A stretch of DNA of 64,000 nucleotides from Candidatus Heimdallarchaeum aukensis (GTDB lineage Archaea > Asgardarchaeota > Heimdallarchaeia > Heimdallarchaeales > Heimdallarchaeaceae). Of this stretch, positions 1 through 64,000 are shown piece by piece. Position 1 is the first letter of the stretch. Every line of letters starts with the position of its first letter. Location: assembly GCA_021513695.1 (NCBI GenBank), contig CP084166.1, forward strand, positions 2,848,001 through 2,912,000, in the 5' to 3' direction. The translations under genes were made by a program, and so were the position numbers. Under the pieces are notes generated by a model. The model made no database searches, was not told where the DNA came from, and saw only the letters and a program-made list of their open reading frames with translations.

Positions 1-29
1 TTATTTTATTTTTAACCATCTTTTATTTC

Positions 30-473
30 ATGATGCAAATAGTACAAACAAGTTTAACGAGTTTGATGTCAAGCAAATATTCTTTCAACTCTTTGGATGA
101 CTTATTAAAAGGAGAAAAACTTGAGAAAATAGAAGTATTCCCTTTTGCTATTTTACAGTTTGTAGAGATAGCTTTTCCACTAGCTTTATCCTATACATAC
201 ATCTTCTATCTGAATTTCAAGGATATAAGTACATTATACTTCATAATTCTTACATCAATCATTTCTGTAAATTTCTTCTTTGGAATACAAAGTAGTTTTA
301 GAGTGATATATTACTCATTGAAGAGAACAAGTTTACCACTTGGTTATAAGCGAATTGAACCAAATTTACACATATCAAGCTTCATTTCTATGCTAATTCT
401 TGTATTTAATGCAGTTTTTATAAAGGAAATAGTGATTGTGTGCCAAAGAGCAGTTTTTCTATTTCCATTTTAG
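30..473 (+). CDS. hypothetical small hydrophobic protein
   Basis: 147-aa ORF beginning near the window edge. Hydrophobic and aromatic-rich with no recognisable motifs. Could be spurious in AT-rich DNA. Confidence 0.2.
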   Translation: MMQIVQTSLTSLMSSKYSFNSLDDLLKGEKLEKIEVFPFAILQFVEIAFPLALSYTYIFYLNFKDISTLYFIILTSIISVNFFFGIQSSFRVIYYSLKRTSLPLGYKRIEPNLHISSFISMLILVFNAVFIKEIVIVCQRAVFLFPF

Positions 474-525
474 TTATTTTTGACAATAGGCAAGTTTTTT
501 TAACTACTAAAAAAAGATTTCTACA

Positions 526-1509
526 ATGTTTTCTTCCAAGACAAAATTAGATGTAGAGAAAGATATCGAAGAAATAAATAATGAACTTATCAAATTAAAA
601 GATAACGCTCCTTATGACGAAGAAATCGTAAACTTAATTAATGAGATAATTGAAACAGGAGGAAAACGAATAAGACCATTAATTACTTTATTATGTTACG
701 AAATGATCTCAAACAAGAAAAGAGATAATACTAGTTTTGCTGCTGCTTGTGCAATAGAAATAATTCATAATGCAAGTTTACTAATTGATGACATCTTTGA
801 TAAAGATATTTTTAGAAGAAAGAAAAAGTCTTTTTACCTAAAATTCTCGACATTTTCAGCAATATCTATGTCTTACTCTTTGAGTAGTTTAGCATTCGGT
901 TTGGCATTAAAAACAAAATTGTTAGAAATCGTAGAAGAATTAACAAAAGCAACCCAAAATTTAGCTATCTCTCTGTTTCTTGAACAAAAATTCAGAAATG
1001 CAAATACAAAGATGACACAAGAAGAAGCTTTGTTGCTTATAGATAGAAAAACAACTACACTATTTGAAGCAGCATCAGTAATAGGCGTGTTGTTAAACCA
1101 AGCTACACAAGAAGATAGAGAAAAGATGAAAGATTTTGGTAAATATTTTGGTAGAGCTTTTCAACTGCGAGATGACTTACTTTCAATTACTGCTACGGAA
1201 GAAGAAATAGGAAAGACAAGTGTTATAACAGATATTAAAAATAGAATACAAACATATATTGTTCTTGTAGCAATGGAACAAGCAGCTGAAGAAGACAAAA
1301 AGAAACTAGAAGAATATTATATAGAGAAAAAAGAACTTGATGTAGAAAAAATAAGGACTTTAATAAAAAGGTCGGGAGCAATAAAAACAGTCGCAAAACT
1401 AGTAAATGAGTATATAGAAAAAGCAATGTCAATATTAAAAAGCTACCCTGAATCTACTGCAAGAAATAAATTGATAGAAATAACCAGATTTTTAAGTCTA
1501 AATTTATAA
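526..1509 (+). CDS. trans-polyprenyl (geranylgeranyl) diphosphate synthase family
   Basis: First aspartate-rich motif LLIDDIFDKD and second motif FQLRDDLLS (DDxxD). GGKRIRP substrate-binding stretch. 327 aa is typical for archaeal GGPP synthases. Confidence 0.75.
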   Translation: MFSSKTKLDVEKDIEEINNELIKLKDNAPYDEEIVNLINEIIETGGKRIRPLITLLCYEMISNKKRDNTSFAAACAIEIIHNASLLIDDIFDKDIFRRKKKSFYLKFSTFSAISMSYSLSSLAFGLALKTKLLEIVEELTKATQNLAISLFLEQKFRNANTKMTQEEALLLIDRKTTTLFEAASVIGVLLNQATQEDREKMKDFGKYFGRAFQLRDDLLSITATEEEIGKTSVITDIKNRIQTYIVLVAMEQAAEEDKKKLEEYYIEKKELDVEKIRTLIKRSGAIKTVAKLVNEYIEKAMSILKSYPESTARNKLIEITRFLSLNL

Positions 1510-1608
1510 AAAGAGAAATTTAAAACTAATGATTATTTGAAAAATCTCTTCAAGATTATTAAAAAAAGAGAAAAAAGTAATTTTTAATTAATATTTGTTG
1601 ATTTTTCG

Positions 1609-2685
1609 TTAAATAATTCTAGAACCGTTTACAAACTCGTTAAACCAAATATGGGCGTTGTGCCTGTCTGTATAAACAGGAGGAGCTTTAAAACCATAAG
1701 CACAGACGGAAGAAAGAGGACCTCCAACAGCTCGGTTAATAGCTATTTTCACACCTCGAATGACATCAAATAGGGTCGCAGCTCCATTAGGTCCATCTAA
1801 TGTTTCTAAACGAATGTCAATCTTAATAGGTGTTCCAATAAATGTCTCTCCATAGATCCAAAAATGACCAATACGACGATTACCAAGAAACTCAAGATAG
1901 TCAGAAGTCCCAGAAGCAATATTGATCTGACCTTGAAAAGCGTTTTTTATTGTATTTTCTTTTACTGTACGCTTGTAAGCTTTACGGTCGTCATCTAAAG
2001 TGTTTAGAGTTTCTAATCCTCCACTAACATCTAGTTGATAAGTATCTTTAATCCTGATTCCTTGTTCTGTCAAAATTTCTAAAATACCCTTATGGAGAAC
2101 AGTGCCACCATATAGGCTTTGAAGATCGTCTCCAACTAATGGAATATTAGCTTGACGGAATTTACGAGCCCAAAGAGGGTCACTAGCAATGAAAGTGGGA
2201 GTACAGTTAACAAAAGCAATCTCTGCATCTAAAGCAGCTTGAGCATAAAATTCTACAGCTTTTTCTGCACCAGTAGGTAAAGCGCAAATTAACATCTCTG
2301 CTCCAGATTCTCTCAAACGTTGCACAACATCTACCTCAGGGGAGTCAGAAACCTCAATAACATCAGCTAAAGTACCAGTAATGCCATCTAAAACAGGACC
2401 TTTTTCAACAATTACACCAGAAGGTGAAAGTTCAAGAAACTTAGGGGTGCTGTTAATCGATGCAAAAATTGCCTCAGAAAGATCTTTACCTACTTTAGTT
2501 TTATCTACATCGAAAGCACCTACAATATGAATAGTATTCACTCCATAGTTAGCCATTGAGGGATGTAGCAAGTTATTACAAGCATCTTTGTTCTTACGTA
2601 AATATTCAATCCCTTGAACTAAACCAGATGCAATGTTACCAACACCAGCAATAGCGACATTAATACGTTTTTCCATAATAATCAC
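1609..2685 (-). CDS. myo-inositol-1-phosphate synthase family protein, divergent paralog
   Basis: N-terminal NAD-binding AIAGVGNIASGLVQG. GDDLQSLYGGT aligns to the MIPS GDD(F)KSGQT block but has K->Q. About 40% identity by eye to the adjacent paralog. Confidence 0.6.
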   Translation of the reverse strand: MIIMEKRINVAIAGVGNIASGLVQGIEYLRKNKDACNNLLHPSMANYGVNTIHIVGAFDVDKTKVGKDLSEAIFASINSTPKFLELSPSGVIVEKGPVLDGITGTLADVIEVSDSPEVDVVQRLRESGAEMLICALPTGAEKAVEFYAQAALDAEIAFVNCTPTFIASDPLWARKFRQANIPLVGDDLQSLYGGTVLHKGILEILTEQGIRIKDTYQLDVSGGLETLNTLDDDRKAYKRTVKENTIKNAFQGQINIASGTSDYLEFLGNRRIGHFWIYGETFIGTPIKIDIRLETLDGPNGAATLFDVIRGVKIAINRAVGGPLSSVCAYGFKAPPVYTDRHNAHIWFNEFVNGSRII

Positions 2686-2690
2686 CTTAA

Positions 2691-3773
2691 CTAATTAGAA
2701 ACCTCCCCTTTGATAAATTTCTCAACAAGATCATGTGCAATAGGGTCAGGAATTTGCTTGGGAGGATGTTTGAAGAAGTAACTAGAAACACTCTCTAATT
2801 TTCCACCTATCCCACGATCTTTAGCAATCTTAAGAGCTCGAACAACATCAATCATAACTCCTGCAGAATTAGGAGAATCTTGAACACTAAGTTTAAGTTG
2901 AACAGTTATTGGTTGTTCACCGAAATTCTTTCCTTTAAGCCACAAATAACAAACTTTCTCATCTTCTAGGAAAGGAACATAATCACTTGGACCAATACGA
3001 GTAGGAACTTCATAAGGAATCATACTAGTAACAGCTTCAGTTTTAGAGACACGTTTTGTTTGTAGTCGATACTCTTTTTTCATATTTTCAAAATCAGTGT
3101 TTCCTCCAACGTTCAATTGAAAAGTTTCATCGATCTTTATTCCTCGCTCATGAGCAAGACGGACAAGCATACGATGAAGAATAGTTGCACCTAATTGAGA
3201 TTTTATGTCATCTCCCGCTACTGGTACGCCTTTTTCTGCAAATTTTGCAGCCCATTCTTCATTACTTGCTATAAAAGCAGGAATACCATTAGCAAAGGCA
3301 ACGTTTGCATCAAGTGCTGCTTGAGCATATATTTTTGTAGCTTCTTCAGAACCAACAGGTAAGAAATTTATTAATACATCTGTTTTAGTTTCTTTCAAAA
3401 CTTTAGCTACATCTACAGGTTTAATTTCGTTCTCATCATAACAATAGAATGATTCTCTCATGTGTGGGGCTACACCATCAGAAATGGGGCCAGGCAATAC
3501 AGTTACTCCCTTGTGTGGTACGTCAGCAAACTTATTGCACACGTTGGGTGGTTGCCAAATTGCTTCAGAAATATCTTTCCCTATTTTCATTTTATTAACT
3601 TCGAACGCTGCTACCACTTCTACATCTCTAATGTGATAAGGTCCGAACTTTACGTGCATGATTCCAGGAACAAAATCATCTTCTTTGGCATTTTTGTAAT
3701 ATTCTAATCCTTGAATTAGCGCTGAAGCGCAATTTCCTAGTCCAGCAATCGCAATTCTTACTTTTTCTGTCAT
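2691..3773 (-). CDS. myo-inositol-1-phosphate synthase (archaeal type)
   Basis: IAIAGLGNCASALIQG Rossmann start. AGDDIKSQLGAT...NVGGNTDFENM matches the eukaryotic/archaeal MIPS GDDFKSGQT...NHLGNNDG catalytic block. 360 aa. Confidence 0.75.
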   Translation of the reverse strand: MTEKVRIAIAGLGNCASALIQGLEYYKNAKEDDFVPGIMHVKFGPYHIRDVEVVAAFEVNKMKIGKDISEAIWQPPNVCNKFADVPHKGVTVLPGPISDGVAPHMRESFYCYDENEIKPVDVAKVLKETKTDVLINFLPVGSEEATKIYAQAALDANVAFANGIPAFIASNEEWAAKFAEKGVPVAGDDIKSQLGATILHRMLVRLAHERGIKIDETFQLNVGGNTDFENMKKEYRLQTKRVSKTEAVTSMIPYEVPTRIGPSDYVPFLEDEKVCYLWLKGKNFGEQPITVQLKLSVQDSPNSAGVMIDVVRALKIAKDRGIGGKLESVSSYFFKHPPKQIPDPIAHDLVEKFIKGEVSN

Positions 3774-4052
3774 TTAATGTCTTCTCCTTTTTCGAGAATA
3801 ATTTTTAATTTTACTACTTCTTTGTTTTAAAAACTGTATATAAAGTTTTATCAAGTTGATAATTATAGTTTACAAGTAGTTGTTAGTTATGTTTTTTTAT
3901 AAATTAAAATGAAAATGAAGAAAAAATGAAAAGTCAATTCTTATTTGATTTTATTCATCCAAATTTAATTTTTAATAACTATATTCTTTAAAATTTTTTA
4001 AAAAAATGGAAAAAGAAAAACCTTTTTTACGTTAAGCATTTTTTTTAAACAG

Positions 4053-5852
4053 ATGGCTTGGTTAGAACAAAAAAGAAAGAGAAAACATTCATTTAAGGAA
4101 ATAATGAGTCTTTTGCTTCCTTATTTATCAAGAAAGAAGCTAGGGCTAATATTTGTTAGTGTGATCTCTTTTCTATCTGCAATAGTAGGTCTTGTTACCC
4201 CCCAGTTAATAAAGTACATCATCGATATAGCCATTCCAAGTAATAACGTTAAGCTTGTTTATTTATTAGGTGGAGCGGTTCTCTTAACAGCAATTGTTAC
4301 AGGTTTGTTAGTCTATGCTACACGTTTTTATTCTGCATTATACGCTCAACAAATAGTTATGGAATTGAGAAACGATATTTATGAAACTTTACAGATGTTA
4401 CATCTGGATTACTATAACGAAGAAAACACTGGTCAAATAATGACTAGAGTTACAACGGATTTAAATGCAATTCAAAGTTTAGTTTCTTTTACTCTTCGCC
4501 TACTTATGAATGGCGTAATTTTCTTCATTGGTGCTTATGCAGCTATGATTTCCATGAATGCAAAACTTGGAGGAATATTGTTAGGACTCTTTCCAGGTTT
4601 CTTATGGTTAGTTTATTGGTTTAGTAAAAAAGTTCGTCCTATTTTTTATCAATCTCGAACAAAATTTGGTGAAGTAACATCCATTTTACAAGAAAATGTC
4701 ACAGGAGCTCATGTAGTTAGAGGTTTTGCTCAAGAAGAGAGTGAAATTGAGAAATTTGATAAAGCTAATGCAGAATATAGAGATTTAATAGTTAAAGCTC
4801 GAATCTACCGTTCATTTTATTTCTCCTTTATGCTCTTTCTAATAGGTTTAGGAGCTTCAATTGTTTTACTAGTTGGTGGATTAGCAGTTATGAGAGGAGA
4901 GATGGGAAGAGGAGAATTTATAGCATTTATATCCTATTTAGCAATGCTATCAGGTCCAACAAGACAACTAACTTGGTTGGTAGGAATAATTCAGCGAGCT
5001 TTGGCAAGTGGAGATAGAATAATTGAATTGTTATCTGGTAAGAAAGAAGTACAAGAAGATCCTAATGCCATTGATCCACCTGTTTTTAAAGGTAAAATAG
5101 AATATGAAAACGTTTCTTTTGGTTATGATGAGGTTGTGGTGCTAAAGAATATTAATGTAGTTATTCCACCAGGTCAAAAAGTCTTGATACTAGGTGGAAC
5201 AGGCTCAGGAAAAACTAGTTTTGTAAACCTTATTCCTCGTTTCTATGACCCAGTTACTGGAGTAGTAAAAATAGATGATATTGATATTAAACGCTATAAA
5301 TTGAAGAAAATGAGAAAGCAAATAGGTTTTGTTCTCCAAGAAACCTTTCTATTTAATGCGACAATAAAAGAAAATATAGCTTTTGGGAACCCTGAAGCAA
5401 CAGAAGAAGAAATAATAGCAGCAGCTAAAACAGCAAAAATACACGATTTCATTTCAGAATTGCCTGATGGTTATCAAACAAGAATAGGTGATAGAGGAAT
5501 TACTTTAAGTGGAGGGCAAAAACAAAGATTGTCTATTGCTAGAACTCTTTTAACTAATCCATCTATTCTAATATTTGATGATTCTACAGCTTCTGTCGAT
5601 GCAGAAACAGAGTATCACATTCAAGAAGCTTTAGATATATTAAGCAGAGGTAGAACAACAATTATCATCTCACAGAGGATTTCTTCAGTGAAATACGCTG
5701 ATAGAATACTAGTTTTTGATCAAGGAGAAATAATACAAGATGGAACACATGAAGAACTTATTAAACAAGAAGGAATTTACAAAGAAATATATGAAACACT
5801 TGCAGAAAGCTACGTTATTCCTTCAAAACTTTTAGCAGAAGGGGGAGATTAA
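4053..5852 (+). CDS. ABC exporter permease/ATPase subunit with degenerate Walker B and H-loop
   Basis: Six-TM N-terminal domain. Walker A GGTGSGKTS, canonical signature LSGGQKQRLSIAR. Walker B ILIFDDSTASVD has the catalytic E replaced by D. H-loop is ISQRIS, with H replaced by Q. Confidence 0.85.
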   Translation: MAWLEQKRKRKHSFKEIMSLLLPYLSRKKLGLIFVSVISFLSAIVGLVTPQLIKYIIDIAIPSNNVKLVYLLGGAVLLTAIVTGLLVYATRFYSALYAQQIVMELRNDIYETLQMLHLDYYNEENTGQIMTRVTTDLNAIQSLVSFTLRLLMNGVIFFIGAYAAMISMNAKLGGILLGLFPGFLWLVYWFSKKVRPIFYQSRTKFGEVTSILQENVTGAHVVRGFAQEESEIEKFDKANAEYRDLIVKARIYRSFYFSFMLFLIGLGASIVLLVGGLAVMRGEMGRGEFIAFISYLAMLSGPTRQLTWLVGIIQRALASGDRIIELLSGKKEVQEDPNAIDPPVFKGKIEYENVSFGYDEVVVLKNINVVIPPGQKVLILGGTGSGKTSFVNLIPRFYDPVTGVVKIDDIDIKRYKLKKMRKQIGFVLQETFLFNATIKENIAFGNPEATEEEIIAAAKTAKIHDFISELPDGYQTRIGDRGITLSGGQKQRLSIARTLLTNPSILIFDDSTASVDAETEYHIQEALDILSRGRTTIIISQRISSVKYADRILVFDQGEIIQDGTHEELIKQEGIYKEIYETLAESYVIPSKLLAEGGD

Positions 5853-7682
5853 ATGGGTTGGGCAGTAAGAAGACTAGCACGAGAAGAAGAAGAAAGAAAG
5901 AAAATATATTCTGACAGAGAACTTTTTGTTAAGGTAATCAAAATTTTTGGCTACTATAAAGCAGAAACATTTTCAGTTATTGCTATCATAATCACAGTTT
6001 CTGTCTTTTCTTCTCTAATCCCTATAATCATGCAAAGAGCGATAGATTCATTCATCTATGTAGGAATATCTACAGAAAGAACTAAAGGCATTATAATTAT
6101 GGCTTCTATCTACCTTACTTTCATATTGATGAATGCAGCTTTAATATTTATTCGAACTGTATTTTTCTCAAAGCTAGGTCAAAAAATAATCTATAGACTA
6201 CGAACTGAATTATTTAGAAAACTTCAGTATCTATCCTTCAGTTATTTTACAGAAACAGAATCAGGAAGAACAATCTCTAAAGTTACAAATGATGTAGATG
6301 CACTAGGAGAACTGTTGACTACAGGATTAATAGATATCTTTGCTGATTTTTTCAGTTTAATTTGGATAGTAGCGATAATGTTTAGCTACGACATAAAAAT
6401 GACTTTACTCACTTTTACTGTTATACCTATTCTTATTTTTGTAATATTAATGTTCCAACGTAAAGTGAGAGTAGCATATAGAAAAACTAGAGTGGCTATA
6501 GCCAAAGTTACAGCTAATCTACAAGAAAGTATAAGTGGAGTAAAAGTGACAAAGGCATTATCAAGAGAAGAGGAAAATATATCCACATTTAAGAGCATTA
6601 ACCAAGAAAATTATAAGGCAAATGTAGAAGCAGCAGGAGTTTCAGCATTATTTATGCCACTTATACAATTTATCTCAGCTATAGGAACAACCATAATACT
6701 CATCTTTGGTGGAATTTCAATCATTAAATTTGGGACAATAACCATCGGAGAACTTTATGCATTCTTAGAATATTCAAATAGGTTCTTTATGCCAATAATC
6801 AGTTTATTCACCTTCTATACAGTAATTCAATCAGGATTTGCAGCAGCAGAAAGAATATTCGAAGTTTTGGATGAAGAATATACTGTAAAAAACAGTGAAA
6901 ATCCAATTATCCCAGAAAAAATTGAAGGAAGAATAGAGTTTAGAAATGTTCACTTTTCTTATACTCCTGATGTTCCAATACTTAAAAACATAAACTTGGT
7001 AATTGAAAAAGGAGAAAGTGTAGCTCTTGTAGGTGAAACAGGAGCAGGAAAAACAACAATGACTAAACTCCTTTCACGTTATTATGATGTAATTGAAGGA
7101 GAGTTATTAATCGATGGAATAAATATTAAAGATATAGAACTCTCTTTCTTAAGAAAAAATATAGCTGTTGTTCCTCAAGATGTCTTTCTTTTCTCAGGAA
7201 CAATAATGGATAATTTGAAGTATGGAAAGAAAGAAGCAACAGATGAAGAAGTGTATAGAATTTGTAAAACTTTAAGTTTACATAAATACATTCTCAATCT
7301 TCCAGAAGGTTATGAAACAGATGTAAAAGAAGGAGGATCAAGGTTATCTCTAGGACAAAGACAGTTAATCTCACTAGCTCGAGCTTTAATCGCTGATCCT
7401 AAAATACTTATTTTAGATGAATGTAGTAGTTCAGTTGATCCCATTACTGAAGCGCTAATCCAAAAAGGAATAGACATCTTACTTAGAAATAGAACCTCGA
7501 TAATCATAGCTCACAGATTAAGTACAATAAAAAATGCTTCAAAGATAGTGGTTCTTGATCATGGAGAGATAATAGAACAAGGAACACATCAAGAATTACT
7601 TAAGAAAATGGGTAAATATTACTCTCTCTATGAAACACAACTAACAGCGAATACAATAGTAACTGAGGAAAGCAAGAAGTAG
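5853..7682 (+). CDS. ABC exporter permease/ATPase subunit with canonical Walker B and degenerate signature
   Basis: Start codon directly abuts the stop of the upstream subunit. Walker A GETGAGKTT, Walker B ILILDECSSSVD, H-loop IAHRLS. Signature is LSLGQRQ instead of LSGGQ. Confidence 0.85.
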   Translation: MGWAVRRLAREEEERKKIYSDRELFVKVIKIFGYYKAETFSVIAIIITVSVFSSLIPIIMQRAIDSFIYVGISTERTKGIIIMASIYLTFILMNAALIFIRTVFFSKLGQKIIYRLRTELFRKLQYLSFSYFTETESGRTISKVTNDVDALGELLTTGLIDIFADFFSLIWIVAIMFSYDIKMTLLTFTVIPILIFVILMFQRKVRVAYRKTRVAIAKVTANLQESISGVKVTKALSREEENISTFKSINQENYKANVEAAGVSALFMPLIQFISAIGTTIILIFGGISIIKFGTITIGELYAFLEYSNRFFMPIISLFTFYTVIQSGFAAAERIFEVLDEEYTVKNSENPIIPEKIEGRIEFRNVHFSYTPDVPILKNINLVIEKGESVALVGETGAGKTTMTKLLSRYYDVIEGELLIDGINIKDIELSFLRKNIAVVPQDVFLFSGTIMDNLKYGKKEATDEEVYRICKTLSLHKYILNLPEGYETDVKEGGSRLSLGQRQLISLARALIADPKILILDECSSSVDPITEALIQKGIDILLRNRTSIIIAHRLSTIKNASKIVVLDHGEIIEQGTHQELLKKMGKYYSLYETQLTANTIVTEESKK

Positions 7683-7752
7683 AATAATCTTTGAATGAAA
7701 CAACAACTCCATTTCAAAATCTTTTTTATAAGTTAATTTTTTACCTTCTTGT

Positions 7753-9609
7753 ATGAAACTTAAAGAGCTTATTGCTAATGAAGAAAAAAGAGCTCTGTGT
7801 TTAGGAAATGAAGCCATCGCTCGAGGAGCAATAGAAGCGGGAGTACAAGTTTTTGCAGCTTATCCTGGTACTCCTTCTTCAGAAGTAAGTATGGCTTTAA
7901 ACGCAGCAGCTCCTGAATTAGGTTTTTACGCTGAATGGAGTGCAAATGAAAAAGTAGCTATGGAAATTGCTTATGCTGCTTCAATTAGTGGAAAAAGAGC
8001 TATGACTGCATGTAAACATGTAGGGTTAAATGTTGCTGCTGATGTTTTCTATTCTTTCATGTACATGGGTTGTAAAGCAGGTTTTGTAACTGTTGTGGGA
8101 GATGACCCTCATTGCTTTAGCAGTCAAAATGAACAAGATTCAAGATGGTTAGGTGTATCTGCTAATTTTGTAATAGTAGAACCATCAGATCCTCATGAAG
8201 CGAAAGAATTCACTAAAAGGGCATTTGATATAAGTGAAAAGTTCGGTGTTCCTATACTCTTAAGATCAACAACAAGAATATCTCACGCTCGAGCAGATGT
8301 GAAATTTGAGAAATATGATGTAGATTTTACTTACAACGATGGAACGTTTGAGAAAACAAGGCAATTTGTTTGTCTTCCTGCTTTAGCAAGAGCCAACCAT
8401 CCAAAACTAGTACAAAAAATGAAAGAAATAGCAGAATGGATACCAGAAAGTGGTTTAACAAAAATCGAAGGACCAGAAGAGCACGAGTATGGTATAATAA
8501 CTTCTGGCATATCTTATGCTTATGTAAAAGATGCTCTTCGCAATCTAGGTGTAGACTTGCCTATTTTGAAATTGGGAATGGTCTCTCCACTCGATGAAAA
8601 ATCGATTTTAGAATTTGCTAAAACTAAAAAGCAAATAATTTTCATTGAAGAGGTTGACCCCTATTTAGAAGATAGAATTTCTGCTTTATTTATGAAAAAT
8701 GGGTTACAAGTAAAAGTTCATGGAAAATATAACGGAATAACAAAATATTATCATGAGTTAAATTCTTATCTTGTAGCTCATGCTATCGCTAAAGTAATTG
8801 GAATAGAAACTGAAAATGTTGATAAAATACAACAAGCTGTAGAAGAAACAAAAGAATATGTTCCTATTAGACCACCTTTATTCTGTGCTGGATGTCAACA
8901 TCGAGCTACTTTTTATGAATTGTTGAAAGAAGTAAAGAAAAATAACGCTATTTTTGCTTCAGATATAGGTTGTTATTCTATGGATCCTTGGGTAACAGAC
9001 ACCATAGTATGTATGGGTGCATCAATAGGTATGGGTAACGGTTTTTCTAGAGTTATAACAGATAAACCTGTATTTGCAATTATAGGCGATTCTACTTTCT
9101 TTCACACTGGTCTACCGGCTCTAGCAAACGCAGTTTACAATAATGCAAATCTGAATGTACTAGTTTTAGATAATAGAATGACGGCAATGACAGGATTTCA
9201 ACCAAATCCAACAGAGAGTATACCAATAGAAAATGTTGCAAAAGGAATGGGAATTGACTATGTTGTAGAATTCGACCCATATGACTTTGAGAACTCGAAA
9301 AAAGTAATAAGAGAGGCAATAGAACATGAAGGTCCAACTGTTCTTATAATGAGAAAAATATGCGCAAATGAATGGTGGAGACAAACAAGAAGAAAAGGAA
9401 TAAAAATAGAAACATACGAAATCGACCCTGAATTGTGTACAGCTTGTGGAATATGTTTAGTGCAATATCAATGCCCAGCAATTTCATGGAGTCTCGATAC
9501 CAATTCAAAAGGAAAGAGATACGCAGTAATAGATCCTTCAATGTGTACAGGTTGCAGTGTTTGCTCTCAAATCTGTCCATCCGGAGCAATTTCCAAAAGA
9601 AAGGAGTAA
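7753..9609 (+). CDS. iorA: indolepyruvate:ferredoxin oxidoreductase alpha subunit
   Basis: 618 aa. TPP-binding GDSTFFHTG. C-terminal two 4Fe-4S motifs: CTACGICLVQYQCP and CTGCSVCSQICP. Followed by a gamma-like beta subunit. Confidence 0.8.
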   Translation: MKLKELIANEEKRALCLGNEAIARGAIEAGVQVFAAYPGTPSSEVSMALNAAAPELGFYAEWSANEKVAMEIAYAASISGKRAMTACKHVGLNVAADVFYSFMYMGCKAGFVTVVGDDPHCFSSQNEQDSRWLGVSANFVIVEPSDPHEAKEFTKRAFDISEKFGVPILLRSTTRISHARADVKFEKYDVDFTYNDGTFEKTRQFVCLPALARANHPKLVQKMKEIAEWIPESGLTKIEGPEEHEYGIITSGISYAYVKDALRNLGVDLPILKLGMVSPLDEKSILEFAKTKKQIIFIEEVDPYLEDRISALFMKNGLQVKVHGKYNGITKYYHELNSYLVAHAIAKVIGIETENVDKIQQAVEETKEYVPIRPPLFCAGCQHRATFYELLKEVKKNNAIFASDIGCYSMDPWVTDTIVCMGASIGMGNGFSRVITDKPVFAIIGDSTFFHTGLPALANAVYNNANLNVLVLDNRMTAMTGFQPNPTESIPIENVAKGMGIDYVVEFDPYDFENSKKVIREAIEHEGPTVLIMRKICANEWWRQTRRKGIKIETYEIDPELCTACGICLVQYQCPAISWSLDTNSKGKRYAVIDPSMCTGCSVCSQICPSGAISKRKE

Positions 9610-10218
9610 GTGATGAAAATGACAAAAGAATACAGTATGGTAATTGTTGGTGTGGGAGGACAAGGAATCCTCACTATTTCAGACATTATTTCAATAGCTA
9701 CAAGAAAGAAAGGATGGCATATACTAGGTTCTGAAGTACATGGGATGGCTCAAAAAGGAGGTTCAGTAATAACAAACTTGAAAATAGGTGAAGAACTCTA
9801 TTCTCCAACTATTCCTATAGGAGGGGCAGAACTACTAGTAGGATTAGAACAAAATGAAACTTTAAGGTATATCCAATACCTTAAACCAGGAGGAAAAGTG
9901 ATTTCAGCCAAAACTGTTCTTTACCCTGTAGGTTGGAAGAAAAACAAGAAAGCAGCTGATGAAGCTAGAGAAAAAATAGCAGAGAATCTAGCTAAATTCG
10001 ATGCAAAAGTGATAATGATTGATTCAGAAAAGTTAGCTCTAGAAGCAGGGTTGGCTTTAGCCCAAAACATAGTTATGCTAGGAGCTCTATCACAAGTAGA
10101 AGGATTTCCCTTAACTGAAGACGAGTTAAGAGAAGCTCTAAAAGAAAGAGTTCCACCAAAATATCTAGAACCAAACCTAAAAGCTTTTGAGCTTGGTATT
10201 CAAAGTATGAAATCTTAA
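9610..10218 (+). CDS. iorB: indolepyruvate:ferredoxin oxidoreductase beta subunit
   Basis: 202 aa. MVIVGVGGQGILT pyruvate/ketoisovalerate oxidoreductase gamma-type fold start. AAGGAG Shine-Dalgarno at 9601-9606. Overlaps or abuts the iorA stop. Confidence 0.75.
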   Translation: MMKMTKEYSMVIVGVGGQGILTISDIISIATRKKGWHILGSEVHGMAQKGGSVITNLKIGEELYSPTIPIGGAELLVGLEQNETLRYIQYLKPGGKVISAKTVLYPVGWKKNKKAADEAREKIAENLAKFDAKVIMIDSEKLALEAGLALAQNIVMLGALSQVEGFPLTEDELREALKERVPPKYLEPNLKAFELGIQSMKS

Positions 10219-10313
10219 ATTCTTTTTTTCTTTTAAATTTTTCAATTTTATAATTAATCTAAAAAAATGTAATAAAAAATTGAAGTAAAAGAAAGAGAAA
10301 AATTGTTGTCAGT

Positions 10314-10622
10314 TTATTTTAACAAGTCTTCTTCTTCAGGAAGTCGAACAGTATCAATGATTTGCTCACCAACTACGACTTCATCAACACTGTGGATGGA
10401 ACAACCATAGTCGCGTAAAGTTTCTTCTATTAGTTCATAGTCTAAATCTTGTCCAACCATAGTGACGATTATCCCTTCAGTACTTCTATCAGTTTCAGTT
10501 CGAATGATATTAATAGAATCTAACCCCTCAAGTTTGCCTAGATCAAGAGCTAAGACGTCTATTCTAGGCTGATGAGGTTTCAAAACGTCCAATACTAATC
10601 TTCTAATTCTTGGATCCTTCAT
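10314..10622 (-). CDS. DUF211-like small archaeal protein
   Basis: 102 aa. IRRLVLDVLKPH...HSVDEVVVGE pattern is typical of the archaeal DUF211/COG1888 family as I recall it. No enzymatic motif. Confidence 0.4.
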   Translation of the reverse strand: MKDPRIRRLVLDVLKPHQPRIDVLALDLGKLEGLDSINIIRTETDRSTEGIIVTMVGQDLDYELIEETLRDYGCSIHSVDEVVVGEQIIDTVRLPEEEDLLK

Positions 10623-10725
10623 TTTCTTTTACCAGTTAAATGTTTAGTAATAAACAAGAAAAAATCAAGAATATAAGTATTATTATTTATAGATAAGCAT
10701 TTTTTATGTATAAGAAAAGAAAAAG

Positions 10726-11523
10726 TTATTTAGAAAGTTTTAGTTTGAAAATTCCTGGAAAGTAATACTGACCCGTTTCTTCATCCTCAACTGCCAAACC
10801 AATCTCTGCCATCTTAGACAAAGTATCAACCGCACGCTCTGAAGACCAACCTAAATGTGATACAAGAATATCTCTAGTCAAAAATTCTAACCCTGTAGCT
10901 AACTGAAGAACAGCGCGAAAATCAGAAGAAGTTTCTAAAGGCTTGAATCTGATTAATACTTCATCATTTCCAAGATCAATTTCAGGTGGAATAACTTTAT
11001 CTTTCTGTAGAGAACGAATAGCTCGAATAATATGACTGGGACTAACTTCCCAGTTAGGACGAGTCTCCTTGAAATAATCAATGAAATTACCTAAAGTAAT
11101 AGCTCCACCAAATTCTTCTAATTCCTCATTACCTATTATTAGTATTTCTTGTCTAAGTTTTTGTTCGAAACCTTTACTGCCAAAAAGAACAGGAGTTTTC
11201 ATTTTTCCTGCAGTACCAATTGAACCAGTAAGTCCAGCTTGTTCTCGCAATTGCATGATTTTGTTAACTAAAAGTTTCGAAGACTTTAGAAGCTTCTTTG
11301 AATCCTTTTCAACTTTAATAATTCCTTCTTTAAGAATCTCTTTTCGTTTTTGTTTATCTTTCTCCTGAGTGGAAACTAAATCAGTATCAAACGCTTTATA
11401 CGCTTGTGAAAGAGAAGAACGAAAATCTTCATCAGAAATTTCTCTAACTTCCTTTTTTTCGTCTTCTGTTTCTTTCTTTCCTTTTCTTTTACCCATCAGT
11501 ATCAAGAGAAAATAAACAAGCAT
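10726..11523 (-). CDS. ESCRT-II Vps22/EAP30-like protein (tandem winged helix)
   Basis: C-terminal 150 aa align by eye to human VPS22/EAP30. Matching pairs: IIRAIRSLQKDK vs LIRAIKKLKALG, DFRAVLQLATG vs DHTVVLQLAEK, WSSERAVDTLSKMAEIGLA...YYFPGIF vs WETERARQVLEHLLKEGLA...HYWLPALF. Lys/Glu-rich N-terminus. Confidence 0.6.
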   Translation of the reverse strand: MLVYFLLILMGKRKGKKETEDEKKEVREISDEDFRSSLSQAYKAFDTDLVSTQEKDKQKRKEILKEGIIKVEKDSKKLLKSSKLLVNKIMQLREQAGLTGSIGTAGKMKTPVLFGSKGFEQKLRQEILIIGNEELEEFGGAITLGNFIDYFKETRPNWEVSPSHIIRAIRSLQKDKVIPPEIDLGNDEVLIRFKPLETSSDFRAVLQLATGLEFLTRDILVSHLGWSSERAVDTLSKMAEIGLAVEDEETGQYYFPGIFKLKLSK

Positions 11524-11751
11524 TATTTAAAAAACTATTCAATTCGAAAAATGAATGTTTTTTAAAATCTAAAAAATAATTAACCGTTTCTAGCAGCTCT
11601 AACCAATTTCTGTTAAATCCAAACATTAAAAACATTTGTAGCTAAAGAAGCTTTAAGTCTAAAGAATATTAAAATTAGGATTTAAAAATATAAAAACAAA
11701 AATCAAAAATAGTATTAATAAATTAGAACATAAATAAATAAACAATTTATA

Positions 11752-13119
11752 GTGATGCTTATGAAAAATATACAAATTACTGCTTACGGCGCAACCAACT
11801 TCGTAGGAAGAAGTGCTTTTACAATAAGCGATAAAGATAGAACAGTGATGTTAGACTGTGGAATAGAACTAGTGCCAAAGAAACTGTCTATAGCACCAAA
11901 GGGTGTAGATGCAATAGCCAAAAATGTAGACGCTTTTTTGCTCAGCCATGCACATATCGACCATTCAGGATATGTTCCTAAACTAGCTCAGAAAGGGTAT
12001 AAGGGAAAATTCTATATGACCCATCCAACAAAAGATATAGTTTTTAGATTATGGTTAGATCATCTGAAAATAGAGGGAGAAAGACATTGGACAGAAGATG
12101 ATCTGGATAAAACATTCAATAGAATAGTAACGAAAAAATATCATGAAAAATTCAAAATAGTAGATGGAATAACTGCAGAATTCATAAATGCTGGACATAT
12201 TTTAGGTGCAGCACAAATTTTAATAGATTGGGACGGGCAATTAATATTATATTCAGGAGATATAAACGACAGACAAACACCTTTCTTTGATGGATTTGAA
12301 TATCCTGAAGAAGAAGTAGATATACTAATTACAGAAAGTACAAATGGAGATAGATATGTCCCAGAGAGAAAAAAGATAGATGTAGGTTTTAGATTACTTT
12401 CAAAACAAGTAGCAGAAAGCGGAAATAAGATGCTTCTACCCAGTTTTGCAGTAGGAAGATCACAAGAACTACTAACAACTCTAGCTTTTGATGATGACAT
12501 CGACGATGTTCCAATATATACTGATGGAATGATAAATATGATGAATACTTTGACTGAAGCATATTTAACAAAAGATTGGGTGTCTGACAGATTTCTAAAA
12601 GAATTGAAAAGTAGAAAAATGAATTCACCATTTAATAAAGAGAATATTATCCCAATAAATAGAGCTCAATCTCCTCATCAATTCAGAAGACAAATAGCTA
12701 AAAGTAAAGAAGGAGCAATCATAGTAACAACTTCAGGAATGCTAGAAGGAGGACCAATACATACTTACTTGGATTACTGCGCAGGAAATGAAAATAACAC
12801 ACTAGGTTTCACAGGATATCAAGTAGAAGGAACAATAGGAAGAGAATTATACGATGGAGCAGAAGAAATAACAATATTTAACGATAGAAGATTCAACAAC
12901 CCGAAAAAAATAAAGGTAAAATGTAAAATAATGAAATTCCCGTATTCAGGACATAGTTCAGCAGAAGGACTAGCAAAATATGTGAAAAAAATAAATGCAA
13001 AGAAAGTTATTCTTGTCCATGGAATAGAAAAAAACCAATTGTATCTAAGAAACTTAATGAAAGAATATTCTCATCCAATAACTCTGGAAGAAAAAAAGCC
13101 AGAAACAATTAGAATATGA
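11752..13119 (+). CDS. metallo-beta-lactamase fold beta-CASP ribonuclease family protein
   Basis: LLSHAHIDHSGYVP HxHxDH motif near the N-terminus. 455 aa without a KH domain. Architecture resembles an aCPSF2/RNase J-like beta-CASP protein. Confidence 0.6.
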   Translation: MMLMKNIQITAYGATNFVGRSAFTISDKDRTVMLDCGIELVPKKLSIAPKGVDAIAKNVDAFLLSHAHIDHSGYVPKLAQKGYKGKFYMTHPTKDIVFRLWLDHLKIEGERHWTEDDLDKTFNRIVTKKYHEKFKIVDGITAEFINAGHILGAAQILIDWDGQLILYSGDINDRQTPFFDGFEYPEEEVDILITESTNGDRYVPERKKIDVGFRLLSKQVAESGNKMLLPSFAVGRSQELLTTLAFDDDIDDVPIYTDGMINMMNTLTEAYLTKDWVSDRFLKELKSRKMNSPFNKENIIPINRAQSPHQFRRQIAKSKEGAIIVTTSGMLEGGPIHTYLDYCAGNENNTLGFTGYQVEGTIGRELYDGAEEITIFNDRRFNNPKKIKVKCKIMKFPYSGHSSAEGLAKYVKKINAKKVILVHGIEKNQLYLRNLMKEYSHPITLEEKKPETIRI

Positions 13120-13260
13120 TTTCTACTATAATTTTAATAATTTTTCTTTTAGAAATGAGTTAGATTTTTGTTCTCTTTCTAATTATAAGCCACTTTTTTA
13201 AGTTTAAAATAAAAACGAAAAAATCGCAGAATAAACAGTAAGAAAGTAGATTCTTGTTGA

Positions 13261-13307
13261 TGTTTACAAATAACTGTATACTCAACTCACATTTGTTTAC
13301 AAATAAC
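13261..13307. promoter_or_regulatory. two perfect 14-bp direct repeats TGTTTACAAATAAC upstream of the large beta-helix gene
   Basis: Copies at 13261-13274 and 13294-13307, 33 bp centre-to-centre. ~110-155 bp upstream of the ATG at 13417, inside a 297-bp intergenic region. Confidence 0.3.
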
Positions 13308-13416
13308 AGAAAAAGTTAATTATTGATTTATTCATTATCAAGTGATTCAAATTTAAAAGCTTGAAAATGTTCAATAAACATTTACAATTTAATGTTAGAG
13401 TCTGTAGGGTTGAAAA

Positions 13417-16068
13417 ATGAAAAGAATAACAACATATAGACAGTTAGGTTTGGTGCTAATATTAATAGCAACTACAACTTTCTTACTTTATCTTTCGACT
13501 CATAAAGAGGAAAATATGGTCCTGCAATCTAATAAAATAACAATAGATTCAATGTCTGGCGTAAATTCAGATGAAAATAGAACTGTAAAAAAAGCTTATT
13601 CAGTTCATTCTCCTATTCTTATTGAGTCTGATGATGATCTTACAGGTTTTCCAGGTTTAGGAACAAAGGATGACCCCTATGTCATTGAAAACTACAATAT
13701 AACTGACTCTACAACTCATGGTATAAAGATATCTGGGACTACAAAGTATATTCTTATTCACGATTGTTATCTTAATGGGGGAGGTTCAGGTTCATCATTT
13801 TATGGTATTTATATTGACTCTACTACAGATGGAACTATAACTGTGACTAACAACACAATAAGCAACTATGCTACTGGTATTTACCTTTCTTCTTGTTCTA
13901 ATAACTCCTTTACTTTTAATATAATAACGAATAGTAATAATGACGGCTTATATCTCTCTTCTAGCTCTAACAATACTTTTTCTTCTAATACAATAACAAA
14001 CAGTGACGATGATGGAATAACTATCTCTTTTAGTTCTGGTAACACACTCACATTTAATAATATAACAAATAATAACGGTGAGGGAATTTATTTTTCTTTT
14101 AGTTCAAATAATAACCTTGCTTCAAATATTATAGCAGAGAATATTAATTATGCAATAGATCTCTATTCTAGTTCAAGTAATACTTTTGTAAAAAACTTAT
14201 TTATCAAAAATAATCAAGGAGGTTCGTCTCAAGCTAGTGATAGTGGAACAATTAATAAATTCTATACTGATATAACTGGAAACTATTGGTATGATTGGAA
14301 TGGAACAGGAATATATGCGATAGATGGTTCAGCTAACAACTTTGATCCTTATCCTATGCATGTAGACCTTGATCGAGATGGTATGCCTGACAAATGGGAA
14401 GAAGATAATGGATTAAACACTAATATCAATGATTCTGCAGAAGATCTCGATAGTGACGGTTTAACTAATTTAGAAGAATACACTAGCAACACTAATCCTA
14501 ACTACTCTGACACTGATTCAGATGGCTTATCAGACGGAGAAGAGGTTCACACTTATTTTACTGATCCACTTGATTTTGATACTGACGATGATGGATTATT
14601 GGATGGTGAAGAAGTTAAAACCTATTCTTCAAATCCCAACAATCCAGATACTGATTCGGATGGTATGCCTGATGGTTGGGAGGTGAATTATGGTTTAAAC
14701 CCCTCAAATGATGAGTCTACAGAGGATTTTGATGGTGACGGTTTAAGTAACGTTGCTGAGTATTCTCACAATACTGACCCTACTAACCCTGATACTGATA
14801 ATGATGGCTTGTTCGACGGTCAGGAAATTAATACTTATGGTACTGATCCTACTAACCCTGATACTGACGGCGATGGTTTATCTGATGGCGAAGAGGTTGA
14901 TGTTTATGGTACAGACCCTCTTAATCCAGATACAGATAATGATGGTGTATCTGATGGTGAAGAAGTAAGTAAAGGAAAGAATCCAAAAGGTTCTTCTCTT
15001 TTTGCATATTTGTTCTCTTCACTTGCTAGTTCTATAATTACTATAATAGTTTTAGTGTTAGTAATTACAATCATTATCGCTTCTATAGTCGATATAATGA
15101 AGAAAAAAAAGAATAAACAGATGGATGAAACAAAGAAGCAAAAGATAACGAAAATAACGAAAAAAAAGAAAATAGGGTTGAAGTTCTTTAATGAGAAAAT
15201 AGATTCACTCGAAAATGAGTGGTCATGGGTAGAAAGAGAACAAAAAAGCGGTCAATCTTTATTCGATACAGCTTTTTCTGAGAAAATATCTGAACTATTT
15301 GTAGAATTAATTGAGACATTAATAGGATTTAATTACGCTTTTACAAAAGATGTAAAGTATCTAACAAACCTTGATTGGTTAAGCGCAAAAAAAAGACTAA
15401 ATAGCTTAGTTGACCAATTCAGAGCTTTATTGCTCAAAGAGCTAGAAGAAATTGATATTGATACAAAATTTGAAGAAATAAATAATGAATTGACAAAGAT
15501 AACTTTAGAAAATATTGAGAAACCCTCTGAAGATAAATTATTACAACCATTTGACGTTTTACTTGATACACTTGTAAAAATTGACAAGAATATAAGAAAA
15601 ACTGAGTCATTTATTGACGAATTCACTTTTTCTAAACTGACTTCTTACTGGGGAAAACTGTCTGACATTATAGTTACAGTAAAATCAGAAGTTGAAAATA
15701 AAAGAAGTGAGGTAAGGAAGAATATCAAAGAAGTAAAAGAAGTATTTACTGATAAAAGGATGAACCTTGAAAGGTTAGAGACCCTTAATAAAGTAGTTTC
15801 AGTCTATAAACAGATTTCACTTTCCAAACTAGCTTACTTGCTCAAATTTTCATCTAACTCTGCCCTAATTTACTGGATGTCAAAGCAAAATTTGGATTTT
15901 TCTTATAGGATTGTTGATGATGAGATAATTTTTGAAAAACAGGAAGAAGGAGAAAAAGAAGAAGGAAAAGAAGAAATAGAATACGATAGTGAAGTGGCTG
16001 ATGCAATAGACTCTCTATTAAGACAATACGATGAATGGTCAAAAGGTGATGAAGGAAAAAAGATTTAA
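13417..16068 (+). CDS. type I membrane surface protein with parallel beta-helix repeats, nine TSP3-like Ca-binding repeats, one TM helix and a long cytoplasmic tail
   Basis: N-terminal signal/TM LGLVLILIATTTFLLYL. PbH1-like repeats such as NNTISNYATGIYLSSCSNNSF and ITNSNNDGLYLSS. Nine DxDxDGxxDxxE repeats, for example DTDSDGLSDGEEV. TM helix IITIIVLVLVITIIIASIV followed by KKKKNK. 340-aa coiled-coil tail ending in a winged-helix-like LSKLAYLLKFSSNSALIYWMSKQ. Confidence 0.7.
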   Translation: MKRITTYRQLGLVLILIATTTFLLYLSTHKEENMVLQSNKITIDSMSGVNSDENRTVKKAYSVHSPILIESDDDLTGFPGLGTKDDPYVIENYNITDSTTHGIKISGTTKYILIHDCYLNGGGSGSSFYGIYIDSTTDGTITVTNNTISNYATGIYLSSCSNNSFTFNIITNSNNDGLYLSSSSNNTFSSNTITNSDDDGITISFSSGNTLTFNNITNNNGEGIYFSFSSNNNLASNIIAENINYAIDLYSSSSNTFVKNLFIKNNQGGSSQASDSGTINKFYTDITGNYWYDWNGTGIYAIDGSANNFDPYPMHVDLDRDGMPDKWEEDNGLNTNINDSAEDLDSDGLTNLEEYTSNTNPNYSDTDSDGLSDGEEVHTYFTDPLDFDTDDDGLLDGEEVKTYSSNPNNPDTDSDGMPDGWEVNYGLNPSNDESTEDFDGDGLSNVAEYSHNTDPTNPDTDNDGLFDGQEINTYGTDPTNPDTDGDGLSDGEEVDVYGTDPLNPDTDNDGVSDGEEVSKGKNPKGSSLFAYLFSSLASSIITIIVLVLVITIIIASIVDIMKKKKNKQMDETKKQKITKITKKKKIGLKFFNEKIDSLENEWSWVEREQKSGQSLFDTAFSEKISELFVELIETLIGFNYAFTKDVKYLTNLDWLSAKKRLNSLVDQFRALLLKELEEIDIDTKFEEINNELTKITLENIEKPSEDKLLQPFDVLLDTLVKIDKNIRKTESFIDEFTFSKLTSYWGKLSDIIVTVKSEVENKRSEVRKNIKEVKEVFTDKRMNLERLETLNKVVSVYKQISLSKLAYLLKFSSNSALIYWMSKQNLDFSYRIVDDEIIFEKQEEGEKEEGKEEIEYDSEVADAIDSLLRQYDEWSKGDEGKKI
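14365..14967 (+). repeat. in-frame tandem coding repeats encoding thrombospondin type 3-like calcium-binding motifs
   Basis: Repeated nucleotide blocks. cctactaaccctgatactgataatgatggc at ~14776 matches cctactaaccctgatactgacggcgatggt at ~14845 with a period of ~69 bp. Encodes YGTDPxNPDTDxDGxSDGEEV units. Confidence 0.7.
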
Positions 16069-16322
16069 TTTTCCCAAAATCGAAAGATTTAAACTTATTT
16101 TTTGTGTTTTTTTAAATTTCTATAATAATTTACTTAAATGTTTGAAATAATCTACAATATTTATCTTGACAGCAGTAAGTTAATGTATTTTGCCGTTAGC
16201 CAGTAAGTTTCTGATGATTAGCAATGAAAGTTGTGATTATTTTGCTGAAAATAATACAATTTTAATTTCTAGATATATTCTTTCGATAATTTTACATACT
16301 CTCTTGATTTTCGTTATTTAAC

Positions 16323-16967
16323 ATGACATTAACAGATTTTCCTTATATTCAAGTCGCTTTGGATATTATTGATTTAAAATTTCTTGAAAAGGTTTTATCT
16401 CTTCTTCCTAGCAGTAATAAATTGCTTATCGAAGCAGGGACTCCTCTGATTAAAAAATTCGGTTCGGGAGTGATTAATACCATTCGACAATATTTCCCTG
16501 ATTCTTATGTTATTGCAGATATGAAAACTTTGGATGTTGGAGAAATTGAAGTAAAGATCTGTTCAGATGATGGAGCAAATGCTATGGCTGTAAGTGGATT
16601 AGCTCCTTTAGAGACAATTGTTTCTTCTATTAAAGCTGGAAAAGAGAGGAATATTGATATCATTTTAGATTTAATGAATGTAGCTGAACCGCTGAAATTA
16701 CTTTCAGAGCTTCATGAACTTCCTAAAATAGTTCTTTTTCATAGGGGAATAGATCAAGAAGGTAATATGGACCATCCTTGGGATTTAATCCAACAAATAA
16801 GAAAAGATTTTCCACAAGTTTTAGTCGCAGTAGCAGGTGGATTAAACCTTGACTCCAGTGCAAAAGCTCTTTCTAAAGGCGCTCAAATTATTGTTGTTGG
16901 AAGAGCAATAACCGCTTCTGAGAATATAACTAAAAGTTGTAATGATTTCTTGAAGCTTCTTGAATAA
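16323..16967 (+). CDS. 3-hexulose-6-phosphate synthase-like (OMP decarboxylase-fold) enzyme
   Basis: YIQVALDIIDL...LIEAGTPLIKKFG...IADMKTLDVGEIEV...IILDLMNV aligns well to HPS/KGPDC family. B. subtilis HxlA has LQLALDL...VVEIGTPVV...LADLKIMDAGGYEV...ILVDMINV. 214 aa. Confidence 0.75.
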   Translation: MTLTDFPYIQVALDIIDLKFLEKVLSLLPSSNKLLIEAGTPLIKKFGSGVINTIRQYFPDSYVIADMKTLDVGEIEVKICSDDGANAMAVSGLAPLETIVSSIKAGKERNIDIILDLMNVAEPLKLLSELHELPKIVLFHRGIDQEGNMDHPWDLIQQIRKDFPQVLVAVAGGLNLDSSAKALSKGAQIIVVGRAITASENITKSCNDFLKLLE

Positions 16968-16991
16968 AAAAAGTTAATAGAAAAAGAAGTT

Positions 16992-18278
16992 TTATTGTAA
17001 TTTTTCTCCTTTTTTTGAATTATAGATTGTTGCTACGATTATTGTTAAAATAAGTACTACACCCACAATAGATGCATAAAGCCAAGGTAAGTTATAGCTT
17101 ATATTGAAGAGTACTCCTGAAACATAAGAAGTGGAAGCATAACCCAAAAAGAACAGGGTAGTTGAAATGGAGTACAGGAGAGAGAAATGTTCTTTTGGTA
17201 ATTCAAAGGTGTAAATGGTAAAAATTACTGGAAAGAATAGAGCTTGAGCAATATTCTTTACAAATAGAAATGTAGCATAAAGAGCTACTGATTCGTAATA
17301 GAAGTAAAATAAGATCAAATTAAAAGTAGTTAGTAATGAAGCAATCAAAAGAAGGTAGTAAGTTAAATTTGGTCTTTTAGAAACCAATAGCCCTACAAAA
17401 GGAGAAATAACAATAAAGCTCAGTTGTGAAAGTCCTAATAGGGTACCAACTAGACTTTCAGATAAGTTTAGGACATTTTTTCCATAAATAGAAAAAAGAG
17501 GGTTAGTTAAACCTGCAATTACTCCATATAAAGCGAAACCAAAAGAGAAAAAGATAAAAATTTGAGAAGTAAGTAATTTAAACTTAAATTTAGTTTTTTT
17601 CTTTCCTTGTTTTACATCTATTCTTCTAGTGAAATGGCGTAGTTCTGCTTTTCCTTCGATAAATAGCAATTTAAACACAATCATTCCCACGATTGCAACA
17701 GCAACAATGACTATTAAGAGAACAATTGGTGGAAGATAATTTAAAACAAAACCTAAACCCACTGTTCCTACAAGGTTACCTAATCTTCCAAAACTTGAAA
17801 TTAGAGAGTTATATAGTCCTTTATATTTTGATCTCAGGTCAGAAACTATTAATCTGCTACTAAGACTATACATGTTGTTACTTATACGAAGAACAACAAA
17901 CAGTAAAGAAACTAAAACAATGTTAGTAGTAAAAATTAATCCTCCAACACCTATGATCATAAGAACAAATGATGTCATAACAGTTAATTTTCTTCCATAT
18001 TTTTCTAATAACCAAGCTGTAGGAATACGAGCAAAAATACCAGCAAAAGTATAAATTGTAACAATTAATCCCCATTCTAAAGCTATTTGTTCTGCAGATT
18101 TAGTAGTCACTTTTTGTAAATAAAGAGGATAAAGTTGTTGTAGAGCCATTAGGACAAAAAAACCGATGAATTGTGAAACTAAAAAAGGGATGACTTCTCT
18201 TGTTTCCTCTGTTTTCATAATTTTAAATAAAGTTAAATCTATCTCTTCTTCCTCTGTAGGGATAATGGGTTCAGTCAT
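16992..18278 (-). CDS. major facilitator superfamily transporter
   Basis: 428 aa with about 12 predicted TM helices. MFS motif-A-like LLEKYGRKLTVM between TM2 and TM3. Confidence 0.55.
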   Translation of the reverse strand: MTEPIIPTEEEEIDLTLFKIMKTEETREVIPFLVSQFIGFFVLMALQQLYPLYLQKVTTKSAEQIALEWGLIVTIYTFAGIFARIPTAWLLEKYGRKLTVMTSFVLMIIGVGGLIFTTNIVLVSLLFVVLRISNNMYSLSSRLIVSDLRSKYKGLYNSLISSFGRLGNLVGTVGLGFVLNYLPPIVLLIVIVAVAIVGMIVFKLLFIEGKAELRHFTRRIDVKQGKKKTKFKFKLLTSQIFIFFSFGFALYGVIAGLTNPLFSIYGKNVLNLSESLVGTLLGLSQLSFIVISPFVGLLVSKRPNLTYYLLLIASLLTTFNLILFYFYYESVALYATFLFVKNIAQALFFPVIFTIYTFELPKEHFSLLYSISTTLFFLGYASTSYVSGVLFNISYNLPWLYASIVGVVLILTIIVATIYNSKKGEKLQ

Positions 18279-18399
18279 TAATATAAAGAAAAATATTCAT
18301 TTAAAAAATGTTTTTAACTAGCAAAAAAAAGAAAGACTAGTTTAATTTGAAAACTTAATCTCTCTTAAATATCTTCTACTGTAATTCGAGAAATAAGTA

Positions 18400-19302
18400 T
18401 TAAGCAAGGAGTTCATTAAGAATTCTTGTAGATAATTCATCTGCTTCAGGAGAATCTGTTAGAAAATCTATCTCTGAGGGGTCATTAATGCCTAGGTTAA
18501 GCTCAACAGCTCTTTTTATTTGTTCTTGTTCAAAGATTCTTCCTTGAGAAACTTCTGGGGTTGTCCCGTGAATTCTCAGAATAGCTACTCCAACAGCATC
18601 AATAGCAATCTTATCTGTTCCAGCGATTACTACCTTCGCATGTTTGACAGTACCTTTATCTGGTCCTCCATCAACGAAAATATCTACTCCATCCATTACA
18701 ATGAGATCTGGAGAATATTGAGTGTTTATTTCAGCAATCATCTTTCGTTGATGCGGTGAAGAATGAAGTTCTTTCATGTAAGAATTTCCATCGAGGTTTC
18801 TACGTGGAACTAATCCTGTAGCAAGTTTAAGTGAAAGAGTAAAATGTCCTCCATATTGATGAGTTTTAATACAACCAAATTCAACTATACACTCTGCTTC
18901 ATAATATAATTTAGAGAAAAGAAAACCATTTTTCCAGTGACTATCTTTTGGTGTCACATGAACATACTCTTCTATTGGTACTTCAGCAAGATTAACAAGC
19001 TTTACTCCTAGTTCTTCTGCTATAGGTTGCACTCTTTTTATAAAAGCTTCATTAGTGTCTGCGGGTCCACTTCTCTCGGCTACTGTAATAGATTTTGCTC
19101 CCATATCTTGGAGTTTTTTAAGGAAAACTCTAAGCGCTCCTAAATCAGTTGAAGCGGGGGGAGGATCTGCTGTATTAAAGTTAGGTTTGAAGATAACATC
19201 CTTTCCCTTTACTGGATTAATTCCAAGCAAATCTATTACTTTTAATACTCCTTCTTCTCTATTCTCGGTTACAACAATTGCAACTTTTGTCATTGAAATC
19301 AC
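18400..19302 (-). CDS. DUF362-like protein
   Basis: 300 aa. IFKPNFNTADPPPASTDLGALRVFLKKLQDMGA pattern resembles DUF362 family proteins. No cofactor motif identified. Confidence 0.35.
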   Translation of the reverse strand: MISMTKVAIVVTENREEGVLKVIDLLGINPVKGKDVIFKPNFNTADPPPASTDLGALRVFLKKLQDMGAKSITVAERSGPADTNEAFIKRVQPIAEELGVKLVNLAEVPIEEYVHVTPKDSHWKNGFLFSKLYYEAECIVEFGCIKTHQYGGHFTLSLKLATGLVPRRNLDGNSYMKELHSSPHQRKMIAEINTQYSPDLIVMDGVDIFVDGGPDKGTVKHAKVVIAGTDKIAIDAVGVAILRIHGTTPEVSQGRIFEQEQIKRAVELNLGINDPSEIDFLTDSPEADELSTRILNELLA

Positions 19303-19343
19303 TTTTTCTAGTAAACTAAAATATTAAGAAAACTTCTTTAATC

Positions 19344-20933
19344 TTGCTGTCTTACAAAACACATATGAGTAATAAATTATACGCAGATTTTATAATAAAG
19401 AACGCTAATATATGGACAATGGACGATAACAACCCACGGGCTAAACATTTGGCAATATATAGCAACACAATCTGTAAAGTTACCAAAAATTTGAAAGAAA
19501 TTGAACAATTAGTTGGACCTGAAACAAAAATAATAGATGCAGAAAACAAAACAGTTATTCCCGGATTTATCGATTCCCATACTCATATTGCATGGACTGG
19601 ATTAAACAAAATCTATCTCGATTTAGGAAATACTAAAAGTTTAGAAGAAGCTCTATCTTTGATTAAAGAAGAAATACAAAAAAAAGAAGAAGGAGAATGG
19701 ATCATAGGCAGAAACTGGGACCAAAGTAATTGGGTTGAACAAAGGTATATTACTGCTGCAGATTTAGACCCAATAAGTCCAAAAAATCCTGTTCTACTGA
19801 GACATGTTTCTGGCCATTTAGCAACCGTCAATTCTTTAGGTTTTGAGAGGTTGGGGTTAAGTAAGGATTTACAAGGAGTAGACCTTGATAAAGAAGGAAA
19901 TGTAGTTGGTACTTTAAGAGATATTGAGCTTTCAGATTTCAAAGAAATAAGGCCAAGTTTTGAAGATTTTGTTAAAGGGTTAGAGTTAGGAATGGAAGAA
20001 TGTATAAGATTAGGAATAACCTCTATTCACGATAATATTACTTTTGAGCTTTTACCCGCTTACCATTATTTATTCACAAATAATAAGATGAAAATAAGAG
20101 TTTATGGAATAATCTATGAAGATATGGTTGAAGAAGCTATAAAACTCAATCTCAACAAAACAGTCGGTTCTCAGTGGTTTAAAATTGGCGCTGTAAAACT
20201 AATGACCGATGGTGCAATATCAGCAAGAACTGCTTATCTCTTTGAAGAATATGCAGATAAAGAAGGAGAATACGGTTTTGCTCTCTACGATGAAGAGAAG
20301 TTAGATTATATGATTAAAAAAGTGCATGAATCAGGTTACCAAGTAGCAGCACATGCTATAGGAGATAGAGCAGTAGCACAGTTAATTGAAGCTTTTGTAA
20401 GAAATATAAAACCAGAAGAATGCAAAAGAAGATTACATAGGATAGAACACGCTGAAATAGTTAGATTTCAAGACTTAGAAAAAGCAAAAGAATTAAATAT
20501 AGTCTTCTCGATGCAACCCAATTTTGTCTATCGATGGGGAAGAATAGGTATAAATGGAATGTATGAAAAGAGACTAGGCAAAGAAAGAACAATGTTGAAT
20601 AATCCCTTTGGATGGGTGAAAGAAAATGATCTTATTCTTACTTTTGGAAGCGATGGAATGCCTTTAGGACCTTTATACGGAATTTTGGGGGCACTATATC
20701 ATCCAAATGAGAAGCAACAACTAACTATAGAAGAAGCAATAAGGAGCTATACCTTTATTCCTGCAGCTGTTTCAAGAGAGGAGAATATGAAAGGGTCTAT
20801 TACCGAAGGAAAATTGGCTGATGTTGTAATTTTAAGTCATAACCTTGACGAAATTAAGAAAGAAGATTTTGAAAAAGTAAAGGTGGTAAAAACAATAATT
20901 GATGGAAAGGTAGTTTTTGAACTTAAGGACTAA
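19344..20933 (+). CDS. amidohydrolase-3 family metal-dependent hydrolase
   Basis: VIPGFIDSHTHIAWTG metal-binding HxH motif. 529 aa, TIM-barrel amidohydrolase architecture with a conserved C-terminal GxxADxVV-like LADVVIL. True start may be the internal Met at ~19365. Confidence 0.7.
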   Translation: MLSYKTHMSNKLYADFIIKNANIWTMDDNNPRAKHLAIYSNTICKVTKNLKEIEQLVGPETKIIDAENKTVIPGFIDSHTHIAWTGLNKIYLDLGNTKSLEEALSLIKEEIQKKEEGEWIIGRNWDQSNWVEQRYITAADLDPISPKNPVLLRHVSGHLATVNSLGFERLGLSKDLQGVDLDKEGNVVGTLRDIELSDFKEIRPSFEDFVKGLELGMEECIRLGITSIHDNITFELLPAYHYLFTNNKMKIRVYGIIYEDMVEEAIKLNLNKTVGSQWFKIGAVKLMTDGAISARTAYLFEEYADKEGEYGFALYDEEKLDYMIKKVHESGYQVAAHAIGDRAVAQLIEAFVRNIKPEECKRRLHRIEHAEIVRFQDLEKAKELNIVFSMQPNFVYRWGRIGINGMYEKRLGKERTMLNNPFGWVKENDLILTFGSDGMPLGPLYGILGALYHPNEKQQLTIEEAIRSYTFIPAAVSREENMKGSITEGKLADVVILSHNLDEIKKEDFEKVKVVKTIIDGKVVFELKD

Positions 20934-21120
20934 AATTCTACTTTTCTCTTTTTTTTTTCCAATATTGTTTGAGTTTAACACTGATTTAAGAAAAAAATTT
21001 TTGTCGATGTTTTTATCGACAGTTTACTTTTTTGTCTATGCTTTTTATCGACAAGTGTATAATTATTGTTATTTATCTTTCTCACTGAAAAAAAAACTAA
21101 AAAACAATAGAATAAGAAAC

Positions 21121-22236
21121 ATGATAATGAGTACTATTGATGAGCAGATACAAGAGCTCGAAGACCAAATCGCAAAGACACAAAAAAATAAAGCTACAGA
21201 GCACCATATTGGTCAGCTCAAAGCAAAGATTGCTAAACTAAGACGAAAGAAACTAGATATTCAGATGTCTAAGTCAGGAAGCGGTTACGGTTTTGATGTT
21301 AAGAAATCTGGAGATGCTACGGTTGTTCTTGTAGGTTTACCATCAGTAGGAAAATCTTCACTTATCTCTAAGATAACAAATAAGGAGAGTAAAGTAGCAG
21401 AATACGCTTTTACAACTTTAGATGCTATACCAGGTATGTTGTTCCATCATGGAACAAAAATACAGATAGTTGATCTTCCAGGTATTATTGAAGGAGCTTC
21501 TGAAGGAAAAGGTAGAGGAAAAGAAATCCTAGCCGTTGCTAGAACTTCTGACATGATAATAATACTAGTTACTCCTGAAAATATTGATAAACAAATTGAA
21601 TTAATAATGAATGAGTTGTATAAAGTAGCTATTCGTCCAGGAATGAAAAAACCATATATTAATATCAAGAAGACAGATAAAGGAGGAATAGCGATATCAA
21701 CTCTCCATAGATTAACTCATATGTCAGAAAAGACTTTTGCAGGGATAATGAGAGAATATAAGATCGCTAATGCAATAGTAACAGTAAGATCTGATCCAAC
21801 AATGGAAGAATTAATTGATGTTCTAGAGGGAAACAGGGTTTATCCGAAGAAACTTATTGTTGTTAACAAAATCGACCAGTATCCTAAAGAAGTAATAGAT
21901 GAGATAAAAGAAAGATATCCTGATGCAGTATTCATCAGTGCATTAAAAGACATTAATCTAGATGTACTTAAAGATGCAATAGTGGATAGATTAGAGTTAA
22001 TCAAAATATGGATGAAAAAACAAGGAGAAAAAACAGATTTTTCAGAACCAATGATTATAAAAAAAGGTTCAACAGTGCGAGATGTTTGTGTGAAAATACA
22101 TAGAAAATTTGTCTCAGAGTTTAGATATGCTGTAGTCAGTGGTCCAAGTGCTAAGCATCCTAATCAACGAGTGGGCATTGAACATGTCCTAAAAGATGGA
22201 GATATTCTAACTATTGTAATTAACAAATATTGGTGA
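21121..22236 (+). CDS. developmentally regulated GTP-binding protein (DRG/Obg family) with TGS domain
   Basis: G1 LVGLPSVGKSS. Switch AEYAFTTL. G3 DLPGIIEGA. C-terminal TGS-like IKKGSTVRDVCVKIHRKF. The ORF track extends to 20917, but the 372-aa product from the Met at 21121 (MIMSTIDEQ) fits DRG length. Confidence 0.8.
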   Translation: MIMSTIDEQIQELEDQIAKTQKNKATEHHIGQLKAKIAKLRRKKLDIQMSKSGSGYGFDVKKSGDATVVLVGLPSVGKSSLISKITNKESKVAEYAFTTLDAIPGMLFHHGTKIQIVDLPGIIEGASEGKGRGKEILAVARTSDMIIILVTPENIDKQIELIMNELYKVAIRPGMKKPYINIKKTDKGGIAISTLHRLTHMSEKTFAGIMREYKIANAIVTVRSDPTMEELIDVLEGNRVYPKKLIVVNKIDQYPKEVIDEIKERYPDAVFISALKDINLDVLKDAIVDRLELIKIWMKKQGEKTDFSEPMIIKKGSTVRDVCVKIHRKFVSEFRYAVVSGPSAKHPNQRVGIEHVLKDGDILTIVINKYW

Positions 22237-22464
22237 AATAAGACTCTTTTATAATTGTTTGTTTAATTTACTAATCGTAAATATAGACATCTAACAGTGC
22301 ATTAATTCCAACATATAAAAAAGTAATTTACACTATTTTTGATAAATGTATTAAAGGATTCTTTTAAATTATAAATTATAATTTTATAACATGGTTGTTA
22401 TTTTTTATGTTTCATTCATCAATAAACTTAAATATTATTTAAATAATTTTTTTGTGGGTATACA

Positions 22465-22746
22465 ATGAGCGACGGAACATTGGAAGTATCCAAATCAGAA
22501 GAAATTGTAGCTTTGGCAAAGGCTTTGTCTTCTCCTACAAGGTATCAAATTGTAAAATTGTTAATAGATAAGGAGATGGACATATCAAACATTGCTAAAG
22601 CTATGAAACAAACTGAAGCTAACACTTCAGCCCAGATTAAGTTCCTTGAGAAGGCGAAAATCCTTGAATCAAGGTACGAACCTGGTGCTCACGGTGTTAG
22701 AAAAGTTTGTAAAACAAATGTAAAAAAAGTAATAATCAATCTTTAA
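22465..22746 (+). CDS. winged-helix (ArsR/PadR-like) transcriptional regulator
   Basis: 93 aa. LSSPTRYQIVKLLIDKEMDISNIAKAMKQTEANTSAQIKFLEKAKIL is a typical HTH plus wing. Confidence 0.45.
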   Translation: MSDGTLEVSKSEEIVALAKALSSPTRYQIVKLLIDKEMDISNIAKAMKQTEANTSAQIKFLEKAKILESRYEPGAHGVRKVCKTNVKKVIINL

Positions 22747-23305
22747 TAGCGTTATCGCTATTTTTCTCTTTTTTTGGTTTGTGAAAAACAATTGCATTAT
22801 CTTCAATTGGAAGCTTCCAACTGTCAATAACTTTACAATAATTATCAGTTAATTCGTGTAGTTTTTCTAGAGAAAAAAGTTTAGCGAGAGCAGTAAGAAT
22901 AACTTTTCCTCCCTCCTTTAATATCAAGTTAAATTGATTAATTGTGTTTAAAGGTTCAGGAACATTTTGAATGACAGAAAAACAAGTGATAATTGATATA
23001 CTATCTCTGCGAATAGGTAATGCGTCACTATCACAAACAATAGTAAAAATTAAACCATTATTTTTTATTCCTTCTTTTAACATATTAAAACTAATATCAC
23101 ATGAAATTACTTGATTTTGTTTTTCTAAAAATTTGGAAAACAATCCTGTACCTGCTCCAACATCTAAAATAGGTTCGTTACTAGGAATTTTAAAATGTTT
23201 GATGATATCTAGATATTTTTTGTTTTGTATTGAAATATAACGACGATCATACATTTCTGCTGTTTCATCGTAACTTCTTCTTACTCTAAACTTCTTTTTA
23301 CGCAT
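22736..23305 (-). CDS. class I SAM-dependent methyltransferase
   Basis: Motif I ILDVGAGTGLFS. 189 aa Rossmann-fold methyltransferase. Confidence 0.7.
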   Translation of the reverse strand: MRKKKFRVRRSYDETAEMYDRRYISIQNKKYLDIIKHFKIPSNEPILDVGAGTGLFSKFLEKQNQVISCDISFNMLKEGIKNNGLIFTIVCDSDALPIRRDSISIITCFSVIQNVPEPLNTINQFNLILKEGGKVILTALAKLFSLEKLHELTDNYCKVIDSWKLPIEDNAIVFHKPKKEKNSDNAIKD

Positions 23306-23357
23306 TGATATAACAATTGTAGAAAAGAATTTTAACTATATAGGAAAGTACCTATTA

Positions 23358-24245
23358 ATGCCTATAAGCTTGAATGCAGTAAAAGTGTTAAAAGAATTGG
23401 ACAAAGAAGATATAAGAATACTTCAAATGATTGAAGTACTGTTAAAAGAGGGAGAATATGCACCTCTAGAAAAAATAGCTAAATATGCTGGTTTTACAGT
23501 AAAAGAAACAAATTATAGGCTATCAAAAATTCACAAATTAAAATTAATTGAGAGATGGAAAGGACATTATATAGGTTATACTCTTAAATTTGCAGGTTTC
23601 GATGCTTTAGCTTTAAATGCTCTATACGAAGGGGGGATAATTTCAAGTGTGGGTTCAGCAAGAGGAGTAGGAAAAGAGAGTGATATATACTATGCTCTGG
23701 ATTTTGAAGGGAATGAAGTAATTATTAAAATAAATAGAACTGGTAGAGCAAGTTTTAGAAATGTGAAGAAAAAGCGAGACTTTTTAGAAAAAAGAACTCA
23801 CTATTCAATTTATTTTACTGCCTATTTATCTGCAAGAAGAGAATATGAAATTTTATCTAAATTACAAGGATCAAAATTGCCTGTTCCAAAGATTAGAGGA
23901 TACAATAGACATATAATAGTGATGGACATAATTAAGGGAAAAGAACTGGTGAATATTGATTATATAGAAAAACCACTGAAAGTATTAAAGCAGATCATCA
24001 AATTTGAAAGAAAATTGTACAAGAAGTATAAGCTGATTCATGCGGACTTAACAGAATACAACATTATTTATGACGAAGATAGCAAAAAAATAACAATTAT
24101 TGATTTTCCTCAAGCTGTTACAATTGATCATCCTAATGCTTTGGAACTGTTAGAACGAGATGTTAATCATTTGATGGAGTTCTTTGGTAAGAAGTATGGA
24201 GTTAGTCTTGAAACAGATTCTGTTCTGAAATTTATCACTAAATAA
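23358..24245 (+). CDS. rio2: RIO-type serine kinase Rio2
   Basis: N-terminal winged helix (EKIAKYAGFTVKETNYRLSKIHKLKLIER) followed by a RIO domain. Kinase motifs GVGKESDIY, catalytic IHADLTEYNII, metal-binding IIDFPQAV. Confidence 0.8.
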   Translation: MPISLNAVKVLKELDKEDIRILQMIEVLLKEGEYAPLEKIAKYAGFTVKETNYRLSKIHKLKLIERWKGHYIGYTLKFAGFDALALNALYEGGIISSVGSARGVGKESDIYYALDFEGNEVIIKINRTGRASFRNVKKKRDFLEKRTHYSIYFTAYLSARREYEILSKLQGSKLPVPKIRGYNRHIIVMDIIKGKELVNIDYIEKPLKVLKQIIKFERKLYKKYKLIHADLTEYNIIYDEDSKKITIIDFPQAVTIDHPNALELLERDVNHLMEFFGKKYGVSLETDSVLKFITK

Positions 24246-24330
24246 AAGGTAACTAAATAAGAGTGAAAAGAAAAACAATAATTAGAAAAGAAAAAAGTAT
24301 CGTTCAAGAAAAGAAGGAATAATTAGTTCA

Positions 24331-26406
24331 TTGGTGATTGATATAGCTCAAGAGAAGATAATTGTAGGAGCTGACATCGTTCCACAGACATCGGCATCAA
24401 AGAATCCACACTATGCAGTGTGTGTATACGATGGGATTGAAGAAAAAATTATTGATTCATTTGAAAACATTAATTTTCATAAATTAATAAGCATTATTCA
24501 GAAAACACAAGCAAAGTTTTTGGCTACAGATAATGTTTATGAATTGGTTTCTTCTCCCTCTTCTTTGCCTTTCCTTTGTATTCAATTATCTCCAAACACT
24601 AAACTTGTTCAAATCACAGGCAGTCCTTTACATGGTTTTACTCCTCTTACTAAGTTAATGAGAAAATATGGTCTAGATGTTAAAGGGAAGCCTAGTCCTG
24701 TTGAATCAGCAGAAGCATGCGCTATACTAGCAAATAAGAAAATAGGTTACCGTGTAGAACCCTTTGAAGATGAGACAAAAATCGTTGTCTCTCGTTCAAG
24801 GTCTAAAGGAGCTGGTGGATGGTCTCAAGGAAGGTATGGTCGATTATATGATACTAGCGTTCTTCAAGTAGCCAACGAGGTAGAATCAGTATTAAAAGAA
24901 CATGATGTAGATTATGATAGACATATCACAAAAAGTAAATATGGAGCAAAAAAGGTTGTTTTTGACGTTTATAGTTCTTTAAACCAAGTATTATCATTTA
25001 TAAAAAATAAAAAAGGAGAGTTATGTCAAGTAAAAATTTTTCCTGTAAATAAGGAACATGTAGAGTTTATTCCTTTAAGTCAAGAAGTTACTCTTAAATC
25101 TAAACTAAAAAGGCTAATAGTAGGTATTGATCCTGGTTTAACTGTTGGATTATCCATTCTTGATTTGAGGGGGAAAGTTCTAAAAACCTTATCTCTACGC
25201 CAAGCGAGTAGAGGGCAAGTAATAAGAGCAATAACCAAATTAGGAAAACCAACTTTAATTTGCTGTGATGTTTATCCCTATCCTAGTTATGTAGAAAAGA
25301 TAGCAGGAAACCTGAATGGAAAATTATTTGCTCCTAGATCAATTTTAACTGTAGCAGAAAAAAATAGAATAGCAAGACAATTGGCAATAGAGCAAGGAAT
25401 AGTAATAAAAGATGCTCATCAAAGAGATTCTTTAGCTGCAGCTTTTAGTGGATATAGAAAATATAGAGAGCAGTTTTCTAAAGTAGATGAAAAGTATTTA
25501 CACGAGTTTGATAAAAATCTCAGAGATGAAATTAAGGATTTATTAGTTAGAGGAAGAAGTTTAAACGATTCTGTAAACTTTATTAGAAAAGAGCTAGAAA
25601 AAGAGAAGAAGAAAGAAGAACCAATAATTACTATAGAAGAAATTAAAGATATTAAACCAGAGAAAGTTCTTGAAGAAAATAAGATCTTAAAAGAAAGAAT
25701 AGATTGGTTAGAAAAACAACTAGAAGAAGAAAAAAGTAAAAATGCTGAAATCTTTTCTGAGAATGAGGAGCTAAAAAGAGAAATAGACTATCTGAGAGAC
25801 AAACTTGCTCAAGGCAAAGAAAAGTATATCAAGGGACTTTATAAAGAAAAAATCTTTTTACAGAAAGACAGTCTAATCAACTCTTTGAAAGAGAAAAATA
25901 GAGCACTAAAAGAAGAGCTTGACTTCTATGCTACAAAAATTGATGAACTAAAAAGAATAGTGTGGTTACGAGCAAATGAGAATTGGGTAGCTTTAAAGGT
26001 CATAAAGAAATTTACCCAAGAAGAAATAGAAAAAACAAATGAAATTCATGGATTAAGACCTGGAGATATAGTTTACATTTTAAACACAACAGGAGGGGGA
26101 GGGCAAACAGCTGAATTGTTAATAAGCTATAAAATCAAAGCTATAATTGGAGACATAGAAAACCTATCTTATTATGCAAAAACAAAATTCATGAAATACC
26201 AGATCCCTCTAATCGACAGAGAAAAAGTTAATCCTTTAAGAATGGATGAAATTGCAATAATAGAAGAAAAAGAAATAGATAATGCTATAGACATGGCTAG
26301 AAAAGAATTAGAGCAAAAAATCATTAAAGAAAAAGAGTCTATTCTTGAAAATCTAGTAGATGAGTATAGGAAAGAAAGAAAAAGAGAATTAGGAGAAAAT
26401 ATTTAA
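24331..26406 (+). CDS. archaeal COG2433/DUF460-like protein (putative RNase H-fold nuclease with coiled coil)
   Basis: 691 aa with a TTG/GTG start. Central VGIDPGLTVGLSIL resembles the RuvC/YqgF-like start of the COG2433 family. Long coiled-coil region (KERIDWLEKQLEEEKSK...). Confidence 0.4.
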   Translation: MVIDIAQEKIIVGADIVPQTSASKNPHYAVCVYDGIEEKIIDSFENINFHKLISIIQKTQAKFLATDNVYELVSSPSSLPFLCIQLSPNTKLVQITGSPLHGFTPLTKLMRKYGLDVKGKPSPVESAEACAILANKKIGYRVEPFEDETKIVVSRSRSKGAGGWSQGRYGRLYDTSVLQVANEVESVLKEHDVDYDRHITKSKYGAKKVVFDVYSSLNQVLSFIKNKKGELCQVKIFPVNKEHVEFIPLSQEVTLKSKLKRLIVGIDPGLTVGLSILDLRGKVLKTLSLRQASRGQVIRAITKLGKPTLICCDVYPYPSYVEKIAGNLNGKLFAPRSILTVAEKNRIARQLAIEQGIVIKDAHQRDSLAAAFSGYRKYREQFSKVDEKYLHEFDKNLRDEIKDLLVRGRSLNDSVNFIRKELEKEKKKEEPIITIEEIKDIKPEKVLEENKILKERIDWLEKQLEEEKSKNAEIFSENEELKREIDYLRDKLAQGKEKYIKGLYKEKIFLQKDSLINSLKEKNRALKEELDFYATKIDELKRIVWLRANENWVALKVIKKFTQEEIEKTNEIHGLRPGDIVYILNTTGGGGQTAELLISYKIKAIIGDIENLSYYAKTKFMKYQIPLIDREKVNPLRMDEIAIIEEKEIDNAIDMARKELEQKIIKEKESILENLVDEYRKERKRELGENI

Positions 26407-26456
26407 CTTTTTCAAGAATGCTTTTAGAAATTCTGCTCTCTAATTAAAGCTGTGAT

Positions 26457-26485
26457 AAACCTAGGAAATAAGTTATCCTAGGTTA
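26457..26485. terminator. hairpin between convergent genes (AACCTAGG-N11-CCTAGGTT)
   Basis: 8-bp stem built on palindromic CCTAGG sites with an 11-nt loop. Lies between the 3' ends of the 24331-26406(+) and 26502-26747(-) genes. Flanked by A/T-rich runs. Confidence 0.25.
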
Positions 26486-26501
26486 AGAAATAAATGTAAA
26501 A

Positions 26502-26747
26502 TTAAGCAGGATAATCTTCTATATTAACTTGAACAAACAAAATATTGTTACCACGAACAAAAATATCTCCGTAAGAAGCTACTTCTTCATCTTCAATGAT
26601 TTCAGTACTTTCACGAAGCCAAACATTCATATTTTGGTCAAAAGAGACTAGTTTTCCTTTATATCTCACGTTATCTTTAAGTCTAATAATCACTTGCTTA
26701 TTTAATGCTTTTCTCAAGCTGTTAACAGGAATGCTACTCATACTCAT
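26502..26747 (-). CDS. Sm-like archaeal protein (SmAP)
   Basis: 81 aa. Sm1-like VIIRLKDNVRYKGKLVSFDQNMNVWL and Sm2-like IFVRGNNILFV. Confidence 0.7.
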   Translation of the reverse strand: MSMSSIPVNSLRKALNKQVIIRLKDNVRYKGKLVSFDQNMNVWLRESTEIIEDEEVASYGDIFVRGNNILFVQVNIEDYPA

Positions 26748-26885
26748 TATTTTTCACTCTCAATAAAATCTAAACAGTAATTATTCACCGACTTTTCAGA
26801 ATCTATAAAAAGCTTTTTGTTAAATACTGATTTTATTTTATACTTACAACCTATTTTATGCTCCTTTTCTTTTGATAAACTTTTT

Positions 26886-28376
26886 TTACAGATCGAAATT
26901 TTTTGCCACTTGTTCTAAATTCTTTGTTTCGAGGTTTTTTGTTATCCTTTCTCTTACTTTTACATAAATTGGATGATTAACTGCATTTCCTACTACAATT
27001 GCTTCTCCTACACCAAGAGTAGTTATCGAGTTCAAAGTATCTCTATCAATACCTTCACTAGTTCTTCCTATGAATTCGAGATCGTAAGGGTTCATTATTT
27101 TCATAATGATTTGTGTATTACACTGACTAAGCGTAGTTGTTGAAAGATTCACAGGCCTTTGACTAATAAGTATCAAAGATATGAAAAATTTTCTTCCTTC
27201 TCTAGCAATAGTGTTTATTATAGGCCTTGAAATAGCTAAACTCAATTTACTTTCAGGAGCAAACTGATGAGCTTCTTCCAAAATTACCGAAACAGGGGGA
27301 ATCTCTGATTTTTTTCTTAATTCGAATAATCTTGAAAGAGTGTATGAAACAATCATCTGTTTCTGTCGTAGGCTAGTAAAATCACTTAAATCAATAATTA
27401 ACAATTTTCCTGGTTTAGTTTTTTCTTTTAAGTCAGGAAATTCCTTTACACCGAAAAGTTTTGTTTTTTTTAGTTCAAACAACCATCCATTAAGGGCATC
27501 TTTAGTTCGTTGATTCATTCGTTCATCGTTTTCTATTTCCTCCATAATATCAGAAATCGTGTAACTGACTCCCTTTTTCACTTTCTCATTGTACATTCTC
27601 CCAAGAATAACATATAGTTCTCTTAGTTGTACTGGACTTATATCTGGTTGAAAATTTGCAAATTGAGCTGCAGAAATAGAGTGTGTTGCAAATTGAATAT
27701 AACTAGCAGATATAACTTCTATTTGTTCACTTAATTCTGCTCCAGTTTCTTTCAGTCCTTTGTATTCTCCATGAACATCGAACAGAATAGTAGCTATTCT
27801 ACCTTGTTCTTTTTTTCTGTTTAGTAGCTCCTCTAAAAGAACAGAAACTGTATACGATTTTCCTGCGCCACTTATTGCAAGTATAGCTAAATGTTTTTGT
27901 AGAAATCTAGTAAGGTTTAATTTTACTTTTACATCATGATGTTCTAACTTTCCGATATACAAACCATTATTTTGATCTAGACCTAAAAATTTTGAAAGTA
28001 GGCTTGCATCTGCTAGAAAAACATTGTCTCCTGGACTAACTGGGTGTTGTAATCGTTTTACACCTTTTTTAGTATGAATGCCTAATGCTTTTGCTTTGGC
28101 AATAATATATTCCCAACTATCAGCAGGAAAAATTGAAGCTAATGTTTTTCCACTTGTTTCATAAGCTTTTACTGCAGATGGAGAAGAAAAATATCTGTTC
28201 GTTTTTATAATATCTTTTACTTGCGCTATTACTTTTCCCTCTTCTTCTGGTGTCTCAACTACGATGTACATATCTCTTTTTAACTGAAAATCCTTACTAT
28301 CTTTTGTTATTACAAAATGGAATTCAGAAGGATTAGGGGTGTTTTGTGTTACTATTACTGTTCCTATCATTTTCAT
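26886..28376 (-). CDS. HerA-like ATPase (DUF87 hexameric helicase/translocase)
   Basis: 496 aa. Walker A AISGAGKSYTVS. Walker B-like LLIIDLSD...ILEEAHQFAP. N-terminal barrel domain. Immediately downstream of a NurA-like gene. Confidence 0.7.
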   Translation of the reverse strand: MKMIGTVIVTQNTPNPSEFHFVITKDSKDFQLKRDMYIVVETPEEEGKVIAQVKDIIKTNRYFSSPSAVKAYETSGKTLASIFPADSWEYIIAKAKALGIHTKKGVKRLQHPVSPGDNVFLADASLLSKFLGLDQNNGLYIGKLEHHDVKVKLNLTRFLQKHLAILAISGAGKSYTVSVLLEELLNRKKEQGRIATILFDVHGEYKGLKETGAELSEQIEVISASYIQFATHSISAAQFANFQPDISPVQLRELYVILGRMYNEKVKKGVSYTISDIMEEIENDERMNQRTKDALNGWLFELKKTKLFGVKEFPDLKEKTKPGKLLIIDLSDFTSLRQKQMIVSYTLSRLFELRKKSEIPPVSVILEEAHQFAPESKLSLAISRPIINTIAREGRKFFISLILISQRPVNLSTTTLSQCNTQIIMKIMNPYDLEFIGRTSEGIDRDTLNSITTLGVGEAIVVGNAVNHPIYVKVRERITKNLETKNLEQVAKNFDL

Positions 28377-28380
28377 TTTA

Positions 28381-29523
28381 TTAACTCCATGGATTTCTTG
28401 CTCTTCTTTTTTGGAGCGAAAAACTAGAATAACCTATTCTAGAAGATATTTCATCTATCAAAATATCTGCATCGTCTTCCCTTATTTTAGCTCTAGCATC
28501 AGCTTCTATTATTACGCTAGGCAAACCGTATTCAGGATGAAAAGTTGAAATAGAACAAATTAGAGAAGAAATTGTTTGAGCTAGATTTGTACTGTCTGAA
28601 AATAGTACAGGAAATTCGACTCTAAGGGGTGTATCGTATTCTGCTGTTTTAAGATAAAAAAAGTGAATATCGAAGTCTTCTAAATCTTTTTCGTGCTCGT
28701 TAAATTTGCTCAGATGCGATTCAAATGTTCTCTCATTTATATCTAAAACGTTGAATAGTAAGTCTGTATCTCGTAATTGTTTAATAATAGGTCTATAATC
28801 AATATCTAATAATTCTTTAAATTCTGGTCTTTTACTCAAATGAGGAAGAATTAAAGAGAGTTTTCTAGTTAATATAGCAGACCTAGAATCTTTTATCACT
28901 CCACAGAGTAAGCAACGTTTTTTTCGAGAGAGAGTATACAATCTCCTATAAAGAGCTTTAAGCCTGAGATATTGAGAAAAAAGAAAATCATTGCCTTGGA
29001 TACTTTTAACATCAATGACAGGTAATACAGAACCATCTAAAATAAGAATATCAGGAGAATCGTTTTCCAGTAAATCTATTGCACACCGTATTTCTTTTTG
29101 TATTCGCCATAAAGCAATAAGATAATCTATTTCATTTTGAGCTAAAGGTTCAACACTTGTTAAAATATCAGGAAAAGGATTTTTTTCTGGAAAATACTTC
29201 ACTTTTGGTTTTTCATCTTTGTTGTGATAGAACAGCACACCTACAGCTCTAATAAGAGCAACATCAAAAAAATTCATGCTTCTGTGTATTATCCCTCCGT
29301 CTACTCCTGCATATTTTAAACCTGTAGTAGATGATTGTGGAACTCGAACTATAAAACTTGTGTCCTTTGTATTAAATTGAAAAGCTTCAGGAAAACTAGA
29401 AGGATCCAGTTGATACTTAACTTTTCTAAATAAATCTTGGAATAATTTTCTGTGTTTATTGTATTCCTTAATTACCTTAATTATGTTGCTTATGGCTTGT
29501 TCTAAATTCTTTTTTTCGCTCAA
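28381..29523 (-). CDS. NurA-like nuclease
   Basis: 380 aa. AGVDGGI active-site-like aspartate stretch and ILILDGS motif, consistent with the NurA 5'-3' nuclease family. 4-bp gap to the HerA-like gene. Confidence 0.55.
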   Translation of the reverse strand: MSEKKNLEQAISNIIKVIKEYNKHRKLFQDLFRKVKYQLDPSSFPEAFQFNTKDTSFIVRVPQSSTTGLKYAGVDGGIIHRSMNFFDVALIRAVGVLFYHNKDEKPKVKYFPEKNPFPDILTSVEPLAQNEIDYLIALWRIQKEIRCAIDLLENDSPDILILDGSVLPVIDVKSIQGNDFLFSQYLRLKALYRRLYTLSRKKRCLLCGVIKDSRSAILTRKLSLILPHLSKRPEFKELLDIDYRPIIKQLRDTDLLFNVLDINERTFESHLSKFNEHEKDLEDFDIHFFYLKTAEYDTPLRVEFPVLFSDSTNLAQTISSLICSISTFHPEYGLPSVIIEADARAKIREDDADILIDEISSRIGYSSFSLQKRRARNPWS

Positions 29524-29581
29524 TTCTAGTTGTACTACGAGAAAATACTATATAAACTCAACTAGAAAAAGAAAAAAAGAA

Positions 29582-31198
29582 TTAATGTTCTTTGTTTTTT
29601 AAAGCTCTAGAAATAAAGTAATTATAAGGTGGAGAAGGTTTTTTTGGTTTAGAGTTAAATTCAGGATGGAATTGAGTAGCTATAAAGTTGGGATTGTCTT
29701 TATATTCTAAAGTTTCCATTCTTCTACCATCTTCTGATTTTCCTGAAAAATGTAATCCATGTTTTTCTAGATCTTGAATAAATTTAGGATTAACTTCATA
29801 TCTATGTCTGTGCCTTTCTATACAGAAATCAGCGTTATACATCGAATGAAAAATAGAGTCTCTTTCTAAAAGAACTCTGTGTGCTCCTAAACGCATCGTT
29901 CCTCCTTTTTCATGTATATCATGTTGTTCTGGTAAAAGGTCAATTACTGGGTAAAGTGTTTTTTCGTTTACTTCAGTTGTATGAGCTTTTTCCATATTAC
30001 AAACGTTTCTTGCGAACTCAACGACACTTAATTGAAAACCAAAACATACACCCAAAAAAGGTATTTTATTTTCTCTCGCGAAACGTATAATATTGATTTT
30101 ACCTTCTACTCCCCTAGAACCGAAACCTCCTGGAACAAGAATTCCATCGTACTTTAGTAATTCGTGAAATGGTTTTTCTTCTCCCTCAAATCTTTCAGAA
30201 GAAATGAATTCAACGTTAACCTTTGTATTGTTTGTTATTCCTGCATGTTTTAAAGCCTCTTTTATGCTTATGTAAGAATCTGCTAAACGTGTATATTTCC
30301 CAATAATTGCAATTGTAACTTCATTTTCAGCGTTAAGGAGTTTATCGATTATTTTTTCATCTTCCATCCAATTTGCTTTTACATTTTCATAATTTAAAAT
30401 CCAATTAAGAGTTGAACCGAAACCTTGTTTATCTAAATAAATGGGAGCTCTTAAAACTGTGTCTAAATCAGGAAGTGAAAAAACAGCGTTTGCAGGGACA
30501 TCGCAAAACATAACTATTTTCTCTTTGGCTTCTTCAGTAAGGTCTTGTTCACCTCTAGCAATTATAATATCAGGGGTCAAACCCATAGATTGTAATTCTC
30601 TAACTGCATGCTGTGTGGGTTTGGTTTTTAATTCTTTTAGATTTGGAGGTTTCATAACATAAGTGAGAAGAATAAGCGCAGTGTCTTCTTTTGGTGTTTC
30701 TCTTCTCAATTGTCTGATAGCTTCCAAAAATGGTTGTGATTCAATATCTCCTATTGTTCCTCCCACCTCTATAATCAGAACATCAATATCTTTATTGTTT
30801 TCAGCCACTTTTTTTATTCTTGCTTTAATTTCATCTGTTATATGAGGAATAACCTGAACAGTTTTTCCTAGAAAATCTCCTCTCCTTTCTGCTTCTATAA
30901 CAGAGAGATAAACTTGTCCTGTAGTAATGTTTTGCTCTGCATTCATTTCTAAATCTAGCATTCGCTCATAGTGGCCAAAATCCACATCTAATTCTGCACC
31001 GTCAGCTGTAACATATGTTTCTCCATGTTCGAAGGGATTCATAGTCCCTGCATCAATATTAAGATAGGGGTCAATCTTGATAACATTAATTTTTTTTCCT
31101 CTAATTTGTAAATTGCGACCAACAGAAGAAGTAACTATACCTTTCCCTAATCCTGATATCAGAGCTCCGCAAACAAAAACATATTTGGGCATATTCAT
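29582..31198 (-). CDS. pyrG: CTP synthase
   Basis: MPKYVFVCGALISGLGKGIVTSS synthetase domain start. C-terminal glutamine amidotransferase with GVCFGFQ catalytic Cys and HPEF His. Start may be the third codon (MPKY...). Confidence 0.9.
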   Translation of the reverse strand: MNMPKYVFVCGALISGLGKGIVTSSVGRNLQIRGKKINVIKIDPYLNIDAGTMNPFEHGETYVTADGAELDVDFGHYERMLDLEMNAEQNITTGQVYLSVIEAERRGDFLGKTVQVIPHITDEIKARIKKVAENNKDIDVLIIEVGGTIGDIESQPFLEAIRQLRRETPKEDTALILLTYVMKPPNLKELKTKPTQHAVRELQSMGLTPDIIIARGEQDLTEEAKEKIVMFCDVPANAVFSLPDLDTVLRAPIYLDKQGFGSTLNWILNYENVKANWMEDEKIIDKLLNAENEVTIAIIGKYTRLADSYISIKEALKHAGITNNTKVNVEFISSERFEGEEKPFHELLKYDGILVPGGFGSRGVEGKINIIRFARENKIPFLGVCFGFQLSVVEFARNVCNMEKAHTTEVNEKTLYPVIDLLPEQHDIHEKGGTMRLGAHRVLLERDSIFHSMYNADFCIERHRHRYEVNPKFIQDLEKHGLHFSGKSEDGRRMETLEYKDNPNFIATQFHPEFNSKPKKPSPPYNYFISRALKNKEH

Positions 31199-31354
31199 CG
31201 TTAACCAGAAACGTAAATAAATTTATCTACAAGGAATTACTTAAGAAAAGGTTTGTTATTTTTTTTGCTTTTTAGTTTTTTAAGCTCTTATTATATAACT
31301 CTGAATGTGAAATATAATAGTTAATAATTTCCCAAAGAATATACAAAGTGTTGA

Positions 31355-31894
31355 TTATCCGACCATTATTTTCCATTTTTCTACGGCATCTGCTACAATA
31401 TCATACAACCATTTTTCTTCAACAGTAAGGTTTCTAATTGTACTTGTAATGTTTTTTGACTTTGTGCTCATATTAATAACTTTATTTAATCTTAAAGTCA
31501 TCAATTCACGTAACTCTATCTCTAAAATCTCTAGTTCTCTAAATGAAATAGTTTTTTGTTCTTTAAACTCTTCAATAGTTTTTTTAGCTATAATATAAAA
31601 AAAAGGATCTATTGGCTGTAGAGCTTTTTTCGCTTTCTCTTTTTCTGTAAGGAAATGAACTGAACTGAGGTTGAATTTTTTCAAAAAGTCATATTCTACT
31701 AAAGATTCCTTGTGAAGAATATATGCAATCCAGAACGGAATCTGAAGAATTGATCCTTTCTGGAGTTTGATTTTTTTTCCTCCTATATCAAATTCTTCTC
31801 TTGATTCTAAGCACTTAACTTCTACTTTTTTTTCTTCGAAATCATGTTGCAATCTTTCAAGTTCTTTTAACACTTCATCTTTTGTTAAATGCAT
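31355..31894 (-). CDS. GINS subunit, Psf2/Gins23-like
   Basis: 179 aa with a beta-rich N-terminal B-domain then a helical A-domain. [28 protein letters not shown] aligns to human PSF2 [42 protein letters not shown] aligns to FTPMPSPYYMELTK. Confidence 0.55.
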   Translation of the reverse strand: [179 protein letters not shown]

Positions 31895-31934
31895 GCTAAT
31901 TCTTGAATTGAGTTAATACTTTAGAAGTTTTTGA

Positions 31935-34169
31935 TTAAAAGAAATCATCTAAACTTTTTTGTGAGGAAGTAGAAACTGTTTCTTGTTCAAATTCTGTTTC
32001 TAAATCTTCTAAAGAAAAGTCTGCTTCTCCAGTATGAACAAATTTGAGAATTGCTTCAGCTAATTCTTTGCCAAAACGAGGAAGTTTAACTAAATTTTCA
32101 ACTTTTGCTTTTCTTAAATCTTCTAAAGACTTGTATCCATTATCATATAATGCTCGAGCACGTACTCTTCCTATGCCTGGAATCTGTGTAAGATCAAGTA
32201 ATTCTTCTTTTATTCCTACTTTTATCCTTGAATGAAGTCTCTTTATTTTTGTAGCTATTTCAGAATAACCTAGTAGTTCAGCTAATTCTCCTCCAGAATA
32301 GAGTATCCATTCTGCGTTTGAAATTATATTGTAAATATCACCACTTCCAATTCCATATCTGCTGAGTATTGTGTCTTCTGGAACTTCATTAATCCAATCT
32401 CTAATAACCAAAGCTGTCTTTAATTGGCTCAAAAAAATATCTATTTCAGCGTAACTTGAAGGGAGTTCTGTCAAAATCTCATCTTCATGTTCAGTAACAA
32501 AATTCATCAGAGGAGTTTGATCAGGTTTTCTATAAGTGATAAATCTCACATCAGGGGTAGAACAAATAAGATGAAGAATAGATATTTCTGTCACTAACTC
32601 TTTGGGCATTCTATTTGCTCTTTCTAGTCCAGAACGAATAATTACTGCACTTCTGGGGTCAATATATAATTCACTTACTCTTTTTCCGAATCTAGTGGGC
32701 AGTAAGACTTCAGGATTATTCTTAACTAATCCTTCTTCCTTAAAAAAGTCTATTACAGATTTAATTAGAGATGATAGATTTACAGGATTTTCTTTATAGC
32801 CATAGAAAGTTTCACTAATGAAATCAAACAATTCTTCCATAGTTCTTGTGTTTTCAGTTGCTATTTGACCTAAAGTTATACGACGTAAAGCAGGTTCAGA
32901 AGCTAATCGCGATTCTATGTCTTCAGTATCTGCAATAATATATCGAGAATAGAGGTCCTGGGCTTCATCTTCATTTCTGGCTACGACGATAGCATCTCCT
33001 TCTTTGTCATATTGAGGACGTCCTGCTCTTCCTGATTGCTGTTTAAACTCAAGAACAGGAATAGGATGACTCCCTAAACTGGTGCTATATCTGTAAATAC
33101 TTTTGATTATCACAAATCGTGCTGGTAAATTTATTCCTGCAGCGAGTGTAGGAGTTGAAGTAAGTATCTTTATATTTCCTTTTTTAAACTCTATTTCTAT
33201 TATCCTTCTTTGAATAGGACTTAAACCTGCATGATGAAAAGCAACACCAGATTGAACAAGTTTGGCGATTTGTTCTGCTTGTTTTGTCCCAGAACTCTGT
33301 TTAACTATTCTTGCTGCAGCTAAAGATAAACTTTCTTTCTCTTTTTGTGTTAGAATTTTGCTTACTTTAGAAGAAACTTTTTTTGCTGTAGTCTCTGCTG
33401 TTTTTCTTGTAGTAAGAAATACAAGTGTTTGATATTTTTTCTTTAGAACATAATCAAGTAAATTAAGAAAAGAGTCTTTGTAAGTTAATGGGATGGAGAC
33501 ATTTTTCAACCCCTTGTAAATAATAGTATTTCCATAGATAACTCCCTCGTGCAACTCTACAGGTCTCCAAGTACTAGATACAAGATTTGCTTCTAACCAT
33601 CTGGATAGCTCATCAGCATTACGAATCGTGGCGCTAAGAGCAATTACTTGTACTTCAGGGTTCTTTTTTAACTGTGCTAAAACAACTTCTAATGTAGGCC
33701 CTCTGTTCATACTGTTGATTAAATGAACTTCATCAGAAATGACTAAACCAACTTTTGATAGCCATTTGCTTTTATGTCTCAGGGCTGAATCTATTTTTTC
33801 GTTAGTTGCAACTATTATGTCTGCATACATGGCTCGATTATCTTCAATGTCATAGTCACCAGTGAGTAAAATAGTTCTTTTTTTTAATTTAGAAAAGAAC
33901 TTTTTGAATTCGAGATATTTTTCATAAGCTAGGGCTCGTAAAGGAGCAAGGTAAAGGACTTTGTAAGAAGTTTCCTCTACTTTTTTTACTGCAGCTAGGA
34001 GAGCTAAAAGAGTTTTTCCAGAAGCAGTAGGTATTGCTATAACAAGATTATCCCCATCTAACAATCCTTTTTTTACTGCTTCAGTCTGAGGAGGATAAAG
34101 TGAACTTATTCCTTGTTTTTCTAGTTCTTCAATAATTTCTTTAGGAATAGGCAATTCAGCAATCTTCAT
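31935..34169 (-). CDS. Ski2-like DNA helicase Hel308/Hjm
   Basis: Walker A AIPTASGKTL, DEVH box, SAT motif ALSATIRN, QQSGRAGR motif VI. C-terminal helix-hairpin-helix LTQIPGIGRVRARALYDNGY. 744 aa. Confidence 0.8.
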   Translation of the reverse strand: MKIAELPIPKEIIEELEKQGISSLYPPQTEAVKKGLLDGDNLVIAIPTASGKTLLALLAAVKKVEETSYKVLYLAPLRALAYEKYLEFKKFFSKLKKRTILLTGDYDIEDNRAMYADIIVATNEKIDSALRHKSKWLSKVGLVISDEVHLINSMNRGPTLEVVLAQLKKNPEVQVIALSATIRNADELSRWLEANLVSSTWRPVELHEGVIYGNTIIYKGLKNVSIPLTYKDSFLNLLDYVLKKKYQTLVFLTTRKTAETTAKKVSSKVSKILTQKEKESLSLAAARIVKQSSGTKQAEQIAKLVQSGVAFHHAGLSPIQRRIIEIEFKKGNIKILTSTPTLAAGINLPARFVIIKSIYRYSTSLGSHPIPVLEFKQQSGRAGRPQYDKEGDAIVVARNEDEAQDLYSRYIIADTEDIESRLASEPALRRITLGQIATENTRTMEELFDFISETFYGYKENPVNLSSLIKSVIDFFKEEGLVKNNPEVLLPTRFGKRVSELYIDPRSAVIIRSGLERANRMPKELVTEISILHLICSTPDVRFITYRKPDQTPLMNFVTEHEDEILTELPSSYAEIDIFLSQLKTALVIRDWINEVPEDTILSRYGIGSGDIYNIISNAEWILYSGGELAELLGYSEIATKIKRLHSRIKVGIKEELLDLTQIPGIGRVRARALYDNGYKSLEDLRKAKVENLVKLPRFGKELAEAILKFVHTGEADFSLEDLETEFEQETVSTSSQKSLDDFF

Positions 34170-34236
34170 TTGGAACCCAAGCTATCTTTAACGACTCTAA
34201 TTATCATTCTAAATAATTCTTTCTAATAGTCCTCTT

Positions 34237-37200
34237 TCACGCCATGCGTATTATCCCCTCACGAGGAGAATAGAGTTCACCATTTTCTCTTAATTGTCTA
34301 ATTACTTTGTCTACAAAATCTCCGTCTATTGAGTACTCTTTTTCAGCAATTTGTTTAACTTTGTTAATAGAAACCTCATTGGAAAAACCTTTCTTCGTTT
34401 CTTCTTTTATAATATCGATAACTTTTTGGAGATTACTTCGTTCACTTCTTGATGTTCCTTGTAAAAAGTAATCTACATCTACTTTTCCAGTTACTGGGTC
34501 TCGTCCTACTTGTTGTAGGGATTCTGTAAGAAGACGAATAGCTGCTTCAGCATGATCAATTGTTACATCTTCTTTTAGAGCCATTCTTGCTTGTGCTTCT
34601 GAAAGACGAATAATGGCTTCTAAATACCTGGGTGTAATAGCAATAGATTTTTTGTCTGATTGTTTTCTGAGATCAAGATAGAATTTTTCTATTCTACGCA
34701 TAGCTTCATCAGTTAATGAAGGTTCAATGTTTTGTTTAGCATAACTAATATATTTTCTTAAAAGATCCATAGAAATAGGAGGTTCTGCAGTAGCTGATAT
34801 TTGTCCTCTTCTTAATTCTAAAATATGTCTAGCCATATTAAGGTCGCTGTCTGGTTCTGGAACATCACGCATAATGTAGATAAGATCAAAACGAGAAATA
34901 ATTGTAGCGGGTAGATTAATATTGTCAACTGGGTGAGAGTTTTCCTCATATCTACCAAATTTAGGGTTAGCAGCAGCAATAATAGCTGTTCTTGCATTAA
35001 GCTGAGCAACGATACCCGCCTTGGCTATGCTAACGGTATTGTGAAGTATTAGTCCCCCTGCAATGAAGGTTTTTGTTGGAATTACAGTAACATCATAAAC
35101 CCATTTTGCTTTAAATTTTCCTTTGTTCTCTATTATTTCAACGTTTTTAACTTTAAGCCATTTGAAATTTAGCATACTTTCAATATAGCTTATTTGATTG
35201 TTGACATAATTAATTTCTTCTTTTAGAAATTGCTTGATCTGAGAAAGAAGCGAAGTCCTAACTTGTACGGTGTAGCCCCCATTCTCACAGTAATCTATTG
35301 TTGAACGGGTACTTTTAATTAATCTTGCAATTCCTGCTTGTGAATAACCAACGAATTCTCTCAGTTCACGAACATTATTTATTTCATAGATTTTTTGGTT
35401 AATGATGTTAATTCTTCTTTTTAATTTCTCTAATTCTCGTTCTACAACAAATTTTGCAATACTATTGTTAAATTTAATATTACCATAGAATCTTCCATTA
35501 TATACCATTCCTAGTCTTTTCATGCAATCAATTAAGCTGATTGCTGTTTCGACTGGTAAAACATCTCTTTTTTTGTGGTTTGCTTTAGTTCTGCTAATGA
35601 ATTTTTTTATTTTTGGATTGTCAGAATGGTGTGGAATAATTTTCCTTACAAAATTATCTAGACTTTCTGCTAAAATATAAACTTTATATCTATATTTTGT
35701 TTTTTTACTTTTGGGCGTTGTATACTTACTTTTATGTATTATAGTAAAGATATCTAGACTTAAGAGTAAATCTTGGTAGTCAACTGCAAGCAATTTTGAA
35801 GAAGTTGAAAAACTAACCGCTTCACTTTCTATTGATCCGTCACCATCAAAAGCAGCAGATAAGAAGGCAATCCGACAATCGTTATCTGCTTCAAATATTT
35901 TTTTAGGTATGCGCTTATAAATACTCTTTTTCATTAACTCTGGGAAATTTTTTGCCATAAAATTATACAATGATTTAGATATGATGCGTAAGACACGTCT
36001 TTTTTCAACGTTATCAATTGGTTCAATACCAAAAGTTGACTTAATAATTTCCTTCATTTCTGATACTATTTTTGGATCATAATTACTTAATCCCACTTCC
36101 ATTGATGAACCACTATAAGAATAACCTTCTGAAACGAAAAAGCCTAAAAACTTGGCTAAAGAGGTATTCATTTTTGTTGGTAGTCGAATTTTTTTATTTC
36201 CTAGTGAGATATCAGTATCTAAAGTGCTATTTGTATTAAAAACTAGATTTTTTACAGCTGGTATAAAGGATCCTTTTTTAACATTTTCAGCAGCTATTTC
36301 TCTTATGATCCCTTTGTGAAAAACGAAGATTGGGTGTTCTGGTGTTACAACAATATCTCTACCATTAGAATATGTGATTTTAATAAAATAGTCTGGTGCT
36401 GTATGACGACTGACACGGTCAATAATTATCGGAAAAGTGTCTTTGAAATCAGTTGTTTGAATGTTGATATTTAAATCTGAAATAGGTAAAATCTCACAAT
36501 TAATACCGTTAACTTTGCGTTCCGGATACTTATCAAATAAAGAATCTACTAGTGAACCAATTTGTGTTACAGTTCCATCAGATAATCTAATTTCAAACAT
36601 AGGATGAAAAGAATGCTGTTCCATAGCTTCATGTATAGCTGAACGATCATGTGCAGTCATTTTGTCGAATTCATCAATTGTGGCTAAACCACGATCTGCC
36701 AGTACTAAAGCTCCCGCTTCCAAAGAAAACTCTCCTGTGTCAGGGTCTCTAACTACTGCTGCAGTGTTGTGAGTAATAAACCCATTAACTATAAAATTGT
36801 GCGTTTGTGGGACAGTTAAGTCATAAACATATTCATCTTCTTTTTCGATAAATTCAACTTTAGTTACTTCATCCCAAAATATTTCGCTTGAAAGGAGCGA
36901 TTCTATAAGTTTAATATCTTGCTTCAACTCAGTGTTTGTTTTACAACTTGATTTAATTTCGCTGATGATACTCTCAATTTCTTTTTTATTGCTATTCTTA
37001 AAATCCAAAATTATGTTGTTATTAAAACTAAGGGTTGTGTTATTACAAAGATTGATTTTTTCTATTAATTCACCTAATAGTTGTTCTATGCAAGAAGCTA
37101 CTTTTCCATCTACTAAACTATCCTTTAAGTCTTTAGAATTTCTTTCTTTAGGGTTAATTGTTCCAACTAAATCTCCTTTAATCAAATCTTTAGCTTTTAT

Positions 37201-38637
37201 CCATACTATTCCTCTCTCTGAAAGAGTGAGAAGAGGAGTCTGTTGAGTTAATTTAATTGTCCTACCACTTTTAGATGAAATCTTTACTAATAAACGAGGA
37301 CTTTTGATTTTCCAGAATTTTTCAATTTTAGCAGAATTGATTTTTAAGTTAGAAGAATTTAAAATAGAATTATAATTTGAATCTGTTTCTAGATTATTTT
37401 CAACAAACCAGAAACCTTCTTGGTATTCTTGTGGTTTGTTGTTTTTAAACTCTCTTTCTACAATGTTTACTATTTTTTCAACCTTATTTTCAAAATATAT
37501 TTCACTATCTGCTGCAACACATAGTCCTGCTGCTGAACTTGCTCGCCCTGAAGTAAAAATACCTCGGGGAGCTAATCTGTTTGCAAAATGAAGAAGTTGG
37601 CTTTTTCCTACACCAGGATCACCAACTAATAATAGATTTGATTCTCCTCTCTGTTTCATTCCATCCGGTGTAACTCTGGAAACTCCTCCAAAGAGTACAG
37701 TAGCAATTGCCTCTTTGATGATTTCATGACCGTAGATAGAGGGAGCGATTGAACGAATGATTTTGTTATGAATGTTAATGTCTCTGGAAAGTTCTAGAAT
37801 CTCTTTTTCGGTGTCAGGATCAATTTCTAATTCTTCGAATTCCTTCTGTCTAGATGCAGCAAAATTGACCTCTAACCAAGGATCAAAAGTAGCCAACTGT
37901 TTCTTTTTTTGTTGTAAAGACGGTTTCATTCTAAGAATACCGTTAACAATTGCTCTATCTCCTGCTCTAACAACATCTACTAAATCTCCAACTAAGTATG
38001 CAGGAAGAGAGCGAGGAATTTGACCAGGAGGAAGGTTTTCTGGCTTTTCTTGAATAGTAATTGTCTGGATATCAGTGTAAGATGATTCTTCTGGAAGGAG
38101 CTTGAAAGGACCTTTTTTTCCACAATCGGGGTTACTACACTGGACAGGTTCAGAATAATAACCTAAATCTTGATCCCAGCTCATTATCTCCCCACAACGG
38201 GTACACTGGAAAACTCCTTGAATAAGAAGAGGTTTGACAACAGATTGACGAAGAACAATACCTTCAACCGAAATAAATTTCCCTAAATGAGTAGCTCGAA
38301 CATGACGTAGATCAACTATGTCCGGGATGTTTGCAAATCTTACTTTGAACCATTGTCTATTTTCTTGTGCATAACTCAAATCTTCTATAGAAATGACTTC
38401 AAAAAGTGCTTCATCTGCATCTTGAAACATAGTTTCAGGTTCGTCTCTAATCATCTGTGCAAGTCCAGGGTCATAACGCAAAATGTCATCATAATTGACA
38501 TAGAGAGAAGTTAAGCCCTCTAAAACCATCTTCTGAATTTGTTCAGTGTAAACATATCTACCATTTTCGTCCATGTAACCTTGAAAAAACTCTTTGAATC
38601 GTTCTGAATACCCTTTTGCAGTTGTATCAATATGCAT
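34237..38637 (-). CDS. mcm: MCM replicative helicase precursor containing two inteins
   Basis: N-terminal Zn finger CTRCGEIMSW...CSNPDCG. P-loop GDPGVGKSQ. GRASSAAGL|C...HN|TAAVVRD and IDEFDKM...EAMEQH|S...HN|TVSIAKAGI mark intein junctions. Extein sum is 689 aa. C-terminal winged helix. Confidence 0.9.
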   Translation of the reverse strand: MHIDTTAKGYSERFKEFFQGYMDENGRYVYTEQIQKMVLEGLTSLYVNYDDILRYDPGLAQMIRDEPETMFQDADEALFEVISIEDLSYAQENRQWFKVRFANIPDIVDLRHVRATHLGKFISVEGIVLRQSVVKPLLIQGVFQCTRCGEIMSWDQDLGYYSEPVQCSNPDCGKKGPFKLLPEESSYTDIQTITIQEKPENLPPGQIPRSLPAYLVGDLVDVVRAGDRAIVNGILRMKPSLQQKKKQLATFDPWLEVNFAASRQKEFEELEIDPDTEKEILELSRDINIHNKIIRSIAPSIYGHEIIKEAIATVLFGGVSRVTPDGMKQRGESNLLLVGDPGVGKSQLLHFANRLAPRGIFTSGRASSAAGLCVAADSEIYFENKVEKIVNIVEREFKNNKPQEYQEGFWFVENNLETDSNYNSILNSSNLKINSAKIEKFWKIKSPRLLVKISSKSGRTIKLTQQTPLLTLSERGIVWIKAKDLIKGDLVGTINPKERNSKDLKDSLVDGKVASCIEQLLGELIEKINLCNNTTLSFNNNIILDFKNSNKKEIESIISEIKSSCKTNTELKQDIKLIESLLSSEIFWDEVTKVEFIEKEDEYVYDLTVPQTHNFIVNGFITHNTAAVVRDPDTGEFSLEAGALVLADRGLATIDEFDKMTAHDRSAIHEAMEQHSFHPMFEIRLSDGTVTQIGSLVDSLFDKYPERKVNGINCEILPISDLNINIQTTDFKDTFPIIIDRVSRHTAPDYFIKITYSNGRDIVVTPEHPIFVFHKGIIREIAAENVKKGSFIPAVKNLVFNTNSTLDTDISLGNKKIRLPTKMNTSLAKFLGFFVSEGYSYSGSSMEVGLSNYDPKIVSEMKEIIKSTFGIEPIDNVEKRRVLRIISKSLYNFMAKNFPELMKKSIYKRIPKKIFEADNDCRIAFLSAAFDGDGSIESEAVSFSTSSKLLAVDYQDLLLSLDIFTIIHKSKYTTPKSKKTKYRYKVYILAESLDNFVRKIIPHHSDNPKIKKFISRTKANHKKRDVLPVETAISLIDCMKRLGMVYNGRFYGNIKFNNSIAKFVVERELEKLKRRINIINQKIYEINNVRELREFVGYSQAGIARLIKSTRSTIDYCENGGYTVQVRTSLLSQIKQFLKEEINYVNNQISYIESMLNFKWLKVKNVEIIENKGKFKAKWVYDVTVIPTKTFIAGGLILHNTVSIAKAGIVAQLNARTAIIAAANPKFGRYEENSHPVDNINLPATIISRFDLIYIMRDVPEPDSDLNMARHILELRRGQISATAEPPISMDLLRKYISYAKQNIEPSLTDEAMRRIEKFYLDLRKQSDKKSIAITPRYLEAIIRLSEAQARMALKEDVTIDHAEAAIRLLTESLQQVGRDPVTGKVDVDYFLQGTSRSERSNLQKVIDIIKEETKKGFSNEVSINKVKQIAEKEYSIDGDFVDKVIRQLRENGELYSPREGIIRMA
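35038..36612 (-). mobile_element. intein 2 in MCM (525 aa, Ser1...His-Asn, +1 Thr) with LAGLIDADG homing endonuclease domain
   Basis: Insertion inside the conserved EAMEQ(Q/H)-TISIAKAGI block. Starts SFHPMF, ends AGGLILHN. LAGLIDADG-like motifs LAKFLGFFVSEGY and IAFLSAAFDGDGSI. Confidence 0.8.
36766..37521 (-). mobile_element. intein 1 in MCM (252 aa, Cys1...His-Asn, +1 Thr), mini-intein or degenerate endonuclease
   Basis: Insertion between the conserved MCM residues SSAAGL and TAAVVRD. Starts CVAADSEIYF, ends FIVNGFITHN. No clear LAGLIDADG pair. Confidence 0.8.
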
Positions 38638-38861
38638 TAAGATCCTTCCTTCTATAGAATAGCAATTATTAGATTGATAATAAGTCTTACTTATTAGACT
38701 ATGTCAAAAAATATAACGAGAAATTAATATATAAACTCAAAAATTAAGTAATAAAGAAAATGGTAGGTAAAATAGAAAAATAATGATGAAAATAAAAAAA
38801 ATTAAACCTATTATTGTTCAAGGAAAAAATATAACATAAGGTTTTGAATAATTAAGTAATA

Positions 38862-40193
38862 ATGACATATACTAGCTCTCACATAACTCTGCAAGGTATA
38901 GCATTATGGACTTTTATGCCAGAAAAAATGAAAGATTATTATAAAACTCATAAATGGGATTTATTAGCAATAAACATCGTTGCAGGTTTCCCAGATATAG
39001 ATATTTTCTTTGGAATACATAGAGAATATACTCATGGAATAATAATCCCTACATTGATTCTACTTCTATCTGTTGTGTATTCTCAAATAATGAAGAAAAA
39101 GAACAAATATCAAAGTAAGAATAAAAGAATCACTCGATTTGTTAGTTTATCAATGCTGATGTGGATTGCACATATTCTAATTGATTTAACTTGGGACGCA
39201 ATAATGCTTTTTTGGCCTTTAGATAATCATTTCTATGATCTTAACTTAATATTCAGATTAAATGCCAGTAACTTAATGCTAGTAGGAATAATCCCCCAGT
39301 GGCAAATTTACTCCAAAACTGAAGGACAAAATATGTTTTTCATCAATCTTACACAAGAACAAAGAGCTAGTATATTCGGAAAGTTTCTTGATTTAACATT
39401 TCCACAATTAACAGTTGAAATAGTGTTAGCAATTGTTTGGTTTTATGTTATTATTTTACCAATGATAAAGAAAAAAAGAAAAAGAAGTGCAGATACGGGA
39501 AGGAAGAGTGAAAAAATTGCAATAAGTAACATCTTAAAAAAACAATCAAGGAGACAAATATCAGCTGTAGGGCTCTTGCTTATACTAATTGGATTAATGT
39601 ATGGTCCTTCAGTAGGAAAAATGAATACCTATGAAGGTAGCTTTGCAGTTTACTTGGCAAATACAGATGCAGTATTTGATCCAACACTAGGTTTTTCTTT
39701 AGAAAATGAAAAAGCAAGGAATATTTCTCTCTTAATAAAAACAGAAATAACAAAAGTGAATTATACTGCGGTACTGTTAATTGTAGATAATAATACTTTT
39801 TCTGCATTCTTCAATAATTTTTGGAATATCACAGATTATTATTATAATAATACTCTAGACTATCTATCTTTAGAAAAGCAGTATTATGATTTAGTAGATG
39901 AAACAATAAATAAAAGTGAAATAGTGAAAGAAGGAAAAATAACTGAAAGTATGAATGAGGTTTCTATAACCCTCTATAGCAATATCCAAGATAGCAGTAG
40001 ATTCTATATTTTATACCTTCTAAAAGAATGGACAATAAATAGTTCTTTTATGTACAAGACGACTGTTTCTGTAAATTATGTAACAGAGAGAATAAATCAA
40101 TTCATTGGAGGAATAGTAATTATCTCTTTTGGAGTATTAGTAGTAGTAGTTGACCAGACTGTGAGCTATCTAGATTATAAAAAGAAGAAGTGA
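38862..40193 (+). CDS. membrane protein with N-terminal DUF457-like membrane-bound metal-dependent hydrolase domain and large extracytoplasmic region
   Basis: FPDIDIFFGIHREYTHG and HILIDLTWD His/Asp-rich TM motifs, reminiscent of the YdjM/DUF457 family. Additional TM helices. 443 aa with a C-terminal TM. Confidence 0.4.
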   Translation: MTYTSSHITLQGIALWTFMPEKMKDYYKTHKWDLLAINIVAGFPDIDIFFGIHREYTHGIIIPTLILLLSVVYSQIMKKKNKYQSKNKRITRFVSLSMLMWIAHILIDLTWDAIMLFWPLDNHFYDLNLIFRLNASNLMLVGIIPQWQIYSKTEGQNMFFINLTQEQRASIFGKFLDLTFPQLTVEIVLAIVWFYVIILPMIKKKRKRSADTGRKSEKIAISNILKKQSRRQISAVGLLLILIGLMYGPSVGKMNTYEGSFAVYLANTDAVFDPTLGFSLENEKARNISLLIKTEITKVNYTAVLLIVDNNTFSAFFNNFWNITDYYYNNTLDYLSLEKQYYDLVDETINKSEIVKEGKITESMNEVSITLYSNIQDSSRFYILYLLKEWTINSSFMYKTTVSVNYVTERINQFIGGIVIISFGVLVVVVDQTVSYLDYKKKK

Positions 40194-40327
40194 GTAAATT
40201 TAAAAAAAAGAAGCAAAATAGGCTTTATTAGCTCGAAGAAATTAAATCGGTCCAAAAAATTCCAAATTAATTTTTTCTTCTTAATAAGCACAATTTATGG
40301 TAAAAGTTCTATCAATTAAACTTGTAA

Positions 40328-41377
40328 TTATAGATCCCAAAAAGAAGATAAATGTTTTTTAAATATAGCAAGTTGATATCTTGTTGTTTTGAATATTTTC
40401 CAGTTATCTTGATAAGTCAAAATTTTTGGTTTAGTTCCCATTATACCACTCAAAAAACTATTTGTACAAAAACTTAAGCTATTAAGGTCATATCCTCCTT
40501 CTGTAACAGCAATAATTCTCCCTTTTGAATATTTGTCAGCAATTTGAGAAAGTATAAATCCTGCTGCTTGAAAGGCTTCAATTTTTAAGTTAAGCATCCC
40601 TACTGGATCTGTTTCCAAACCATCGAAACCTACAGAAACTAAAACTACTTCTGGTTTAAACTGTTCTAGTATCTTTATTGATTGTTGAAATGTATAAATC
40701 CAATTTTGGGTGTTAATTTTAGGTAAGACTGGACAGTTTACTGTATATCCTGTTCCATCATAAATTCCACTCTCAAAAGGGTATCCCCTTCCTGGATATG
40801 CATAAGCTGGATGAGCATGGATTGAATAATATAAAACATCATTTCGTGAATAAAAGATGTCTGCAGTACCATTACCAAAATGTTGATCAATATCAACAAT
40901 AGCGATTTTACTAAAACCTTTGGATATCAGCGTTTCTGCGGCAATTGCAATGTTATTAAAAAAACAAAATCCTGCAACTGTTGAAGAATTAGTATGATGT
41001 CCTGGAGGTCTTACTATAGCAAAAGCTTTCTCTGTTTCATTATTAGAAACGAGCTCAGCAGCTTGTTTAGATGCCCCTGCAGCATAACATGCAGAAGAAA
41101 AAGTGTGTTTATTCAAAACATTATCCCATGTGATTACTCCTCCACCTTGAAGAGATATGGATTTTATTATATTAATTAGATTTAGATTATGAACCAGCAG
41201 AAGGTCTTCTTCCAAGATTTTCTCTGATTTTACATATTTGCATTTGTAGTTGTTCTTGTCTTTAAACAAATTAAAACCTTGGATGAATTTATCTAACCTT
41301 AGTGGTTTTTCTGGGTGCTGGGGATCCATTACATGCTTTTTCATCTCTTCATTGGAGAGTGTAATTAAATTATACAT
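40328..41377 (-). CDS. histone deacetylase / acetoin-utilisation AcuC family hydrolase
   Basis: IVRPPGHH, VDIDQHFGNGT and SVGFDGLETDP zinc-binding and catalytic motifs of the arginase/deacetylase fold. 349 aa. Confidence 0.8.
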   Translation of the reverse strand: MYNLITLSNEEMKKHVMDPQHPEKPLRLDKFIQGFNLFKDKNNYKCKYVKSEKILEEDLLLVHNLNLINIIKSISLQGGGVITWDNVLNKHTFSSACYAAGASKQAAELVSNNETEKAFAIVRPPGHHTNSSTVAGFCFFNNIAIAAETLISKGFSKIAIVDIDQHFGNGTADIFYSRNDVLYYSIHAHPAYAYPGRGYPFESGIYDGTGYTVNCPVLPKINTQNWIYTFQQSIKILEQFKPEVVLVSVGFDGLETDPVGMLNLKIEAFQAAGFILSQIADKYSKGRIIAVTEGGYDLNSLSFCTNSFLSGIMGTKPKILTYQDNWKIFKTTRYQLAIFKKHLSSFWDL

Positions 41378-41493
41378 TCAAATAAAAAATGTAGTTTTTA
41401 AGTTAAATATTTTATCTAAAAAATATTCAATTTTTAGCATTTGTAAATCCATAAATTTAAATAAAGAAGAGTTAGAAAAGTCATAAAAGCGCA

Positions 41494-42042
41494 TTGAGTG
41501 ATAAAATGGGTTTCATGTTGGATGTTGGATTGGCTTTTATGTTTGCAAGTCCTATTTTTATTTCTAATGCAATCCCCACAATTTTTGGAGGCGGTTATCC
41601 AGTCGATTTCTATAAAAACTTCATAGATGGAAAGAGAATATTAGGCAATCACAAAACCATTAGAGGGTTGCTCGCGGGGATATTATTCGGTTTTGTAGCT
41701 AGTATAGTTGTTTGGTATACAGTGGGTGACTTATTTCAACAATTATATGGTTCAATGGGTTTGAAATATCCAATCTGGATTGGTTTGGTGATGGGTTGGG
41801 GTTGTAATTTTGGAGACATGTTTGGTTCTTTTATTAAACGTCGCCTAAATATCGCTTCTGGGGGTAAGTTTCCTGTTTTTGACCAAACTGGTTATATGAT
41901 CTTTGGGCTGTTATGGTCTTGGCCAGTGTTTAAGTTTATTCCTTGGCAATTTCTAGTAACATTACTTATTATTTCTCCACTGTTACATATTCTTGCAAAC
42001 CTGCTTGCCTATGCTGTTAAAGCAAAAGACGTATGGTGGTAA
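41494..42042 (+). CDS. carS: CDP-archaeol synthase
   Basis: 182 aa with ~5 TM helices. IFGGGYPVDFYKNFIDGKRILGNHKTIRG...CNFGDMFGSFIKRR...FPVFDQ...ISPLLHILANLLAY closely follows the CarS (DUF46) pattern from my recollection of the A. fulgidus enzyme. Confidence 0.75.
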   Translation: MSDKMGFMLDVGLAFMFASPIFISNAIPTIFGGGYPVDFYKNFIDGKRILGNHKTIRGLLAGILFGFVASIVVWYTVGDLFQQLYGSMGLKYPIWIGLVMGWGCNFGDMFGSFIKRRLNIASGGKFPVFDQTGYMIFGLLWSWPVFKFIPWQFLVTLLIISPLLHILANLLAYAVKAKDVWW

Positions 42043-42171
42043 AATAATCCTTTTTTCCTAATTAATATATTCTTTTTTACATTTGTTTGAATAATGGTCT
42101 TTCAACCTATTGAGAAAAGATTATAAATATATTCTTTTTTCATAAATTTAGAAAAATATAAGTTGTAAAAG

Positions 42172-42474
42172 ATGAAAGAATGCACGCTTTATTGCCGATC
42201 TTTTCGCTGCACTAACAGAGCATTAAAAGTTGAACGCCAAGGAAATGGTTCAAAAAAATTCATCTGCAAGATGGAAGGAGACGAATGCATTGGCTATTTT
42301 TGTAAATATGCTTCTTGTGCAGAAAAAATGTTAGCTGATGATGGTCGTTGTTTACGACCAGATAAGAAAGTTGCTTCCAAACCTAAAAGACCTATTAAAA
42401 TTGACAAATACGATGTCTTTGATACTAGTTCTTTAGATGATAGACTGTACAAAAAATTGAGGAGAAAAATGTAA
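42172..42474 (+). CDS. cysteine-rich small protein (putative zinc ribbon)
   Basis: 100 aa with 11 Cys, including CTLYCRSFRC and FICKMEGDECIGYFCKYASC. Lys-rich C-terminus. Immediately upstream of the pseudo-KaiC/GTPase pair. Confidence 0.35.
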   Translation: MKECTLYCRSFRCTNRALKVERQGNGSKKFICKMEGDECIGYFCKYASCAEKMLADDGRCLRPDKKVASKPKRPIKIDKYDVFDTSSLDDRLYKKLRRKM

Positions 42475-42529
42475 TTATCTTCTACCTAACTTTTAAATAC
42501 CAAGTCGAATAAGTATTTTATCGAATGAG

Positions 42530-43315
42530 TTGAGTTATATGTTTCCCAATGCAGTTCAACCACAAAAAAATCTTCTACCTTTTGGTATTCCAAGTTTAGA
42601 TGAAATTCTAGGAGGAGGTATTCCAACAGGTTCTATAGTCTTAATAGAAGATGAAATAGGTGCAGAGGCTAATCCATTTATTTTACAGTTTTTAGCTGAA
42701 GGATTAAAAGCAGGTCAATATGGATATATTATGGCAACAGAACACCCATATGAATACTTTTCTGAAATGTTATCAGGAATAGGCGTTAATACAGACATGC
42801 TTAAAGCTACAGGAAGATTGAAATATATTGATGCTTTCTCCAATCCCTTTGGATATACTGACCTTCGTTCTGAACATGATCTTGCAGTAAGAAATATTAG
42901 TCAACCACGTGAATTAAATGAAATTATAAGAAGAGCTTTTCTTCATGTGAGAGATCAAAATGTAATCAAAAGAGGAATTGTAAGCTCGCTATCATCTATT
43001 ATTTATGCTACTGATGAATCAAAGAAGACGATTTTTTCTTTCTTACAAAATAGACTCGCAAGCAATAAACTTGATGGCTCAGTAACTCTATTCTCTTTGC
43101 ATTATGATGCACATCCAAGGTTACTAGTTAAAGCTATAGAACACTTGAGTGACGTAACAATCAGAGTGAAAAAAGGTTTCACAAAAGAAGAACGACCTCT
43201 AAACGAAGTACAAGTAATCAATATTAAAGGTAAACCCGAACTTGCCGGGGAAAGTGTACAATTTGAGTTCATTTCTGGAAAAATTATCCCATATTATGAA
43301 GAAAACCTATTCTAG
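42530..43315 (+). CDS. KaiC/RecA-like domain protein lacking a P-loop (pseudo-ATPase)
   Basis: LPFGIPSLDEILGGGIPTGSIVLIEDEIGAEANPFILQFLAEGLKAGQYGYIMATEHP matches the KaiC-like start (GIPGLDELLGGG...G). The Walker A GxxGxGKT position reads EDEIGAEA. 261 aa, overlapping the downstream GTPase ORF. Confidence 0.55.
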   Translation: MSYMFPNAVQPQKNLLPFGIPSLDEILGGGIPTGSIVLIEDEIGAEANPFILQFLAEGLKAGQYGYIMATEHPYEYFSEMLSGIGVNTDMLKATGRLKYIDAFSNPFGYTDLRSEHDLAVRNISQPRELNEIIRRAFLHVRDQNVIKRGIVSSLSSIIYATDESKKTIFSFLQNRLASNKLDGSVTLFSLHYDAHPRLLVKAIEHLSDVTIRVKKGFTKEERPLNEVQVINIKGKPELAGESVQFEFISGKIIPYYEENLF

Positions 43316-43937
43316 TTTTGATCAAAGTATTTTTTTTTCATTTATTAACACCATTAGATTTATTAATTTAGATTGTTTGTTTTATTTGATAAGTTTGTCA
43401 TTCGATTATTTGTTCAAGACAATAATTGTTGGAGACCCAAATGTTGGAAAAACTTCAATTACACTCCGATTTTCAACTGGAACTTTTAGAGAAAGATATC
43501 TTTTTACTATAGGCGTAGAATTTAGTGTTAAAGATATTGAAGTCGATGGAAACAAGGTAAAAATTCAAGCTTGGGACACTGGAGGACACGATAAATATTC
43601 CTATATTCGTCCGTTGTATTATAAGGGGTCATATGGAACATTAATTGTTTATGACATTACCAACAAAGCATCATTTGAAAATTTGAATAAATGGTTTAAA
43701 GAAGTATATGATAACTGTGAAACAACAATTCCTGCTATTCTAGTTGGAAATAAAAACGATTTGGAAGAACAGAGAGAAGTAACAAGAGAAGAAGCTTTAA
43801 AATACGCAGAAGAAATGAGTAAAGAATATAATTTGGAAAATATTCCTTATTTTGAAACTTCAGCAAAAACAGGTGAAAACGTCGACGATATCTATTTTGA
43901 ACTAACAAGATTAATGATTAAAAAATCAAACATGTGA
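43296..43937 (+). CDS. Rab/Ras-like small GTPase with His at the catalytic Gln position
   Basis: G1 GDPNVGKTS. Rab-like switch I YLFTIGVEF. G3 WDTGGHD, where canonical is DTAGQE. G4 GNKND, G5 ETSAKT. Start is ambiguous: Met at 43296, an upstream Met at 43242, or an internal TTG. There is a ~50-aa N-terminal extension before G1. Confidence 0.8.
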   Translation: MKKTYSSFDQSIFFSFINTIRFINLDCLFYLISLSFDYLFKTIIVGDPNVGKTSITLRFSTGTFRERYLFTIGVEFSVKDIEVDGNKVKIQAWDTGGHDKYSYIRPLYYKGSYGTLIVYDITNKASFENLNKWFKEVYDNCETTIPAILVGNKNDLEEQREVTREEALKYAEEMSKEYNLENIPYFETSAKTGENVDDIYFELTRLMIKKSNM

Positions 43938-44070
43938 TTTTTTTAAAGATATTTTGTCTTTTACTAGATTTCATTTTTATTCTTTAAATTTGTTATCTTT
44001 TTGATAATAAAAATAGTGTCTCATAACAAACTTTAATTTCTTTTCATTTTTATTGTTCATAAACCGAAAT

Positions 44071-44090
44071 AAACGTATTAACAAACGTTT
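44071..44090. promoter_or_regulatory. perfect inverted repeat AAACGT-N8-ACGTTT immediately upstream of the porG start
   Basis: Sequence aaacgtattaacaaacgttt. Ends 7 nt before the GTG at 44097 and 16 nt before the ATG at 44106. Positioned where an archaeal TATA/TSS-overlapping operator would sit. Confidence 0.35.
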
Positions 44091-44096
44091 ACATGG

Positions 44097-44657
44097 GTGA
44101 AAATTATGAAGATAACTGACATCAGACTAAATGGTAGGGGTGGTCAGGGAGCAGTAACTGCTTCACGTTTACTAGGTGAAGCAGCTATAAAAGAAGGACA
44201 GTATACCCATGCTTTTCCTAATTTTGGTCCAGAACGGGCTGGAGCACCTGTCACTTCTTTTACTCGTATTTGCCCTGAACCCTTTACAGAAAAAACTGAA
44301 GTTTTTGAACCTGACGTAGTTGTTGTAATTGATCCTACCCTTTTAGGAGAAGTCCCTGTTGCTCAAGGACTTAAGAAAGGAGGAACTATTGTTTGCAACT
44401 ATAGTGGAGAACTCGAAGAATTGAAAAAGTATTTTGAAGGAATTGATGCAAGTATACACAAAGTAGATGCATCCAAGATAGCTATTGAAGAATTAGGCGT
44501 AGATAAGCCAAATATGATAATGCTTGGAGCTTTACTGAAAGTACGTCCATTAGTCAAACTTGAGAGCTTGATCGAAGTAACAAAAGAACGTTTCAAAGGT
44601 TCAGTAGGAGAGAAAAACGCAAAAGCTATGCGTCGTGCATATGAAGAGGTGGAATAA
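44097..44657 (+). CDS. porG: 2-oxoacid:ferredoxin oxidoreductase gamma subunit
   Basis: LNGRGGQGAVTASRLLGEAAIKEG gamma-subunit signature. 186 aa. First gene of a GDAB operon. Confidence 0.8.
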   Translation: MKIMKITDIRLNGRGGQGAVTASRLLGEAAIKEGQYTHAFPNFGPERAGAPVTSFTRICPEPFTEKTEVFEPDVVVVIDPTLLGEVPVAQGLKKGGTIVCNYSGELEELKKYFEGIDASIHKVDASKIAIEELGVDKPNMIMLGALLKVRPLVKLESLIEVTKERFKGSVGEKNAKAMRRAYEEVE

Positions 44658-44975
44658 ATGGAGAAAAAAACCCCCCCAAAGGAATTTGAAGAGTGGATAA
44701 GTGAAAAATGGGGAACAGAAAGACTACCCGTTGGTGGTGTAGTTCCTTATCAAAGCTCTTATGGATATAAAACTGGTGATTGGTCAGCTTATAAGGCTCA
44801 TATTGATAAAGAAAAATGTATAGGCTGTCTAAATTGCTTCTTTTATTGTCCTGATTCAGCAATTGCCATGGATGAAAATAATAAAGCGGAAGCAGACTTT
44901 GATTTTTGCAAAGGATGTGGAGTTTGTGCTCAACATTGCCCTGTTGATGCAATCGAAATGAAATCATTGAGGTGA
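44658..44975 (+). CDS. porD: 2-oxoacid:ferredoxin oxidoreductase delta subunit (2x[4Fe-4S] ferredoxin)
   Basis: [12 protein letters not shown] and [12 protein letters not shown] cluster motifs. 105 aa. Confidence 0.8.
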
Positions 44976-46171
44976 AAAAAAAGATGATGGAACCAATAGT
45001 TAAAGGAATGACAGGAGATGAAGCTGTCGCTTGGGCAGCAAAACAAATTAATCCTGATGTTGTAGCAGCTTACCCAATTACCCCTCAAACAATAATCGTT
45101 GAAAGATTCTCCGATTATGTAAATGATGGGCTTGTTGATACCTCTTTTGTCCCAGTAGAGTCAGAACACTCTGCTATGTCTGCTTGTGTAGGAGCTTCAG
45201 CAACTGGAGCAAGAGTATTCACAGCAACAGCTTCAGCAGGTTTAGCCTTGATGTATGAAATTCTTTATGTTGCATCAGGAATGAGATTACCTATTGTTCT
45301 TGCAGTAGCAAATAGAGCATTTTCAGCTCCTATAAACATTCACGCAGAATGTACAGATCAATTAGTAACAAGAGATGCATCTTGGGTTTCTCTATTTGGA
45401 GAATCAGCACAAGAAGCCTATGATGAAACAATAATGTCTTTCAAGATTGCAGAAAATCCAAAGGTTCTACTTCCAACAATGTTTGGTGTAGAAGGATTTA
45501 TTGTTACACACGCTTTGGAAAGAGTTGACACTCTCCCAGATAAAGCGATAAAAGACTTTTTACCAGAAAAAAGAGAAGTTGAATATGCCTTTACTCCAGA
45601 TGAAATCAGAACATTTGGGTCTTTAGTTTTACAAGACTATTATATGGAAATAAAAAGGCAACAAGAAGATGCAATGCAAGAAGCTTATAAAGTAACTAAA
45701 GAAGTAATGAGCGAATATTCTGAATTAACAGGAAGAAATTATGAAATTATTGAGAAGTACAAACTTGAAGACGCAGATTATGCTTTTGTCTCATATGGAG
45801 CAACAGCAGGTAATGCCAAAGCTGTAGTAGATAATCTGAGAGAAAAAGGAGAAAAAGTCGGTAGTCTTAAAATAAGAATGTATAGACCATTTCCAGCACC
45901 AGACATATATGATGCATTGAAAGGAATAAAAGCAGTATCAATTTTAGATAGATCAGCTACTTTTGGCTCTCCAGGAACAATTGTTCAATCAGATCTTGCA
46001 ACTGCTCTATTCGGAAAGAAAGATGTACCAACACTACATGGATACATAAACGGTCTTGGAGGAAGAGTACTAACCATTCCAGAAATTGAGCAAATTTACA
46101 TGAAAACAAAGGCATACCACGACGAAGGAAAAGCACTAACTACAGAATGGTTTGGATATAGGAAAAGGTGA
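44972..46171 (+). CDS. porA: 2-oxoacid:ferredoxin oxidoreductase alpha subunit
   Basis: [28 protein letters not shown] alpha-subunit start. 399 aa. 4-nt overlap with porD. Confidence 0.8.
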
Positions 46172-47142
46172 TTATGATGATAGAATTACCAAGAATTAAA
46201 TTAAAAGAAATAGCAAAGCAAGACGATGTTCTTGTCTCTGGACATAGATTATGTGCAGGATGCGGAGCTGGAACAATGGCCAGACAAGTAACTCTAGCAG
46301 CTAAAGCTCTAGGAGAACCTTTCATGATTGTAAATGCTACAGGTTGTTTAGAAGTAGCAACTACTATCTATCCATTCAGCGCATGGAACGCTCCTTGGTT
46401 ACATAACGCTTTTGAAAACGCATCTGCAACAGCTTCAGGAGCTCTCGCTGCCATGGAAGCTATGCAGAGAAAAGGACTGATGAAAGAAGAAAAAGTGAAC
46501 ATGATTATTTTCGGCGGAGATGGTGGAACTTATGATATTGGACTTCAATCTCTTTCTGGAGCAATTGAGAGAGGACATGATTTCTTGTATGTATGTTATA
46601 ACAATGGAGCATACATGAATACTGGAATACAAAGAAGTGGTGGAACTCCTCAATGTGCAATAACCACAACAAGCCCAGCTGGAACGGTTATCCCAGGAAA
46701 AATAAAATGGCAAAAACCTCTCGCTGAAATTATGGCTGCACATGATATACCAACCTTTACTGCTAGTCCATTCTATCATAGAGATTTAATGCAAAAAGTT
46801 CAAGCAGGACTAAAACATGATGGGCCAGCATTCTTGCTAGTTGATTCTCCATGCAATTTAGGACAAAGATACGCACCTAACATCTCTCTTAAAACAACAG
46901 AATTAGCAGTAAAAAGTTGCTTCTTCCCATTATATTCAACTTACAAAGATGAATGGGTATTAACTAGCGAATCATTAAAGATTGCAAAGAACCCTGAAAA
47001 GAAAGTTCCAGTTGAAGAATATCTCAAACTACAAGGAAGATTTAAACATCTTTTCAAACCTGAATGGAAAGGAAAGATAAAAGAGATTCAAGAACAAGTA
47101 GACGAGAGATGGGAAAGACTGCTAAAGAAAGCAGGATTCTAA
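46168..47142 (+). CDS. porB: 2-oxoacid:ferredoxin oxidoreductase beta subunit (TPP-binding)
   Basis: Cys cluster ligands CAGCGAG...C. TPP motif FGGDGGTYDIG...NNGAYMNTG. 324 aa. Confidence 0.8.
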   Translation: MIMMIELPRIKLKEIAKQDDVLVSGHRLCAGCGAGTMARQVTLAAKALGEPFMIVNATGCLEVATTIYPFSAWNAPWLHNAFENASATASGALAAMEAMQRKGLMKEEKVNMIIFGGDGGTYDIGLQSLSGAIERGHDFLYVCYNNGAYMNTGIQRSGGTPQCAITTTSPAGTVIPGKIKWQKPLAEIMAAHDIPTFTASPFYHRDLMQKVQAGLKHDGPAFLLVDSPCNLGQRYAPNISLKTTELAVKSCFFPLYSTYKDEWVLTSESLKIAKNPEKKVPVEEYLKLQGRFKHLFKPEWKGKIKEIQEQVDERWERLLKKAGF

Positions 47143-47203
47143 AATTATTTTTTTTTCTTTTCTTTTTCCAATATATTTAAATTGTCTATTATAAAGTGTT
47201 ATT

Positions 47204-49018
47204 GTGGATTCTAAAAAGGAAATAGATATTAAAAAGCAATTAGGTGCCTTCTATACTCCTCAAGCAATAGTTGACTTTATGGTTTCCAGAGTTTTTGATT
47301 TTTTAGAAAAAAAGAAGAAAATTAACCTAAAATCGAAAAAGCAATTCACAGATTCTTTATTTTCTTTAAAAATCTTAGATCCTGCTGTCGGAACTGGAAG
47401 ATTCATTGAAGGAATAATAAGACACATAAACTATAATCTAAAGAAACTCGGATTTGAAACTAAAGATAAAGAAGAACTAATAACTGAATTTGTTTCTAAT
47501 AATTTATTTGGAATAGAGATTGATTTACTAGCTTTGAAAAAATGTAAAAGTAATTTGACTATAAAATATCCTTTTCTCAAAGAATCTCACTTAAAACAAC
47601 TAAAAGTAGGTAATTCTTTAGTAGAGCCAGATATATACAAAATGTTTGAAGATGAAAACTCTTCTCTCCTTTCTCCTTTTTCCTGGAAAGAAGAATTTCA
47701 CAACACCAAGTTTGATTTAATAATTGGTAACCCTCCTTATTTCAGTTTTAGAAAGTTAGGACTAGAAAAAATAGAAAATCAATTATTATACGACTATTTA
47801 AAAAAATCAAACTATTGGAAATGTTACTTTCGTTCTTCTGCAGATATCTACTTTTACTTTATTGTAAAATCTCTAAATCATCTAGAAAGAAAAGGAGTGT
47901 TATCTTTTATTATCCCAAGTTACTGGATAACTAACCATTTTGCTGATAAACTACGAGAAAAAATACTAAATTATAAGATTCTAGAAATCATAGATTTTCA
48001 AAACCAACAGGTATTTTATGATGGTGGAAAGAGGATAAATATTTCTTCCACCATCTTGAGTGTTATTAATGAAGTCCCCTCAAATTCTCTTTTTTCAGTA
48101 TATAAGTTGAAGAAAATCAGATCTTTAAATTTGAATGATTTTTTCAAAAAAGAAAACTTTGATGAGTTTAAAGTTTCTCAATCCTCTCTAACGAGAGAAA
48201 AATGGGTTTTGTCTCCAAATCAGCTTAAACTTAGCAAAATTGTAGAAAATAGCATAGACGGGAAAAAGTTATCTGAAATAGCGACAATTGCACAAGGTGT
48301 ATCTCCTGGAGTAAAAAACATATTTGTAATGACAGTAAATGAAGCTAAAAAAATGAAATTGGAAAAGGAGATCCTTTATCCTTTCATTACTAACAAATAT
48401 ATTTCAAAATGGACTTTTGCTTCTTCAAATCTTGTAACCATATTTCCGAAGAAAATAACTAATTTAGAAGAATATCCTTTTACTAAAGCTTATTTAGAAA
48501 AAAATAGAGAAATATTGATTAATGGCCCAGATAGGAAAAAACTTATTGCGAAAAATAAAATTAGGTGGTTTGATTTCAGTGTTTATAGGAATATTAATCT
48601 TTTTTTGAAGGAAAGAGAAAAAATACTTACTCCCTACAGAAGTAAAAGAGTAAGTTTCGCTTATGACAATGAAGGTCTTCTTGGTTCAACAGATATTTAT
48701 GCTATTTTTCCAAAGAGAAAAGAGCTGCTCTTTTATCTTTTAGGTATCCTAAATAGTAAAGTTTCGGAATTCTGGTTTAAAGAAGCAGGAAAGAAAAAAG
48801 GAACTGCAATTGAGTTTTTTTCAAAAGATCTTGCGAAATTCCCTATTCCCCCAATGAAAAATGAAAAAAAAATAACAGAAATTGTTAAACGAATAATACA
48901 TTGTAATATTAAAAATGAGTATAGTGATGTTGAAGAATTAGAGAAAAAATTAAATTATTTAGTTTTAGATGAGTACAATCTAGATGAGAGTTTCTTGCCT
49001 GATTTTTCTTTTTCTTAA
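47204..49018 (+). CDS. gamma-class N6-adenine DNA methyltransferase (TaqI/Eco57I-like) with C-terminal target-recognition region
   Basis: GTG start. N-terminal GAFYTP. Motif I LDPAVGTGRF. Motif IV IIGNPPYF. 604 aa. No adjacent restriction endonuclease ORF recognised. Confidence 0.75.
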   Translation: MDSKKEIDIKKQLGAFYTPQAIVDFMVSRVFDFLEKKKKINLKSKKQFTDSLFSLKILDPAVGTGRFIEGIIRHINYNLKKLGFETKDKEELITEFVSNNLFGIEIDLLALKKCKSNLTIKYPFLKESHLKQLKVGNSLVEPDIYKMFEDENSSLLSPFSWKEEFHNTKFDLIIGNPPYFSFRKLGLEKIENQLLYDYLKKSNYWKCYFRSSADIYFYFIVKSLNHLERKGVLSFIIPSYWITNHFADKLREKILNYKILEIIDFQNQQVFYDGGKRINISSTILSVINEVPSNSLFSVYKLKKIRSLNLNDFFKKENFDEFKVSQSSLTREKWVLSPNQLKLSKIVENSIDGKKLSEIATIAQGVSPGVKNIFVMTVNEAKKMKLEKEILYPFITNKYISKWTFASSNLVTIFPKKITNLEEYPFTKAYLEKNREILINGPDRKKLIAKNKIRWFDFSVYRNINLFLKEREKILTPYRSKRVSFAYDNEGLLGSTDIYAIFPKRKELLFYLLGILNSKVSEFWFKEAGKKKGTAIEFFSKDLAKFPIPPMKNEKKITEIVKRIIHCNIKNEYSDVEELEKKLNYLVLDEYNLDESFLPDFSFS

Positions 49019-50458
49019 TTTTTTATTAGTAATATAGAGGAAAATTAGAGGAATTAAGATATTTAAAAGATAAAATGGAGATGAAGTTGTTTCTTTTTTA
49101 CCCTCAGGAAAAGGATCGTAAGAATGAGCTGGACCATCTATTGAGTAAACACCTTCCTTTTCGTAATCTGACCAATAATTCCCCTTTTTGGTTTCTTTAT
49201 CATACCAAATATTATTTTGTCCCTCGTCATACGCTTGACTGTTTCCCAGAAAGTTATTATTAATGAATAAATTGTGGTGAACTAAAACCAGACTACTGTT
49301 CGATTTGAGAAGAATTGCGTAGTTAATATTTTGTTCAAAAGTGTTGTAAACTATGGAACAATTAAATGAGTCATCAATTTCTATTCCATAATAATTCCTA
49401 AAAAATAAATTATCACATAAGTAAATGTTTGAAGAAAAATAGATATTAATAGCTGTTTGTGATGAATAAGAAATAATATTCTTATCAAGTATAACATTTT
49501 CAGATTTAGAAACAATAATGGATTCTTGATGTGTATCCTTCAAAGTAGAATTGGTTATAATTATATCCTCAGAATTGTAGATATAGATTCCTGTGTCTGA
49601 ATCTGTTATATTCAAATTTGTAATAGTTAGGTTAAAACAATTAATAATCATCAAAAAACCTAAGTCTCCTGAGATGATTTTTCCTTCTGTATCAATATGA
49701 ATAGATATTGGTAATCCATTTATCAAATTATTAGAAAAGAAACAAGAATTGTACATTTCAGTCTCTTGCTCATAAAAGAAAATAATGTCATGTATCAAAT
49801 AGTTTGAACTAAAATTTGAAAAATAAGAGAATACAGAATAGATTCCATACCCTAAATTGTCCTCTATTACATTTTTATATACTGTTGAATTATTTGCTAC
49901 ATCCAAGAGAATTCCATGTCCTCCATTTTTTCTAATATGGTTTGAGGAGATAGTAGTAAAGTGTGAAGAAGAGATCTTAATGCCTGAATTCTTATGGTTT
50001 TCAATCGTATTATTTTCAATTACAGATGAATCAGTATAAAGTATCTCTATTCCATAATTTGATTGAACAATGGTGTTATTCTTGATAACAGCTGTTCCAT
50101 TTGCAACAAAAGCAATGTAAATTGCACTTCTTGTTTGACCAGCATTAATAAAACAATTCTGAATAACAAAATGGACACTCGTTCCTTTGATATAAATGCC
50201 AGATAAATAGGGAGTGCTAATTGAATAGTTTTCTATTCGATAAGGATTTTCTCTTGTTCCATTACCAGGAAAAAGAGAAAATTGCTCATCGGAAGAAATA
50301 ATGATAGGGTCATGTTTTCTAAGCTCAGAAAAACTTTGTTTTTTATTTTCTTTGGAAAAACCTTCAACAGTAACTATTGAACTTAAAAAAATTATATCCA
50401 GTAAAAAAACCAGTAAAAAAAATTTGTGCTTCAAACAAATCCTCCACAAAGCCTCCAT
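48980..50458 (-). CDS. secreted/membrane-anchored parallel beta-helix protein (paralog of the 13417-16068 ectodomain)
   Basis: N-terminal signal FFLLVFLLDIIFLSSIV. PbH1-like repeats (NNTIVQSNYGIEILYTDSSVIENNTIENHKNSGIKISSS). Conserved C-terminal NYWSDYEKEGVYSIDGPAHSYDPFPE, compare GNYWYDWNGTGIYAIDGSANNFDPYPM in the paralog. C-terminal TM LLNILIPLIFLYI. Confidence 0.65.
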   Translation of the reverse strand: MEALWRICLKHKFFLLVFLLDIIFLSSIVTVEGFSKENKKQSFSELRKHDPIIISSDEQFSLFPGNGTRENPYRIENYSISTPYLSGIYIKGTSVHFVIQNCFINAGQTRSAIYIAFVANGTAVIKNNTIVQSNYGIEILYTDSSVIENNTIENHKNSGIKISSSHFTTISSNHIRKNGGHGILLDVANNSTVYKNVIEDNLGYGIYSVFSYFSNFSSNYLIHDIIFFYEQETEMYNSCFFSNNLINGLPISIHIDTEGKIISGDLGFLMIINCFNLTITNLNITDSDTGIYIYNSEDIIITNSTLKDTHQESIIVSKSENVILDKNIISYSSQTAINIYFSSNIYLCDNLFFRNYYGIEIDDSFNCSIVYNTFEQNINYAILLKSNSSLVLVHHNLFINNNFLGNSQAYDEGQNNIWYDKETKKGNYWSDYEKEGVYSIDGPAHSYDPFPEGKKETTSSPFYLLNILIPLIFLYITNKKLRKRKIRQETLI

Positions 50459-51237
50459 TCATTATACCCGGCTAAGTAGACTCGTACATGCTTATAACCT
50501 ATGCTCTTTAACACTAAATAAACTAAAGCCGATTGAGCAGCGTTTTCACAATAAAGAACAACTGTCTTATCTTTTGTTATATCTAGCTGTTCTAAATCAT
50601 CTAATATTTTCTTTTCTTTTTTAAGTACAAAGAAATCAGGATGTTCTTCAAATAAATCCATCCACCAGTAAAATTTAGATCCAGGAATAGATCCTCCTTG
50701 CGAGTCCATTGTTCTGGAGAATTCAGAACGATTGTCAACAAAAACATAGTTCTCATTATAAATGTTAAGCATTATCTCATCTCTAGAAATAAAGATCTCT
50801 TCATTAGAATTTTTGATTTTTATGTTTCCAGGTTCGATATTAGGTATCTTTTTAGTTAATTTTTTTCCTTCATAAATCCATTTTTGTAAAGCTCCGTCAA
50901 TTAGTGAAATATTTGAGATTCCATAGTAGTGTAATGTCCAAGCAGCTAAAGAGCAGTTTAAATTAAAAACATCGTCAATAAGATAAATATAATCATCTTC
51001 GTTGATTCCAGCCTGTTGAAGAGTTTGTTCAACTATCTCTTTAGGTGGGATTTCGTTATACCCCTCGATATTTTTCCAAGAAAAAATAGAACTATCAATA
51101 AATACAGAGTTAGCTATATGCCCTTCTTCATATTTTGAATACTCTCTTAAATCAAGTATCTTATGGTTGTTCTGTTTAGTTTCTTCTTCGAACTTCTTTG
51201 TAGAAATGAAAATAGCTTTGGGATTAAGGTTCATCAT
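50431..51237 (-). CDS. tandem rhodanese-like domain protein (putative sulfurtransferase)
   Basis: 268 aa in two repeats. Second repeat has VVLYCENAAQSALV at the position of the rhodanese active-site Cys loop. First repeat appears inactive. Confidence 0.45.
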   Translation of the reverse strand: MMNLNPKAIFISTKKFEEETKQNNHKILDLREYSKYEEGHIANSVFIDSSIFSWKNIEGYNEIPPKEIVEQTLQQAGINEDDYIYLIDDVFNLNCSLAAWTLHYYGISNISLIDGALQKWIYEGKKLTKKIPNIEPGNIKIKNSNEEIFISRDEIMLNIYNENYVFVDNRSEFSRTMDSQGGSIPGSKFYWWMDLFEEHPDFFVLKKEKKILDDLEQLDITKDKTVVLYCENAAQSALVYLVLKSIGYKHVRVYLAGYNEWRLCGGFV

Positions 51238-51285
51238 GTTTATTTCACATAGCTAAATAATAATTTTTCTTTAGTCTCATGAGTT

Positions 51286-52308
51286 TTAACCCACTTTAGC
51301 TAAAGTTCCGACAAAAATTAGAGGGAGTGCAATAGTGACATCAGCGACAACAGTAACCATTTTGCTTTTAGAAGATGTTTTTCCCCAAGAAATAGCTTCA
51401 TCAAGTGAAGCTCCAGAAAGTCCACCAGTTTCTACTCTATCCATTGTTATCTGTATAGCATAATCGTAGGTCTTAGGAGACATTAATCTAGATTGGAAAA
51501 TGTAATTCTTAGGAACTCCACCACCTAAGAAGAAAGTCCCTGCCTTTTCTGCATCACGAGCTATCTGTTGAATCTTAGAAAGATCTTCCATATCATCAAT
51601 TAATATCTTATTCATTTGAGAAAAAAGCCAAGTCTGTAAACCCAGCACACTGTCTCCATAAGCAGGAATAAAAATAGGCACATTATTCTCATAGGCTGCT
51701 CGAACAAAAGAGTGTTGGTCAGAAATCCTTTCCCCAATGTAATTCATTAACTGATATGTTGGAATAATTAATTGATTATTCTCATTTTTGTATTTAGAAT
51801 AAATATCTTGTAGAATTGGCTGTATGTGATCTTCAAAATTCATAAACGATTCATCAGAAACAAAAGCGTCATAAATACGGTCAATTGATTTTTGACGTAA
51901 TTCTTCATCTGAGGAATAATTTATTCCTTTTACATGTTCTCCTCCAAAGGATTCAACTAAATCATGGGTTACGTTTGCTCCTGTAGTTACAATAACATGA
52001 ACCATTTTCTTCTTAATCATATCAGTAATGATGTGTCTCATTCCACCAGGGACTAAAGCTCCAGCCAAACCAAGAAAAATTGTAGCATTATCATTAATCA
52101 TTTCAGTGTAAATCTTTATAGCTTCAGCTATTCGTCCTGGCCCAAAAACTCCAGAATTGGCAAACTCATCCATAAGTTCAGAAACAGTTTGTTCTGCAAA
52201 GCAATTAATATGGTTAACTTTTGAAAATTTATTCTTTTTTTGATGGTTCATATGTCTCAAAAAGTAATTAACCTTTAGCTTCTTTAGCTTTTTTGATAAG
52301 GTATTCAA
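51286..52308 (-). CDS. dys: deoxyhypusine synthase
   Basis: IFLGLAGALVPGGMRHIITDMIKKKMVHVIVTTGAN aligns to eukaryotic DHS [36 protein letters not shown]. NAD/spermidine site GGGVPKNYI with the catalytic Lys. An internal Met (MNHQ...) is an alternative start. Confidence 0.8.
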   Translation of the reverse strand: MNTLSKKLKKLKVNYFLRHMNHQKKNKFSKVNHINCFAEQTVSELMDEFANSGVFGPGRIAEAIKIYTEMINDNATIFLGLAGALVPGGMRHIITDMIKKKMVHVIVTTGANVTHDLVESFGGEHVKGINYSSDEELRQKSIDRIYDAFVSDESFMNFEDHIQPILQDIYSKYKNENNQLIIPTYQLMNYIGERISDQHSFVRAAYENNVPIFIPAYGDSVLGLQTWLFSQMNKILIDDMEDLSKIQQIARDAEKAGTFFLGGGVPKNYIFQSRLMSPKTYDYAIQITMDRVETGGLSGASLDEAISWGKTSSKSKMVTVVADVTIALPLIFVGTLAKVG

Positions 52309-52546
52309 TTTCCTTAGCTCGGAAAGGAGATTCTTCTAACTCTGAATGGTCAATAGGACAAAGATAACGTTCTTCATCATTTACTTGTATCTTACCTAGA
52401 GGAACCTTACAAATGTATACCCTTCCGCAAGTTCGACAATAAAAAGTGCTGCGAGTATATTCTTCAAATAAATCAATATCAGTATCAACTAAGCAAAAAG
52501 GACAAGGAAACATGCATATTGTTGGTCTATAACTCTCTTTAGGCAT
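52268..52546 (-). CDS. small zinc-ribbon protein
   Basis: 92 aa. CPFC...CRTC and C...C...H pattern. Overlaps the DHS 5' end by 41 nt on the same strand, so likely co-transcribed. Confidence 0.35.
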   Translation of the reverse strand: MPKESYRPTICMFPCPFCLVDTDIDLFEEYTRSTFYCRTCGRVYICKVPLGKIQVNDEERYLCPIDHSELEESPFRAKEIEYLIKKAKEAKG

Positions 52547-52897
52547 TATTATTCACTAAGTTGATACAGTATAATGTTATTATTATAATATATCAATTTT
52601 TTCCTATAAAAAAAAGAGCTCTTAACTCCACAGAGATGGGTTACACTTTAGGGATAAATGATTTATTGGTGGATGTTAGTTTGAAAAGAATATCAAATCT
52701 GTGTTGAATTAAATATAATTTTTATTAAGTAATTGCTAGCTGTCTAATAACTTTGAAGCTAAAAAATAAGGGATTATCTTTAATGTTGCAGATATTTATC
52801 AATCCTTTTAGTACCCTGTTTTTCATTCGTTTCAGTATACTACTAGATGAGCGAAGAGAGAAAGAAAAGTTACTGAAAAATAGGCCGCATAAAAGAA

Positions 52898-54853
52898 TCA
52901 ATTATTTTTTATCCTTTTTCTTGAACTCAAAAGTATAATAGCAAAAATGAACACGATTTCACAATACATTGTCTTTGATGTAGTTATATTGTTGGGGACA
53001 TAGAAGTTGATGTTGTGCGTCTCTGAAACATATACATTACCATAGACATCATAAGTTTTTATTGTGTAAGGAACAAGTGAATCTGTATAATTGATTACAT
53101 AATAATATAAAGTATAGGAATAAAGAGTATTATCTACCTTAACCATTGGAACAGAAACAATACCGAAAAGTGTAGTAGTAACTGATAATAATACTAGTTC
53201 TAAGTCTGCACCTGTAACATTTGCAGTAATAGTTATTTTCGTATAATCGAAACCAGCTGGCTTTCTTGGATTAGCAGGACAATGTTCTATATTAGAAACT
53301 GATAGGTTGACATTATCGATTAAGTTAACGTTTTTAATCATCTTAAAAGGAGAAACAGATGCTAAACTCGCATAGTTTTTAGAAGTGAATAGAAAATCGT
53401 AATAACCATCTCCATCTGTGTCGACTGGATTATGTAAAAGAGATGGACTAAAGTAATTGAACCAACTATCATCATTTTGTTGAAAATTGGTTTGTTCATT
53501 AGTTTGTTTATAGAGTAATTTTCCTCTATCTTTTGTCTTAAGAAAAGAAGAAATAACATTAGGGGGTAAGCTAAAATCTTCATCAATATCAATAAAATTG
53601 TTTTTCTGGAGAGTAAATTTTTTGTATTTTGGTGATTGATCGAATTCAATAAACGTTTCATATTGAGATGTAGTTAATGCGAAAAGATTTCCTTGCCATA
53701 AACCTGAAAGTTCTTGAGTATTCCAAACTAAAAAGGGGATATGAAGAAATATGTTATTCAATAATTTCAAATAGTGAACGCCAGTTATATTTACGAAGGT
53801 ATATGCATAATATCTTCCAGTGTTGAAAATATTTTCTTCAAAAGTAATATTGTCAATCTGGTTTAAGTCCAGAATAAAAATGCTTCTCGTCATTATATTA
53901 CAGTTGTGCAAATTGAAACTATTAAATAAATTATGAAAAAAGTAGTAACTTCCGTTTCCTTGAATTTCTATTAACTTTGCGACTAAATTAAATTCAAAAT
54001 AAAACGATGCTGTTGCAAAAGCTTTTTCTGATTTTACAATATTATTTTCTACTCTAGCAGACGAATTTGAAAGATATAGGAAAGCATAATAATTGTAAAT
54101 GGTGTTGTTGATAAGTTTTATATCTGCTCCATGAGCTTGAATTGAAGCTCTTTTATAAAAAGACATTATGTTGATAATAGCATAAGTATCTAATTCATCT
54201 TCCGATACCAGAAAATCAAGAGTCGAATTATTTATTTCTAAAGAAGAGTTTTCATAGGTATTAAATTCAAAAATGTGAGCTATCTTTGAAAAATTTGAAT
54301 AATCAATTTTTTTTAATTTTAAGACCGTATTAATTATTGTTAAATTACCGTAAATGGAGATAAAGTGTGTAGAGAGGTTCCATGTTTTTACTGTGTTTAT
54401 ATCCTCTGATGAGAGATTAAAAAATACTTGACACATGTTAAAAGTCAGGCTCCCTTGAGGTTGAATTGTTATGTTTCCTTCAATAATAATGCTACAATTA
54501 ACAAAACTCATTTTTTTATCTACTATCAAGTTATTGAATGTGCATGAGTTAGAAAAACTCCTTACTTTCCCGAGTTTTTTATTTGTTTGAGACTCCTGTG
54601 ATACTTCACGATCTTGTTCATTTTTATTTTCAACTTCGTTCGTTTCTATTATCCCTTTATCCCTAATTACGCTATTATTAACATTGCTAAACTCATTAAA
54701 GGCACTTAACGTGTTAAATAATAATATGATAAAAATAAATATACATATGCCTTTTAATATTATTTTCTTTCTCATTATAATTGTCTTTTCTTTTTTGTAT
54801 AAATGTTTTACTATTTTTAAAAAAAGGAAAGGACTTATGTTGGGCCTATCCAA
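52898..54853 (-). CDS. secreted/membrane-anchored beta-helix-like surface protein (third family member)
   Basis: N-terminal signal/TM IILKGICIFIFIILLFNTLSA. Asn-rich repeats with NN(I/T)... beta-helix rungs. One DTDGDGYYD Ca-binding-like motif. C-terminal TM YCEIVFIFAIILLSS. 651 aa. Confidence 0.5.
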   Translation of the reverse strand: MDRPNISPFLFLKIVKHLYKKEKTIIMRKKIILKGICIFIFIILLFNTLSAFNEFSNVNNSVIRDKGIIETNEVENKNEQDREVSQESQTNKKLGKVRSFSNSCTFNNLIVDKKMSFVNCSIIIEGNITIQPQGSLTFNMCQVFFNLSSEDINTVKTWNLSTHFISIYGNLTIINTVLKLKKIDYSNFSKIAHIFEFNTYENSSLEINNSTLDFLVSEDELDTYAIINIMSFYKRASIQAHGADIKLINNTIYNYYAFLYLSNSSARVENNIVKSEKAFATASFYFEFNLVAKLIEIQGNGSYYFFHNLFNSFNLHNCNIMTRSIFILDLNQIDNITFEENIFNTGRYYAYTFVNITGVHYLKLLNNIFLHIPFLVWNTQELSGLWQGNLFALTTSQYETFIEFDQSPKYKKFTLQKNNFIDIDEDFSLPPNVISSFLKTKDRGKLLYKQTNEQTNFQQNDDSWFNYFSPSLLHNPVDTDGDGYYDFLFTSKNYASLASVSPFKMIKNVNLIDNVNLSVSNIEHCPANPRKPAGFDYTKITITANVTGADLELVLLSVTTTLFGIVSVPMVKVDNTLYSYTLYYYVINYTDSLVPYTIKTYDVYGNVYVSETHNINFYVPNNITTSKTMYCEIVFIFAIILLSSRKRIKNN

Positions 54854-55032
54854 TATACGAAATTTTGAATATTTATATCCTCTGGCCCGTCTATAAATGT
54901 GAATATGAATATAAGTAACAATCTATCAAATTATCTATATCTTCGAGATGAATTAGCCCATAAGTTGTTGATGAAGAAATTTAGTCATTTGAAAAGGTTA
55001 AATTTATTTGTTCATATCTTAACTATTTAAAA

Positions 55033-55833
55033 TTAATACCATTTCTTAAATGGAGGAAAGTGAAGAACATCATTAGCACTTTCTAATAGAACAAAAGATT
55101 CAAATTCTAAGAGTTCGACATTATTTCTTAAAATAGGAGAAAGCAATGAAGACTGATCCTTGGGCATGATGGGATTTCCACCTGAATAAGAAGAAAAGGC
55201 AGGAAGAACAATTAATTTTCTATGATTTGCGTTTTTTACCTTTTCTCCATCAAGAGGGCCAATAAGTAAAGATTTCTGTTTTACCACTTGCAATTCATCT
55301 ATTTTAATATGAAATAATGGGTGTTCATGGCCTATTAGAACAAATTCAACACTTTCAGGTAAATCCTCTGGAAGATTTTTATGTCCGTGTGTAAAGAAAT
55401 AACGTTCAATTACTAGATCTTCAACAAGTTTACAATTTTCTATATCTCTAGTAACCCAAGAAAGGAAAACATCGTGATTGCCTTTCACAATGATTATTTC
55501 TTTTATAAAAAGTGAAACTATATTTAAAAATTCTTTAACTTCTTTATTTTCAACTTTTGTTGGTTCGTTAAAACTATGTTTTAGATCACCGTTGATAATT
55601 AATTTTTTAGGTTTTATATTTCTAATGTAAAACAAAATTTTCTTAGTAAGTTTCTCACTCTGCGTTTCAAGAACAGTTACACCATCTTCTGCCATAATAG
55701 TTTCTAATCCTAAATGAACATCTGCAATTACTAAAGAATGAATATCCTTAAGATAAACAACTGGTGAAGCATCTAGAATATTGATATCTTCAGCTATTGG
55801 AAAAAAAATTATTCCTTCTTGCGAATCATGCAT
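55033..55833 (-). CDS. calcineurin-like metallophosphoesterase
   Basis: Motifs VIADVHLG (DxH), INGDLKH (GDxxD-like), VKGNHD (GNHD/E) and LIGHEHP (GH). 266 aa. Confidence 0.7.
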   Translation of the reverse strand: MHDSQEGIIFFPIAEDINILDASPVVYLKDIHSLVIADVHLGLETIMAEDGVTVLETQSEKLTKKILFYIRNIKPKKLIINGDLKHSFNEPTKVENKEVKEFLNIVSLFIKEIIIVKGNHDVFLSWVTRDIENCKLVEDLVIERYFFTHGHKNLPEDLPESVEFVLIGHEHPLFHIKIDELQVVKQKSLLIGPLDGEKVKNANHRKLIVLPAFSSYSGGNPIMPKDQSSLLSPILRNNVELLEFESFVLLESANDVLHFPPFKKWY

Positions 55834-56108
55834 TTAATTAACATTTTCACTTCTGGTCTTAAATCCTCCTTTTTTTTCAGTTTGTATAGAAAAAAGAAAA
55901 AATGCTATACATTACGAGTTCAATAGATTTAGTTTTATTATTTTATTCTAGTGAAGAAAGGTTATTAGAAAATTTGTGGATTATTAACTGATTCAAAACA
56001 AAAAATACTTCCATTTTCAATAAGTTTTTACTCTTTTGTCTTGAATCTCTTTTTCACGGATGTGCAAAAAAAAGAAAAAAATATATAAATGATGAAAGAA
56101 TTATTGCA

Positions 56109-56591
56109 TTGATGAACTATCGTAAAAAAATTGTAGTGTTTATACTTTTAGTTGTAGGTCTTTCTTTAGTTGGATCAAGAGTTTCAGCTTGTACCGAGGT
56201 TTACTCTTCCGAAACTAACATTCTCTCAACTCACATATTAACTGCCTATTATTCTGATTTAGAGGACAAAGGAGTAGAAAATGATATTTTTACATCCATT
56301 TACATTTCTTTTGACTCTCCGTATTATTATAACCATTTGTATTGTTATGTTGAACTTACACTTCCTTCAGGATACTACTATTCTTATCTGATATCTATTG
56401 AGTTCTATGGAGTATATGAAATTACTCTTCCAATTTACATGTATAATCATGCAACTGAAAGTGGGGATTATATTTTATATGTAGCTTCATTTTTCGCATG
56501 TAGTAATCATTATTTAGCTGAATCACTTGTTATCTTTGATCCTCCTGGTGGAACTGATGGAGCAGATCCTCCCAGAATAGAAGTTGGATAA
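56109..56591 (+). CDS. small secreted protein
   Basis: 160 aa. N-terminal signal-like IVVFILLVVGLSLVGSRVSA. Tyr-rich. No known motif. Confidence 0.3.
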   Translation: MMNYRKKIVVFILLVVGLSLVGSRVSACTEVYSSETNILSTHILTAYYSDLEDKGVENDIFTSIYISFDSPYYYNHLYCYVELTLPSGYYYSYLISIEFYGVYEITLPIYMYNHATESGDYILYVASFFACSNHYLAESLVIFDPPGGTDGADPPRIEVG

Positions 56592-56638
56592 TGAAAAAAG
56601 TAATACTGCTCCAGAATATAGTTAAGATGCTATAAAAA

Positions 56639-57781
56639 TTGGTGAAACATTTGTACTTAGATAAAAATGAGTATGAAGTACTGCTAGCCTTACAAAAAGA
56701 TCCCCTTGCTAGTATTAGCGATATTAGAGAAGATATAAGTAAACGTGATTCCAAAGAAAGATCTTTTTATAGTGTAAAAAAGGCCTTTACTTCACTTTTA
56801 GAAAAAGGAATAATTAAGAACTTTGCTGCCTCTATTGATCCCAGTAAAATAGGCCTAGAAAAGAGAAGTTACTTTTTTAATACATCTTCATTCAAGAAAA
56901 CTCAAGAGTTAGAAAAAATATTGGATAGCCATAACTACAGTAGATACAGATGTCGAGCTATCACAGGACCAAAGACTGGTCTGTATGTGGAATTTGAGAT
57001 TCCTCCAGGTACAGAAGGATACATTGAAGAGTTAATAGACATTTTAACAAAAAAACAATATATTTTCAACGTTTTGGAGCTTGGGAAAGAAGAAAATGTA
57101 ATTCAAACAAATATAAATCTTAAATTTATTGACCCTTCTTCTTTGCAGTGGACTTTCAATTTTGAAGAATGGATAAATGGGAACGAAAAAAATGATGGGA
57201 ATACTATTAAGATAGCATCTAAAATCGAAAAAAAGAAAATAAATGAAACTGATCTATGGCTTATGCGAATATTAACTATTAATCCTCGACAAAAAAATAA
57301 AGATCTATTACAGAATTTACAAGAAGAAAAGAAAAAACTAACTGGAACAGAGTTACAGAAAGATCTTACAACCATTTCAAGAAGAAAAAACTATATCTTG
57401 GAAAACTATATCGGTGATACTCAAGTTTTGATAAATTCAGAAATTTTTTCATTGGATGTTAGGATGATTTTTAATGTTATAATGAAGAAAAAGTATGTTG
57501 AGGAGATAAAAAAGAAATTAATTAACAACCCTCTACCATTCAGAACAAATTTCGTTGAAACGAAAAAAGGTTTTAGATGGTACATCTATCGTTCTCCAAC
57601 TAGTTATGTTAACCAATTAACAAATTGGATATGGTCAATGGACCCAGAGTGTATGAGAACAATACATTGGTTGCCTTTTGGGCGGTTATACTGGTTTTAC
57701 CCATTAAACTATGATTTAGAAACAACTGATTGGAAGAAGAGTAGAGAACATTTCTTTGATCCAATACAAAAATTTCTATAA
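56639..57781 (+). CDS. tandem winged-helix (Lrp/AsnC-type HTH) domain protein
   Basis: N-terminal LDKNEYEVLLALQKDPLASISDIREDISKRDSKERSFYSVKKAFTSLLEKGII matches the Lrp/AsnC HTH pattern. Second HTH-like TDLWLMRILTINPRQKNKDL. 380 aa, no ligand-binding RAM domain recognised. Confidence 0.45.
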   Translation: MVKHLYLDKNEYEVLLALQKDPLASISDIREDISKRDSKERSFYSVKKAFTSLLEKGIIKNFAASIDPSKIGLEKRSYFFNTSSFKKTQELEKILDSHNYSRYRCRAITGPKTGLYVEFEIPPGTEGYIEELIDILTKKQYIFNVLELGKEENVIQTNINLKFIDPSSLQWTFNFEEWINGNEKNDGNTIKIASKIEKKKINETDLWLMRILTINPRQKNKDLLQNLQEEKKKLTGTELQKDLTTISRRKNYILENYIGDTQVLINSEIFSLDVRMIFNVIMKKKYVEEIKKKLINNPLPFRTNFVETKKGFRWYIYRSPTSYVNQLTNWIWSMDPECMRTIHWLPFGRLYWFYPLNYDLETTDWKKSREHFFDPIQKFL

Positions 57782-57860
57782 TTTGCTACGATAAACTAAT
57801 TTTTTTTGTTGGATTTACTTTCCCAAAATCTTTTATTCTTTTGAATCTCCTTGTATTCAA

Positions 57861-59123
57861 ATGATAAATGAAGAAATGAGAAAATTTATATTAAATGATT
57901 CAGTAGAACGCTTTATTAAATATGTTCAAGTTGAAACTACTTCTGACGAAAATTCTTCGTCTAATCCTTCAACCAAGGAACAATTAGAGTTAGGAAAAAT
58001 ACTTGTTCAAGAACTAGAATCGTTAGGACTTAAAGAAGTGGAACTTGATGAATTTGGTTATGTATATGCTACTCTTCCTGCAAGTGAAGGTTATGAAAAC
58101 GTCGAACCTATTGGTCTCATAGCACATATAGATACTTCTCCTGCAGTATCAGGGAAAAACGTTAAGCCTATTGTTCATAAAAAATATGATGGTGGTACGA
58201 TTACTTTTCCTAAAGATCCAGAGTTAACTTTGTCAAAAGAAGACTCAAAGGAGTTAGAAGAATATGTCGGTTTAGATATAATTACGGCTTCTGGAGATAC
58301 ACTTTTAGGTGCAGATGACAAAGCTGGAGTAGCTGAAATAATGACTGCAATATCTACTTGGCAAAAATACCCGTCTTTGAATCATGGAGAAATAAAAATA
58401 TGTTTTACCCCAGATGAGGAAGTGGGTAGAGGAACAGAAAAAATTAACAAAGAAAGATTACCTAAATACTGCTATACCTTTGATGGTGGAGAGATGGGTG
58501 AATTAGAAACAGAATGTTTTGACGCTTGGTCTGTAAAGCTAACATTTGTTGGACTAAGTGTTCACCCTGGATATGCAAAAAACAAAATGATTAATGCAAT
58601 AGATGTTGCTTGTAGGTTCTTCTCTCAGATTCCAGAATATGAAACTCCAGAAAGAACTGAAAAAAGAGAAGGATTTTACCATTTGCACAATCTCTCAGGT
58701 AATGCAGAAATTGCAGAAGGAAAAATGATAATTAGAGATTTTAACGTAGAAAAAAATGAAAAAAGAATAGATTATATCAAATCACTGATTTCAGCTTACG
58801 AAAGAAGATACCCTGGCCTAAAAATTGAGTTAGAGTACAAACATAGCTACGAAAATATGAAAGTTTATCTTGAACCACATAAACATATAGTTGATCACGC
58901 TGAAAAAGCAATTGAAAGAGCAGGACTAGAAGTGAAGTACACGGCAATAAGAGGGGGTACAGATGGAGCACGATTGTCTGCTCAAGGAATACCTACTCCA
59001 AACATTTTCGCTGGAGGTTTATTGTTCCATTCAAGAAAAGAATATATTCCTACTCTCGCTATTCAAAAAGCAGTAGAAGTAATCATTTACTTGGCAGATG
59101 AATGGACTAAAAAAACTAACTAA
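57861..59123 (+). CDS. pepT: peptidase T (M20B tripeptidase)
   Basis: N-terminal ERFIKYVQVETTS. LIAHIDTSP. Metal ligands GADDKAGVAEIM. 420 aa, typical PepT length. Confidence 0.8.
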   Translation: MINEEMRKFILNDSVERFIKYVQVETTSDENSSSNPSTKEQLELGKILVQELESLGLKEVELDEFGYVYATLPASEGYENVEPIGLIAHIDTSPAVSGKNVKPIVHKKYDGGTITFPKDPELTLSKEDSKELEEYVGLDIITASGDTLLGADDKAGVAEIMTAISTWQKYPSLNHGEIKICFTPDEEVGRGTEKINKERLPKYCYTFDGGEMGELETECFDAWSVKLTFVGLSVHPGYAKNKMINAIDVACRFFSQIPEYETPERTEKREGFYHLHNLSGNAEIAEGKMIIRDFNVEKNEKRIDYIKSLISAYERRYPGLKIELEYKHSYENMKVYLEPHKHIVDHAEKAIERAGLEVKYTAIRGGTDGARLSAQGIPTPNIFAGGLLFHSRKEYIPTLAIQKAVEVIIYLADEWTKKTN

Positions 59124-59130
59124 TCTTTTC

Positions 59131-59763
59131 TTATTCTTTCAGAAATGGTAATATCCTCAAAGCTTTTGAAATTATGTTCGCAATACCCCCCATTATTTTT
59201 GCTATAGCTACAACAAGTTCTGCTTGTTGCCACGAGTAATTATTCGATAGAACATTGTATTGAATTAAGCGTATGTGTTCATTTACTGCGAATTCTAGTT
59301 CTCCCAGATGCCAGCTTTTATCGTTTTTTTCTTTTTTTGAACTAAAATTAGCTACCTCTTTTACAAAGAAGTTGACAGAATAACTTACAGTTTTATTTAG
59401 AGAAATAAGTTCATCCATTGCTATGTTTGAAAGTTCATACTGTTTAATAGAAAAAAAAGAGTGTAGAAGATAAAATTTAGAAGAAACTTCTTTCAAATAA
59501 GTAAAAAATGTTTCATACATAAACAAAGTCTTGTTATCTTTAATGACGCTATTTGCTAAAACAAACGATATTTCATCGATGAAACGATGAACATTTTCGT
59601 AATACTGTTTCATTATTATACTTCTTTCCTCAAAATTTGGAAGAAAATATAAAGTTTGAGAAATTAATTCTTCCATTCTTTCAAAAGTTGTAGCAGCGAT
59701 ACTAGAACATTGAAGTAAAGAGTTAATAAAATTAAGTTTATTCTTGACTTCTTTTTTCCCCAT
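59131..59763 (-). CDS. hypothetical protein
   Basis: 210-aa ORF, helical, no recognisable motif. Confidence 0.3.
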   Translation of the reverse strand: MGKKEVKNKLNFINSLLQCSSIAATTFERMEELISQTLYFLPNFEERSIIMKQYYENVHRFIDEISFVLANSVIKDNKTLFMYETFFTYLKEVSSKFYLLHSFFSIKQYELSNIAMDELISLNKTVSYSVNFFVKEVANFSSKKEKNDKSWHLGELEFAVNEHIRLIQYNVLSNNYSWQQAELVVAIAKIMGGIANIISKALRILPFLKE

Positions 59764-59870
59764 TTTTTTCCCCGTAATATAAACTTTAATTATTTAAAAA
59801 TATTAAATTTTCGGAAAACAAAATTAGATGTTTAAAGAAAAAAATGAAATAGGTACTTAAATCTATTAAA

Positions 59871-61328
59871 TTATATTTTTTTATATAGTGCTTTTGATAC
59901 TTTTTTGTATGGAAAAAACATACAAAATAAAGAAAAGGACAAGTCTTTAGAGTGATGGTTCACATAATATAATTTATTTTCTTCGAAATTAACTAAATTC
60001 AGTTTGTTAGAACTCGAAATTTGTTCAGTAAAGTTCATACTAATGAAAGCATCAACTGTATAATGATCTGAACCTGTATTAGCATGAGGTGTATCTCCTG
60101 TTGTCGAATTAATCAAGCTTTGTGCAAAAAACTGGTTAACTACAATGTAATCTATTCTCCCAATAGTCGAAGGATTTTCAGGGCCAAATGTGTAACCTGG
60201 GTCAGTGGGGTTTAAAGTTCGAAAAACATCTGTGAAGTTGTGAATCTTTGAAGAATATTGCCCATAATTTGTGTCATTTGGATAAAGTAACATTCTCATA
60301 GGTCCATCTCCTAAATCAACTTCAGGAGCTAGTTCTCCCACATCCTCTGGGCTGTGGCTGTTGAAATCGCCTAAATAGATAATTGGTACTAATCCTAATT
60401 CATCCATATAGTTAATTATTCCTTCTTGTTCGAGTTCTCTTCTTTGTTCATTTGTTTCTCCTGTACTTGCTTTAAGATGAGCACCAATAATGTGAACTTC
60501 TACACCACTAATGTTAACCACCCCTTCAATAAAATCATGTGTAGGGTGATATGTTTCTCCATTATCTAAAGTAAGAGTGTCAATCTGATTAAAATCAATA
60601 ATAGGGTAACGACTAACAATTGCTTCTCCACTAGTAGAGTAAGAAATCCCTTGAGCTGTATATCCTCTATAAGGAGCTTCTTCCAAGAAATAATCATTAA
60701 AAACATTAAGATATTGATAGAAACTACGGTTACCTGCATTATCCCAATCTCCAGTCTCAACAAAAAGACAAATATCAGGATTTTCTTCTTCAACAACTTT
60801 TATCCAATCTGGTTGCTTCCCACTTTCTAGAATGTTGTACGTCATTATTTTGAAAGCATCATCTGGTGGAGAATACTTGATATTGTCTACAATGACGGTT
60901 ACATTTTTTATATTACTGTTTTTATGCTTATCAGTTGCTTTAACAGAAATGGTATGGGCACCTTCTTCATAGTCAGAAGTATCCCAGATATATGTGGTGG
61001 TAGTAGAAACTAAAACATTGTCAATATAAAGCTCAATTTGTAATTTATTCTGTTGTGTCGTGTCGTCAACAACTTCAAAAGAGATATTAACAAGATTATC
61101 AACTATTTGAGCAGGGGTGGGATTATAATATGTTATTCTTGGAGCAGTTACATCTTTATTAATTGTTATAGATAGTATTACTCCAAGAACTATACATGTG
61201 ATAACAAATAAAACACTAGAAATGATTAATAACTTTTTTTTCATTTTATTCAAGTTTGAAAGCTCATTAGTGCTTATAGGTTTTTTCAATGATACTTGAA
61301 TTATGCTTTTCCTTTTTGTTTTCTTCAT
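59871..61328 (-). CDS. membrane-anchored endonuclease/exonuclease/phosphatase (EEP) family protein with N-terminal Ig-like domain
   Basis: N-terminal TM LLIISSVLFVITCIVLGVILSI. EEP motifs FKIMTYNILESG, PDICLFVETGDW and GSDHYTV near the C-terminus. 4-nt overlap with the upstream transporter gene. Confidence 0.55.
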   Translation of the reverse strand: MKKTKRKSIIQVSLKKPISTNELSNLNKMKKKLLIISSVLFVITCIVLGVILSITINKDVTAPRITYYNPTPAQIVDNLVNISFEVVDDTTQQNKLQIELYIDNVLVSTTTTYIWDTSDYEEGAHTISVKATDKHKNSNIKNVTVIVDNIKYSPPDDAFKIMTYNILESGKQPDWIKVVEEENPDICLFVETGDWDNAGNRSFYQYLNVFNDYFLEEAPYRGYTAQGISYSTSGEAIVSRYPIIDFNQIDTLTLDNGETYHPTHDFIEGVVNISGVEVHIIGAHLKASTGETNEQRRELEQEGIINYMDELGLVPIIYLGDFNSHSPEDVGELAPEVDLGDGPMRMLLYPNDTNYGQYSSKIHNFTDVFRTLNPTDPGYTFGPENPSTIGRIDYIVVNQFFAQSLINSTTGDTPHANTGSDHYTVDAFISMNFTEQISSSNKLNLVNFEENKLYYVNHHSKDLSFSLFCMFFPYKKVSKALYKKI

Positions 61329-62635
61329 TTAAAAGAAAGTATTAGACTATTTTCTGATAGGAATAAAAGATTGATTGCAGCAAGTGCAATGGCTATTATG
61401 ATAAACAAGAGGGAAATAGAATAATCAGCAATATATCCAAATAAAGGGGCAATTGCTAAAACAATTATGGATTTCAATTGTGATTCTGCACTCAAGATTG
61501 TAGCTCGTTGTTCTTTTTTCATAATTGATCCTAAGTAATCAATAACAATTGGCCTTCTAGCGTTTGCAAAAACGTAAATGATTAAATAAAGAAAGACTAC
61601 TACTATTGGCAATTGTAACCAAATAAATGCTGCAGATAATACTAACACTATTGAAAAAGAGTAATAGATGATGTCCATTGTTTTTCTTGAACTTTTGAAC
61701 AAATTTTTTATTTTGAACGCATTTCTGGAAGATATTGAAGAAAGAAGATAAAAAGAAGAATAAAGAACACCTAAGATAATTCTTACCAGGTTCTCTTCTG
61801 AAATATCAATTGAAGATAGACCAAGATTAATGATCATTACAGCAATAAATACCTTAACTATTGGCTGGATATAGTCTTTAATTGATTTATAGACAGCATC
61901 GTAAGAGGAAGAAGAAATTATACCTCTTCGTAAATCCCTGTTCTTGAGAGAAATAAAGAGATCTCTGAAACCAGAAACAAACTCTGAAAAAATGCTCTTT
62001 CCTTCTTGAAGATTCTTTTTATTCATATAGGATGGATAAGTAGAGATCAGAATTAAATCTGCAAGGTAAGGAACTATTGCAAAAGGAAAGACATATCTAG
62101 GTTCTGGAGCAAAAACAACTAGAAAAATTGACAAAATTCCATTTAATGTTGAACCTATAAGAGACCATGAACGAGTAGTCCCATAAACAAAAGATTTGAA
62201 TTTAGAATAGTTATTTTCATCCATCCAGTACAAAATCATAGCTTTATGTGTTCCAGAGCGAAAAGCCTCTCCCATTCCAAATAATAATGGACCTATAGCA
62301 AGAAAAGCAAAAGAGTGAATAAGGTTACCTAAAGCAAAAAAGTAAACAATAAATGATGCAATATAAAACAAAAAGCATAACATTAACTCATTTTTTTTAC
62401 CAAACTTATCTGCAATAATTCCACTTGGAATCTCAAAAACATAAGTAATGATTTCTTGAATAAGAAGTAATAATCCTATCTGAAAAAGATTTAACCCCCA
62501 GGCAAGAAGAAGGAGTAAAATATAGGGTTCATAAAATTTTAAATTTTTGAAAAAACCGTAAAGGCGAAATTTAATCATAATTGGTTCTTTTAGTATTTGT
62601 TTCTGAATTATCCTTTCCTCATCTTTTTTGTTCAT
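61325..62635 (-). CDS. MFS-like transporter
   Basis: 436 aa with ~12 TM helices. Motif-A-like GIIADKFGKKNELM after TM2. Confidence 0.45.
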   Translation of the reverse strand: MNKKDEERIIQKQILKEPIMIKFRLYGFFKNLKFYEPYILLLLLAWGLNLFQIGLLLLIQEIITYVFEIPSGIIADKFGKKNELMLCFLFYIASFIVYFFALGNLIHSFAFLAIGPLLFGMGEAFRSGTHKAMILYWMDENNYSKFKSFVYGTTRSWSLIGSTLNGILSIFLVVFAPEPRYVFPFAIVPYLADLILISTYPSYMNKKNLQEGKSIFSEFVSGFRDLFISLKNRDLRRGIISSSSYDAVYKSIKDYIQPIVKVFIAVMIINLGLSSIDISEENLVRIILGVLYSSFYLLSSISSRNAFKIKNLFKSSRKTMDIIYYSFSIVLVLSAAFIWLQLPIVVVFLYLIIYVFANARRPIVIDYLGSIMKKEQRATILSAESQLKSIIVLAIAPLFGYIADYSISLLFIIIAIALAAINLLFLSENSLILSFK

Positions 62636-62877
62636 TATGTCCCCTTCGAATGATTAGCGCAAATTAGTTTTTTAAAGATTCTTAGTTTTACAGATTAACT
62701 CTTGTTCCGTTTTTTCTTTATTGGATTAGTTTTTTTCACAAAATCTGCTTAAAAAAATGTTTTCTAATATTCACTATTTTTTTCTCTCTTTTTTAGTTCA
62801 AGCGTAATACCCATATAGATTTCAATTAACACGTGAATATTTTCTCAGTTTTTAAATTGAAATCTTTATAATGTTTC

Positions 62878-63084
62878 ATGATGGAAAAGAAACAACGTTC
62901 TGAACAAGTAGTAAGACTAGTAAAATGCAGTGTAGATGGAGATGAATGGTTTGATATCTCTGAACTGCTAGCTCTCTGTGCGATAAATGAACACTATGCT
63001 TCAAAAGATTTAGATGCTGTTTTAGATAGATATAACAAAGGACACATTATACCAGTTGAATATGTATTATATAAAAAAGAATGA
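62878..63084 (+). CDS. small hypothetical protein
   Basis: 68-aa ORF, acidic, no motif. Could be spurious. Confidence 0.2.
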   Translation: MMEKKQRSEQVVRLVKCSVDGDEWFDISELLALCAINEHYASKDLDAVLDRYNKGHIIPVEYVLYKKE

Positions 63085-63147
63085 ATCGGTTAGCTTTTCT
63101 TTTTGCATTTCCTAAAAAAATATAAACTATTTCACGCTTTTTATTTT

Positions 63148-64000
63148 ATGGAAATTCCAGAGATTTATGCTTTTATTGTAACAAATAATAGCGGAATACC
63201 TAAACTTTCAATAATTTTTGATGAAGAATTCAAAGTTGATGATGTACTTTTTTCAGGTTTTATTTCAGCTATAACTCAATTTCTCTCTGAAATCCTTTCT
63301 TCAAGAGAAATGCATACTCAATTTGCTCAAGCTGATTATGAAGGATTAATAACAGAAATTGGTGAAAATTATTATTGTCTTGTAGGAAATAATATTTTCT
63401 CTTTTCATTTCGACTTCTATTACCAATTATTTTCATTTATTGAAAAAGAAATATCAAGTGAAATTGTAGATGAAAACAAAATAAATCAAGTAAGATCATT
63501 ATTGATGAGCGCAGTTTATACCTATTCAAATCCTGAACTGGTTATTCCATTTAAGGTGGAAGAAAGTACTAAAGAAGAACTTTGGGTAAAAGAAGCTGAA
63601 ATTTTTTACAATAGCATTGATGGAAATTCAAATTTGAAAGAACTTTCCTCTAAAACAGGAATAAGTATTGACAATATTTTCGCATTTTTCATAATTCTTC
63701 AATGGTTAGATATTATTTCCTTTAAGATAGAGGTGCGAGACTATCTTATTTTAGAAAAATCTGTAGGTTTTCTGATTGATAATATAATTAAATCACAGAA
63801 CAGAATTACAAACGAGATCAGTGCTGAAAGTTATGAAATCTACAAAACTATAAATGGAAAGAAAACTGTTTCAGAGATTAAGAAACAATTTTCCACTTTA
63901 GATGTTAAATTAATCATAGAAGATATGTTAAGAATGAATATAGTAAAAACTGTTACAGAAACTAAAGCTTTAGGTCTGATAATTTCTGACTACTTTAACT
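63148..64000 (+). CDS. hypothetical multidomain protein (partial, runs off window end)
   Basis: ATG at 63148 opens a frame with no stop to position 64000 (>284 aa). Not in the ORF track because it is truncated. N-terminal beta-alpha-beta-beta-alpha pattern, then two winged-helix-like segments (KELSSKTGISIDNIFAFF..., VSEIKKQFSTLDVKLIIEDML). Confidence 0.4.
   Translation, partial: MEIPEIYAFIVTNNSGIPKLSIIFDEEFKVDDVLFSGFISAITQFLSEILSSREMHTQFAQADYEGLITEIGENYYCLVGNNIFSFHFDFYYQLFSFIEKEISSEIVDENKINQVRSLLMSAVYTYSNPELVIPFKVEESTKEELWVKEAEIFYNSIDGNSNLKELSSKTGISIDNIFAFFIILQWLDIISFKIEVRDYLILEKSVGFLIDNIIKSQNRITNEISAESYEIYKTINGKKTVSEIKKQFSTLDVKLIIEDMLRMNIVKTVTETKALGLIISDYFN

What the first reader, a model, noticed from the sequence alone, without database searches (positions are those of the whole stretch)
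10726..11523. Stand-alone ESCRT-II Vps22/EAP30 homolog away from any ESCRT cluster
The C-terminal tandem winged helices align closely by eye to human VPS22. This is a eukaryotic signature protein known in Asgard archaea. No Vps25, Vps28, ESCRT-III or Vps4 gene is visible in this 64-kb window, and the protein has an extended Lys/Glu-rich N-terminus. It may be dispersed from the main ESCRT locus or may act in a different context.
Basis: partly seen in the sequence, partly recalled or inferred. Interest (0 to 1): 0.55.

Follow-up and report, generated by a model that had tools for sequence, protein, structure and literature searches.

The report
Second, stand-alone Vps22-like ESCRT-II paralog
The gene really does encode a eukaryote-like ESCRT-II Vps22/EAP30 protein away from any ESCRT cluster, but it is a separate sister copy found across Heimdall-group archaea next to an RNA-cutting enzyme gene, while the copy closest to eukaryotic Vps22 stays inside the ESCRT cluster in relatives.

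Summary
Window 10726-11496 (-) encodes a 256-aa EAP30/Vps22-family protein. It matches Pfam PF04157 at 43 bits (cutoff 26.8), and the best sequence and fold matches are human and yeast Vps22. No other ESCRT gene lies in the 64 kb. The source is Ca. Heimdallarchaeum aukensis, where GenBank already calls it "EAP30/Vps36 family".

The gene is not simply "the" Vps22 moved out of its cluster. It belongs to a distinct paralog clade (99% bootstrap) that is only 25-29% identical to the cluster-encoded Vps22 of close relatives. Both copies occur together in AB_125 and in MAG GCA_964514425.1. Profile comparisons put the cluster copy closer to eukaryotic Vps22.

The stand-alone copy was found in 33 species genomes and never within 10 kb of an ESCRT gene. 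In 29 of 32 assessable loci it is divergently paired with a KH-less CPSF73-like beta-CASP nuclease gene. It is under purifying selection (dN/dS 0.10).

The AB_125 ortholog is already listed in the supplementary table of Makarova et al. 2024, but I found no description of the subfamily or its nuclease linkage. I could not establish where, or whether, H. aukensis encodes Vps4, Vps25 and ESCRT-III. Interest is moderate.

The parts
10726..11496 (-). Coding sequence of the stand-alone Vps22/EAP30-like protein (256 aa, stop codon included)
   Evidence: ORF. PF04157 at 43 bits. 100% identical to the GenBank protein of Ca. Heimdallarchaeum aukensis. dN/dS 0.098 against H. endolithica.
11497..11523 (-).
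   Evidence: Homologs and the GenBank model start at MGK.... A TATA-like box lies immediately upstream of and abuts this ATG.
11434..11496 (-). Residues 1-21: disordered Lys/Glu-rich tail
   Evidence: pLDDT 40-44. Variable in the family alignment. dN/dS 0.54 for the first 30 codons. Has no counterpart in canonical Vps22.
11239..11433 (-). Residues 22-86: long N-terminal helical region (helices 22-65, 67-72, 74-86)
   Evidence: AF2 model. From about residue 55 it aligns with the helical domain of canonical Asgard Vps22. The EAP30 profile matches from residue 42.
11179..11238 (-). Residues 87-106: linker with the family-conserved IGTAGK...P..FG motif
   Evidence: Invariant G94, T95, G106 and nearly invariant G97, P102, F105. 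Lower pLDDT.
10948..11178 (-). Residues 107-183: winged-helix domain 1
   Evidence: AF2 secondary structure H107-125, E132-134, H135-145, H153-165, E173-176, E179-183, with pLDDT 82-93. Aligned to SNF8.
10753..10947 (-). Residues 184-248: winged-helix domain 2, ending in the conserved YYFPG motif
   Evidence: AF2 H191-200, H208-215, H219-231, E236-238, E243-245. Aligned to SNF8 WH2. Invariant W217, Y244, F246, P247.
11524..11531 (-). TATA-like box (TTTAAATA) about 30 nt upstream of the ATG at 11496; inferred promoter element
   Evidence: Read directly from the sequence. The function is inferred, not tested.
11497..11760 (.). AT-rich intergenic region shared with the divergent beta-CASP gene (putative bidirectional promoter region)
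   Evidence: Sequence. The divergent arrangement, with a gap of roughly 150-340 bp, is conserved in 29 of 32 assessable species loci.
11761..13119 (+). Conserved divergent neighbour: KH-less CPSF73/aCPSF-type beta-CASP ribonuclease (452 aa; arCOG00541 'YSH1' for the AB_125 ortholog)
   Evidence: Pfam Lactamase_B_6, Beta-Casp and RMMBL. Matches the aCPSF1 model at positions 174-630 only, below cutoff. PDB best hits are archaeal CPSF and human CPSF73. Annotation of the AB_125 neighbour.

Best explanation
SHOWN. The gene encodes a 256-aa member of the EAP30/Vps22 family. Its layout is a disordered Lys/Glu tail, a helical N-domain, a conserved Gly-rich linker and two winged-helix domains. It belongs to a distinct paralog lineage of Heimdall-group Asgard archaea. 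That lineage is separate from the 'canonical' Vps22 encoded beside Vps25, Vps4 and ESCRT-III, and the two co-occur in at least two genomes. The canonical copy is the closer counterpart of eukaryotic Vps22. This copy is always outside ESCRT clusters, is almost always divergently paired with a CPSF73-like beta-CASP nuclease gene, and is under strong purifying selection.

INFERRED (most likely mechanism). It still works as an ESCRT-II-type scaffold. It would dimerise through its helical domain and WH1, with itself or with the canonical Vps22. Through its winged helices it would bind Vps25, and so link to ESCRT-III. That would give Heimdallarchaeales either a second ESCRT-II 'arm', analogous in role but not orthologous to eukaryotic Vps36, or an alternative ESCRT-II assembly. 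Expression would come from its own promoter, independent of the ESCRT operon. On this reading the beta-CASP linkage is most simply a preserved piece of ancestral gene order. In Heimdall LC_3 a beta-CASP|EAP30 pair sits at the edge of the ESCRT-III/Vps4/Vps25 operon.
For: Family membership: PF04157 above cutoff over almost the whole profile. The PDB sequence and profile hits that reach significance (E<=0.001) are all Vps22/SNF8. Two AF2 models (pLDDT 67.8 and 77.2) give Vps22 chains as the top three Foldseek hits, then Vps36, with everything else at least 400-fold weaker.

Paralogy: the window protein is 25-29% identical to cluster Vps22 of AB_125, L042 and L044, which are 68-72% identical to each other. 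In the compact NJ tree the stand-alone clade has 99% bootstrap and the Heimdallarchaeales cluster copies have 100%.

Co-occurrence: AB_125 has both copies. The stand-alone one is on contig 26 (L036), listed as As_001-p_00607 in the Makarova 2024 table. The cluster copy is HeimAB125_14050, listed as As_001-p_01331. MAG CAZEQQ01 has both as well (L033; L042).

Closer counterpart of eukaryotic Vps22: hhalign gives 262 for canonical vs eukaryotic, 148 for the window family vs eukaryotic, and 225 for the window family vs canonical, where the first ~57 columns do not align.

Context: no ESCRT gene within +-10 kb in 33 species loci or in the window, and beta-CASP is divergent-adjacent in 29 of 32 assessable loci.

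Selection: dN/dS 0.098.

LC_3 arrangement. Published Y2H data show that Asgard cluster-encoded Vps22 self-associates and contacts ESCRT-I (Hatano 2022, PMC9192718).
Against: No interaction was tested. Binding to Vps25, to canonical Vps22 or to membranes is inferred from fold conservation only. The N-terminal motif shared by canonical Asgard and eukaryotic Vps22 (MGxRxIE..., the basic H0 region) is absent, so membrane or partner contacts may differ. I could not find a Vps4 from the H. aukensis or H. endolithica chromosomes among the 120 best relatives of AB_125 Vps4, which extend down to 54% identity. I also found no second EAP30 from these genomes (both of limited sensitivity). The ESCRT partners assumed by this model are therefore not demonstrated in this genome. 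Wu et al. 2022 state only that VPS4, VPS22 and VPS25 are present. The tight, long-lived pairing with a nuclease gene fits a non-ESCRT role equally well. The trees are NJ on about 170 columns, and a larger 134-taxon tree gave weak support (22%) for the exact deep split.
Confidence: 0.6

Rival explanations
1. It is functionally the only Vps22 of this genome. Heimdallarchaeum has a single EAP30 gene that does the normal ESCRT-II job and is merely encoded away from the other ESCRT genes, which are dispersed or divergent.
For: Two searches returned only one EAP30 protein each from H. aukensis and H. endolithica. Hatano et al. 2022 report a single Vps22/36-like gene per Asgard genome and a 'less consistent' co-location of Vps22 with the cluster. 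Wu et al. 2022 list VPS22, VPS25 and VPS4 as present in these genomes.
Against: By descent it is the stand-alone paralog, not the cluster Vps22, and relatives keep both. The searches that found only one EAP30 rely on shared 5-mers and even missed sequences that were part of the query alignment, so absence is not shown. The out-of-cluster position is ancestral for this clade, not a recent dispersal.
Confidence: 0.2
2. It works with the neighbouring CPSF73-like beta-CASP ribonuclease in RNA 3'-end processing, transcription termination or RNA handling, and not in membrane remodelling. This would echo the non-endosomal roles of eukaryotic EAP30/ESCRT-II as ELL-associated proteins and in mRNA binding (from my own knowledge of the literature, not checked here).
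For: The divergent gene pair with a short shared intergenic region is conserved in 29 of 32 species loci. It survives down to 38-41% EAP30 identity, where other neighbours such as the OMPdecase-like gene and DUF211 have changed. In LC_2 a beta-CASP gene is 4 genes away. There are never ESCRT genes nearby. Tandem winged helices are also an RNA-binding architecture, and SelB WH domains are the next-best fold hits, though weak.
Against: All loci come from one order, so conserved synteny may be neutral. In LC_3 the same beta-CASP|EAP30 pair directly heads an ESCRT-III/Vps4/Vps25 operon, which suggests the nuclease simply marks the old cluster border. L039, L041 and the Hodarchaeales locus L008 lack the nuclease neighbour. 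There is no direct evidence of co-expression or interaction. The protein keeps the full Vps22 fold.
Confidence: 0.13
3. It is a generic winged-helix transcription regulator (MarR/TrmB/ArsR-like) that only superficially resembles Vps22.
For: It contains winged-helix domains. Weak Foldseek hits to Fur, MarR and MecI regulators exist at E>0.04.
Against: No wHTH regulator family appears in Pfam or NCBIfam even at E<=10. The EAP30 profile is matched end to end. Vps22 chains score about 5 orders of magnitude better than any regulator. hhalign probability to canonical Vps22 is 99.9%.
Confidence: 0.02

Closest known systems
Stand-alone 'EAP30/Vps22 family protein' of Heimdallarchaeota AB_125 (As_001-p_00607, asCOG cog.002769; supplementary table of Makarova et al. 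2024, mBio, PMC10936438)
   Same: Ortholog: 55% identical (L036). It has the same divergent beta-CASP 'YSH1' neighbour and the same lack of ESCRT neighbours. It is already flagged there as an ESCRT-system component.
   Different: Different genus. In the published table it shares one asCOG with the cluster Vps22 and is not singled out as a separate subfamily. In the papers I read, the nuclease linkage and its conservation are not discussed.
Canonical, cluster-encoded Asgard Vps22 (e.g. HeimAB125_14050, Lokiarch_37450, OdinLCB4_14290; Hatano et al. 2022, PMC9192718)
   Same: Same family and overall architecture: helical N-domain plus two winged helices, about 240 aa. hhalign probability 99.9%, E=5e-34.
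   Different: Only 25-29% identical. It falls in a separate clade at 99% bootstrap. It lacks the conserved MGxRxIE N-terminal segment and has a Lys/Glu tail instead. It is not next to Vps25, Vps28 or Vps23. It is more distant from eukaryotic Vps22. It has not been studied biochemically.
Eukaryotic VPS22/SNF8/EAP30 (PDB 2ZME, 3CUQ, 1U5T)
   Same: Best solved-structure match by sequence (E=8.6e-10 with the profile) and by fold (E about 1e-7 to 6e-9, 211-217 aligned columns). The tandem WH core and helical N-domain are shared.
   Different: About 22-26% identity. The N-terminal basic helix region is not conserved. Its archaeal genomic context is beside a nuclease gene. It is probably not the direct ortholog, since the cluster copy scores higher against eukaryotic Vps22.
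Eukaryotic VPS36/EAP45
   Same: Second EAP30-fold subunit of ESCRT-II. As a second paralog alongside Vps22, the window protein could play an analogous structural role. Vps36 chains are the 4th and 5th best fold hits.
   Different: It has no GLUE/PH or zinc-finger domains and is only 256 aa. The sequence profile does not detect Vps36 in the PDB at E<=1. In the tree the putative Vps36-like eukaryotic sequences group with the cluster copies, not with this clade.

Membership tests
EAP30/Vps22-Vps36 family (Pfam PF04157) | Significant match to the family profile above the curated threshold, over most of its length | tested here: met
   43 bits against a cutoff of 26.8, E=5.8e-11, profile positions 17-219 of 219. 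Precomputed PF04157 on 16 of 17 homologs.
EAP30/Vps22-Vps36 family (Pfam PF04157) | Architecture: N-terminal helical domain followed by two tandem winged-helix domains | tested here: met
   AF2 models show helices 22-86, WH1 at 107-183 and WH2 at 188-248, with pLDDT 82-94 in the WH domains. Full-length Foldseek alignment to Vps22 chains.
Vps22 (as opposed to Vps36, Vps25 or a generic wHTH regulator) | Best match is Vps22 by both sequence and fold, with no GLUE/PH/NZF domains | tested here: met
   The only significant PDB hits are SNF8/Vps22. Foldseek gives Vps22 at about 1e-7, Vps36 at 1e-4 and regulators above 0.04. PF04157 is the only Pfam domain.
Canonical Asgard Vps22 (cluster-encoded ESCRT-II subunit, as in Hatano 2022 and Makarova 2024) | Encoded in the ESCRT cluster, adjacent to Vps25 and co-directed with Vps28/Vps23-like genes | tested here: not met
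   No ESCRT gene in the 64-kb window or within +-10 kb in 33 orthologous loci. The canonical arrangement is seen instead in L042, L044, L045 and AB_125.
Canonical Asgard Vps22 (cluster-encoded ESCRT-II subunit, as in Hatano 2022 and Makarova 2024) | Groups by sequence with cluster-encoded Vps22 of the same order, and keeps the N-terminal MGxRxIE segment that aligns with the eukaryotic Vps22 N-terminus | tested here: not met
   Separate clade at 99% bootstrap. 25-29% identity, against 68-72% among the cluster copies. The N-terminal ~57 columns do not align, whereas canonical Vps22 aligns with eukaryotic Vps22 from the N-terminus.
ESCRT-II complex subunit (functional membership) | Binds Vps25, dimerises with an EAP30-fold partner, and bridges ESCRT-I and ESCRT-III on membranes | not testable with these tools
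   No complex prediction or experiment was possible. Published Y2H and SEC data concern the cluster-encoded paralog only.
ESCRT-II complex subunit (functional membership) | The partner genes (Vps25, ESCRT-III, Vps4) are present in the same genome | tested here: inconclusive
   No Heimdallarchaeum chromosome protein is among the 120 best relatives of AB_125 Vps4, which extend down to 54% identity. Wu et al. 2022 state that VPS4 and VPS25 are present but give no coordinates.
   No such Pfam or NCBIfam hit at E<=10.

The most novel reading that the evidence does not exclude
Heimdallarchaeales carry a deeply diverged second Vps22-like protein that has been uncoupled from the ESCRT operon and coupled, through a conserved bidirectional promoter region, to a CPSF73/Ysh1-like nuclease. 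On one reading it acts with that nuclease in RNA 3'-end processing or transcription termination, which would be an archaeal precedent for the nuclear and RNA-linked roles of eukaryotic EAP30/ESCRT-II. On another reading it makes ESCRT-II heteromeric, with two different EAP30-fold subunits, before eukaryotes arose. In Heimdallarchaeum it might even persist without a canonical ESCRT cluster.
Probability: 0.15. Interest if true: 0.75.

Novelty: new variant of a known kind. Interest (0 to 1): 0.4.

Why it matters
ESCRT-II in eukaryotes is built from two different EAP30-fold subunits (Vps22 and Vps36) plus two Vps25. Asgard archaea have been described as having a single Vps22/36-like gene that homodimerises (Hatano 2022).

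This analysis shows that Heimdallarchaeaceae have two well-separated EAP30 paralogs with different genomic wiring, and Kariarchaeaceae very likely do too (the two copies there were seen in different genomes). Heimdall LC_3 also has two EAP30 genes. These are the archaea usually placed closest to eukaryotes. The second copy must therefore be considered in any reconstruction of ESCRT-II evolution and in biochemical work. So far only the cluster copy has been expressed and tested.

The persistent pairing with a CPSF73-like nuclease gene gives a concrete hypothesis for a non-membrane role that can be tested cheaply.

The gene itself is already annotated, and its AB_125 ortholog is already tabulated. 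The advance is one of classification and context, not the discovery of a new kind of system.

Tried and rejected
1. Generic wHTH regulator: rejected.

2. Pseudogene or chance ORF: rejected by dN/dS 0.10 and 46 invariant alignment columns.

3. Alignment-mode search of the 5.8-billion-protein collection with a mixed EAP30 alignment. It returned only 14 proteins and missed members of its own query, so it says nothing about the absence of a second EAP30 in Heimdallarchaeum.

4. AB_125 Vps4 as a probe for the Heimdallarchaeum cluster. No hit came from the 3.08 or 3.33 Mb chromosomes in the top 120, so I could not locate or exclude the cluster.

5. Supplements of Wu et al. 2022 searched for ESCRT, VPS or Snf7 terms: nothing found.

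A1 was used instead, so distant members of the clade are under-sampled.

7. A 134-taxon NJ tree gave only 22% support for the exact deep split. It was replaced by a 31-taxon tree of sequences with known genomic context, which gave 99%.

8. I briefly thought that Hodarchaeales lack ESCRT yet keep this protein. I dropped the idea after reading the LC_3 table, which shows a full ESCRT operon.

9. Vps36 orthology of the stand-alone clade is not supported.

10. DUF211 (10314-10622) as a functional partner: the adjacency is limited to Heimdallarchaeum.

11. ESCRT neighbours in the most divergent loci (L035, L037-L039, L041): none found by phmmer or Pfam.
Full report
**Observation**

The window has an ORF at 10726..11523 on the minus strand, 265 aa.
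- Pfam assigns it to PF04157 (EAP30/Vps36 family) at E=5.8e-11 and 43 bits, above the curated cutoff of 26.8. The match covers profile positions 17-219 of 219.
- NCBIfam gives nothing meaningful.
- Against PDB sequences the best hit is human SNF8/VPS22 (2zme_A, E=3.9e-5).
- The first 30 residues of the likely protein contain 9 Lys/Arg and 9 Asp/Glu.

One detail needs correction. The protein most likely starts at the ATG at 11496 (MGKRKG..., 256 aa).
- This is the GenBank model.
- Homologs begin there.

**Source and surroundings**

The protein is 100% identical to a GenBank protein of Candidatus Heimdallarchaeum aukensis, named "EAP30/Vps36 family vacuolar-sorting protein". Logan contigs from the enrichment culture show the same gene order.

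Pfam scans of all ~53 ORFs show a typical Asgard chromosomal region. It contains MCM with inteins, GINS, Hel308, HerA/NurA, CDP-archaeol synthase, Rio2, LSM, deoxyhypusine synthase and a Ras-family GTPase.
- No Vps25, Vps28, Snf7 or MIT/Vps4 gene is present.
- A permissive re-scan of the unannotated ORFs found none either.
- tblastn with ESCRT proteins of Heimdall, Loki, Thor and Odin, plus two newly fetched clusters, found none.

The stand-alone claim holds for 10.7 kb on one side of the gene and 52.5 kb on the other.

**Fold**

Two AlphaFold2 models were built (mean pLDDT 67.8 with 17 sequences, 77.2 with 26). Both show:
- a disordered tail (residues 1-21);
- a long helical segment (22-86);
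- a linker;
- two winged-helix domains with pLDDT 82-94.

Foldseek against the PDB ranks human and yeast Vps22 chains first (E from 6e-9 to 2e-7, up to 217 aligned columns). Vps36 chains follow at 1e-5 to 6e-4. Everything else, including SelB, Fur and MarR-type winged helices, scores above 4e-3 in the first search and above 0.04 in the second. A profile of the family finds only SNF8/Vps22 in the PDB, not Vps36 or Vps25.

**It is a second paralog, not the cluster Vps22**

Seventeen close homologs (44-100% identity) were found, all from Heimdallarchaeia. In every genomic context I fetched, the gene is outside any ESCRT cluster and is divergently paired with the same beta-CASP nuclease gene.

This conflicted with Hatano et al. 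2022, who describe the ESCRT genes of Heimdallarchaeota as clustered and each Asgard genome as having a single Vps22/36-like gene. Their Supplementary Data 1 gives the AB_125 cluster proteins: ESCRT-IIIA (14010), ESCRT-IIIB (14020), Vps4 (14030), Vps25 (14040), Vps22 (14050) and Vps23_Vps28 (14070).

The cluster Vps22 (14050) is only 29% identical to the window protein. It is 68-72% identical to cluster-encoded EAP30 proteins of other Heimdallarchaeaceae.

Several lines show that the two copies co-occur.
- The supplementary table of Makarova et al. 2024 lists two cog.002769 "EAP30/Vps22 family" genes in AB_125. One lies in the cluster Vps24-Vps20-Vps4-Vps25 | Vps22-Vps28C-E2/Vps23. The other is on a different contig, divergent to an arCOG00541 "YSH1" beta-CASP exoribonuclease and followed by uridine phosphorylase. 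That is exactly the context I had found.
- My genome-collection scan independently recovered that AB_125 locus (L036, 55% identity).
- A second MAG, GCA_964514425.1 (contig prefix CAZEQQ01), has the stand-alone locus (L033). It also has a full canonical cluster with Snf7 x2, Vps4, Vps25, EAP30, UEV-Vps28, E1 and ubiquitin (L042). Its stand-alone copy carries one in-frame stop, at the codon of the otherwise invariant Ser73. This is either an assembly error or a pseudogene.
- Kariarchaeaceae show the same canonical cluster (L045). LC_2 and L037-type genomes carry a stand-alone copy with beta-CASP nearby.

**Relationships**

An exhaustive profile search of 1.84 billion representatives found 226 EAP30 relatives. 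A 134-taxon NJ tree separated the window family from canonical Asgard Vps22 and eukaryotic Vps22 and Vps36-like proteins, but with weak support for the exact split (22%).

A 31-taxon tree restricted to sequences whose genomic context I know gives much stronger support:
- 99% bootstrap for the stand-alone clade;
- 100% for the Heimdallarchaeales cluster copies;
- 99% for the split that places the stand-alone clade plus a Hodarchaeales Rpo6/S17e-linked protein on one side, and all cluster copies plus the eukaryotic sequences on the other.

Profile-profile scores agree with this.

| Comparison | hhalign score | E-value | Note |
|---|---|---|---|
| Canonical Asgard Vps22 vs eukaryotic Vps22 | 262 | 3e-38 | aligned from the N-terminus |
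| Window family vs canonical Asgard Vps22 | 225 | 5e-34 | first ~57 columns unaligned |
| Window family vs eukaryotic Vps22 | 148 | 2e-21 | |

The cluster copy, not this one, is the closer counterpart of eukaryotic Vps22. These are distance-based trees on about 170 columns, so the root and the timing of the duplication remain open.

**Conserved context**

The scan of one genome per GTDB species found 33 loci, nearly all labelled Heimdallarchaeota.
- tblastn shows the beta-CASP gene immediately upstream and divergent, with a gap of roughly 150-340 bp, in 29 of the 32 loci that have enough upstream DNA. This includes loci where EAP30 identity has dropped to 38-41%.
- In L035 the beta-CASP gene lies 2.6 kb downstream. 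L039 and L041 have none within 10 kb.
- No AB_125 Vps4, Vps25, ESCRT-III, Vps23/28 or ubiquitin homolog lies within +-10 kb of any locus.
- More sensitive phmmer and Pfam checks of the divergent loci agree.

The neighbour is a KH-less CPSF73/aCPSF-type nuclease. It matches only the catalytic part of the aCPSF1 model, below cutoff, and is about as close to human CPSF73 as to archaeal CPSF structures.

The downstream gene DUF211 is adjacent only in Heimdallarchaeum.

One further observation bears on interpretation. In Heimdall LC_3 one EAP30 gene is divergent to a beta-CASP gene and also heads an EAP30-Vps20-Vps24-Vps4-Vps25 operon. A second EAP30 lies by Rpo6/S17e, like my Hodarchaeales locus L008. 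The nuclease gene may therefore simply mark the ancestral border of the ESCRT cluster.

**Function**

The gene is under strong purifying selection. dN/dS between H. aukensis and H. endolithica is 0.098 overall, 0.067 for residues 31 to the end, and 0.54 in the low-complexity tail.

Because the complete Vps22 fold is retained, the most economical mechanism is an ESCRT-II-type scaffold that dimerises and binds Vps25. It would act as a second, separately regulated ESCRT-II subunit or as an alternative assembly. This step is inferred, not shown.

Three things weigh against it:
- the loss of the conserved N-terminal segment;
- the complete genomic uncoupling from ESCRT genes;
- the lasting pairing with a nuclease gene, which keeps an RNA-linked role alive as a rival (about 0.13).

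**What I could not settle**

Wu et al. 2022 state that VPS4, VPS22 and VPS25 occur in all their complete Asgard genomes, including Heimdallarchaeum, but give no coordinates, and the held supplements contain no such terms.

Using AB_125 Vps4 as a query, none of the 120 best hits comes from the 3.08 or 3.33 Mb Heimdallarchaeum chromosomes. Those hits extend down to 54% identity and include Loki and Kari sequences. I also found no second EAP30 from these genomes, but with insensitive tools.

So it remains open whether H. aukensis has a canonical cluster elsewhere, a very divergent one, or none. The first two cases fit the main explanation. The last would make the finding considerably more interesting.

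**Novelty and verdict**

The gene is annotated in GenBank, VPS22 is reported for this genome, and the AB_125 ortholog is tabulated as an ESCRT component in published supplementary data. As first stated, the finding is therefore essentially known.

In the papers I could search, I did not find the following described:
- that this is a separate, well-supported paralog clade of Heimdallarchaeales;
- that it co-occurs with the canonical Vps22;
- that it is the more distant of the two from eukaryotic Vps22;
- that it is persistently paired with a CPSF73-like nuclease gene.

I rate it a new variant of a known kind, of moderate interest (0.4).

Noticed in passing
L033:3637-4392 (MAG GCA_964514425.1, contig CAZEQQ010000099.1): The stand-alone EAP30 ortholog of this MAG has a single in-frame stop at the codon of the otherwise invariant Ser73 (...KELKS*RLL...). 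The reading frame continues intact afterwards. It is either an assembly error or a recent pseudogene in a genome that also has the canonical cluster copy.
   Followed up: partly
Makarova 2024 suppl. table, Heimdall LC_3 contig As_003-n_00006, 51522..57507: In LC_3 an EAP30 gene is divergent to a 465-aa beta-CASP gene and also heads an EAP30-Vps20-Vps24-Vps4-Vps25 operon. A second EAP30 lies beside Rpo6/S17e. This suggests that the beta-CASP|EAP30 pair is the ancestral edge of the ESCRT cluster. I could not obtain the sequence to classify this copy.
   Followed up: partly
window 34237-38637 (-): A 1466-aa MCM gene interrupted by intein sequences (Intein_splicing in two stretches plus a LAGLIDADG homing-endonuclease domain). 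The related MAG in L007 has an even longer MCM (2196 aa) with more intein segments.
   Followed up: no
window 42530-43937 (+): A KaiC-like ATPase with a PAXNEB (Elp4-like) match overlaps by about 70 nt a Ras-family small GTPase gene (181 bits to PF00071). KaiC-like ATPase genes also recur a few genes from the stand-alone EAP30 in many related loci and next to the Hodarchaeales EAP30-like gene (L008).
   Followed up: partly
window 1609-3773 (-): Two tandem paralogs of myo-inositol-1-phosphate synthase next to a polyprenyl synthetase gene. The arrangement is conserved in H. endolithica and more distant Heimdallarchaeaceae (L003, L005, L006).
   Followed up: no
window 13417-16068 (+) and 48980-50458 (-): Two secreted-looking NosD/right-handed beta-helix proteins. 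The first has six bacterial TSP3 calcium-binding repeats. In H. endolithica the corresponding gene is much larger (2162 aa), so this locus is variable between the two species.
   Followed up: no
window 47204-49018 (+): An Eco57I/MmeI-type N6-adenine DNA methyltransferase with a TaqI-like specificity domain (a type IIG-like restriction-modification gene), placed directly after a pyruvate:ferredoxin oxidoreductase operon.
   Followed up: no
window 52898-54853 (-), 56639-57781 (+), 59131-59763 (-): Three sizeable ORFs (651, 380 and 210 aa) with no Pfam match even at E<=5. They were not examined further.
   Followed up: no
(Vps4 search) versus Wu et al. 2022: No Vps4 from the complete Heimdallarchaeum chromosomes appears among the 120 best relatives of AB_125 Vps4, although Vps4 proteins of other Asgard classes do (54-59% identity). 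This is at odds with the expectation for a family-level relative and with the published statement that VPS4 is present.
   Followed up: partly

Follow-up and report, generated by a model that had tools for sequence, protein, structure and literature searches.

How is a protein on the surface of an Asgard archaeon connected to the machinery inside the cell? To our knowledge, this connection is largely unknown for Asgard surface proteins, and one gene of Candidatus Heimdallarchaeum aukensis brings the question into focus. The gene lies on the forward strand of the window, a 64,000-nt stretch of DNA in which Rfam and tRNA scans are empty. The ORF list bears out the 883-aa reading frame proposed in the initial annotation as genuine, and an exact-sequence look-up identifies its product as UJG40673.1 (UniProt A0A9Y1BKF9). 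The protein is filed as a beta-helix protein or “pectate lyase” (its UniProt name is “Probable pectate lyase C”), and the existing annotation covers the ectodomain only; behind these labels, a conserved cytoplasmic domain has been overlooked. No Pfam or NCBIfam model covers this domain, and no paper describing it was found in the literature. The initial annotation went further, and what it observed is partly confirmed, and its interpretation partly supported, by the features of the gene and of a paralog in the window:

13417..16068, + strand: complete gene, 883 aa plus stop (ORF list)
13441..13500, + strand: N-terminal hydrophobic segment, aa 9-28 (hydropathy, charge)
13597..14370, + strand: right-handed parallel beta-helix ectodomain, aa 61-318 (Pfam, NCBIfam, family HMM)
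14278-14355, + strand: C-terminal cap motif of the beta-helix, GNYWYDW..GIYAIDG..DPYP, aa 288-313 (common to the paralog)
14365..14964, + strand: nine TSP3-type Ca-binding repeats, aa 317-516 (Pfam TSP3_bac, motif count)
14995..15096, + strand: transmembrane (TM) helix, aa 527-560 (Kyte-Doolittle mean up to 3.4 over 19 aa)
15097..15171, + strand: polybasic stop-transfer, aa 561-585 (charge count)
15109..15750, + strand: predicted cytoplasmic bundle of about seven long helices, aa 565-778
15754..15936, + strand: predicted PCI-type winged helix (WH), aa 780-840
15937..15987, + strand: acidic linker KQEEGEKEEGKEEIEYD, aa 841-857 (AF2 pLDDT <50; alignments)
15988..16065, + strand: conserved terminal helix SEVADAIDSLLRQYDEWSKG, aa 858-877, and basic tip DEGKKI, aa 878-883 (alignment, motif scan)
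48980..50458, - strand: tail-less paralog, 492 aa (blastp, Pfam)

What lies outside the cell? The NosD/PbH1-like beta-helix recognized initially is borne out by matches above curated thresholds: Pfam Beta_helix (PF13229) covers aa 129-277 (E 2e-25, 89.7 bits vs. 25.9), NosD (PF05048) covers aa 98-296 (E 6e-23, 81.8 bits vs. 23.6), and NCBIfam finds PbH1/para_beta_helix repeats (TIGR03804; 47.1 bits vs. 19.45). The array that follows indeed holds nine D-x-D-x-DG repeats (aa 317-513) and matches TSP3_bac (PF18884) in seven stretches (E 3.9e-36, 122.9 bits vs. 25), but the DxDxDGxxDxxE pattern ascribed to all nine fits strictly in only seven. Microbial adhesins and surface proteins that bind glycans or other ligands are typically built in this way, with a beta-helix on a TSP3 stalk. 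Bacterial beta-helix/TSP3 adhesins (Myxococcus CglD and MtsD, NosD-like PbH1 proteins) present TSP3 arrays and parallel beta-helices at the surface as UJG40673.1 does, and the NCBIfam models for CglD and MtsD match in part across the TSP3 repeats, well short of their equivalog cut-offs (66 bits vs. 400, and 32 vs. 800). The CglD/MtsD-type proteins, however, are lipoproteins or secreted and lack both the TM helix and the conserved domain that UJG40673.1 has inside the cell. Two further ORFs of the window, both on the minus strand, had been put forward as tail-less paralogs. The product of 48980-50458 is one: it matches by blastp (4e-29 and 5e-23) and consists of a double beta-helix with the shared GNYW..IDG..DPFP cap, followed by a C-terminal TM helix and KKLRKRK. 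The ORF at 52898-54853 was dropped, with no Pfam match, a blastp E of 0.06, no GNYW motif, and an hhalign P of 0.3 against the beta-helix profile.

The topology is read from hydropathy and charge, by the positive-inside rule. MKRITTYRQ (+3) precedes the N-terminal hydrophobic segment, which may be either a signal peptide or a signal anchor. The strong single TM helix with a poly-Lys stop-transfer, also part of the initial description, holds up: the 25 residues after it include 13 K/R and 2 D/E, against 3 and 3 before it. By these signals, UJG40673.1 is predicted to be a bitopic or type I membrane protein with its C-terminus inside. The ectodomain shows no enrichment of N-glycosylation sequons (9 observed vs. 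13 expected from composition), and these were set aside as topology evidence.

The cytoplasmic tail had been described as a 340-aa Lys/Glu-rich coiled coil that ends in a segment resembling a winged helix. Its Lys/Glu-rich, helical character stands (14% Lys, 13% Glu; all-helical), but its length is about 320 aa, not 340, and the coiled coil gives way to an intramolecular helical bundle in the AF2 model (mean pLDDT 80.4, pTM 0.64), which is a prediction built on an 11-sequence alignment and suggests no obvious dimeric coiled coil. The winged helix fares better: the segment in question is predicted to fold as H-beta-H-H-beta-beta (pLDDT about 80-88), the canonical WH topology, with H1 KRMNLERLETLNKVVSV, beta1 QIS, H2 LSKLAYL, H3 NSALIYWMSK, and the wing SYRIV/EIIFE. 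The acidic linker, which differs in length among family members, leads to the terminal helix, whose family consensus is (A/S/E)ID.L(L/I/M)..(F/Y).(E/D)W, then five residues and GKK; the I, D, L, and W are invariant (alignment A5). In alignments of the family proteins, the last ~100 aa are the most conserved stretch. Three other identities were considered for this terminus and rejected: an ESCRT-III MIM1, (D/E)xxLxxRLxxL(K/R), in which the L3/F7/W10 spacing fits but R6 and K/R11 are missing on inspection of the alignment; a C-terminal dilysine signal of COPI type (KKxx/KxKxx), which needs its lysines at -3/-4 or -3/-5, given that 0-3 residues follow GKK among the 51 C-terminal matches of a metagenome motif scan; and a membrane-targeting amphipathic helix, given a net charge of -1 to -6. 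A possible parallel is a Sem1/DSS1-like peptide, acidic and with a tryptophan, that would bind PCI domains.

What kind of winged helix is it? The fold search that had been suggested as a check leads to PCI subunits: with the tail model as a Foldseek query, the top ~28 matches are almost all lid, CSN, eIF3, or TREX-2 PCI subunits (best E 4.5e-3, prob 0.75-0.80), and the WH subdomain of the predicted structure superposes on known PCI WH domains. Since no Foldseek match to the tail model reaches E<=1e-3 and TM-scores are about 0.16, PCI equivalence of the whole domain is not established. Sequence comparisons of UJG40673.1 stay below the Pfam thresholds for PCI (PF01399; 14.0-14.8 bits vs. 22, E 0.03-0.06) and CSN8_PSD8_EIF3K (PF10075; 13.5 bits vs. 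23.7), and a PDB sequence-profile search gives nothing significant, the best relevant match being eIF3a at E 0.13; a paralog (L002, 8319-11699) matches PCI at 17 bits, and the weak PCI, CSN8, and eIF3a matches agree in direction. An L029 carrier of the shared terminal helix passes the PCI threshold (aa 470-541, 29.0 bits vs. 22, E 1.2e-6, profile positions 12-82 of 84). Once the terminal helix is removed, the WH profiles of the Heimdall and Loki types are not similar (hhalign P=0.31); with it, the probability is 81.5%, all of it due to the helix. A WH homology between the L029 subtype and that of UJG40673.1 is supported only together with this helix.

The unit formed by the WH and the terminal helix also differs from PCI subunits of the lid, the COP9 signalosome, and eIF3 (e.g., CSN7, Rpn12, CSN8, eIF3k/a): it is the ~100-aa end of a membrane protein’s cytoplasmic tail; it carries an invariant helix motif of its own (ID.LL..F/Y.E/DW) and a GKK tip; the helices upstream are predicted to form a bundle in which a TPR-like solenoid is not evident (TM-score about 0.16); and UJG40673.1 scores under the Pfam PCI threshold. 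In the lid, CSN, and eIF3, PCI domains are partnered by MPN/JAB domains, whereas the unit has no known MPN partner or multi-subunit complex. In archaeal ESCRT loci, membrane-associated Ser/Thr kinases and Vps28-C/SB multidomain proteins carry a C-terminal PCI-like wH, for which oligomerisation or WH-WH contact has been proposed (PMC10936438). These proteins may be analogous to UJG40673.1 in placing a small PCI-like WH at the C-terminus of a membrane-associated archaeal protein and in a context shared with ESCRT-II-like WH proteins and SPFH (Makarova et al., 2024; PMC10936438), but their N-terminal domains are kinase or Ig-like, in place of the beta-helix and TSP3. That paper makes no mention of TSP3, LRR, or the terminal motif (PMC10936438).

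How far does the unit extend beyond this gene? An exhaustive HMMER search recovers 12 relatives, and the full-length ones all have the order ectodomain-TSP3-TM-tail; word-seeded searches of a 5.8-billion-protein set returned 1-2 matches or were dominated by K/E-rich candidates, and the first genome-contig scan, with patterns from the subgroup of UJG40673.1, found no relative. About 20 Heimdall paralogs carry the unit, in tandem arrays that are large, variable, and interspersed with IS elements. In the metagenome scan, the terminal motif sits at the ORF C-terminus, within 3 aa of the stop codon, in 51 of 53 matches; 2.9 million viral contigs contain no match to it, and PADLOC anti-phage defence HMMs match neither UJG40673.1 nor four other carriers. 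The initial annotation had asked about fusions of the tail family to other sensor domains; these exist, over a range far broader than expected: carriers include SBBP-propeller/TSP3/TM, beta-helix/TM, and WD40-ectodomain/TM proteins, LRR, WD40, and Ras/Roc GTPase proteins, and proteins with 2-4 TM helices. The unit is also present at N-termini and as tandem copies, so the terminal helix belongs to the domain. On the LRR, WD40, GTPase, and multi-TM proteins, the unit appears, judging by the company it keeps, to behave like an assembly or docking module.

The explanation that we favor, and to which we give an even chance, is that UJG40673.1 is an adhesion or recognition receptor tied to an intracellular protein network by a portable docking or oligomerisation unit, and not a DNA-binding regulator. 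It would be a single-pass surface protein, type I or N-anchored bitopic, that displays a NosD-like beta-helix, probably for ligand binding, on a stalk of nine Ca-binding TSP3 repeats. Inside, a helical bundle of ~215 aa would lead to the ~100-aa unit: a PCI-type WH, joined by a short acidic linker to a conserved amphipathic helix that is acidic and has an I-L-L-Y-W hydrophobic face, and the GKK tip. This unit may act as a protein-protein docking or oligomerisation domain on many Asgard sensor and scaffold proteins, and most likely connects the surface protein with further carriers or with a shared cytoplasmic partner made of WH domains. PCI subunits assemble via WH edges and the helices that follow, a mode comparable to the docking proposed here. 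Eukaryotic type I adhesion receptors (integrin/cadherin-like; thrombospondin type-3 repeats) may be a functional analogy, with a Ca-dependent outer module, a single TM helix, and a protein-docking tail, but the tails are without homology.

If the tail ends in a winged helix, why not a membrane-tethered regulator, as first proposed? In such a transcription factor or one-component receptor, an outside ligand would control DNA binding by the cytoplasmic WH, either directly or once proteolysis has freed it; DNA binding is common among wHTH domains, AF2 predicts a winged helix, and the tail is basic beside the membrane and at its tip. The charge of the WH itself speaks against a DNA-binding domain, with a net -5 to +1 across the family and an H3 (-3 to +2) that is hydrophobic or acidic; moreover, its best structural matches are PCI WH domains and not DNA-binding wHTH factors, no HTH or transcription-factor family of Pfam or NCBIfam matches, and the proteins that bear the unit include LRR, WD40, and GTPase scaffolds and multi-TM proteins, with ~20 paralogs per lineage. 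ToxR/CadC-type one-component regulators are likewise bitopic with a cytoplasmic winged helix, but their wHTH is N-terminal, basic, and of OmpR type, with the sensor C-terminal, whereas UJG40673.1 has the reverse order and a PCI-like, non-basic WH. A transcription-factor role is very unlikely, and the regulator proposal is not upheld. Even further from probable is a surface-anchored polysaccharide lyase or hydrolase with a catalytic beta-helix and an incidental tail: the fold is common to pectate lyases, and the UniProt name suggests such a reading, but UJG40673.1 matches only generic Beta_helix, NosD, and PbH1 models and no Pec_lyase family in Pfam or NCBIfam, and the conserved tail is left unexplained. 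Or the protein may be passive, a component of the cell envelope or matrix whose tail just anchors or spaces it (e.g., in a lattice of paralogs) with no part in signalling or sorting. Variable tandem arrays with IS elements are typical of envelope and adhesin families, and the same genome encodes the tail-less paralog with its simple C-terminal anchor; however, it is the last ~100 aa that are best conserved, and soluble LRR, WD40, and GTPase proteins without an envelope role carry the unit too, which leaves this reading improbable.

What the unit might dock to is suggested by its gene neighborhoods. It is possible, if unlikely, that WH, helix, and GKK form an address tag for ESCRT-II-like (EAP30)/SPFH machinery, perhaps once the terminal lysines have received a ubiquitin-type modification; in that case the surface protein would be cargo, its abundance or location (e.g., in protrusions or vesicles) set by the Asgard ubiquitin-ESCRT pathway. 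A block of EAP30, SPFH, LRR+unit, and TM+unit genes is kept in both L003 and L047, with proteins 42-52% identical and nucleotide sequences that show no similarity; a ThiF(E1) - JAB - small ORF - UFC1-like E2 cassette immediately precedes two family members (P0009 and P0010) on their own strand; 1.9 kb upstream of the UJG40673.1 gene there is an EAP30-family gene (10726-11523); and the PCI-MPN/JAB partnership and the links to PCI-like WH domains and SPFH in the ESCRT literature (PMC10936438) point the same way. Against this, the EAP30 neighbor of UJG40673.1 is divergently oriented, with a beta-CASP RNase gene in between, and shares only 23% identity with its L003 counterpart, and no ubiquitin cassette is found around the UJG40673.1 gene; the E1-JAB-E2 adjacency occurs in one ortholog pair only and thus counts as one observation in evolutionary terms; in most arrays (L001, L002, L004, L007, and L011), the DNA examined contains no EAP30 or ubiquitin genes; and the distance from GKK to the C-terminus varies by 0-3 aa. 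It is similarly doubtful that the unit is an Asgard-wide “address domain” plugging surface receptors, LRR/WD40 scaffolds, and Ras-like GTPases into ubiquitin-linked (E1-JAB-E2) ESCRT-II-like/SPFH machinery; if so, the archaeal unit, bound to the membrane, would be related to PCI/MPN assemblies and would be a precursor of the way eukaryotes sort receptors.

For the favored receptor with a docking tail, a PCI-like unit shared by adhesin-like membrane proteins and LRR, WD40, and small-GTPase proteins amounts to a testable Asgard interaction hub. If the ESCRT-II-like/SPFH/ubiquitin context holds, the unit would provide a handle on cargo recognition in an archaeal ubiquitin-ESCRT pathway and would bear on the origin of PCI-type assemblies.

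The ORF at 13417-16068 (+), singled out by the initial annotation, is a real gene in the ORF list and encodes 883 aa; by exact-sequence look-up its product is UJG40673.1 of Candidatus Heimdallarchaeum aukensis, named 'right-handed parallel beta-helix repeat-containing protein' at NCBI and 'Probable pectate lyase C' in UniProt (A0A9Y1BKF9). The window (GC ~31%) otherwise holds genes of a typical archaeal chromosome: Hel308, NurA/HerA, GINS, intein-bearing MCM, RIO2, DRG GTPase, POR, deoxyhypusine synthase, CDP-archaeol synthase, and an EAP30/Vps36-family gene.

Features of the window
1609-2685 (-) and 2691-3773 (-), two myo-inositol-1-phosphate synthase paralogs in tandem
10726-11523 (-), EAP30/Vps36-family (ESCRT-II-like) gene
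34237-38637 (-), MCM helicase gene (1466 aa) with two intein-splicing regions and a LAGLIDADG homing-endonuclease domain inside
47204-49018 (+), Eco57I/TaqI_C-type (type IIG-like) DNA methylase ORF, overlapping by 39 nt the 3' end of the convergent next ORF
48980-50458 (-), beta-helix surface protein
52898-54853 (-), 651-aa orphan that starts with a signal/anchor and closes with a TM helix and a basic end; it contains 20 N-x-S/T sequons and a single DTDGDG motif

The claims made for the ectodomain hold up. Pfam finds Beta_helix at aa 129-277 (2e-25) and NosD at aa 98-296 (6e-23), and NCBIfam matches PbH1 repeats; D-x-D-x-DG occurs nine times at aa 317-513 (7/9 strict; Pfam TSP3_bac, 3.9e-36), while CglD and MtsD, TSP3 adhesins of Myxococcus, match only in part and at scores far below the NCBIfam thresholds. 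Two segments, aa 9-28 and aa 527-560, are hydrophobic, and the 25 residues past the second contain 13 K/R and 2 D/E, as against 3 and 3 before it; from these segments and this charge asymmetry, the beta-helix and TSP3 part is predicted to be outside the cell and the last ~320 aa in the cytoplasm. The ectodomain shows no excess of sequons, which thus do not contribute to the topology. The initial annotation is largely borne out, except that only one of its two beta-helix paralogs, both on the minus strand, survives. Blastp confirms the protein at 48980-50458 as a paralog (4e-29, 5e-23); it shares the GNYW..IDG..DPFP cap and ends in a short anchor where the window protein has its long tail; the one at 52898-54853 has neither a Pfam match nor the GNYW motif, reaches only E=0.06 in blastp, and lacks profile-level similarity to the beta-helix family.

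The tail defines a family that is rare but real: word-seeded searching among 5.8 billion proteins returned one fragment, and when 1.84 billion representatives were screened exhaustively with HMMER, 12 true relatives emerged plus one low-complexity false match. Full-length relatives all begin with a signal/anchor, followed by an ectodomain (a GNYW-capped beta-helix or another type), 8-19 TSP3 repeats, a TM helix whose stop-transfer is basic, and a tail of 290-320 aa that terminates in AID.LL..(F/Y).(E/D)W...G.GKK; the last ~110 residues are the best conserved. All genome matches are Heimdallarchaeia (Ca. H. endolithica PR6, Heimdallarchaeota 7H_bin4; NCBI name 'Heimdallarchaeaceae archaeon'). 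With a local module HMM, ~20 distinct carriers are recognized across the Heimdall loci examined, nearly always in tandem arrays of 2-4; the window gene is solitary. The Ca. H. endolithica array has IS-type transposase genes (HTH + rve integrase core) between paralogs (L001 3840-4628 (+), 11102-12040 (+)), which suggests that it is recombination-prone. One family member, P0002 (L004 311-3597 (+), also L005 and L006), appears to be split into a 292-aa beta-helix ORF and a 716-aa ORF starting at the GNYW cap; because the split is the same in three assemblies, either the gene is frameshifted (a pseudogene) or the two-gene arrangement is genuine. In two Heimdall genomes a conserved set of three genes adjoins the paralog arrays (L002 11900-15443 (-), L004 6695-10222 (-)), encoding a radical-SAM/SPASM enzyme, a ~565-aa secreted protein with the end GGGGGGGCACACACACACAGGGR and a ~165-aa zinc-ribbon protein; the three could form a peptide-modification cassette.

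Is the tail fused to other sensor domains? The answer to this question, raised by the initial annotation, is strongly positive. At L003, small neighboring genes share the family ending, one with only an N-terminal TM helix and two with LRR arrays. A metagenome scan with the back-translated motif I-D-x-L-[LIMFV]-x-x-[FY]-x-[DE]-W-x5-G-K-K found 51 loci, with the motif within 3 residues of a stop codon in 51/53 matches; 2.9 million viral contigs gave 0 matches. Most of these loci encode a very conserved ending, ..ILDLGTKF.RLQI.EI.E.C....LI..V..MI.NKEIYA.YF.S.KSVAFNQQANIDEIDKLM..YK.WEEKKVGKK, on low-GC, marine-sediment contigs (one labeled LCGC14); we call it 'Loki-type', a name for the version rather than a confirmed host taxonomy. 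Its carriers are very diverse.

'Loki-type' carriers
SBBP beta-propeller, TSP3 repeats and TM helix
NosD beta-helix and TM helix
WD40/PQQ ectodomain flanked by two TM helices
cytoplasmic LRR arrays
WD40 proteins
Ras/Roc small GTPase
proteins with 2-4 TM helices

At L032, a 421-aa ORF ending at 3171 joins a Ras/Roc-family small GTPase via helical hairpin repeats to the winged helix (WH) + helix + GKK unit; L050 840-2363 (-) and L013 3-1622 (+) each encode a protein in which two tandem N-terminal units precede a Cys-rich, zinc-ribbon-like region and, at the C-terminus, a TM helix. Since the unit is N-terminal or tandem-duplicated at L050, L013, and L020, it amounts to a ~90-aa 'WH + helix' domain in which, as in PCI subunits, the ID.L...F..W helix comes last; only the GKK tip is peculiar to C-terminal copies. 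The unit has no model of its own in Pfam, NCBIfam, or PADLOC. Whole Heimdall-type and Loki-type units align with 81.5% hhalign probability (E 1.1e-5), the confidence being located in the helix, and with the helix removed the WH profiles have no detectable similarity (P=0.31). A window-type WH-only HMM matches three proteins on 'Loki-type' contigs (9.7e-9 to 5e-4); therefore, both subtypes are present in the same genomes.

What does this WH bind? By several independent weak-to-moderate lines it is of the type found in PCI, the protein-protein contact domain of proteasome lid, CSN, and eIF3 subunits. Pfam PCI and CSN8_PSD8_EIF3K match the window protein at aa ~786-830 (E 0.03-0.07), the eIF3a PCI region matches the tail (E 0.13), PCI matches one paralog (E 0.007), and the L029 unit exceeds the Pfam PCI cut-off (29.0 bits vs 22, E 1.2e-6) over nearly the whole model. 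The window protein itself stays below the PF01399 threshold, and the PCI-type assignment is made for the WH, not for the tail as a whole. The initial annotation suggested a one-component receptor or membrane-tethered regulator, and the regulator reading is not sustained by the WH: among 16 family members its net charge spans -5 to +1 and that of its third helix, hydrophobic or acidic, -3 to +2; the terminal helix carries -1 to -6, with basic residues only in the last few positions, and neither Pfam nor NCBIfam gives the tail a DNA-binding HTH match. A neutral-to-acidic WH, such a third helix, and no HTH family match argue against DNA binding by the WH, making a membrane-tethered transcription factor very improbable. 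A surface lyase, as the UniProt name would have it, is more improbable still, and a purely passive envelope role is unlikely; all three rank below docking or address readings. The best-supported reading, which has an even chance of being right, sees a surface protein for adhesion or recognition and, at the end of its tail, a PCI-type unit for docking or oligomerization that is shared across an Asgard network of sensors and scaffolds.

A more specific version, in which the unit addresses carriers to ESCRT-II-like/SPFH/ubiquitin machinery, is doubtful, if a little less so than the passive role. A cassette of ThiF (E1) - JAB/MPN - small ORF - UFC1-like E2, at L010 7047-9850 (+) and L003 1640-4431 (+), immediately precedes the orthologs P0009 (L010) and P0010 (L003) on their strand; the L010 E2 is just above the UFC1 threshold (25.6 bits vs 25), and the adjacency at two orthologs is a single evolutionary observation. 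An EAP30 - SPFH - LRR+unit - TM+unit block recurs at L003 8445-11790 and L047 2325-5692 with 42-52% aa identity and no nucleotide similarity. Together, cassette and block point to ubiquitin/ESCRT-type machinery. The window EAP30 gene is 1.9 kb upstream of the finding, in divergent orientation and separated from it by a beta-CASP RNase gene, and its product shares just 23% identity with the EAP30 copy next to carriers at L003; most other arrays have no EAP30 or ubiquitin-type neighbors within the DNA examined. Archaeal ESCRT loci carry PCI-like WH domains on membrane-associated kinases, Asgard ESCRT-associated multidomain proteins have HTH/PCI domains, a role in oligomerization or WH-WH docking has been proposed, and ESCRT-SPFH contextual links are strong (Makarova et al., 2024; PMC10936438). 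The tail family is absent from that study, and a literature search gave no other paper describing it. The novelty lies in a PCI-like WH domain that carries an invariant helix motif of its own and occurs in previously undescribed architectures, a finding of relevance to Asgard cell biology and eukaryogenesis.

Follow-up and report, generated by a model that had tools for sequence, protein, structure and literature searches.

Two class-1 inteins in the MCM helicase precursor of Candidatus Heimdallarchaeum aukensis

We conclude with high confidence that the MCM replicative helicase of Candidatus Heimdallarchaeum aukensis is made as a precursor of 1466 aa that contains two class-1 inteins, one (intein 1) endonuclease-deleted and of a type that lacks the block B histidine, the other (intein 2) of the homing LAGLIDADG type. 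To yield the 689-aa helicase both inteins must presumably excise themselves post-translationally. The two-intein description given in a first-pass annotation of the window (the whole 64,000-nucleotide stretch analysed here, to which all coordinates refer) is correct, but the gene is an ordinary one in that both intein types are already known.

The precursor gene and the reconstructed helicase

The precursor is encoded by a minus-strand open reading frame with an ATG start (34237..38637), as are all features given below, and its GenBank entry, UJG40688.1, is annotated as a “hypothetical protein”. On translation the 1466 aa divide exactly, as had been claimed, into a 689-aa MCM, a 252-aa insert and a 525-aa insert, and the proposed boundaries and end residues (Cys1 or Ser1, His-Asn, Thr+1) are present in both inserts. 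The N-extein (aa 1-372; 37522..38637) comprises MCM_N, an OB fold with Zn finger and the first part of the AAA+ core, which includes Walker A GDPGVGKS, and ends in SSAAGL (Pfam and structure alignment). The middle extein (aa 625-675; 36613..36765) runs from TAAVVRD through Walker B IDEFDK to EAMEQH (sequence and structure alignment), and the C-extein (aa 1201-1466 plus stop; 34237..35037) holds TVSIAKAGI of the pre-sensor-1 hairpin, the arginine finger SRFD, the lid and a winged helix (Pfam and structure alignment).

The suggested extein reconstruction restored a contiguous MCM. In the precursor the Pfam MCM P-loop domain is found as three stretches, which become a single 2-223/224 match once the inserts are excised. 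The spliced extein aligns to archaeal MCM structures with no gaps across either junction (E 1e-160), and one junction occurs naturally in the sister species Ca. H. endolithica PR6, as described below. The spliced extein scores 849.8 against NF040949, below the NCBIfam curated cut-off of 940. Extein omega is 0.03 (window versus PR6 or L021). When the inserts were compared with intein models, both gave above-threshold matches to PF14890, TIGR01445 and TIGR01443 and both carried blocks A, B, F and G; their AF2 models have pLDDT values of 87.5 (intein 1) and 91.6 (intein 2). Each insert is a genuine class-1 intein and occupies an MCM insertion site that is already known.

Such double-intein mcm genes have been described in Haloferax mediterranei and Thermococcus kodakarensis, likewise with two inteins close together in the AAA+ core (PMC10643990). 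The T. kodakarensis gene, like that of Ca. H. aukensis, combines one mini-intein with one that has an endonuclease, whereas the Haloferax pair occupies MCM-a and MCM-d, both with endonucleases (PMC10643990); neither of the present inteins is at MCM-a. The b/c/d labels of MCM inteins follow their order of discovery (PMC10643990).

Intein 1 and its missing block B histidine

Intein 1 (252 aa, ORF aa 373-624; 36766..37521) lies between SSAAGL and TAAVVRD, with Leu at -1, Cys1, a terminal His-Asn and Thr at +1, and is without an endonuclease. It had been placed “just after the P-loop”; the AAGL/TAAVVRD site stands, but the Walker A lysine is 27 residues upstream of it. PabCDC21-2 occupies this site, which follows the P-loop site by 27 residues (PMC6801210). 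Inteins are known at the P-loop of MCM too, but that is a separate insertion point.

In the AF2 model the HINT fold of intein 1 is complete, with matches to mini-inteins at TM 0.80-0.85. The middle segment (residues 124-210; 36892..37152) comprises three helices and a loop at about 160-178, as seen in the model and the same-site alignment, and the helices are stubs left at the N- and C-terminal ends of an endonuclease insert of ~400 aa that was deleted. When aligned to intein 1, all 69 full-length inteins of this site match it in two colinear end blocks, which resolves the earlier “decayed or mini” into an endonuclease-deletion derivative. Relative to PR6, omega is 0.03 for the C-lobe, 0.16 for the N-lobe and 0.52 for the middle segment, which has zero indels.

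Block B (GRTIKLTQQT; 37237..37266) retains Thr at B:7 but has Thr at B:10 in place of the usual His. This is the only atypical catalytic feature of intein 1, and the first-pass annotation did not mention it; the block B His is the residue that inteins conserve best. The substitution is a known trait of the whole allele: position B:10 is Thr in 82, Asn in 12 and His in none of 94 same-site inteins, as compared to His in 44/44 P-loop-site inteins. C1, T92, D234, H241, H251 and N252 are conserved across the allele. Orthologues of Tko CDC21-1 naturally lack the block B His, have Leu at -1 and yet splice (PMC4031507, PMC6333167). Intein 1 shares with these Tko CDC21-1 / PabCDC21-2-type inteins the insertion point (...AAGL/T...), the -1 Leu, Cys1, Thr+1, Thr/Asn rather than His in block B and a conserved W(K/R)(I/L)K motif, with homology over both splicing lobes (up to E 1e-55), and many members of the type, including the 268-aa PabCDC21-2, are likewise without an endonuclease. 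It differs in its host, an Asgard archaeon rather than Thermococcales, in being only 28-42% identical to same-site members from outside Heimdallarchaeum, and in its intermediate size (252 aa), which is due to the two helical stubs that remain of the lost endonuclease insert. The best sequence match among solved structures is to the PabCDC21-1 / PhoCDC21-1 mini-inteins (6RPP, 6RPQ; E 6e-16), which share the HINT fold and the MCM host protein; we rejected them as the same allele, as they occupy the MCM-a P-loop site GK/S (PMC6801210) and belong with the 44 that have His.

Splicing of intein 1 would begin with an N-S acyl shift of Cys373 at the Leu372-Cys373 bond, followed by attack of Thr625 and cyclisation of Asn624. 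The missing His is presumably offset by a nearby lysine, with K71 or K73 of the conserved WKIK as candidate compensating residues, and by the bulky -1 Leu.

Intein 2, its endonuclease and the empty site

Intein 2 (525 aa, ORF aa 676-1200; 35038..36612), a full-length intein, lies between EAMEQH and TVSIAKAGI and has His at -1, Ser1, a terminal His-Asn and Thr at +1. Its HINT N-lobe (residues 1-130; 36223..36612) holds Ser1, His3, Glu40, the NX motif Arg69-His70 and block B Thr90/His93, and its C-lobe (residues 484-525; 35038..35163) holds block F Asp507 and block G His524-Asn525. The assignment of this insert as a LAGLIDADG intein is borne out by agreeing profile, sequence and structure matches and by both of the motifs that had been named, LGFFVSEGY (Glu162; aa 831-839; 36121..36147) and FLSAAFDGDGSI (Asp258; aa 925-936; 35830..35865), within an endonuclease core at residues ~145-325 (35638..36180). 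A helical module follows (residues 333-480; 35173..35616), in which two long helices flank a helix-turn-helix-like unit (414-443) with a below-threshold match to HTH_31; we presume that it is an extra DNA-binding or spacer module.

Across the allele S1, H3, E40, R69-H70, T90, H93, E162, D507, H524 and N525 are invariant and D258 nearly so; among the same-site relatives (n=52), S1 is found in 49 and Thr or Ser at +1 in all 52. Omega is 0.10 for the N-lobe, 0.13 for the endonuclease domain (p=1e-13), 0.29 for the helical module and 0.05 for the C-lobe. The endonuclease domain is under purifying selection, which could reflect a structural need for splicing rather than nuclease activity. Frameshifting deletions occur inside intein 2 on several same-strain MAG contigs.

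Foldseek matched the intein 2 model to TliVMA (7QSS), PI-PkoII (2CW7) and PI-PfuI (1DQ3) with E 5e-22 to 1e-17 and TM 0.58-0.75; these also combine HINT, a two-motif LAGLIDADG endonuclease and an extra domain, and the PI-PkoII sequence match covers both motifs. They occupy other host genes and sites at 12-21% identity, and the ~150-aa helical module after the endonuclease core has no sequence match in these structures. With regard to chemistry, intein 2 resembles the “cysteine-less” oxyester NX-motif inteins (Pasch et al. 2023, PMC10189870) in Ser1 and Thr+1, in an Arg-His pair (R69-H70) that precedes the block B His by 23 residues, and in a Glu (E40) that is conserved in the preceding strand. 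Unlike them it contains non-catalytic cysteines, and its invariant His3, in an S-(Y/F)-H start, is a feature of the allele that PMC10189870 does not discuss. Splicing would follow oxyester chemistry involving Ser676, Thr1201 and Asn1200, with block B His93 and putatively His70 of the NX motif assisting.

In PR6 intein 1 is present and the intein-2 site is empty, reading EAMEQHTVSIAKAGI. This natural junction is the predicted EAMEQH-TVSIAKAGI and proves where intein 2 begins and ends. The His that precedes intein 2 had been called an unusual Q->H change; that description does not hold, as His occurs in 12 of the 52 sites that are occupied and in 6 of the 37 that are empty (p=0.59) as well as in the intein-free PR6 allele, and it is an ordinary Asgard extein variant. 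P0175, L018 and L021, whose exteins are 99.6-100% identical to PR6 at the protein level, carry intein 2, which is thus polymorphic within the species-level lineage of Ca. H. endolithica. The two halves of the target site in the window, 39 nt on the left (36613..36651) and 34 nt on the right (35004..35037), are identical to the PR6 empty site, and no identical run in the gene is longer than the 74-nt tract that is shared with PR6 and centred on the insertion point. Between the two species dS is 0.32 for intein 2 and 0.31-0.40 for the exteins; being as diverged as the exteins, intein 2 gives no sign of recent between-species transfer.

Alternative readings and the course of the two inteins

The long reading frame might be an assembly or annotation artefact, for instance a chimera of MCM and free-standing endonuclease genes rather than one translated gene. 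The GenBank product name would fit this, as would the division of the gene into two calls on several MAG contigs. However, two sequencing runs, assembled independently, gave contigs that encode the identical 1466-aa protein, as does a closed 3.08-Mb genome, and intact 1466-aa versions are found in three further MAGs. Both inserts are in frame, with splice-junction residues at their ends and contiguous MCM on either side, across 4.4 kb of 30% GC sequence without a stop codon, and the artefact reading is effectively refuted already. It is also very improbable that intein 1 is dead, the loss of the block B His having abolished N-terminal activation so that the 252-aa insert is never removed and the helicase is non-functional or tolerates it permanently. 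Thr at B:10 and the fast-evolving middle segment are what such a reading would expect, and in 2014, of two inteins known to lack this His, one was a degraded pseudogene (PMC4031507). Yet B:10 is Thr or Asn in every one of the 94 same-site inteins, which span many lineages of archaea, Tko CDC21-1 of the same His-less group splices, and every other catalytic residue is invariant. Purifying selection acts on the splicing lobes, with the C-lobe equal to the exteins in omega, and a permanent 252-aa insertion is implausible within a strand of the AAA+ core that lies between Walker A and the helix-2 insert, in a gene with omega 0.03.

An unlikely but less remote reading is that the intein 2 endonuclease is inactive and kept as a splicing scaffold, the polymorphism being a relic of old homing plus precise loss in PR6. 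Intein 2 is by its dS as old as the species split, and some inteins splice only with their endonuclease domain or linker (PMC10643990, PMC6801210). On the other hand, homologues that are 35-50% identical all have E162, keep D258 in at least 90% of cases and retain the motif glycines, alongside the low omega of the domain. Mini versions of the allele exist (166-230 aa), which means that the intein 2 family can splice without the domain. Intein-plus and intein-minus alleles stand side by side in one species-level lineage, and the longest identical run centres on the target site.

We favour two splicing-competent inteins, the second most likely with a working endonuclease. Splicing would then leave the junction peptides ASSAAGLTAAVVR (intein 1 site) and SAIHEAMEQHTVSIAK. 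Intein 1 has lost its homing endonuclease through the internal deletion of ~400 aa and would now be inherited vertically. The LAGLIDADG enzyme of intein 2 would most likely cut the empty site at ...GAAGCTATGGAACAGCAT/ACCGTTAGCATAGCC..., and the intein would be copied into the cut site by repair (homing), whereby the polymorphism may be kept in Heimdallarchaeum populations.

The host helicase and its annotation

The 1466-aa ORF at 34237..38637 on the minus strand is present as the first-pass annotation described it, and exact string positions bear out its two inserts, one of 252 aa (intein 1; ORF residues 373-624, 36766..37521, minus strand) and one of 525 aa (intein 2; ORF residues 676-1200, 35038..36612, minus strand), with 689 aa left as extein. 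The host protein is an MCM replicative helicase of the archaeal MCM / eukaryotic MCM2-7 family. In the precursor the Pfam MCM P-loop domain is matched in three fragments (274.7 bits), and with the inserts removed these become one match over profile positions 2-223 of 224. The spliced extein carries, in order, MCM_N (66.1 bits), MCM_OB (127.7 bits), MCM P-loop (314.6 bits) and MCM_lid (95.4 bits), all exceeding the Pfam gathering cut-offs (24.9, 24.8, 23.3 and 27.4, respectively). Its best PDB matches are archaeal MCMs (8x7t, E 5e-161; 4fdg, E 1.5e-160; residues 12-688), and the extein-only alignment proposed in the first pass runs ungapped across both junctions of these structures (SSAAGLTAAVVR as compared to SSAAGLTAAAVR, and EAMEQHTVSIAKAGI as compared to EAMEQQTVSIAKAGI). 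Walker A (GDPGVGKS), Walker B (IDEFDK), the arginine finger (SRFDL) and the Zn-finger cysteines (CTRCG...CSNPDCG) can be read directly in the extein, and the predicted spliced-junction peptides are ASSAAGLTAAVVR and SAIHEAMEQHTVSIAK. On NCBIfam NF040949 the precursor scores 793.9 bits in three stretches and the extein 849.8 bits in one stretch (profile 2-681/682), which is under the curated cut-off of 940 bits; this shortfall is expected for a divergent Asgard lineage and leaves the Pfam and PDB result unaffected.

An identical 1466-aa protein occurs on contigs assembled from two different sequencing runs, and intact 1466-aa versions are found in three further MAGs. The precursor is GenBank UJG40688.1, from the closed 3.08-Mb Ca. 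Heimdallarchaeum aukensis genome, where its product name is "hypothetical protein"; close relatives are named "LAGLIDADG family homing endonuclease". These labels leave the replicative helicase effectively unannotated in these Asgard genomes, one of them a flagship, since the sole MCM gene annotated here bears the label "hypothetical protein". MCM serves as a single-copy marker in the replisome phylogenies that set eukaryotes beside Heimdallarchaeia, so the inteins need to be excised prior to alignment. Inteins go unmentioned in the publications on these Heimdallarchaeum genomes and on Asgard replisomes.

The locus is an ordinary archaeal chromosomal region. A Hel308/Ski2-type helicase (31935..34169, minus strand) directly follows the MCM gene, a NurA-HerA pair (26886..29523, minus strand) lies further downstream, an Arf/Ras-family small GTPase typical of Asgard genomes (~43296..43937, plus strand) lies upstream, and genes for a CTP synthase and an Sm protein are also nearby. 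The gene order around MCM is kept in the sister species Ca. Heimdallarchaeum endolithica PR6 and in MAG contigs. A phmmer search of every ORF in the window with 80 aa or more gave no further inteins, and the window holds no tRNAs.

Intein 1, a mini-intein without the block B histidine

The overall interpretation of the first pass, an MCM with two inteins, is supported, and each of the two inteins belongs to a known MCM intein allele. Intein 1 matches PF14890 (89.1 bits against a cut-off of 35.8), TIGR01445 and TIGR01443, and its junctions consist of Cys373, His623-Asn624 and Thr625 at +1. It is inserted at SSAAGL/C...HN/TAAV (slashes mark the junctions), 27 residues after the Walker A Lys. A word-indexed protein search returned no relatives of intein 1; an exhaustive HMMER scan with it returned 1134, and the inteins in those MCMs, once grouped by the extein motifs beside them, comprise 94 at the same site (...[AG]GL/C...HN/T[AGV]) and 45 at the P-loop (GxPGxxK/C...HN/S). 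Across 22 same-site inteins C1, H251 and N252 do not vary, nor do D234 and H241 of block F, and the catalytic residues other than block B position 10 (C1, T92, D234, H241, H251, N252) are invariant or nearly so in the allele.

Block B is where intein 1 departs from the usual pattern: Thr92 (B:7) is present and B:10 is Thr95, so the block does not read TxxH. In a joint alignment that took in 44 of the 45 P-loop inteins, the B:10 column holds His in 44/44 of the latter, as compared to Thr in 82, Asn in 12 and His in none of the same-site inteins. The Asn variant (12/94; e.g., VTPEN, VTMDN) constitutes a second His-less form. The first pass was right to call an intein here; it missed the absence of the B:10 His, which is the sole atypical catalytic feature and a known trait of the allele. 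Orthologs of the Tko CDC21-1 intein have been described as a small group naturally lacking the block B His, with a bulky Leu at -1 (PMC6333167) and a compensating Lys58 that activates the N-terminal junction, and this group splices experimentally despite the missing His (PMC4031507, PMC6333167). Intein 1 is like this group in its site, in its -1 Leu and in having no block B His. A His-less block B marks a known sub-type and is no ground for exclusion from the inteins, and we conclude that intein 1 is a class 1 intein (HINT domain) of the Tko CDC21-1-type His-less MCM allele.

The best PDB sequence matches of intein 1 are the Pyrococcus CDC21-1 inteins, which raises the alternative that it belongs to the same allele as these. 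This is ruled out, as those inteins occupy the P-loop site and possess the block B His. The 268-aa, endonuclease-less PabCDC21-2 intein, on the other hand, is inserted 27 residues downstream of that P-loop site (Beyer et al., PMC6801210), exactly the spacing seen here (SQLL...SSAAGL/T). With regard to the compensating lysine, K71 and K73 of intein 1 lie in a conserved WKIK motif, with K/R in 93/94 and K in 60/94 members of the allele, respectively; in a 141-aa member from a Thermococcus sp. other than T. kodakarensis, a Lys at residue 58 aligns with K71. From the alignment, both K71 and K73 are candidate counterparts of Tko Lys58. What has been called the most conserved intein residue is absent throughout one entire, widely distributed MCM intein allele (94/94), which broadens the known Tko CDC21-1 exception and leaves the concept unchanged.

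The first pass suggested that intein 1 was either decayed or a mini-intein. All 69 full-length inteins of the same allele (at least 500 aa) align to it in two colinear blocks, from residue 1 to about 120-164 and from about 161-204 to 252, with the second block falling on the target's final 50-90 residues. Intein 1 thus derives from such an intein by internal deletion, which is in keeping with that suggestion. What it has lost is a helix-turn-helix plus LAGLIDADG core of ~400 aa; the two stubs by which this core was joined to the HINT domain are still in place. Every stage is present within the allele, from 141-aa minis to full inteins of 670 aa. In the AF2 model (pLDDT 87.5) the HINT fold is complete, with a TM of 0.80-0.85 to solved mini-inteins; the stretch 124-210 folds into three helices, and its loop at 160-178 is modelled with low confidence.

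Related Asgard and Thermococcales MCMs (P0025, P0024, P0026, P0039 and others) reach 1900-2400 aa with three to four inteins, their extra sites lying at the P-loop (GK/C...HN/S) and before Walker B (...A/C...HN/CIDEFDK), and one haloarchaeal MCM has an additional site at DKMR/C...HN/SEDRS. Sites are described here by sequence; the labels MCM-b, -c and -d run by order of discovery.

Intein 2 and its empty site in a sister species

Intein 2 is a LAGLIDADG homing-endonuclease intein, as judged from blocks A, B, F and G and two acidic motifs. It matches PF14890 (53.6 bits against 35.8) with LAGLIDADG_3 above threshold, and the LAGLIDADG motifs noted in the first pass are upheld by PF14528 (66.6 bits against 22.5) and read LGFFVSE162GY and FDGD258G, of which E162 is invariant and D258 at least 90% conserved; HTH_31 gives a sub-threshold match at residues 415-450. 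All of its relatives, at 35-54% identity, are inteins that occupy this MCM site, and they come from Asgard lineages, Thermococcus, Methanothrix and haloarchaea. Among 52 complete same-site inteins, which range from 166 to 544 aa, Ser1 occurs in 49 and Thr or Ser at +1 in all 52, and the residues invariant in the allele are S1, H3, E40, R69-H70, T90, H93 (the canonical block B His), E162, D507, H524 and N525. The NX motif, in which a His upstream of block B follows an Arg or Lys and a Glu lies in the preceding strand, is specific to and important for oxyester inteins with Ser1 and Ser(Thr)+1 (Pasch et al., PMC10189870); the R69-H70 pair and E40 of intein 2 fit this definition. The allele opens with an invariant Ser-(Tyr/Phe)-His (first three codons at 36604..36612, minus strand), and we found no described role for the invariant His3. 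The AF2 model (pLDDT 91.6) comprises a HINT N-lobe (1-120), a pseudo-dimeric alpha-beta-beta-alpha-beta-beta-alpha LAGLIDADG core (~145-325), a helical module (333-480) in which a small three-helix unit is flanked by two long helices, and a HINT C-lobe (484-525); its best structural matches are the TliVMA, PI-PkoII, PI-PfuI and PhoVMA inteins and, for the core, also I-DmoI.

The closest species-representative genome is that of PR6 (CP084167.1), whose 941-aa MCM has the same 252-aa intein 1 and an uninterrupted second site, reading ...SAIHEAMEQHTVSIAKAGIVAQLNAR... The boundaries of intein 2 are thereby confirmed with single-residue precision, and the His preceding it is identified as an extein residue. 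The first pass regarded this Q-to-H change (EAMEQH) as unusual; it is an ordinary, mainly Asgard, extein variant, present at 12/52 occupied and 6/37 empty sites in the retrieved MCMs (Fisher p=0.59). The flanks of intein 2 (36613..36651 and 35004..35037, minus strand) are identical to the PR6 empty site over 74 nt (-39 to +34), centred on the insertion point, where PR6 reads ...TCAGCTATACATGAAGCTATGGAACAGCAT/ACCGTTAGCATAGCCAAGGCGGGTATCGTT... No identical run in the gene is longer (the second longest has 61 nt; P about 0.002 given synonymous divergence), and the tract is a candidate endonuclease recognition sequence. Two intein-plus contigs of the PR6 lineage, L018 and L021, differ from both the window and PR6 at -16 and -13.

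Contig L021 carries a complete in-frame intein 2, as does the MAG protein P0175 (extein identity to PR6, 100/100/99.6%); intein 2 is thus polymorphic within one species-level lineage. The PR6 state may represent either precise loss or a persisting intein-free allele. The first 76 nt of intein 2 are identical in the window and L018, as compared to 87% identity in the upstream extein, and might suggest recent transfer between species. Such a transfer is ruled out by the full-length intein 2 of L021, which has a dS of 0.32 as compared to 0.31-0.40 in the exteins; with equal divergence, intein 2 is older than the species split.

Three MAG contigs, from the aukensis-like strain or one nearly identical to it, have an MCM that is broken inside intein 2 by differing frameshifting deletions or duplications. 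For instance, in L020 2862..7299 (JGI Ga0366834_1026091) the helical module that follows the endonuclease core has lost 8 nt and 24 nt in two deletions and gained a tandem duplication of 69 nt (gene nt ~3143-3435, window ~35200..35495), and the protein pairs P0180+P0176 and P0178+P0184 have N-lobe deletions of different extent that rejoin at the same downstream point. P0182 and P0183, from the same strain, are intact. Either the broken alleles are genuine and defective, or they arose as artefacts when mixed alleles were assembled. That they might be naturally split inteins is unlikely, since the overlap of the two calls is of the kind seen with frameshifts, and the conserved strands lost in the N-lobe deletions include Cys39-Glu40.

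Selection, splicing and homing

Splicing of the two inteins would, by the chemistry of their families, proceed along different routes. In intein 1 an N-S acyl shift at Leu372-Cys373 would be followed by trans-esterification to Thr625, cyclisation of Asn624 and an O-N shift. In intein 2 an N-O shift at His675-Ser676, aided by His93 and His70, would precede attack by Thr1201 and cyclisation of Asn1200. Both excisions would be needed to rebuild the strand that follows Walker A, as well as the stretch running into the pre-sensor-1 hairpin. The splicing residues of both inteins are all kept in 4/4 intact alleles examined. As compared to PR6, the exteins have a dS of 0.40 and an omega of 0.03, and in intein 1 omega is 0.03 in the C-terminal splicing lobe, 0.16 in the N-terminal lobe and 0.52 in the middle stubs, which contain no indels; constraint on these stubs is much weaker than on the exteins (p=2e-30), their omega falling barely short of neutrality (p=0.04). 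The low omega of the splicing lobes (0.03-0.16) within an essential gene is an indirect pointer to splicing.

For intein 2, omega is 0.13 in the endonuclease domain (p=1e-13), 0.05-0.10 in the splicing lobes and 0.29 in the helical module. Minis of the allele exist, so the endonuclease is unneeded for splicing in this family, and its constraint would accordingly be best explained as selection for homing. The empty site in PR6, the coexisting plus and minus alleles and the endonuclease omega are indirect signs of cleavage and homing. The segment at 36613..36891, which spans the intein 1 C-lobe and the inter-intein extein, has a dS of 0.70-0.87 against PR6 and L021, as compared to 0.31-0.39 in the N- and C-exteins, its synonymous divergence being about 1.5-fold higher than in the remaining exteins (Fisher p=0.016). 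Recombination or co-conversion between the two inteins could have left such a footprint, or alternatively it could have arisen by chance.

Intein 1 lies only 153 nt upstream of the putative intein-2 cut site. We speculate, as a rather unlikely scenario, that the endonuclease of intein 2 is active and sustains homing in natural populations, that intein 1 persists or spreads by hitch-hiking through co-conversion, and that its helical stubs are a required splicing spacer as opposed to neutral debris. A mini-intein paired with an endonuclease-bearing intein is already known in T. kodakarensis mcm (PMC10643990), and whether a mini-intein can home by means of its neighbour's endonuclease is a question posed for double-intein mcm genes. 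If the scenario were true, the locus would provide a natural test, in the archaeal lineage closest to eukaryotes, of whether a mini-intein homes in this way. The PR6 and aukensis pair, together with the MAG alleles, represents a natural plus/minus system with a defined 74-nt target site, usable for tests of homing and of neighbouring inteins outside the haloarchaea.

Follow-up and report, generated by a model that had tools for sequence, protein, structure and literature searches.

Neighbouring genes and probably no coupled module: a predicted acidic-loop KaiC-like pseudo-ATPase and a histidine-type Rab-like GTPase in Heimdallarchaeaceae

Do three adjoining genes of Candidatus Heimdallarchaeum aukensis form a regulatory switch, or do they simply share a stretch of conserved gene order? 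The question arises at positions 42172 to 43937 of a 64,000-nt stretch of contig CP084166.1 (hereafter named the window), where an original prediction had described a translationally coupled module made of a cysteine-rich mini-protein, a KaiC-like protein devoid of its P-loop (hereafter pseudo-KaiC) and a Rab-like GTPase with an altered switch II. Forerunners of eukaryotic machineries are intensively sought in Asgard archaea, and a module of pseudo-ATPase and GTPase would draw attention there, as would an "archaeal Elp4". From its sequence, and with a probability of about 0.7, we read the locus as three neighbouring genes within conserved gene order, without translational coupling, comprising an acidic-loop pseudo-KaiC and a separately transcribed His-type GTPase. 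What the locus shows is known families in lineage-specific variants. The module claim is largely unsupported: a start-codon artefact and synteny at the level of one family were its foundations.

The three genes are real and co-directional, and their longest open reading frames span 42172-42474, 42530/42539-43315 and 43242-43937. The first (42172..42474, + strand) encodes a protein of 100 residues with a basic C-terminal tail. The pseudo-KaiC gene (42539..43315, + strand; 258 residues) starts at ATG 42539, as in its orthologues, and not at the TTG 42530 that opens its longest frame. For the GTPase, homologue N-termini and in-frame stops in relatives place the start at TTG 43395, possibly at 43386, giving a gene of 180 residues (43395..43937, + strand). 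In the Pfam alignment, the Ras domain begins only at residue 59 of the long frame, and the orthologues, 180-188 residues in length, share the N-terminus M-x-FDYLFK. In four relatives (L017, L041, L013 and L019), a stop codon lies two codons upstream of LFDYLFK and leaves the TTG as the sole possible start; in Ca. Heimdallarchaeum endolithica PR6, the nearest relative, an in-frame stop abolishes the overlap. Because the GTPase start had been mis-called, the predicted overlap of the last two genes, their translational coupling and the approximately 50-residue N-terminal extension of the GTPase all turn out to be longest-ORF artefacts.

Direct reading of the sequence shows that the stop codon of pseudo-KaiC and the start of the GTPase are separated by an AT-rich spacer of 79 nt (43316..43394). 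The spacer measures 78-81 nt in three further loci (L009, L026 and L028). A translationally coupled operon was rejected, with gaps of 78-1035 nt in relatives that often hold an opposite-strand gene. Read by eye, the spacer contains a run of nine T at 43330-43338, similar to the oligo-T terminators of archaea, and a TATA-like element, TTTATTAA, at 43359-43366. These may act as terminator and promoter, respectively, and the GTPase gene would be transcribed on its own. A scan for sigma-70 promoters and intrinsic terminators gave no enrichment, with a sigma-70-based scanner that does not apply to archaea, and Rfam and tRNA scans found no match anywhere in the window.

The middle protein matches Pfam KaiC (PF06745, E 3.5e-17) and corresponds to a single-domain KaiC/RAD55-like RecA fold, with an alpha/beta core of ~230-260 residues and an N-terminal G-I-x-x-L-D-x-x-L-G-G-G-x-P motif. 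HMM alignments to KaiC and to PH0284 agree in placing residues E37-D38-E39-I40-G41-A42-E43-A44 (42647..42670, + strand) exactly opposite G-x-x-G-x-G-K-T, where the Walker A motif GxxGxGK[ST] is expected. EDEIGAEA faces GGPGTGKT of PH0284 and Glu43 occupies the position of the Walker lysine. This acidic loop, E-D-E-[IVL]-G-x-[ED], is conserved through the whole family, with E37, D38 and G41 invariant in 22 members, and GK[ST] is present in no member of the family alignments. The Walker B aspartate is also missing: KaiC VVIDS lies opposite IVSSL, with Ser in place of Asp, and across the family this Asp is not conserved, being retained only in some clades. KaiC FEE lies opposite TEH, such that the first of the two catalytic glutamates is Thr and one Glu is kept. 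Residues specific to the family are H188-x-D190-x-H192 and E201-H202. Its members are found in Heimdallarchaeaceae, Kariarchaeota and Hodarchaeales, as well as in records labelled Thor- and Baldrarchaeia, and carry at present no annotation beyond "RAD55 family ATPase".

Overall, these alignments define an Asgard-restricted KaiC/RAD55-like subfamily with an acidic pseudo-P-loop, and they classify the middle protein, by sequence, as a bona fide P-loop-less pseudo-ATPase, in agreement with the original prediction. The protein would no longer bind or hydrolyse ATP in the canonical way. By analogy with the PH0284 hexamer, SSO2452 and FlaH, its probable role is that of a ring or scaffold working independently of nucleotide, ring assembly being suggested by the homologues PH0284 and KaiC. 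KaiC-like proteins were reportedly described by Makarova et al., in mBio in 2017, as a 'signal transduction hub'.

The downstream protein was rightly recognized as a Rab/Ras-like GTPase. It matches Pfam Ras (PF00071, E 1.5e-53), and its best PDB matches are Rab35 (E 2.6e-45), Rab8A and Ypt1, with E-values of about 1e-45 to 1e-40. Motifs G1 (GDPNVGKT), G2 (TIGVEF), G4 (NKND) and G5 (SAK) are intact, the switch I Thr is present and a 7-residue insertion precedes G5. G3 reads WDTGGHD opposite WDTAGQE of Rab35. The catalytic Gln that follows DxxG is therefore missing, and His65 (codon CAC, 43587..43589, + strand) stands in its place, aligned to Rab35 Gln67 and Ras Q61, as had been proposed. All 24 syntenic orthologues carry WDTG[GS]HD[KR], with the His invariant; more distant Asgard matches all show DTGGQE, DTAGQE or DTGGEE at switch II. 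In addition, Pro at Ras position 12 and Asp at position 62 are conserved as a set with His61 in the orthologues, and purifying selection acts on the His along with Pro12 and Asp62. A C-terminal Cys is found neither in the GTPase, which ends in ...LMIKKSNM, nor in any orthologue, and the Rab prenylation motif is lacking.

The upstream gene had been assigned to a Zn-ribbon protein. Its product carries eight invariant cysteines, spaced C-x3-C-x4-C-x18-C-x6-C-x4-C-x4-C-x10-C, and has no match in Pfam or NCBIfam. A classical zinc ribbon was rejected, as no CxxC knuckle occurs among the eight cysteines. In Heimdallarchaeaceae, each of the 22 loci whose sequence reaches far enough upstream has an orthologue directly before pseudo-KaiC; these orthologues are fast-evolving (37-47% identity) and keep all eight Cys. 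The protein was found only in Heimdallarchaeaceae, a word-indexed search giving only 3 homologues, and its AF2 model, made from a 4-sequence alignment, is uninformative (pLDDT 44). This basic protein, always adjoining pseudo-KaiC, may be a metal-binding partner or cofactor.

Could the three products nevertheless form one Heimdallarchaeaceae-specific regulatory switch, with a pseudo-ATPase ring as the scaffold or regulator of a slow GTPase? The genes are co-directional and adjoining in the window, they occur together wherever a Heimdallarchaeaceae species locus is covered far enough (21/21, the GTPase lying next to or near pseudo-KaiC in each), and the His-type GTPase orthogroup has been seen at this locus only. 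However, the whole HDAC-CarS-Cys-pseudoKaiC-GTPase-POR block is syntenic in the family, and adjacency at Heimdallarchaeaceae distance carries little information because the unrelated housekeeping genes HDAC, CarS and POR are equally syntenic. Besides the spacer with its T9 run and TATA-like element, which replaces the supposed overlap, an opposite-strand kinase-like gene separates pseudo-KaiC from the GTPase in 13 of the 21 species, and the GTPase is inverted in one species (L029). Outside the family, none of 14 more distant pseudo-KaiC loci has a Ras-family gene within 5-8 kb or a Cys protein, and both genes adjoin pseudo-KaiC only where the order of HDAC, CarS and POR is kept as well. The predicted co-occurrence as conserved neighbours thus holds in Heimdallarchaeaceae only, and comparative genomics gives no support to an uncharacterised three-gene regulatory module. 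One expectation did hold, namely the departure from the usual roadblock/longin pairing, as no roadblock or longin gene flanks the GTPase. At one distant locus (L004), a Robl_LC7 gene is convergent with pseudo-KaiC; tblastn shows that this arrangement occurs once only, and a Roadblock/LC7 link was rejected. We regard a common switch as improbable, and slightly more so in its fully specified form, where a nucleotide-free pseudo-KaiC ring and the eight-Cys protein would work with a Pro12/His61/Asp62 RasL GTPase using a Sar1-like His mechanism. If true, a RecA-type ring regulating, or regulated by, a small GTPase would be a pairing known in no organism. A lineage-specific functional link between pseudo-KaiC and the His-type GTPase is conceivable in Heimdallarchaeaceae, where the two are neighbours in every genome with enough sequence.

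Two other alternatives bear on the individual proteins. Ras Q61H reduces hydrolysis and position 12 of Ras and Rab proteins is usually Gly or Ser, so that a GTPase with His for the catalytic Gln and Pro at position 12 could be truly hydrolysis-dead, a constitutively GTP-bound pseudo-switch. This is unlikely, though less so than a common switch: intact G motifs, the switch I Thr and a Pro12/His61/Asp62 set resemble a remodelled active site and not a decayed one, His is catalytic at the equivalent position in Sar1 (His79) and EF-Tu (His84), where it positions the water (PMC2150902, PMC2265111), and RabGAPs provide the Gln in trans (PMC2265111). The protein would still be a GTP-binding switch, in which the His most likely positions the water as its counterparts in Sar1 and EF-Tu do, or else hydrolysis depends on a partner in trans. 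Given the catalytic His of Sar1 and EF-Tu, the intrinsic impairment of hydrolysis put forward in the original prediction is no more than a possibility. The second alternative makes pseudo-KaiC the ancestor of eukaryotic Elp4 (Elp456 ring), or its archaeal counterpart, with an action on tRNA, and is the least probable. It draws on a match to Pfam PAXNEB (PF05625, 45.7 bits, over the cut-off), on insect Elp4 as the first match beyond the pseudo-KaiC family in a word-indexed search (E 9e-7; in BLASTP, 26% identity along most of the protein, including LIEED versus LIEDE, and IEHLSD) and on the tRNA-related genes that some clades have near pseudo-KaiC, namely EndA, an RsmB-like gene, ProRS and those for RNase P subunits. 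However, the PAXNEB match is, as far as sequence scores go, generic to KaiC-like proteins and not specific to Elp4, because ordinary P-loop-bearing archaeal KaiC-like proteins also exceed the cut-off, reaching 52 bits. In a three-way hhalign comparison, with three insect sequences as the Elp4 sample, Elp4 scored 80.7 against the pseudo-KaiC family and 82.6 against ordinary KaiC-like proteins, and these two scored 251.5 against each other. A reciprocal local phmmer search confined the Elp4 preference to the three nearest low-GC orthologues, and the family profile retrieved no Elp4 from the PDB at E <= 1. Orthology to Elp4/Elongator was rejected on the KaiC-like controls, the reciprocal phmmer search and hhalign. 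In addition, no Elp3 gene adjoins pseudo-KaiC at any locus examined, and nothing relevant on Elp4 or Elongator in Asgard or Heimdall archaea came up in the literature searched.

Returning to the reading of three neighbouring genes, gene order indicates a single genomic partner of pseudo-KaiC that is supported across real divergence, a TIGR00024 (SbcD-related, PdeM-like) metallophosphoesterase. It directly adjoins pseudo-KaiC in 8 of the 14 distant loci (L005, L008, L033, L034, L035, L037, L038 and L039), where it follows or overlaps it, often with a 1-4-nt stop/start overlap. The phosphoesterases of these loci are only 33-45% identical to one another, with adjacency still kept. This neighbourhood belongs to one Heimdallarchaeia clade (Kariarchaeota and relatives) and is absent at Hodarchaeales-like and P0019/P0020-type loci. 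Unlike in that clade, the orthologue in the window lies 12 kb from pseudo-KaiC and on the opposite strand (55033..55833, - strand); it was identified with tblastn (30% identity to the L005 neighbour, E 2e-31) and NCBIfam (TIGR00024, E 1e-38, over the cut-off). To our knowledge, experiments have assigned no function to the TIGR00024 family in archaea. Its link to pseudo-KaiC would point to nucleic-acid end processing or repair.

Several elements of this analysis are absent from the literature searched: an Asgard-restricted KaiC-like subfamily with a conserved acidic pseudo-P-loop, its operonic link in one clade to an uncharacterised SbcD/PdeM-like phosphoesterase, a RasL orthogroup combining the replacement of the catalytic Gln by His with a P-loop Pro, and a fast-evolving eight-Cys small protein. 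The His/Pro orthogroup would be a natural test case for the rebuilding of Ras-like active sites.

Among known systems, the closest relatives of pseudo-KaiC are the archaeal single-domain KaiC-like/RAD55-family proteins (PH0284, SSO2452, ArlH/FlaH; PF06745, COG0467). Compared to these, pseudo-KaiC has an acidic loop with Lys changed to Glu and a Thr for the first catalytic Glu, and its family lacks a conserved Walker B Asp and is confined to Asgard archaea. Eukaryotic Elp4 (PAXNEB) likewise has a RecA fold that lacks the canonical P-loop, with an acidic LIEED at the same place as the pseudo-KaiC loop. The GTPase groups with the many Asgard Rab-like proteins, which have been placed as 'RasL' and not as true Rabs (bioRxiv 10.1101/2024.02.28.582541). 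With Asgard RasL proteins and eukaryotic Rabs it shares a full-length alignment (E ~1e-45), G1-G5 and the Rab-like switch/interswitch motifs IGVEF, YYKGS and VYDIT; in contrast to them, it has His-Asp for the switch II Gln-Glu, Pro12, the insertion before G5 and no prenylation Cys. Finally, Sar1 and EF-Tu have in common with the GTPase a His that occupies the catalytic position right behind DxxG (PMC2150902, PMC2265111). Both belong to other GTPase families, Arf/Sar and the TRAFAC translation factors, respectively, and their likeness to the GTPase, which comes down to one residue, is probably convergent.

Three ORFs lie at the locus, all in the same direction: the gene of a 100-aa protein with eight invariant cysteines (Cys protein; 42172-42474, +), that of a KaiC/RAD55-like RecA-fold protein without Walker A (pseudo-KaiC; 42530-43315, +; 261 aa from a TTG, or 258 aa from ATG 42539), and a Rab-like GTPase gene whose longest ORF encodes 231 aa (43242-43937, +). 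Their neighbours are housekeeping genes, namely a histone-deacetylase-family gene (HDAC; 40328-41377, -) and CDP-archaeol synthase (CarS; 41494-42042) upstream, and a four-gene 2-oxoacid:ferredoxin oxidoreductase cluster (POR; 44097-47142) downstream. The G+C content of the window is 30-35%. The nearest genome, Ca. Heimdallarchaeum endolithica PR6 (CP084167.1), encodes a pseudo-KaiC with 98% amino-acid identity.

By sequence, the original prediction of a pseudo-ATPase is correct, since Walker A, the catalytic pair and the Walker B Asp are all altered. Pseudo-KaiC matches Pfam KaiC (E 3.5e-17) and several archaeal KaiC and ArlH models of NCBIfam, the latter all far under their cut-offs. PDB matches of a 22-sequence family profile (E 1e-22 to 1e-18) include KaiC and PH0284, a single-domain KaiC-like protein of Pyrococcus. 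In the HMM alignments, the PH0284 Walker A GGPGTGKT lies opposite an acidic loop, E37-D38-E39-I40-G41-A42-E43-A44, which puts Glu at the Lys position. The former phosphate site holds four acidic side chains. E37, D38 and G41 are invariant in the family, with the Lys position acidic throughout. The FEE pair of KaiC is replaced by TEH, and the Walker B Asp (VVIDS in KaiC) by Ser in the window protein, being kept in some clades only. An H-x-D-A-H...(I/L)EH motif (H188, D190, H192, E201 and H202; window about 43100-43144) is invariant in the 22-member alignment, and only its second His and EH are common to ordinary KaiC-like proteins; a metal or another ligand may bind at this His/Asp cluster.

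A specific relationship to Elp4 was considered, because pseudo-KaiC scores 45.7 bits against PAXNEB (Elp4), over the cut-off, insect Elp4s are the first matches outside the family, and a BLASTP alignment with one Elp4 spans most of the protein, with LIEED versus LIEDE and IEHLSD in common. However, P-loop-bearing ordinary archaeal KaiC-like proteins match PAXNEB equally (up to 52 bits), a PDB search with the family profile yields no Elp4 chain at E <= 1, and the higher Elp4 score is limited to the three nearest low-GC orthologues. In profile-profile comparisons, Elp4 scores 82.6 with ordinary KaiC-like proteins and 80.7 with the pseudo-KaiC family, thus showing no preference, whereas the family scores 251.5 with ordinary KaiC-like proteins (E 2.8e-37). 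The Elp4 link was therefore dropped; with an Elp4 sample of three insect sequences only, we conclude that the resemblance would be generic, with parallel loss of the P-loop.

A word-indexed search returned 35 members of the pseudo-KaiC family, all from Heimdallarchaeia and annotated 'RAD55 family ATPase' at most. In an exhaustive profile search, 18 cluster representatives fell below 1e-30, and beyond them the matches graded continuously into ordinary KaiC-like proteins; acidic-loop representatives are labelled Heimdall-, Hod-, Thor-, Prometh- and Baldrarchaeia. Genomes of Heimdallarchaeota or Kariarchaeota account for 34 species-level loci. One contig bears the label 'Candidatus Thorarchaeota archaeon' (JBHLQZ010000197.1) but has a full Heimdallarchaeaceae-type block at 58-72% identity (CarS-Cys-pseudoKaiC-kinase-like gene-GTPase-POR); this MAG contig was probably mis-binned or mislabelled.

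The overlap between the last two genes, their translational coupling and the N-terminal extension of the GTPase all proved to be artefacts of the longest ORF. The Ras domain begins only at residue 59 of the 231 aa in the Pfam alignment. The 30 closest homologues measure 172-200 aa, and those with a complete N-terminus open with M-x(0-4)-FDYLFK. In the endolithica locus, an in-frame stop falls within the end of the upstream gene and the earliest possible starts are TTGs 66-84 nt past its stop; in four other relatives (L017, L041, L013, L019), the in-frame stop is only two codons ahead of LFDYLFK, leaving a TTG as the sole start. The equivalent start in the window is TTG 43395 (MSFDYLFKTIIVGD...), giving a 180-aa protein and a 79-nt spacer after the stop at 43315. 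The supposed extension (SIFFSFINTIRFINLDCLFYLISL) is this AT-rich spacer translated. Within the spacer, a T9 run lies at 43330-43338 and a TATA-like TTTATTAA at 43359-43366; these may represent an archaeal terminator and promoter.

Twenty orthologues of the Cys protein, at just 37-47% identity to the window copy, keep all eight cysteines (C-x3-C-x4-C...C-x6/7-C-x4-C-x4-C-x10-C) and a basic C-terminal tail, LDDK(L/F)RKK(L)xRK. A CxxC pair is absent; contrary to the original proposal of a Zn ribbon, the protein is therefore not a classical one, although it probably binds metal. No Pfam or NCBIfam model matched it, and AF2 gave no usable model.

Gene order was compared at 55 loci by tblastn and called genes. 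Heimdallarchaeaceae loci (pseudo-KaiC identity of 67% or more) keep the entire block HDAC(-)-CarS-Cys-pseudoKaiC-GTPase-POR, and a His-type GTPase is present in each of the 21 species loci that have downstream sequence. The pseudo-KaiC-GTPase gap is 78-81 nt in only 3/21 loci and 159-256 nt in three others. In 13/21 it reaches about 670-735 nt and holds an opposite-strand gene for a 187-aa P-loop kinase-like protein (GPPAVGKMAVGK; L001 5777-6340, -) with weak AAA_18, cytidylate-kinase and PSTK similarity. This gene is missing from the window (43316-43394) and from L009 (endolithica), L026, L028, L017 and L041, and L013 keeps a 39-aa remnant; the gap is 1035 nt in L012, and the GTPase is inverted in L029. 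In Kariarchaeota, Hodarchaeales-like genomes and others, 14 distant loci with pseudo-KaiC at 35-50% identity have neither a Ras-family gene nor the Cys protein within 5-8 kb on each side (less at contig ends). Given these absences and the splitting of the pair, the functional module originally predicted is not supported by comparative genomics, although the three genes may conceivably be associated in Heimdallarchaeaceae alone. At two distant loci (L004, L006), a divergent RsmB-like methyltransferase takes the place of the phosphoesterase described below, and three have a tRNA-splicing endonuclease upstream. A Roadblock/LC7 gene convergent with pseudo-KaiC (L004 5829-6125, -) is a single occurrence, tblastn finding none next to pseudo-KaiC elsewhere.

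In 8/14 distant loci (among them L005 5834-6595, L008 5935-6699, L033 7607-8386, L034 8792-9601, L038 2729-3496 and L039 8810-9556), a TIGR00024 SbcD-related/PdeM-like phosphoesterase directly follows pseudo-KaiC or sits divergently upstream, and in a ninth it lies 2.4 kb away. Its start often overlaps the pseudo-KaiC stop by 1-4 nt in Kariarchaeota-like Heimdallarchaeia. These linked phosphoesterases share only 33-45% identity among themselves, so that the adjacency outlasted far more divergence than that of the GTPase. It is the best lead to pseudo-KaiC function, and the phosphoesterase is the best-supported partner. The window orthologue (55033-55833, -) is unlinked, 12 kb off.

Three of five window ORFs (160-651 aa) lacking a Pfam match at E <= 1e-5 flank that orthologue; the five lie at 52898-54853 (-), 56109-56591 (+), 56639-57781 (+), 59131-59763 (-) and 31355-31894 (-). 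ARAGORN found no tRNA gene in the 64 kb, and no Rfam family reached its gathering threshold there. A DNA repair/replication cluster comprises a HerA-NurA pair (26886-29523, -) and a Hel308-like helicase (31935-34169, -; DEAD, Helicase_dom4_arc and HhH), upstream of the MCM replicative helicase gene (34237-38637, -; 1466 aa). The latter is broken up by intein sequences: Pfam detects two Intein_splicing stretches and a LAGLIDADG domain, and divides the MCM P-loop domain into three pieces. The oxidoreductase beta subunit (TPP_enzyme_C) of a related Heimdallarchaeaceae genome (L001/L002 9252-10780+; 692 aa) includes a LAGLIDADG-bearing intein; the window copy (46168-47142; 324 aa) has none.

Overall, what was originally noted in the sequences of the two larger proteins stands, and the architecture proposed around them does not; the three genes are best read as independently transcribed or loosely linked. 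Pseudo-KaiC, a member of an acidic-loop subfamily restricted to Asgard archaea, would act as a RecA-fold scaffold independent of nucleotide, and the Cys protein may be a lineage-specific eight-Cys partner. The components are variants of known families, not described in the literature searched, and the overall import is modest.

The GTPase domain is a complete one of the Ras superfamily (Pfam Ras, 1.5e-53), and its closest relatives of solved structure are Rab35, Rab8A and Ypt1. Asgard Rab-like proteins of such type have been assigned to a 'RasL' group rather than to true Rabs (bioRxiv 10.1101/2024.02.28.582541). The switch I Thr (TIGVEF) is intact, as are G1 (GDPNVGKT), G4 (NKND) and G5 (SAK), and the protein lacks a C-terminal Cys. 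WDTGGHD aligns column for column with WDTAGQE of Rab35, which places His65 at the catalytic Gln, as predicted. Among the 120 homologues listed, His is confined to an orthogroup of 60% identity or more; Gln occupies the position in the rest, except for Glu in five. In 24/24 loci of the orthogroup, both WDTG[GS]HD[KR] and G-x-P-x-VGKT, the latter with Pro at Ras position 12, are invariant, pointing to conserved, co-varying remodelling and not decay. Sar1 uses His79 at the catalytic position, an H79G mutant hydrolysing at a reduced rate (PMC2150902); elongation factors likewise use His, and RabGAPs provide Gln in trans (PMC2265111). An intrinsic impairment of hydrolysis is therefore not deducible from sequence, and this RasL GTPase, its active site remodelled to Pro12/His61/Asp62, probably still cycles.
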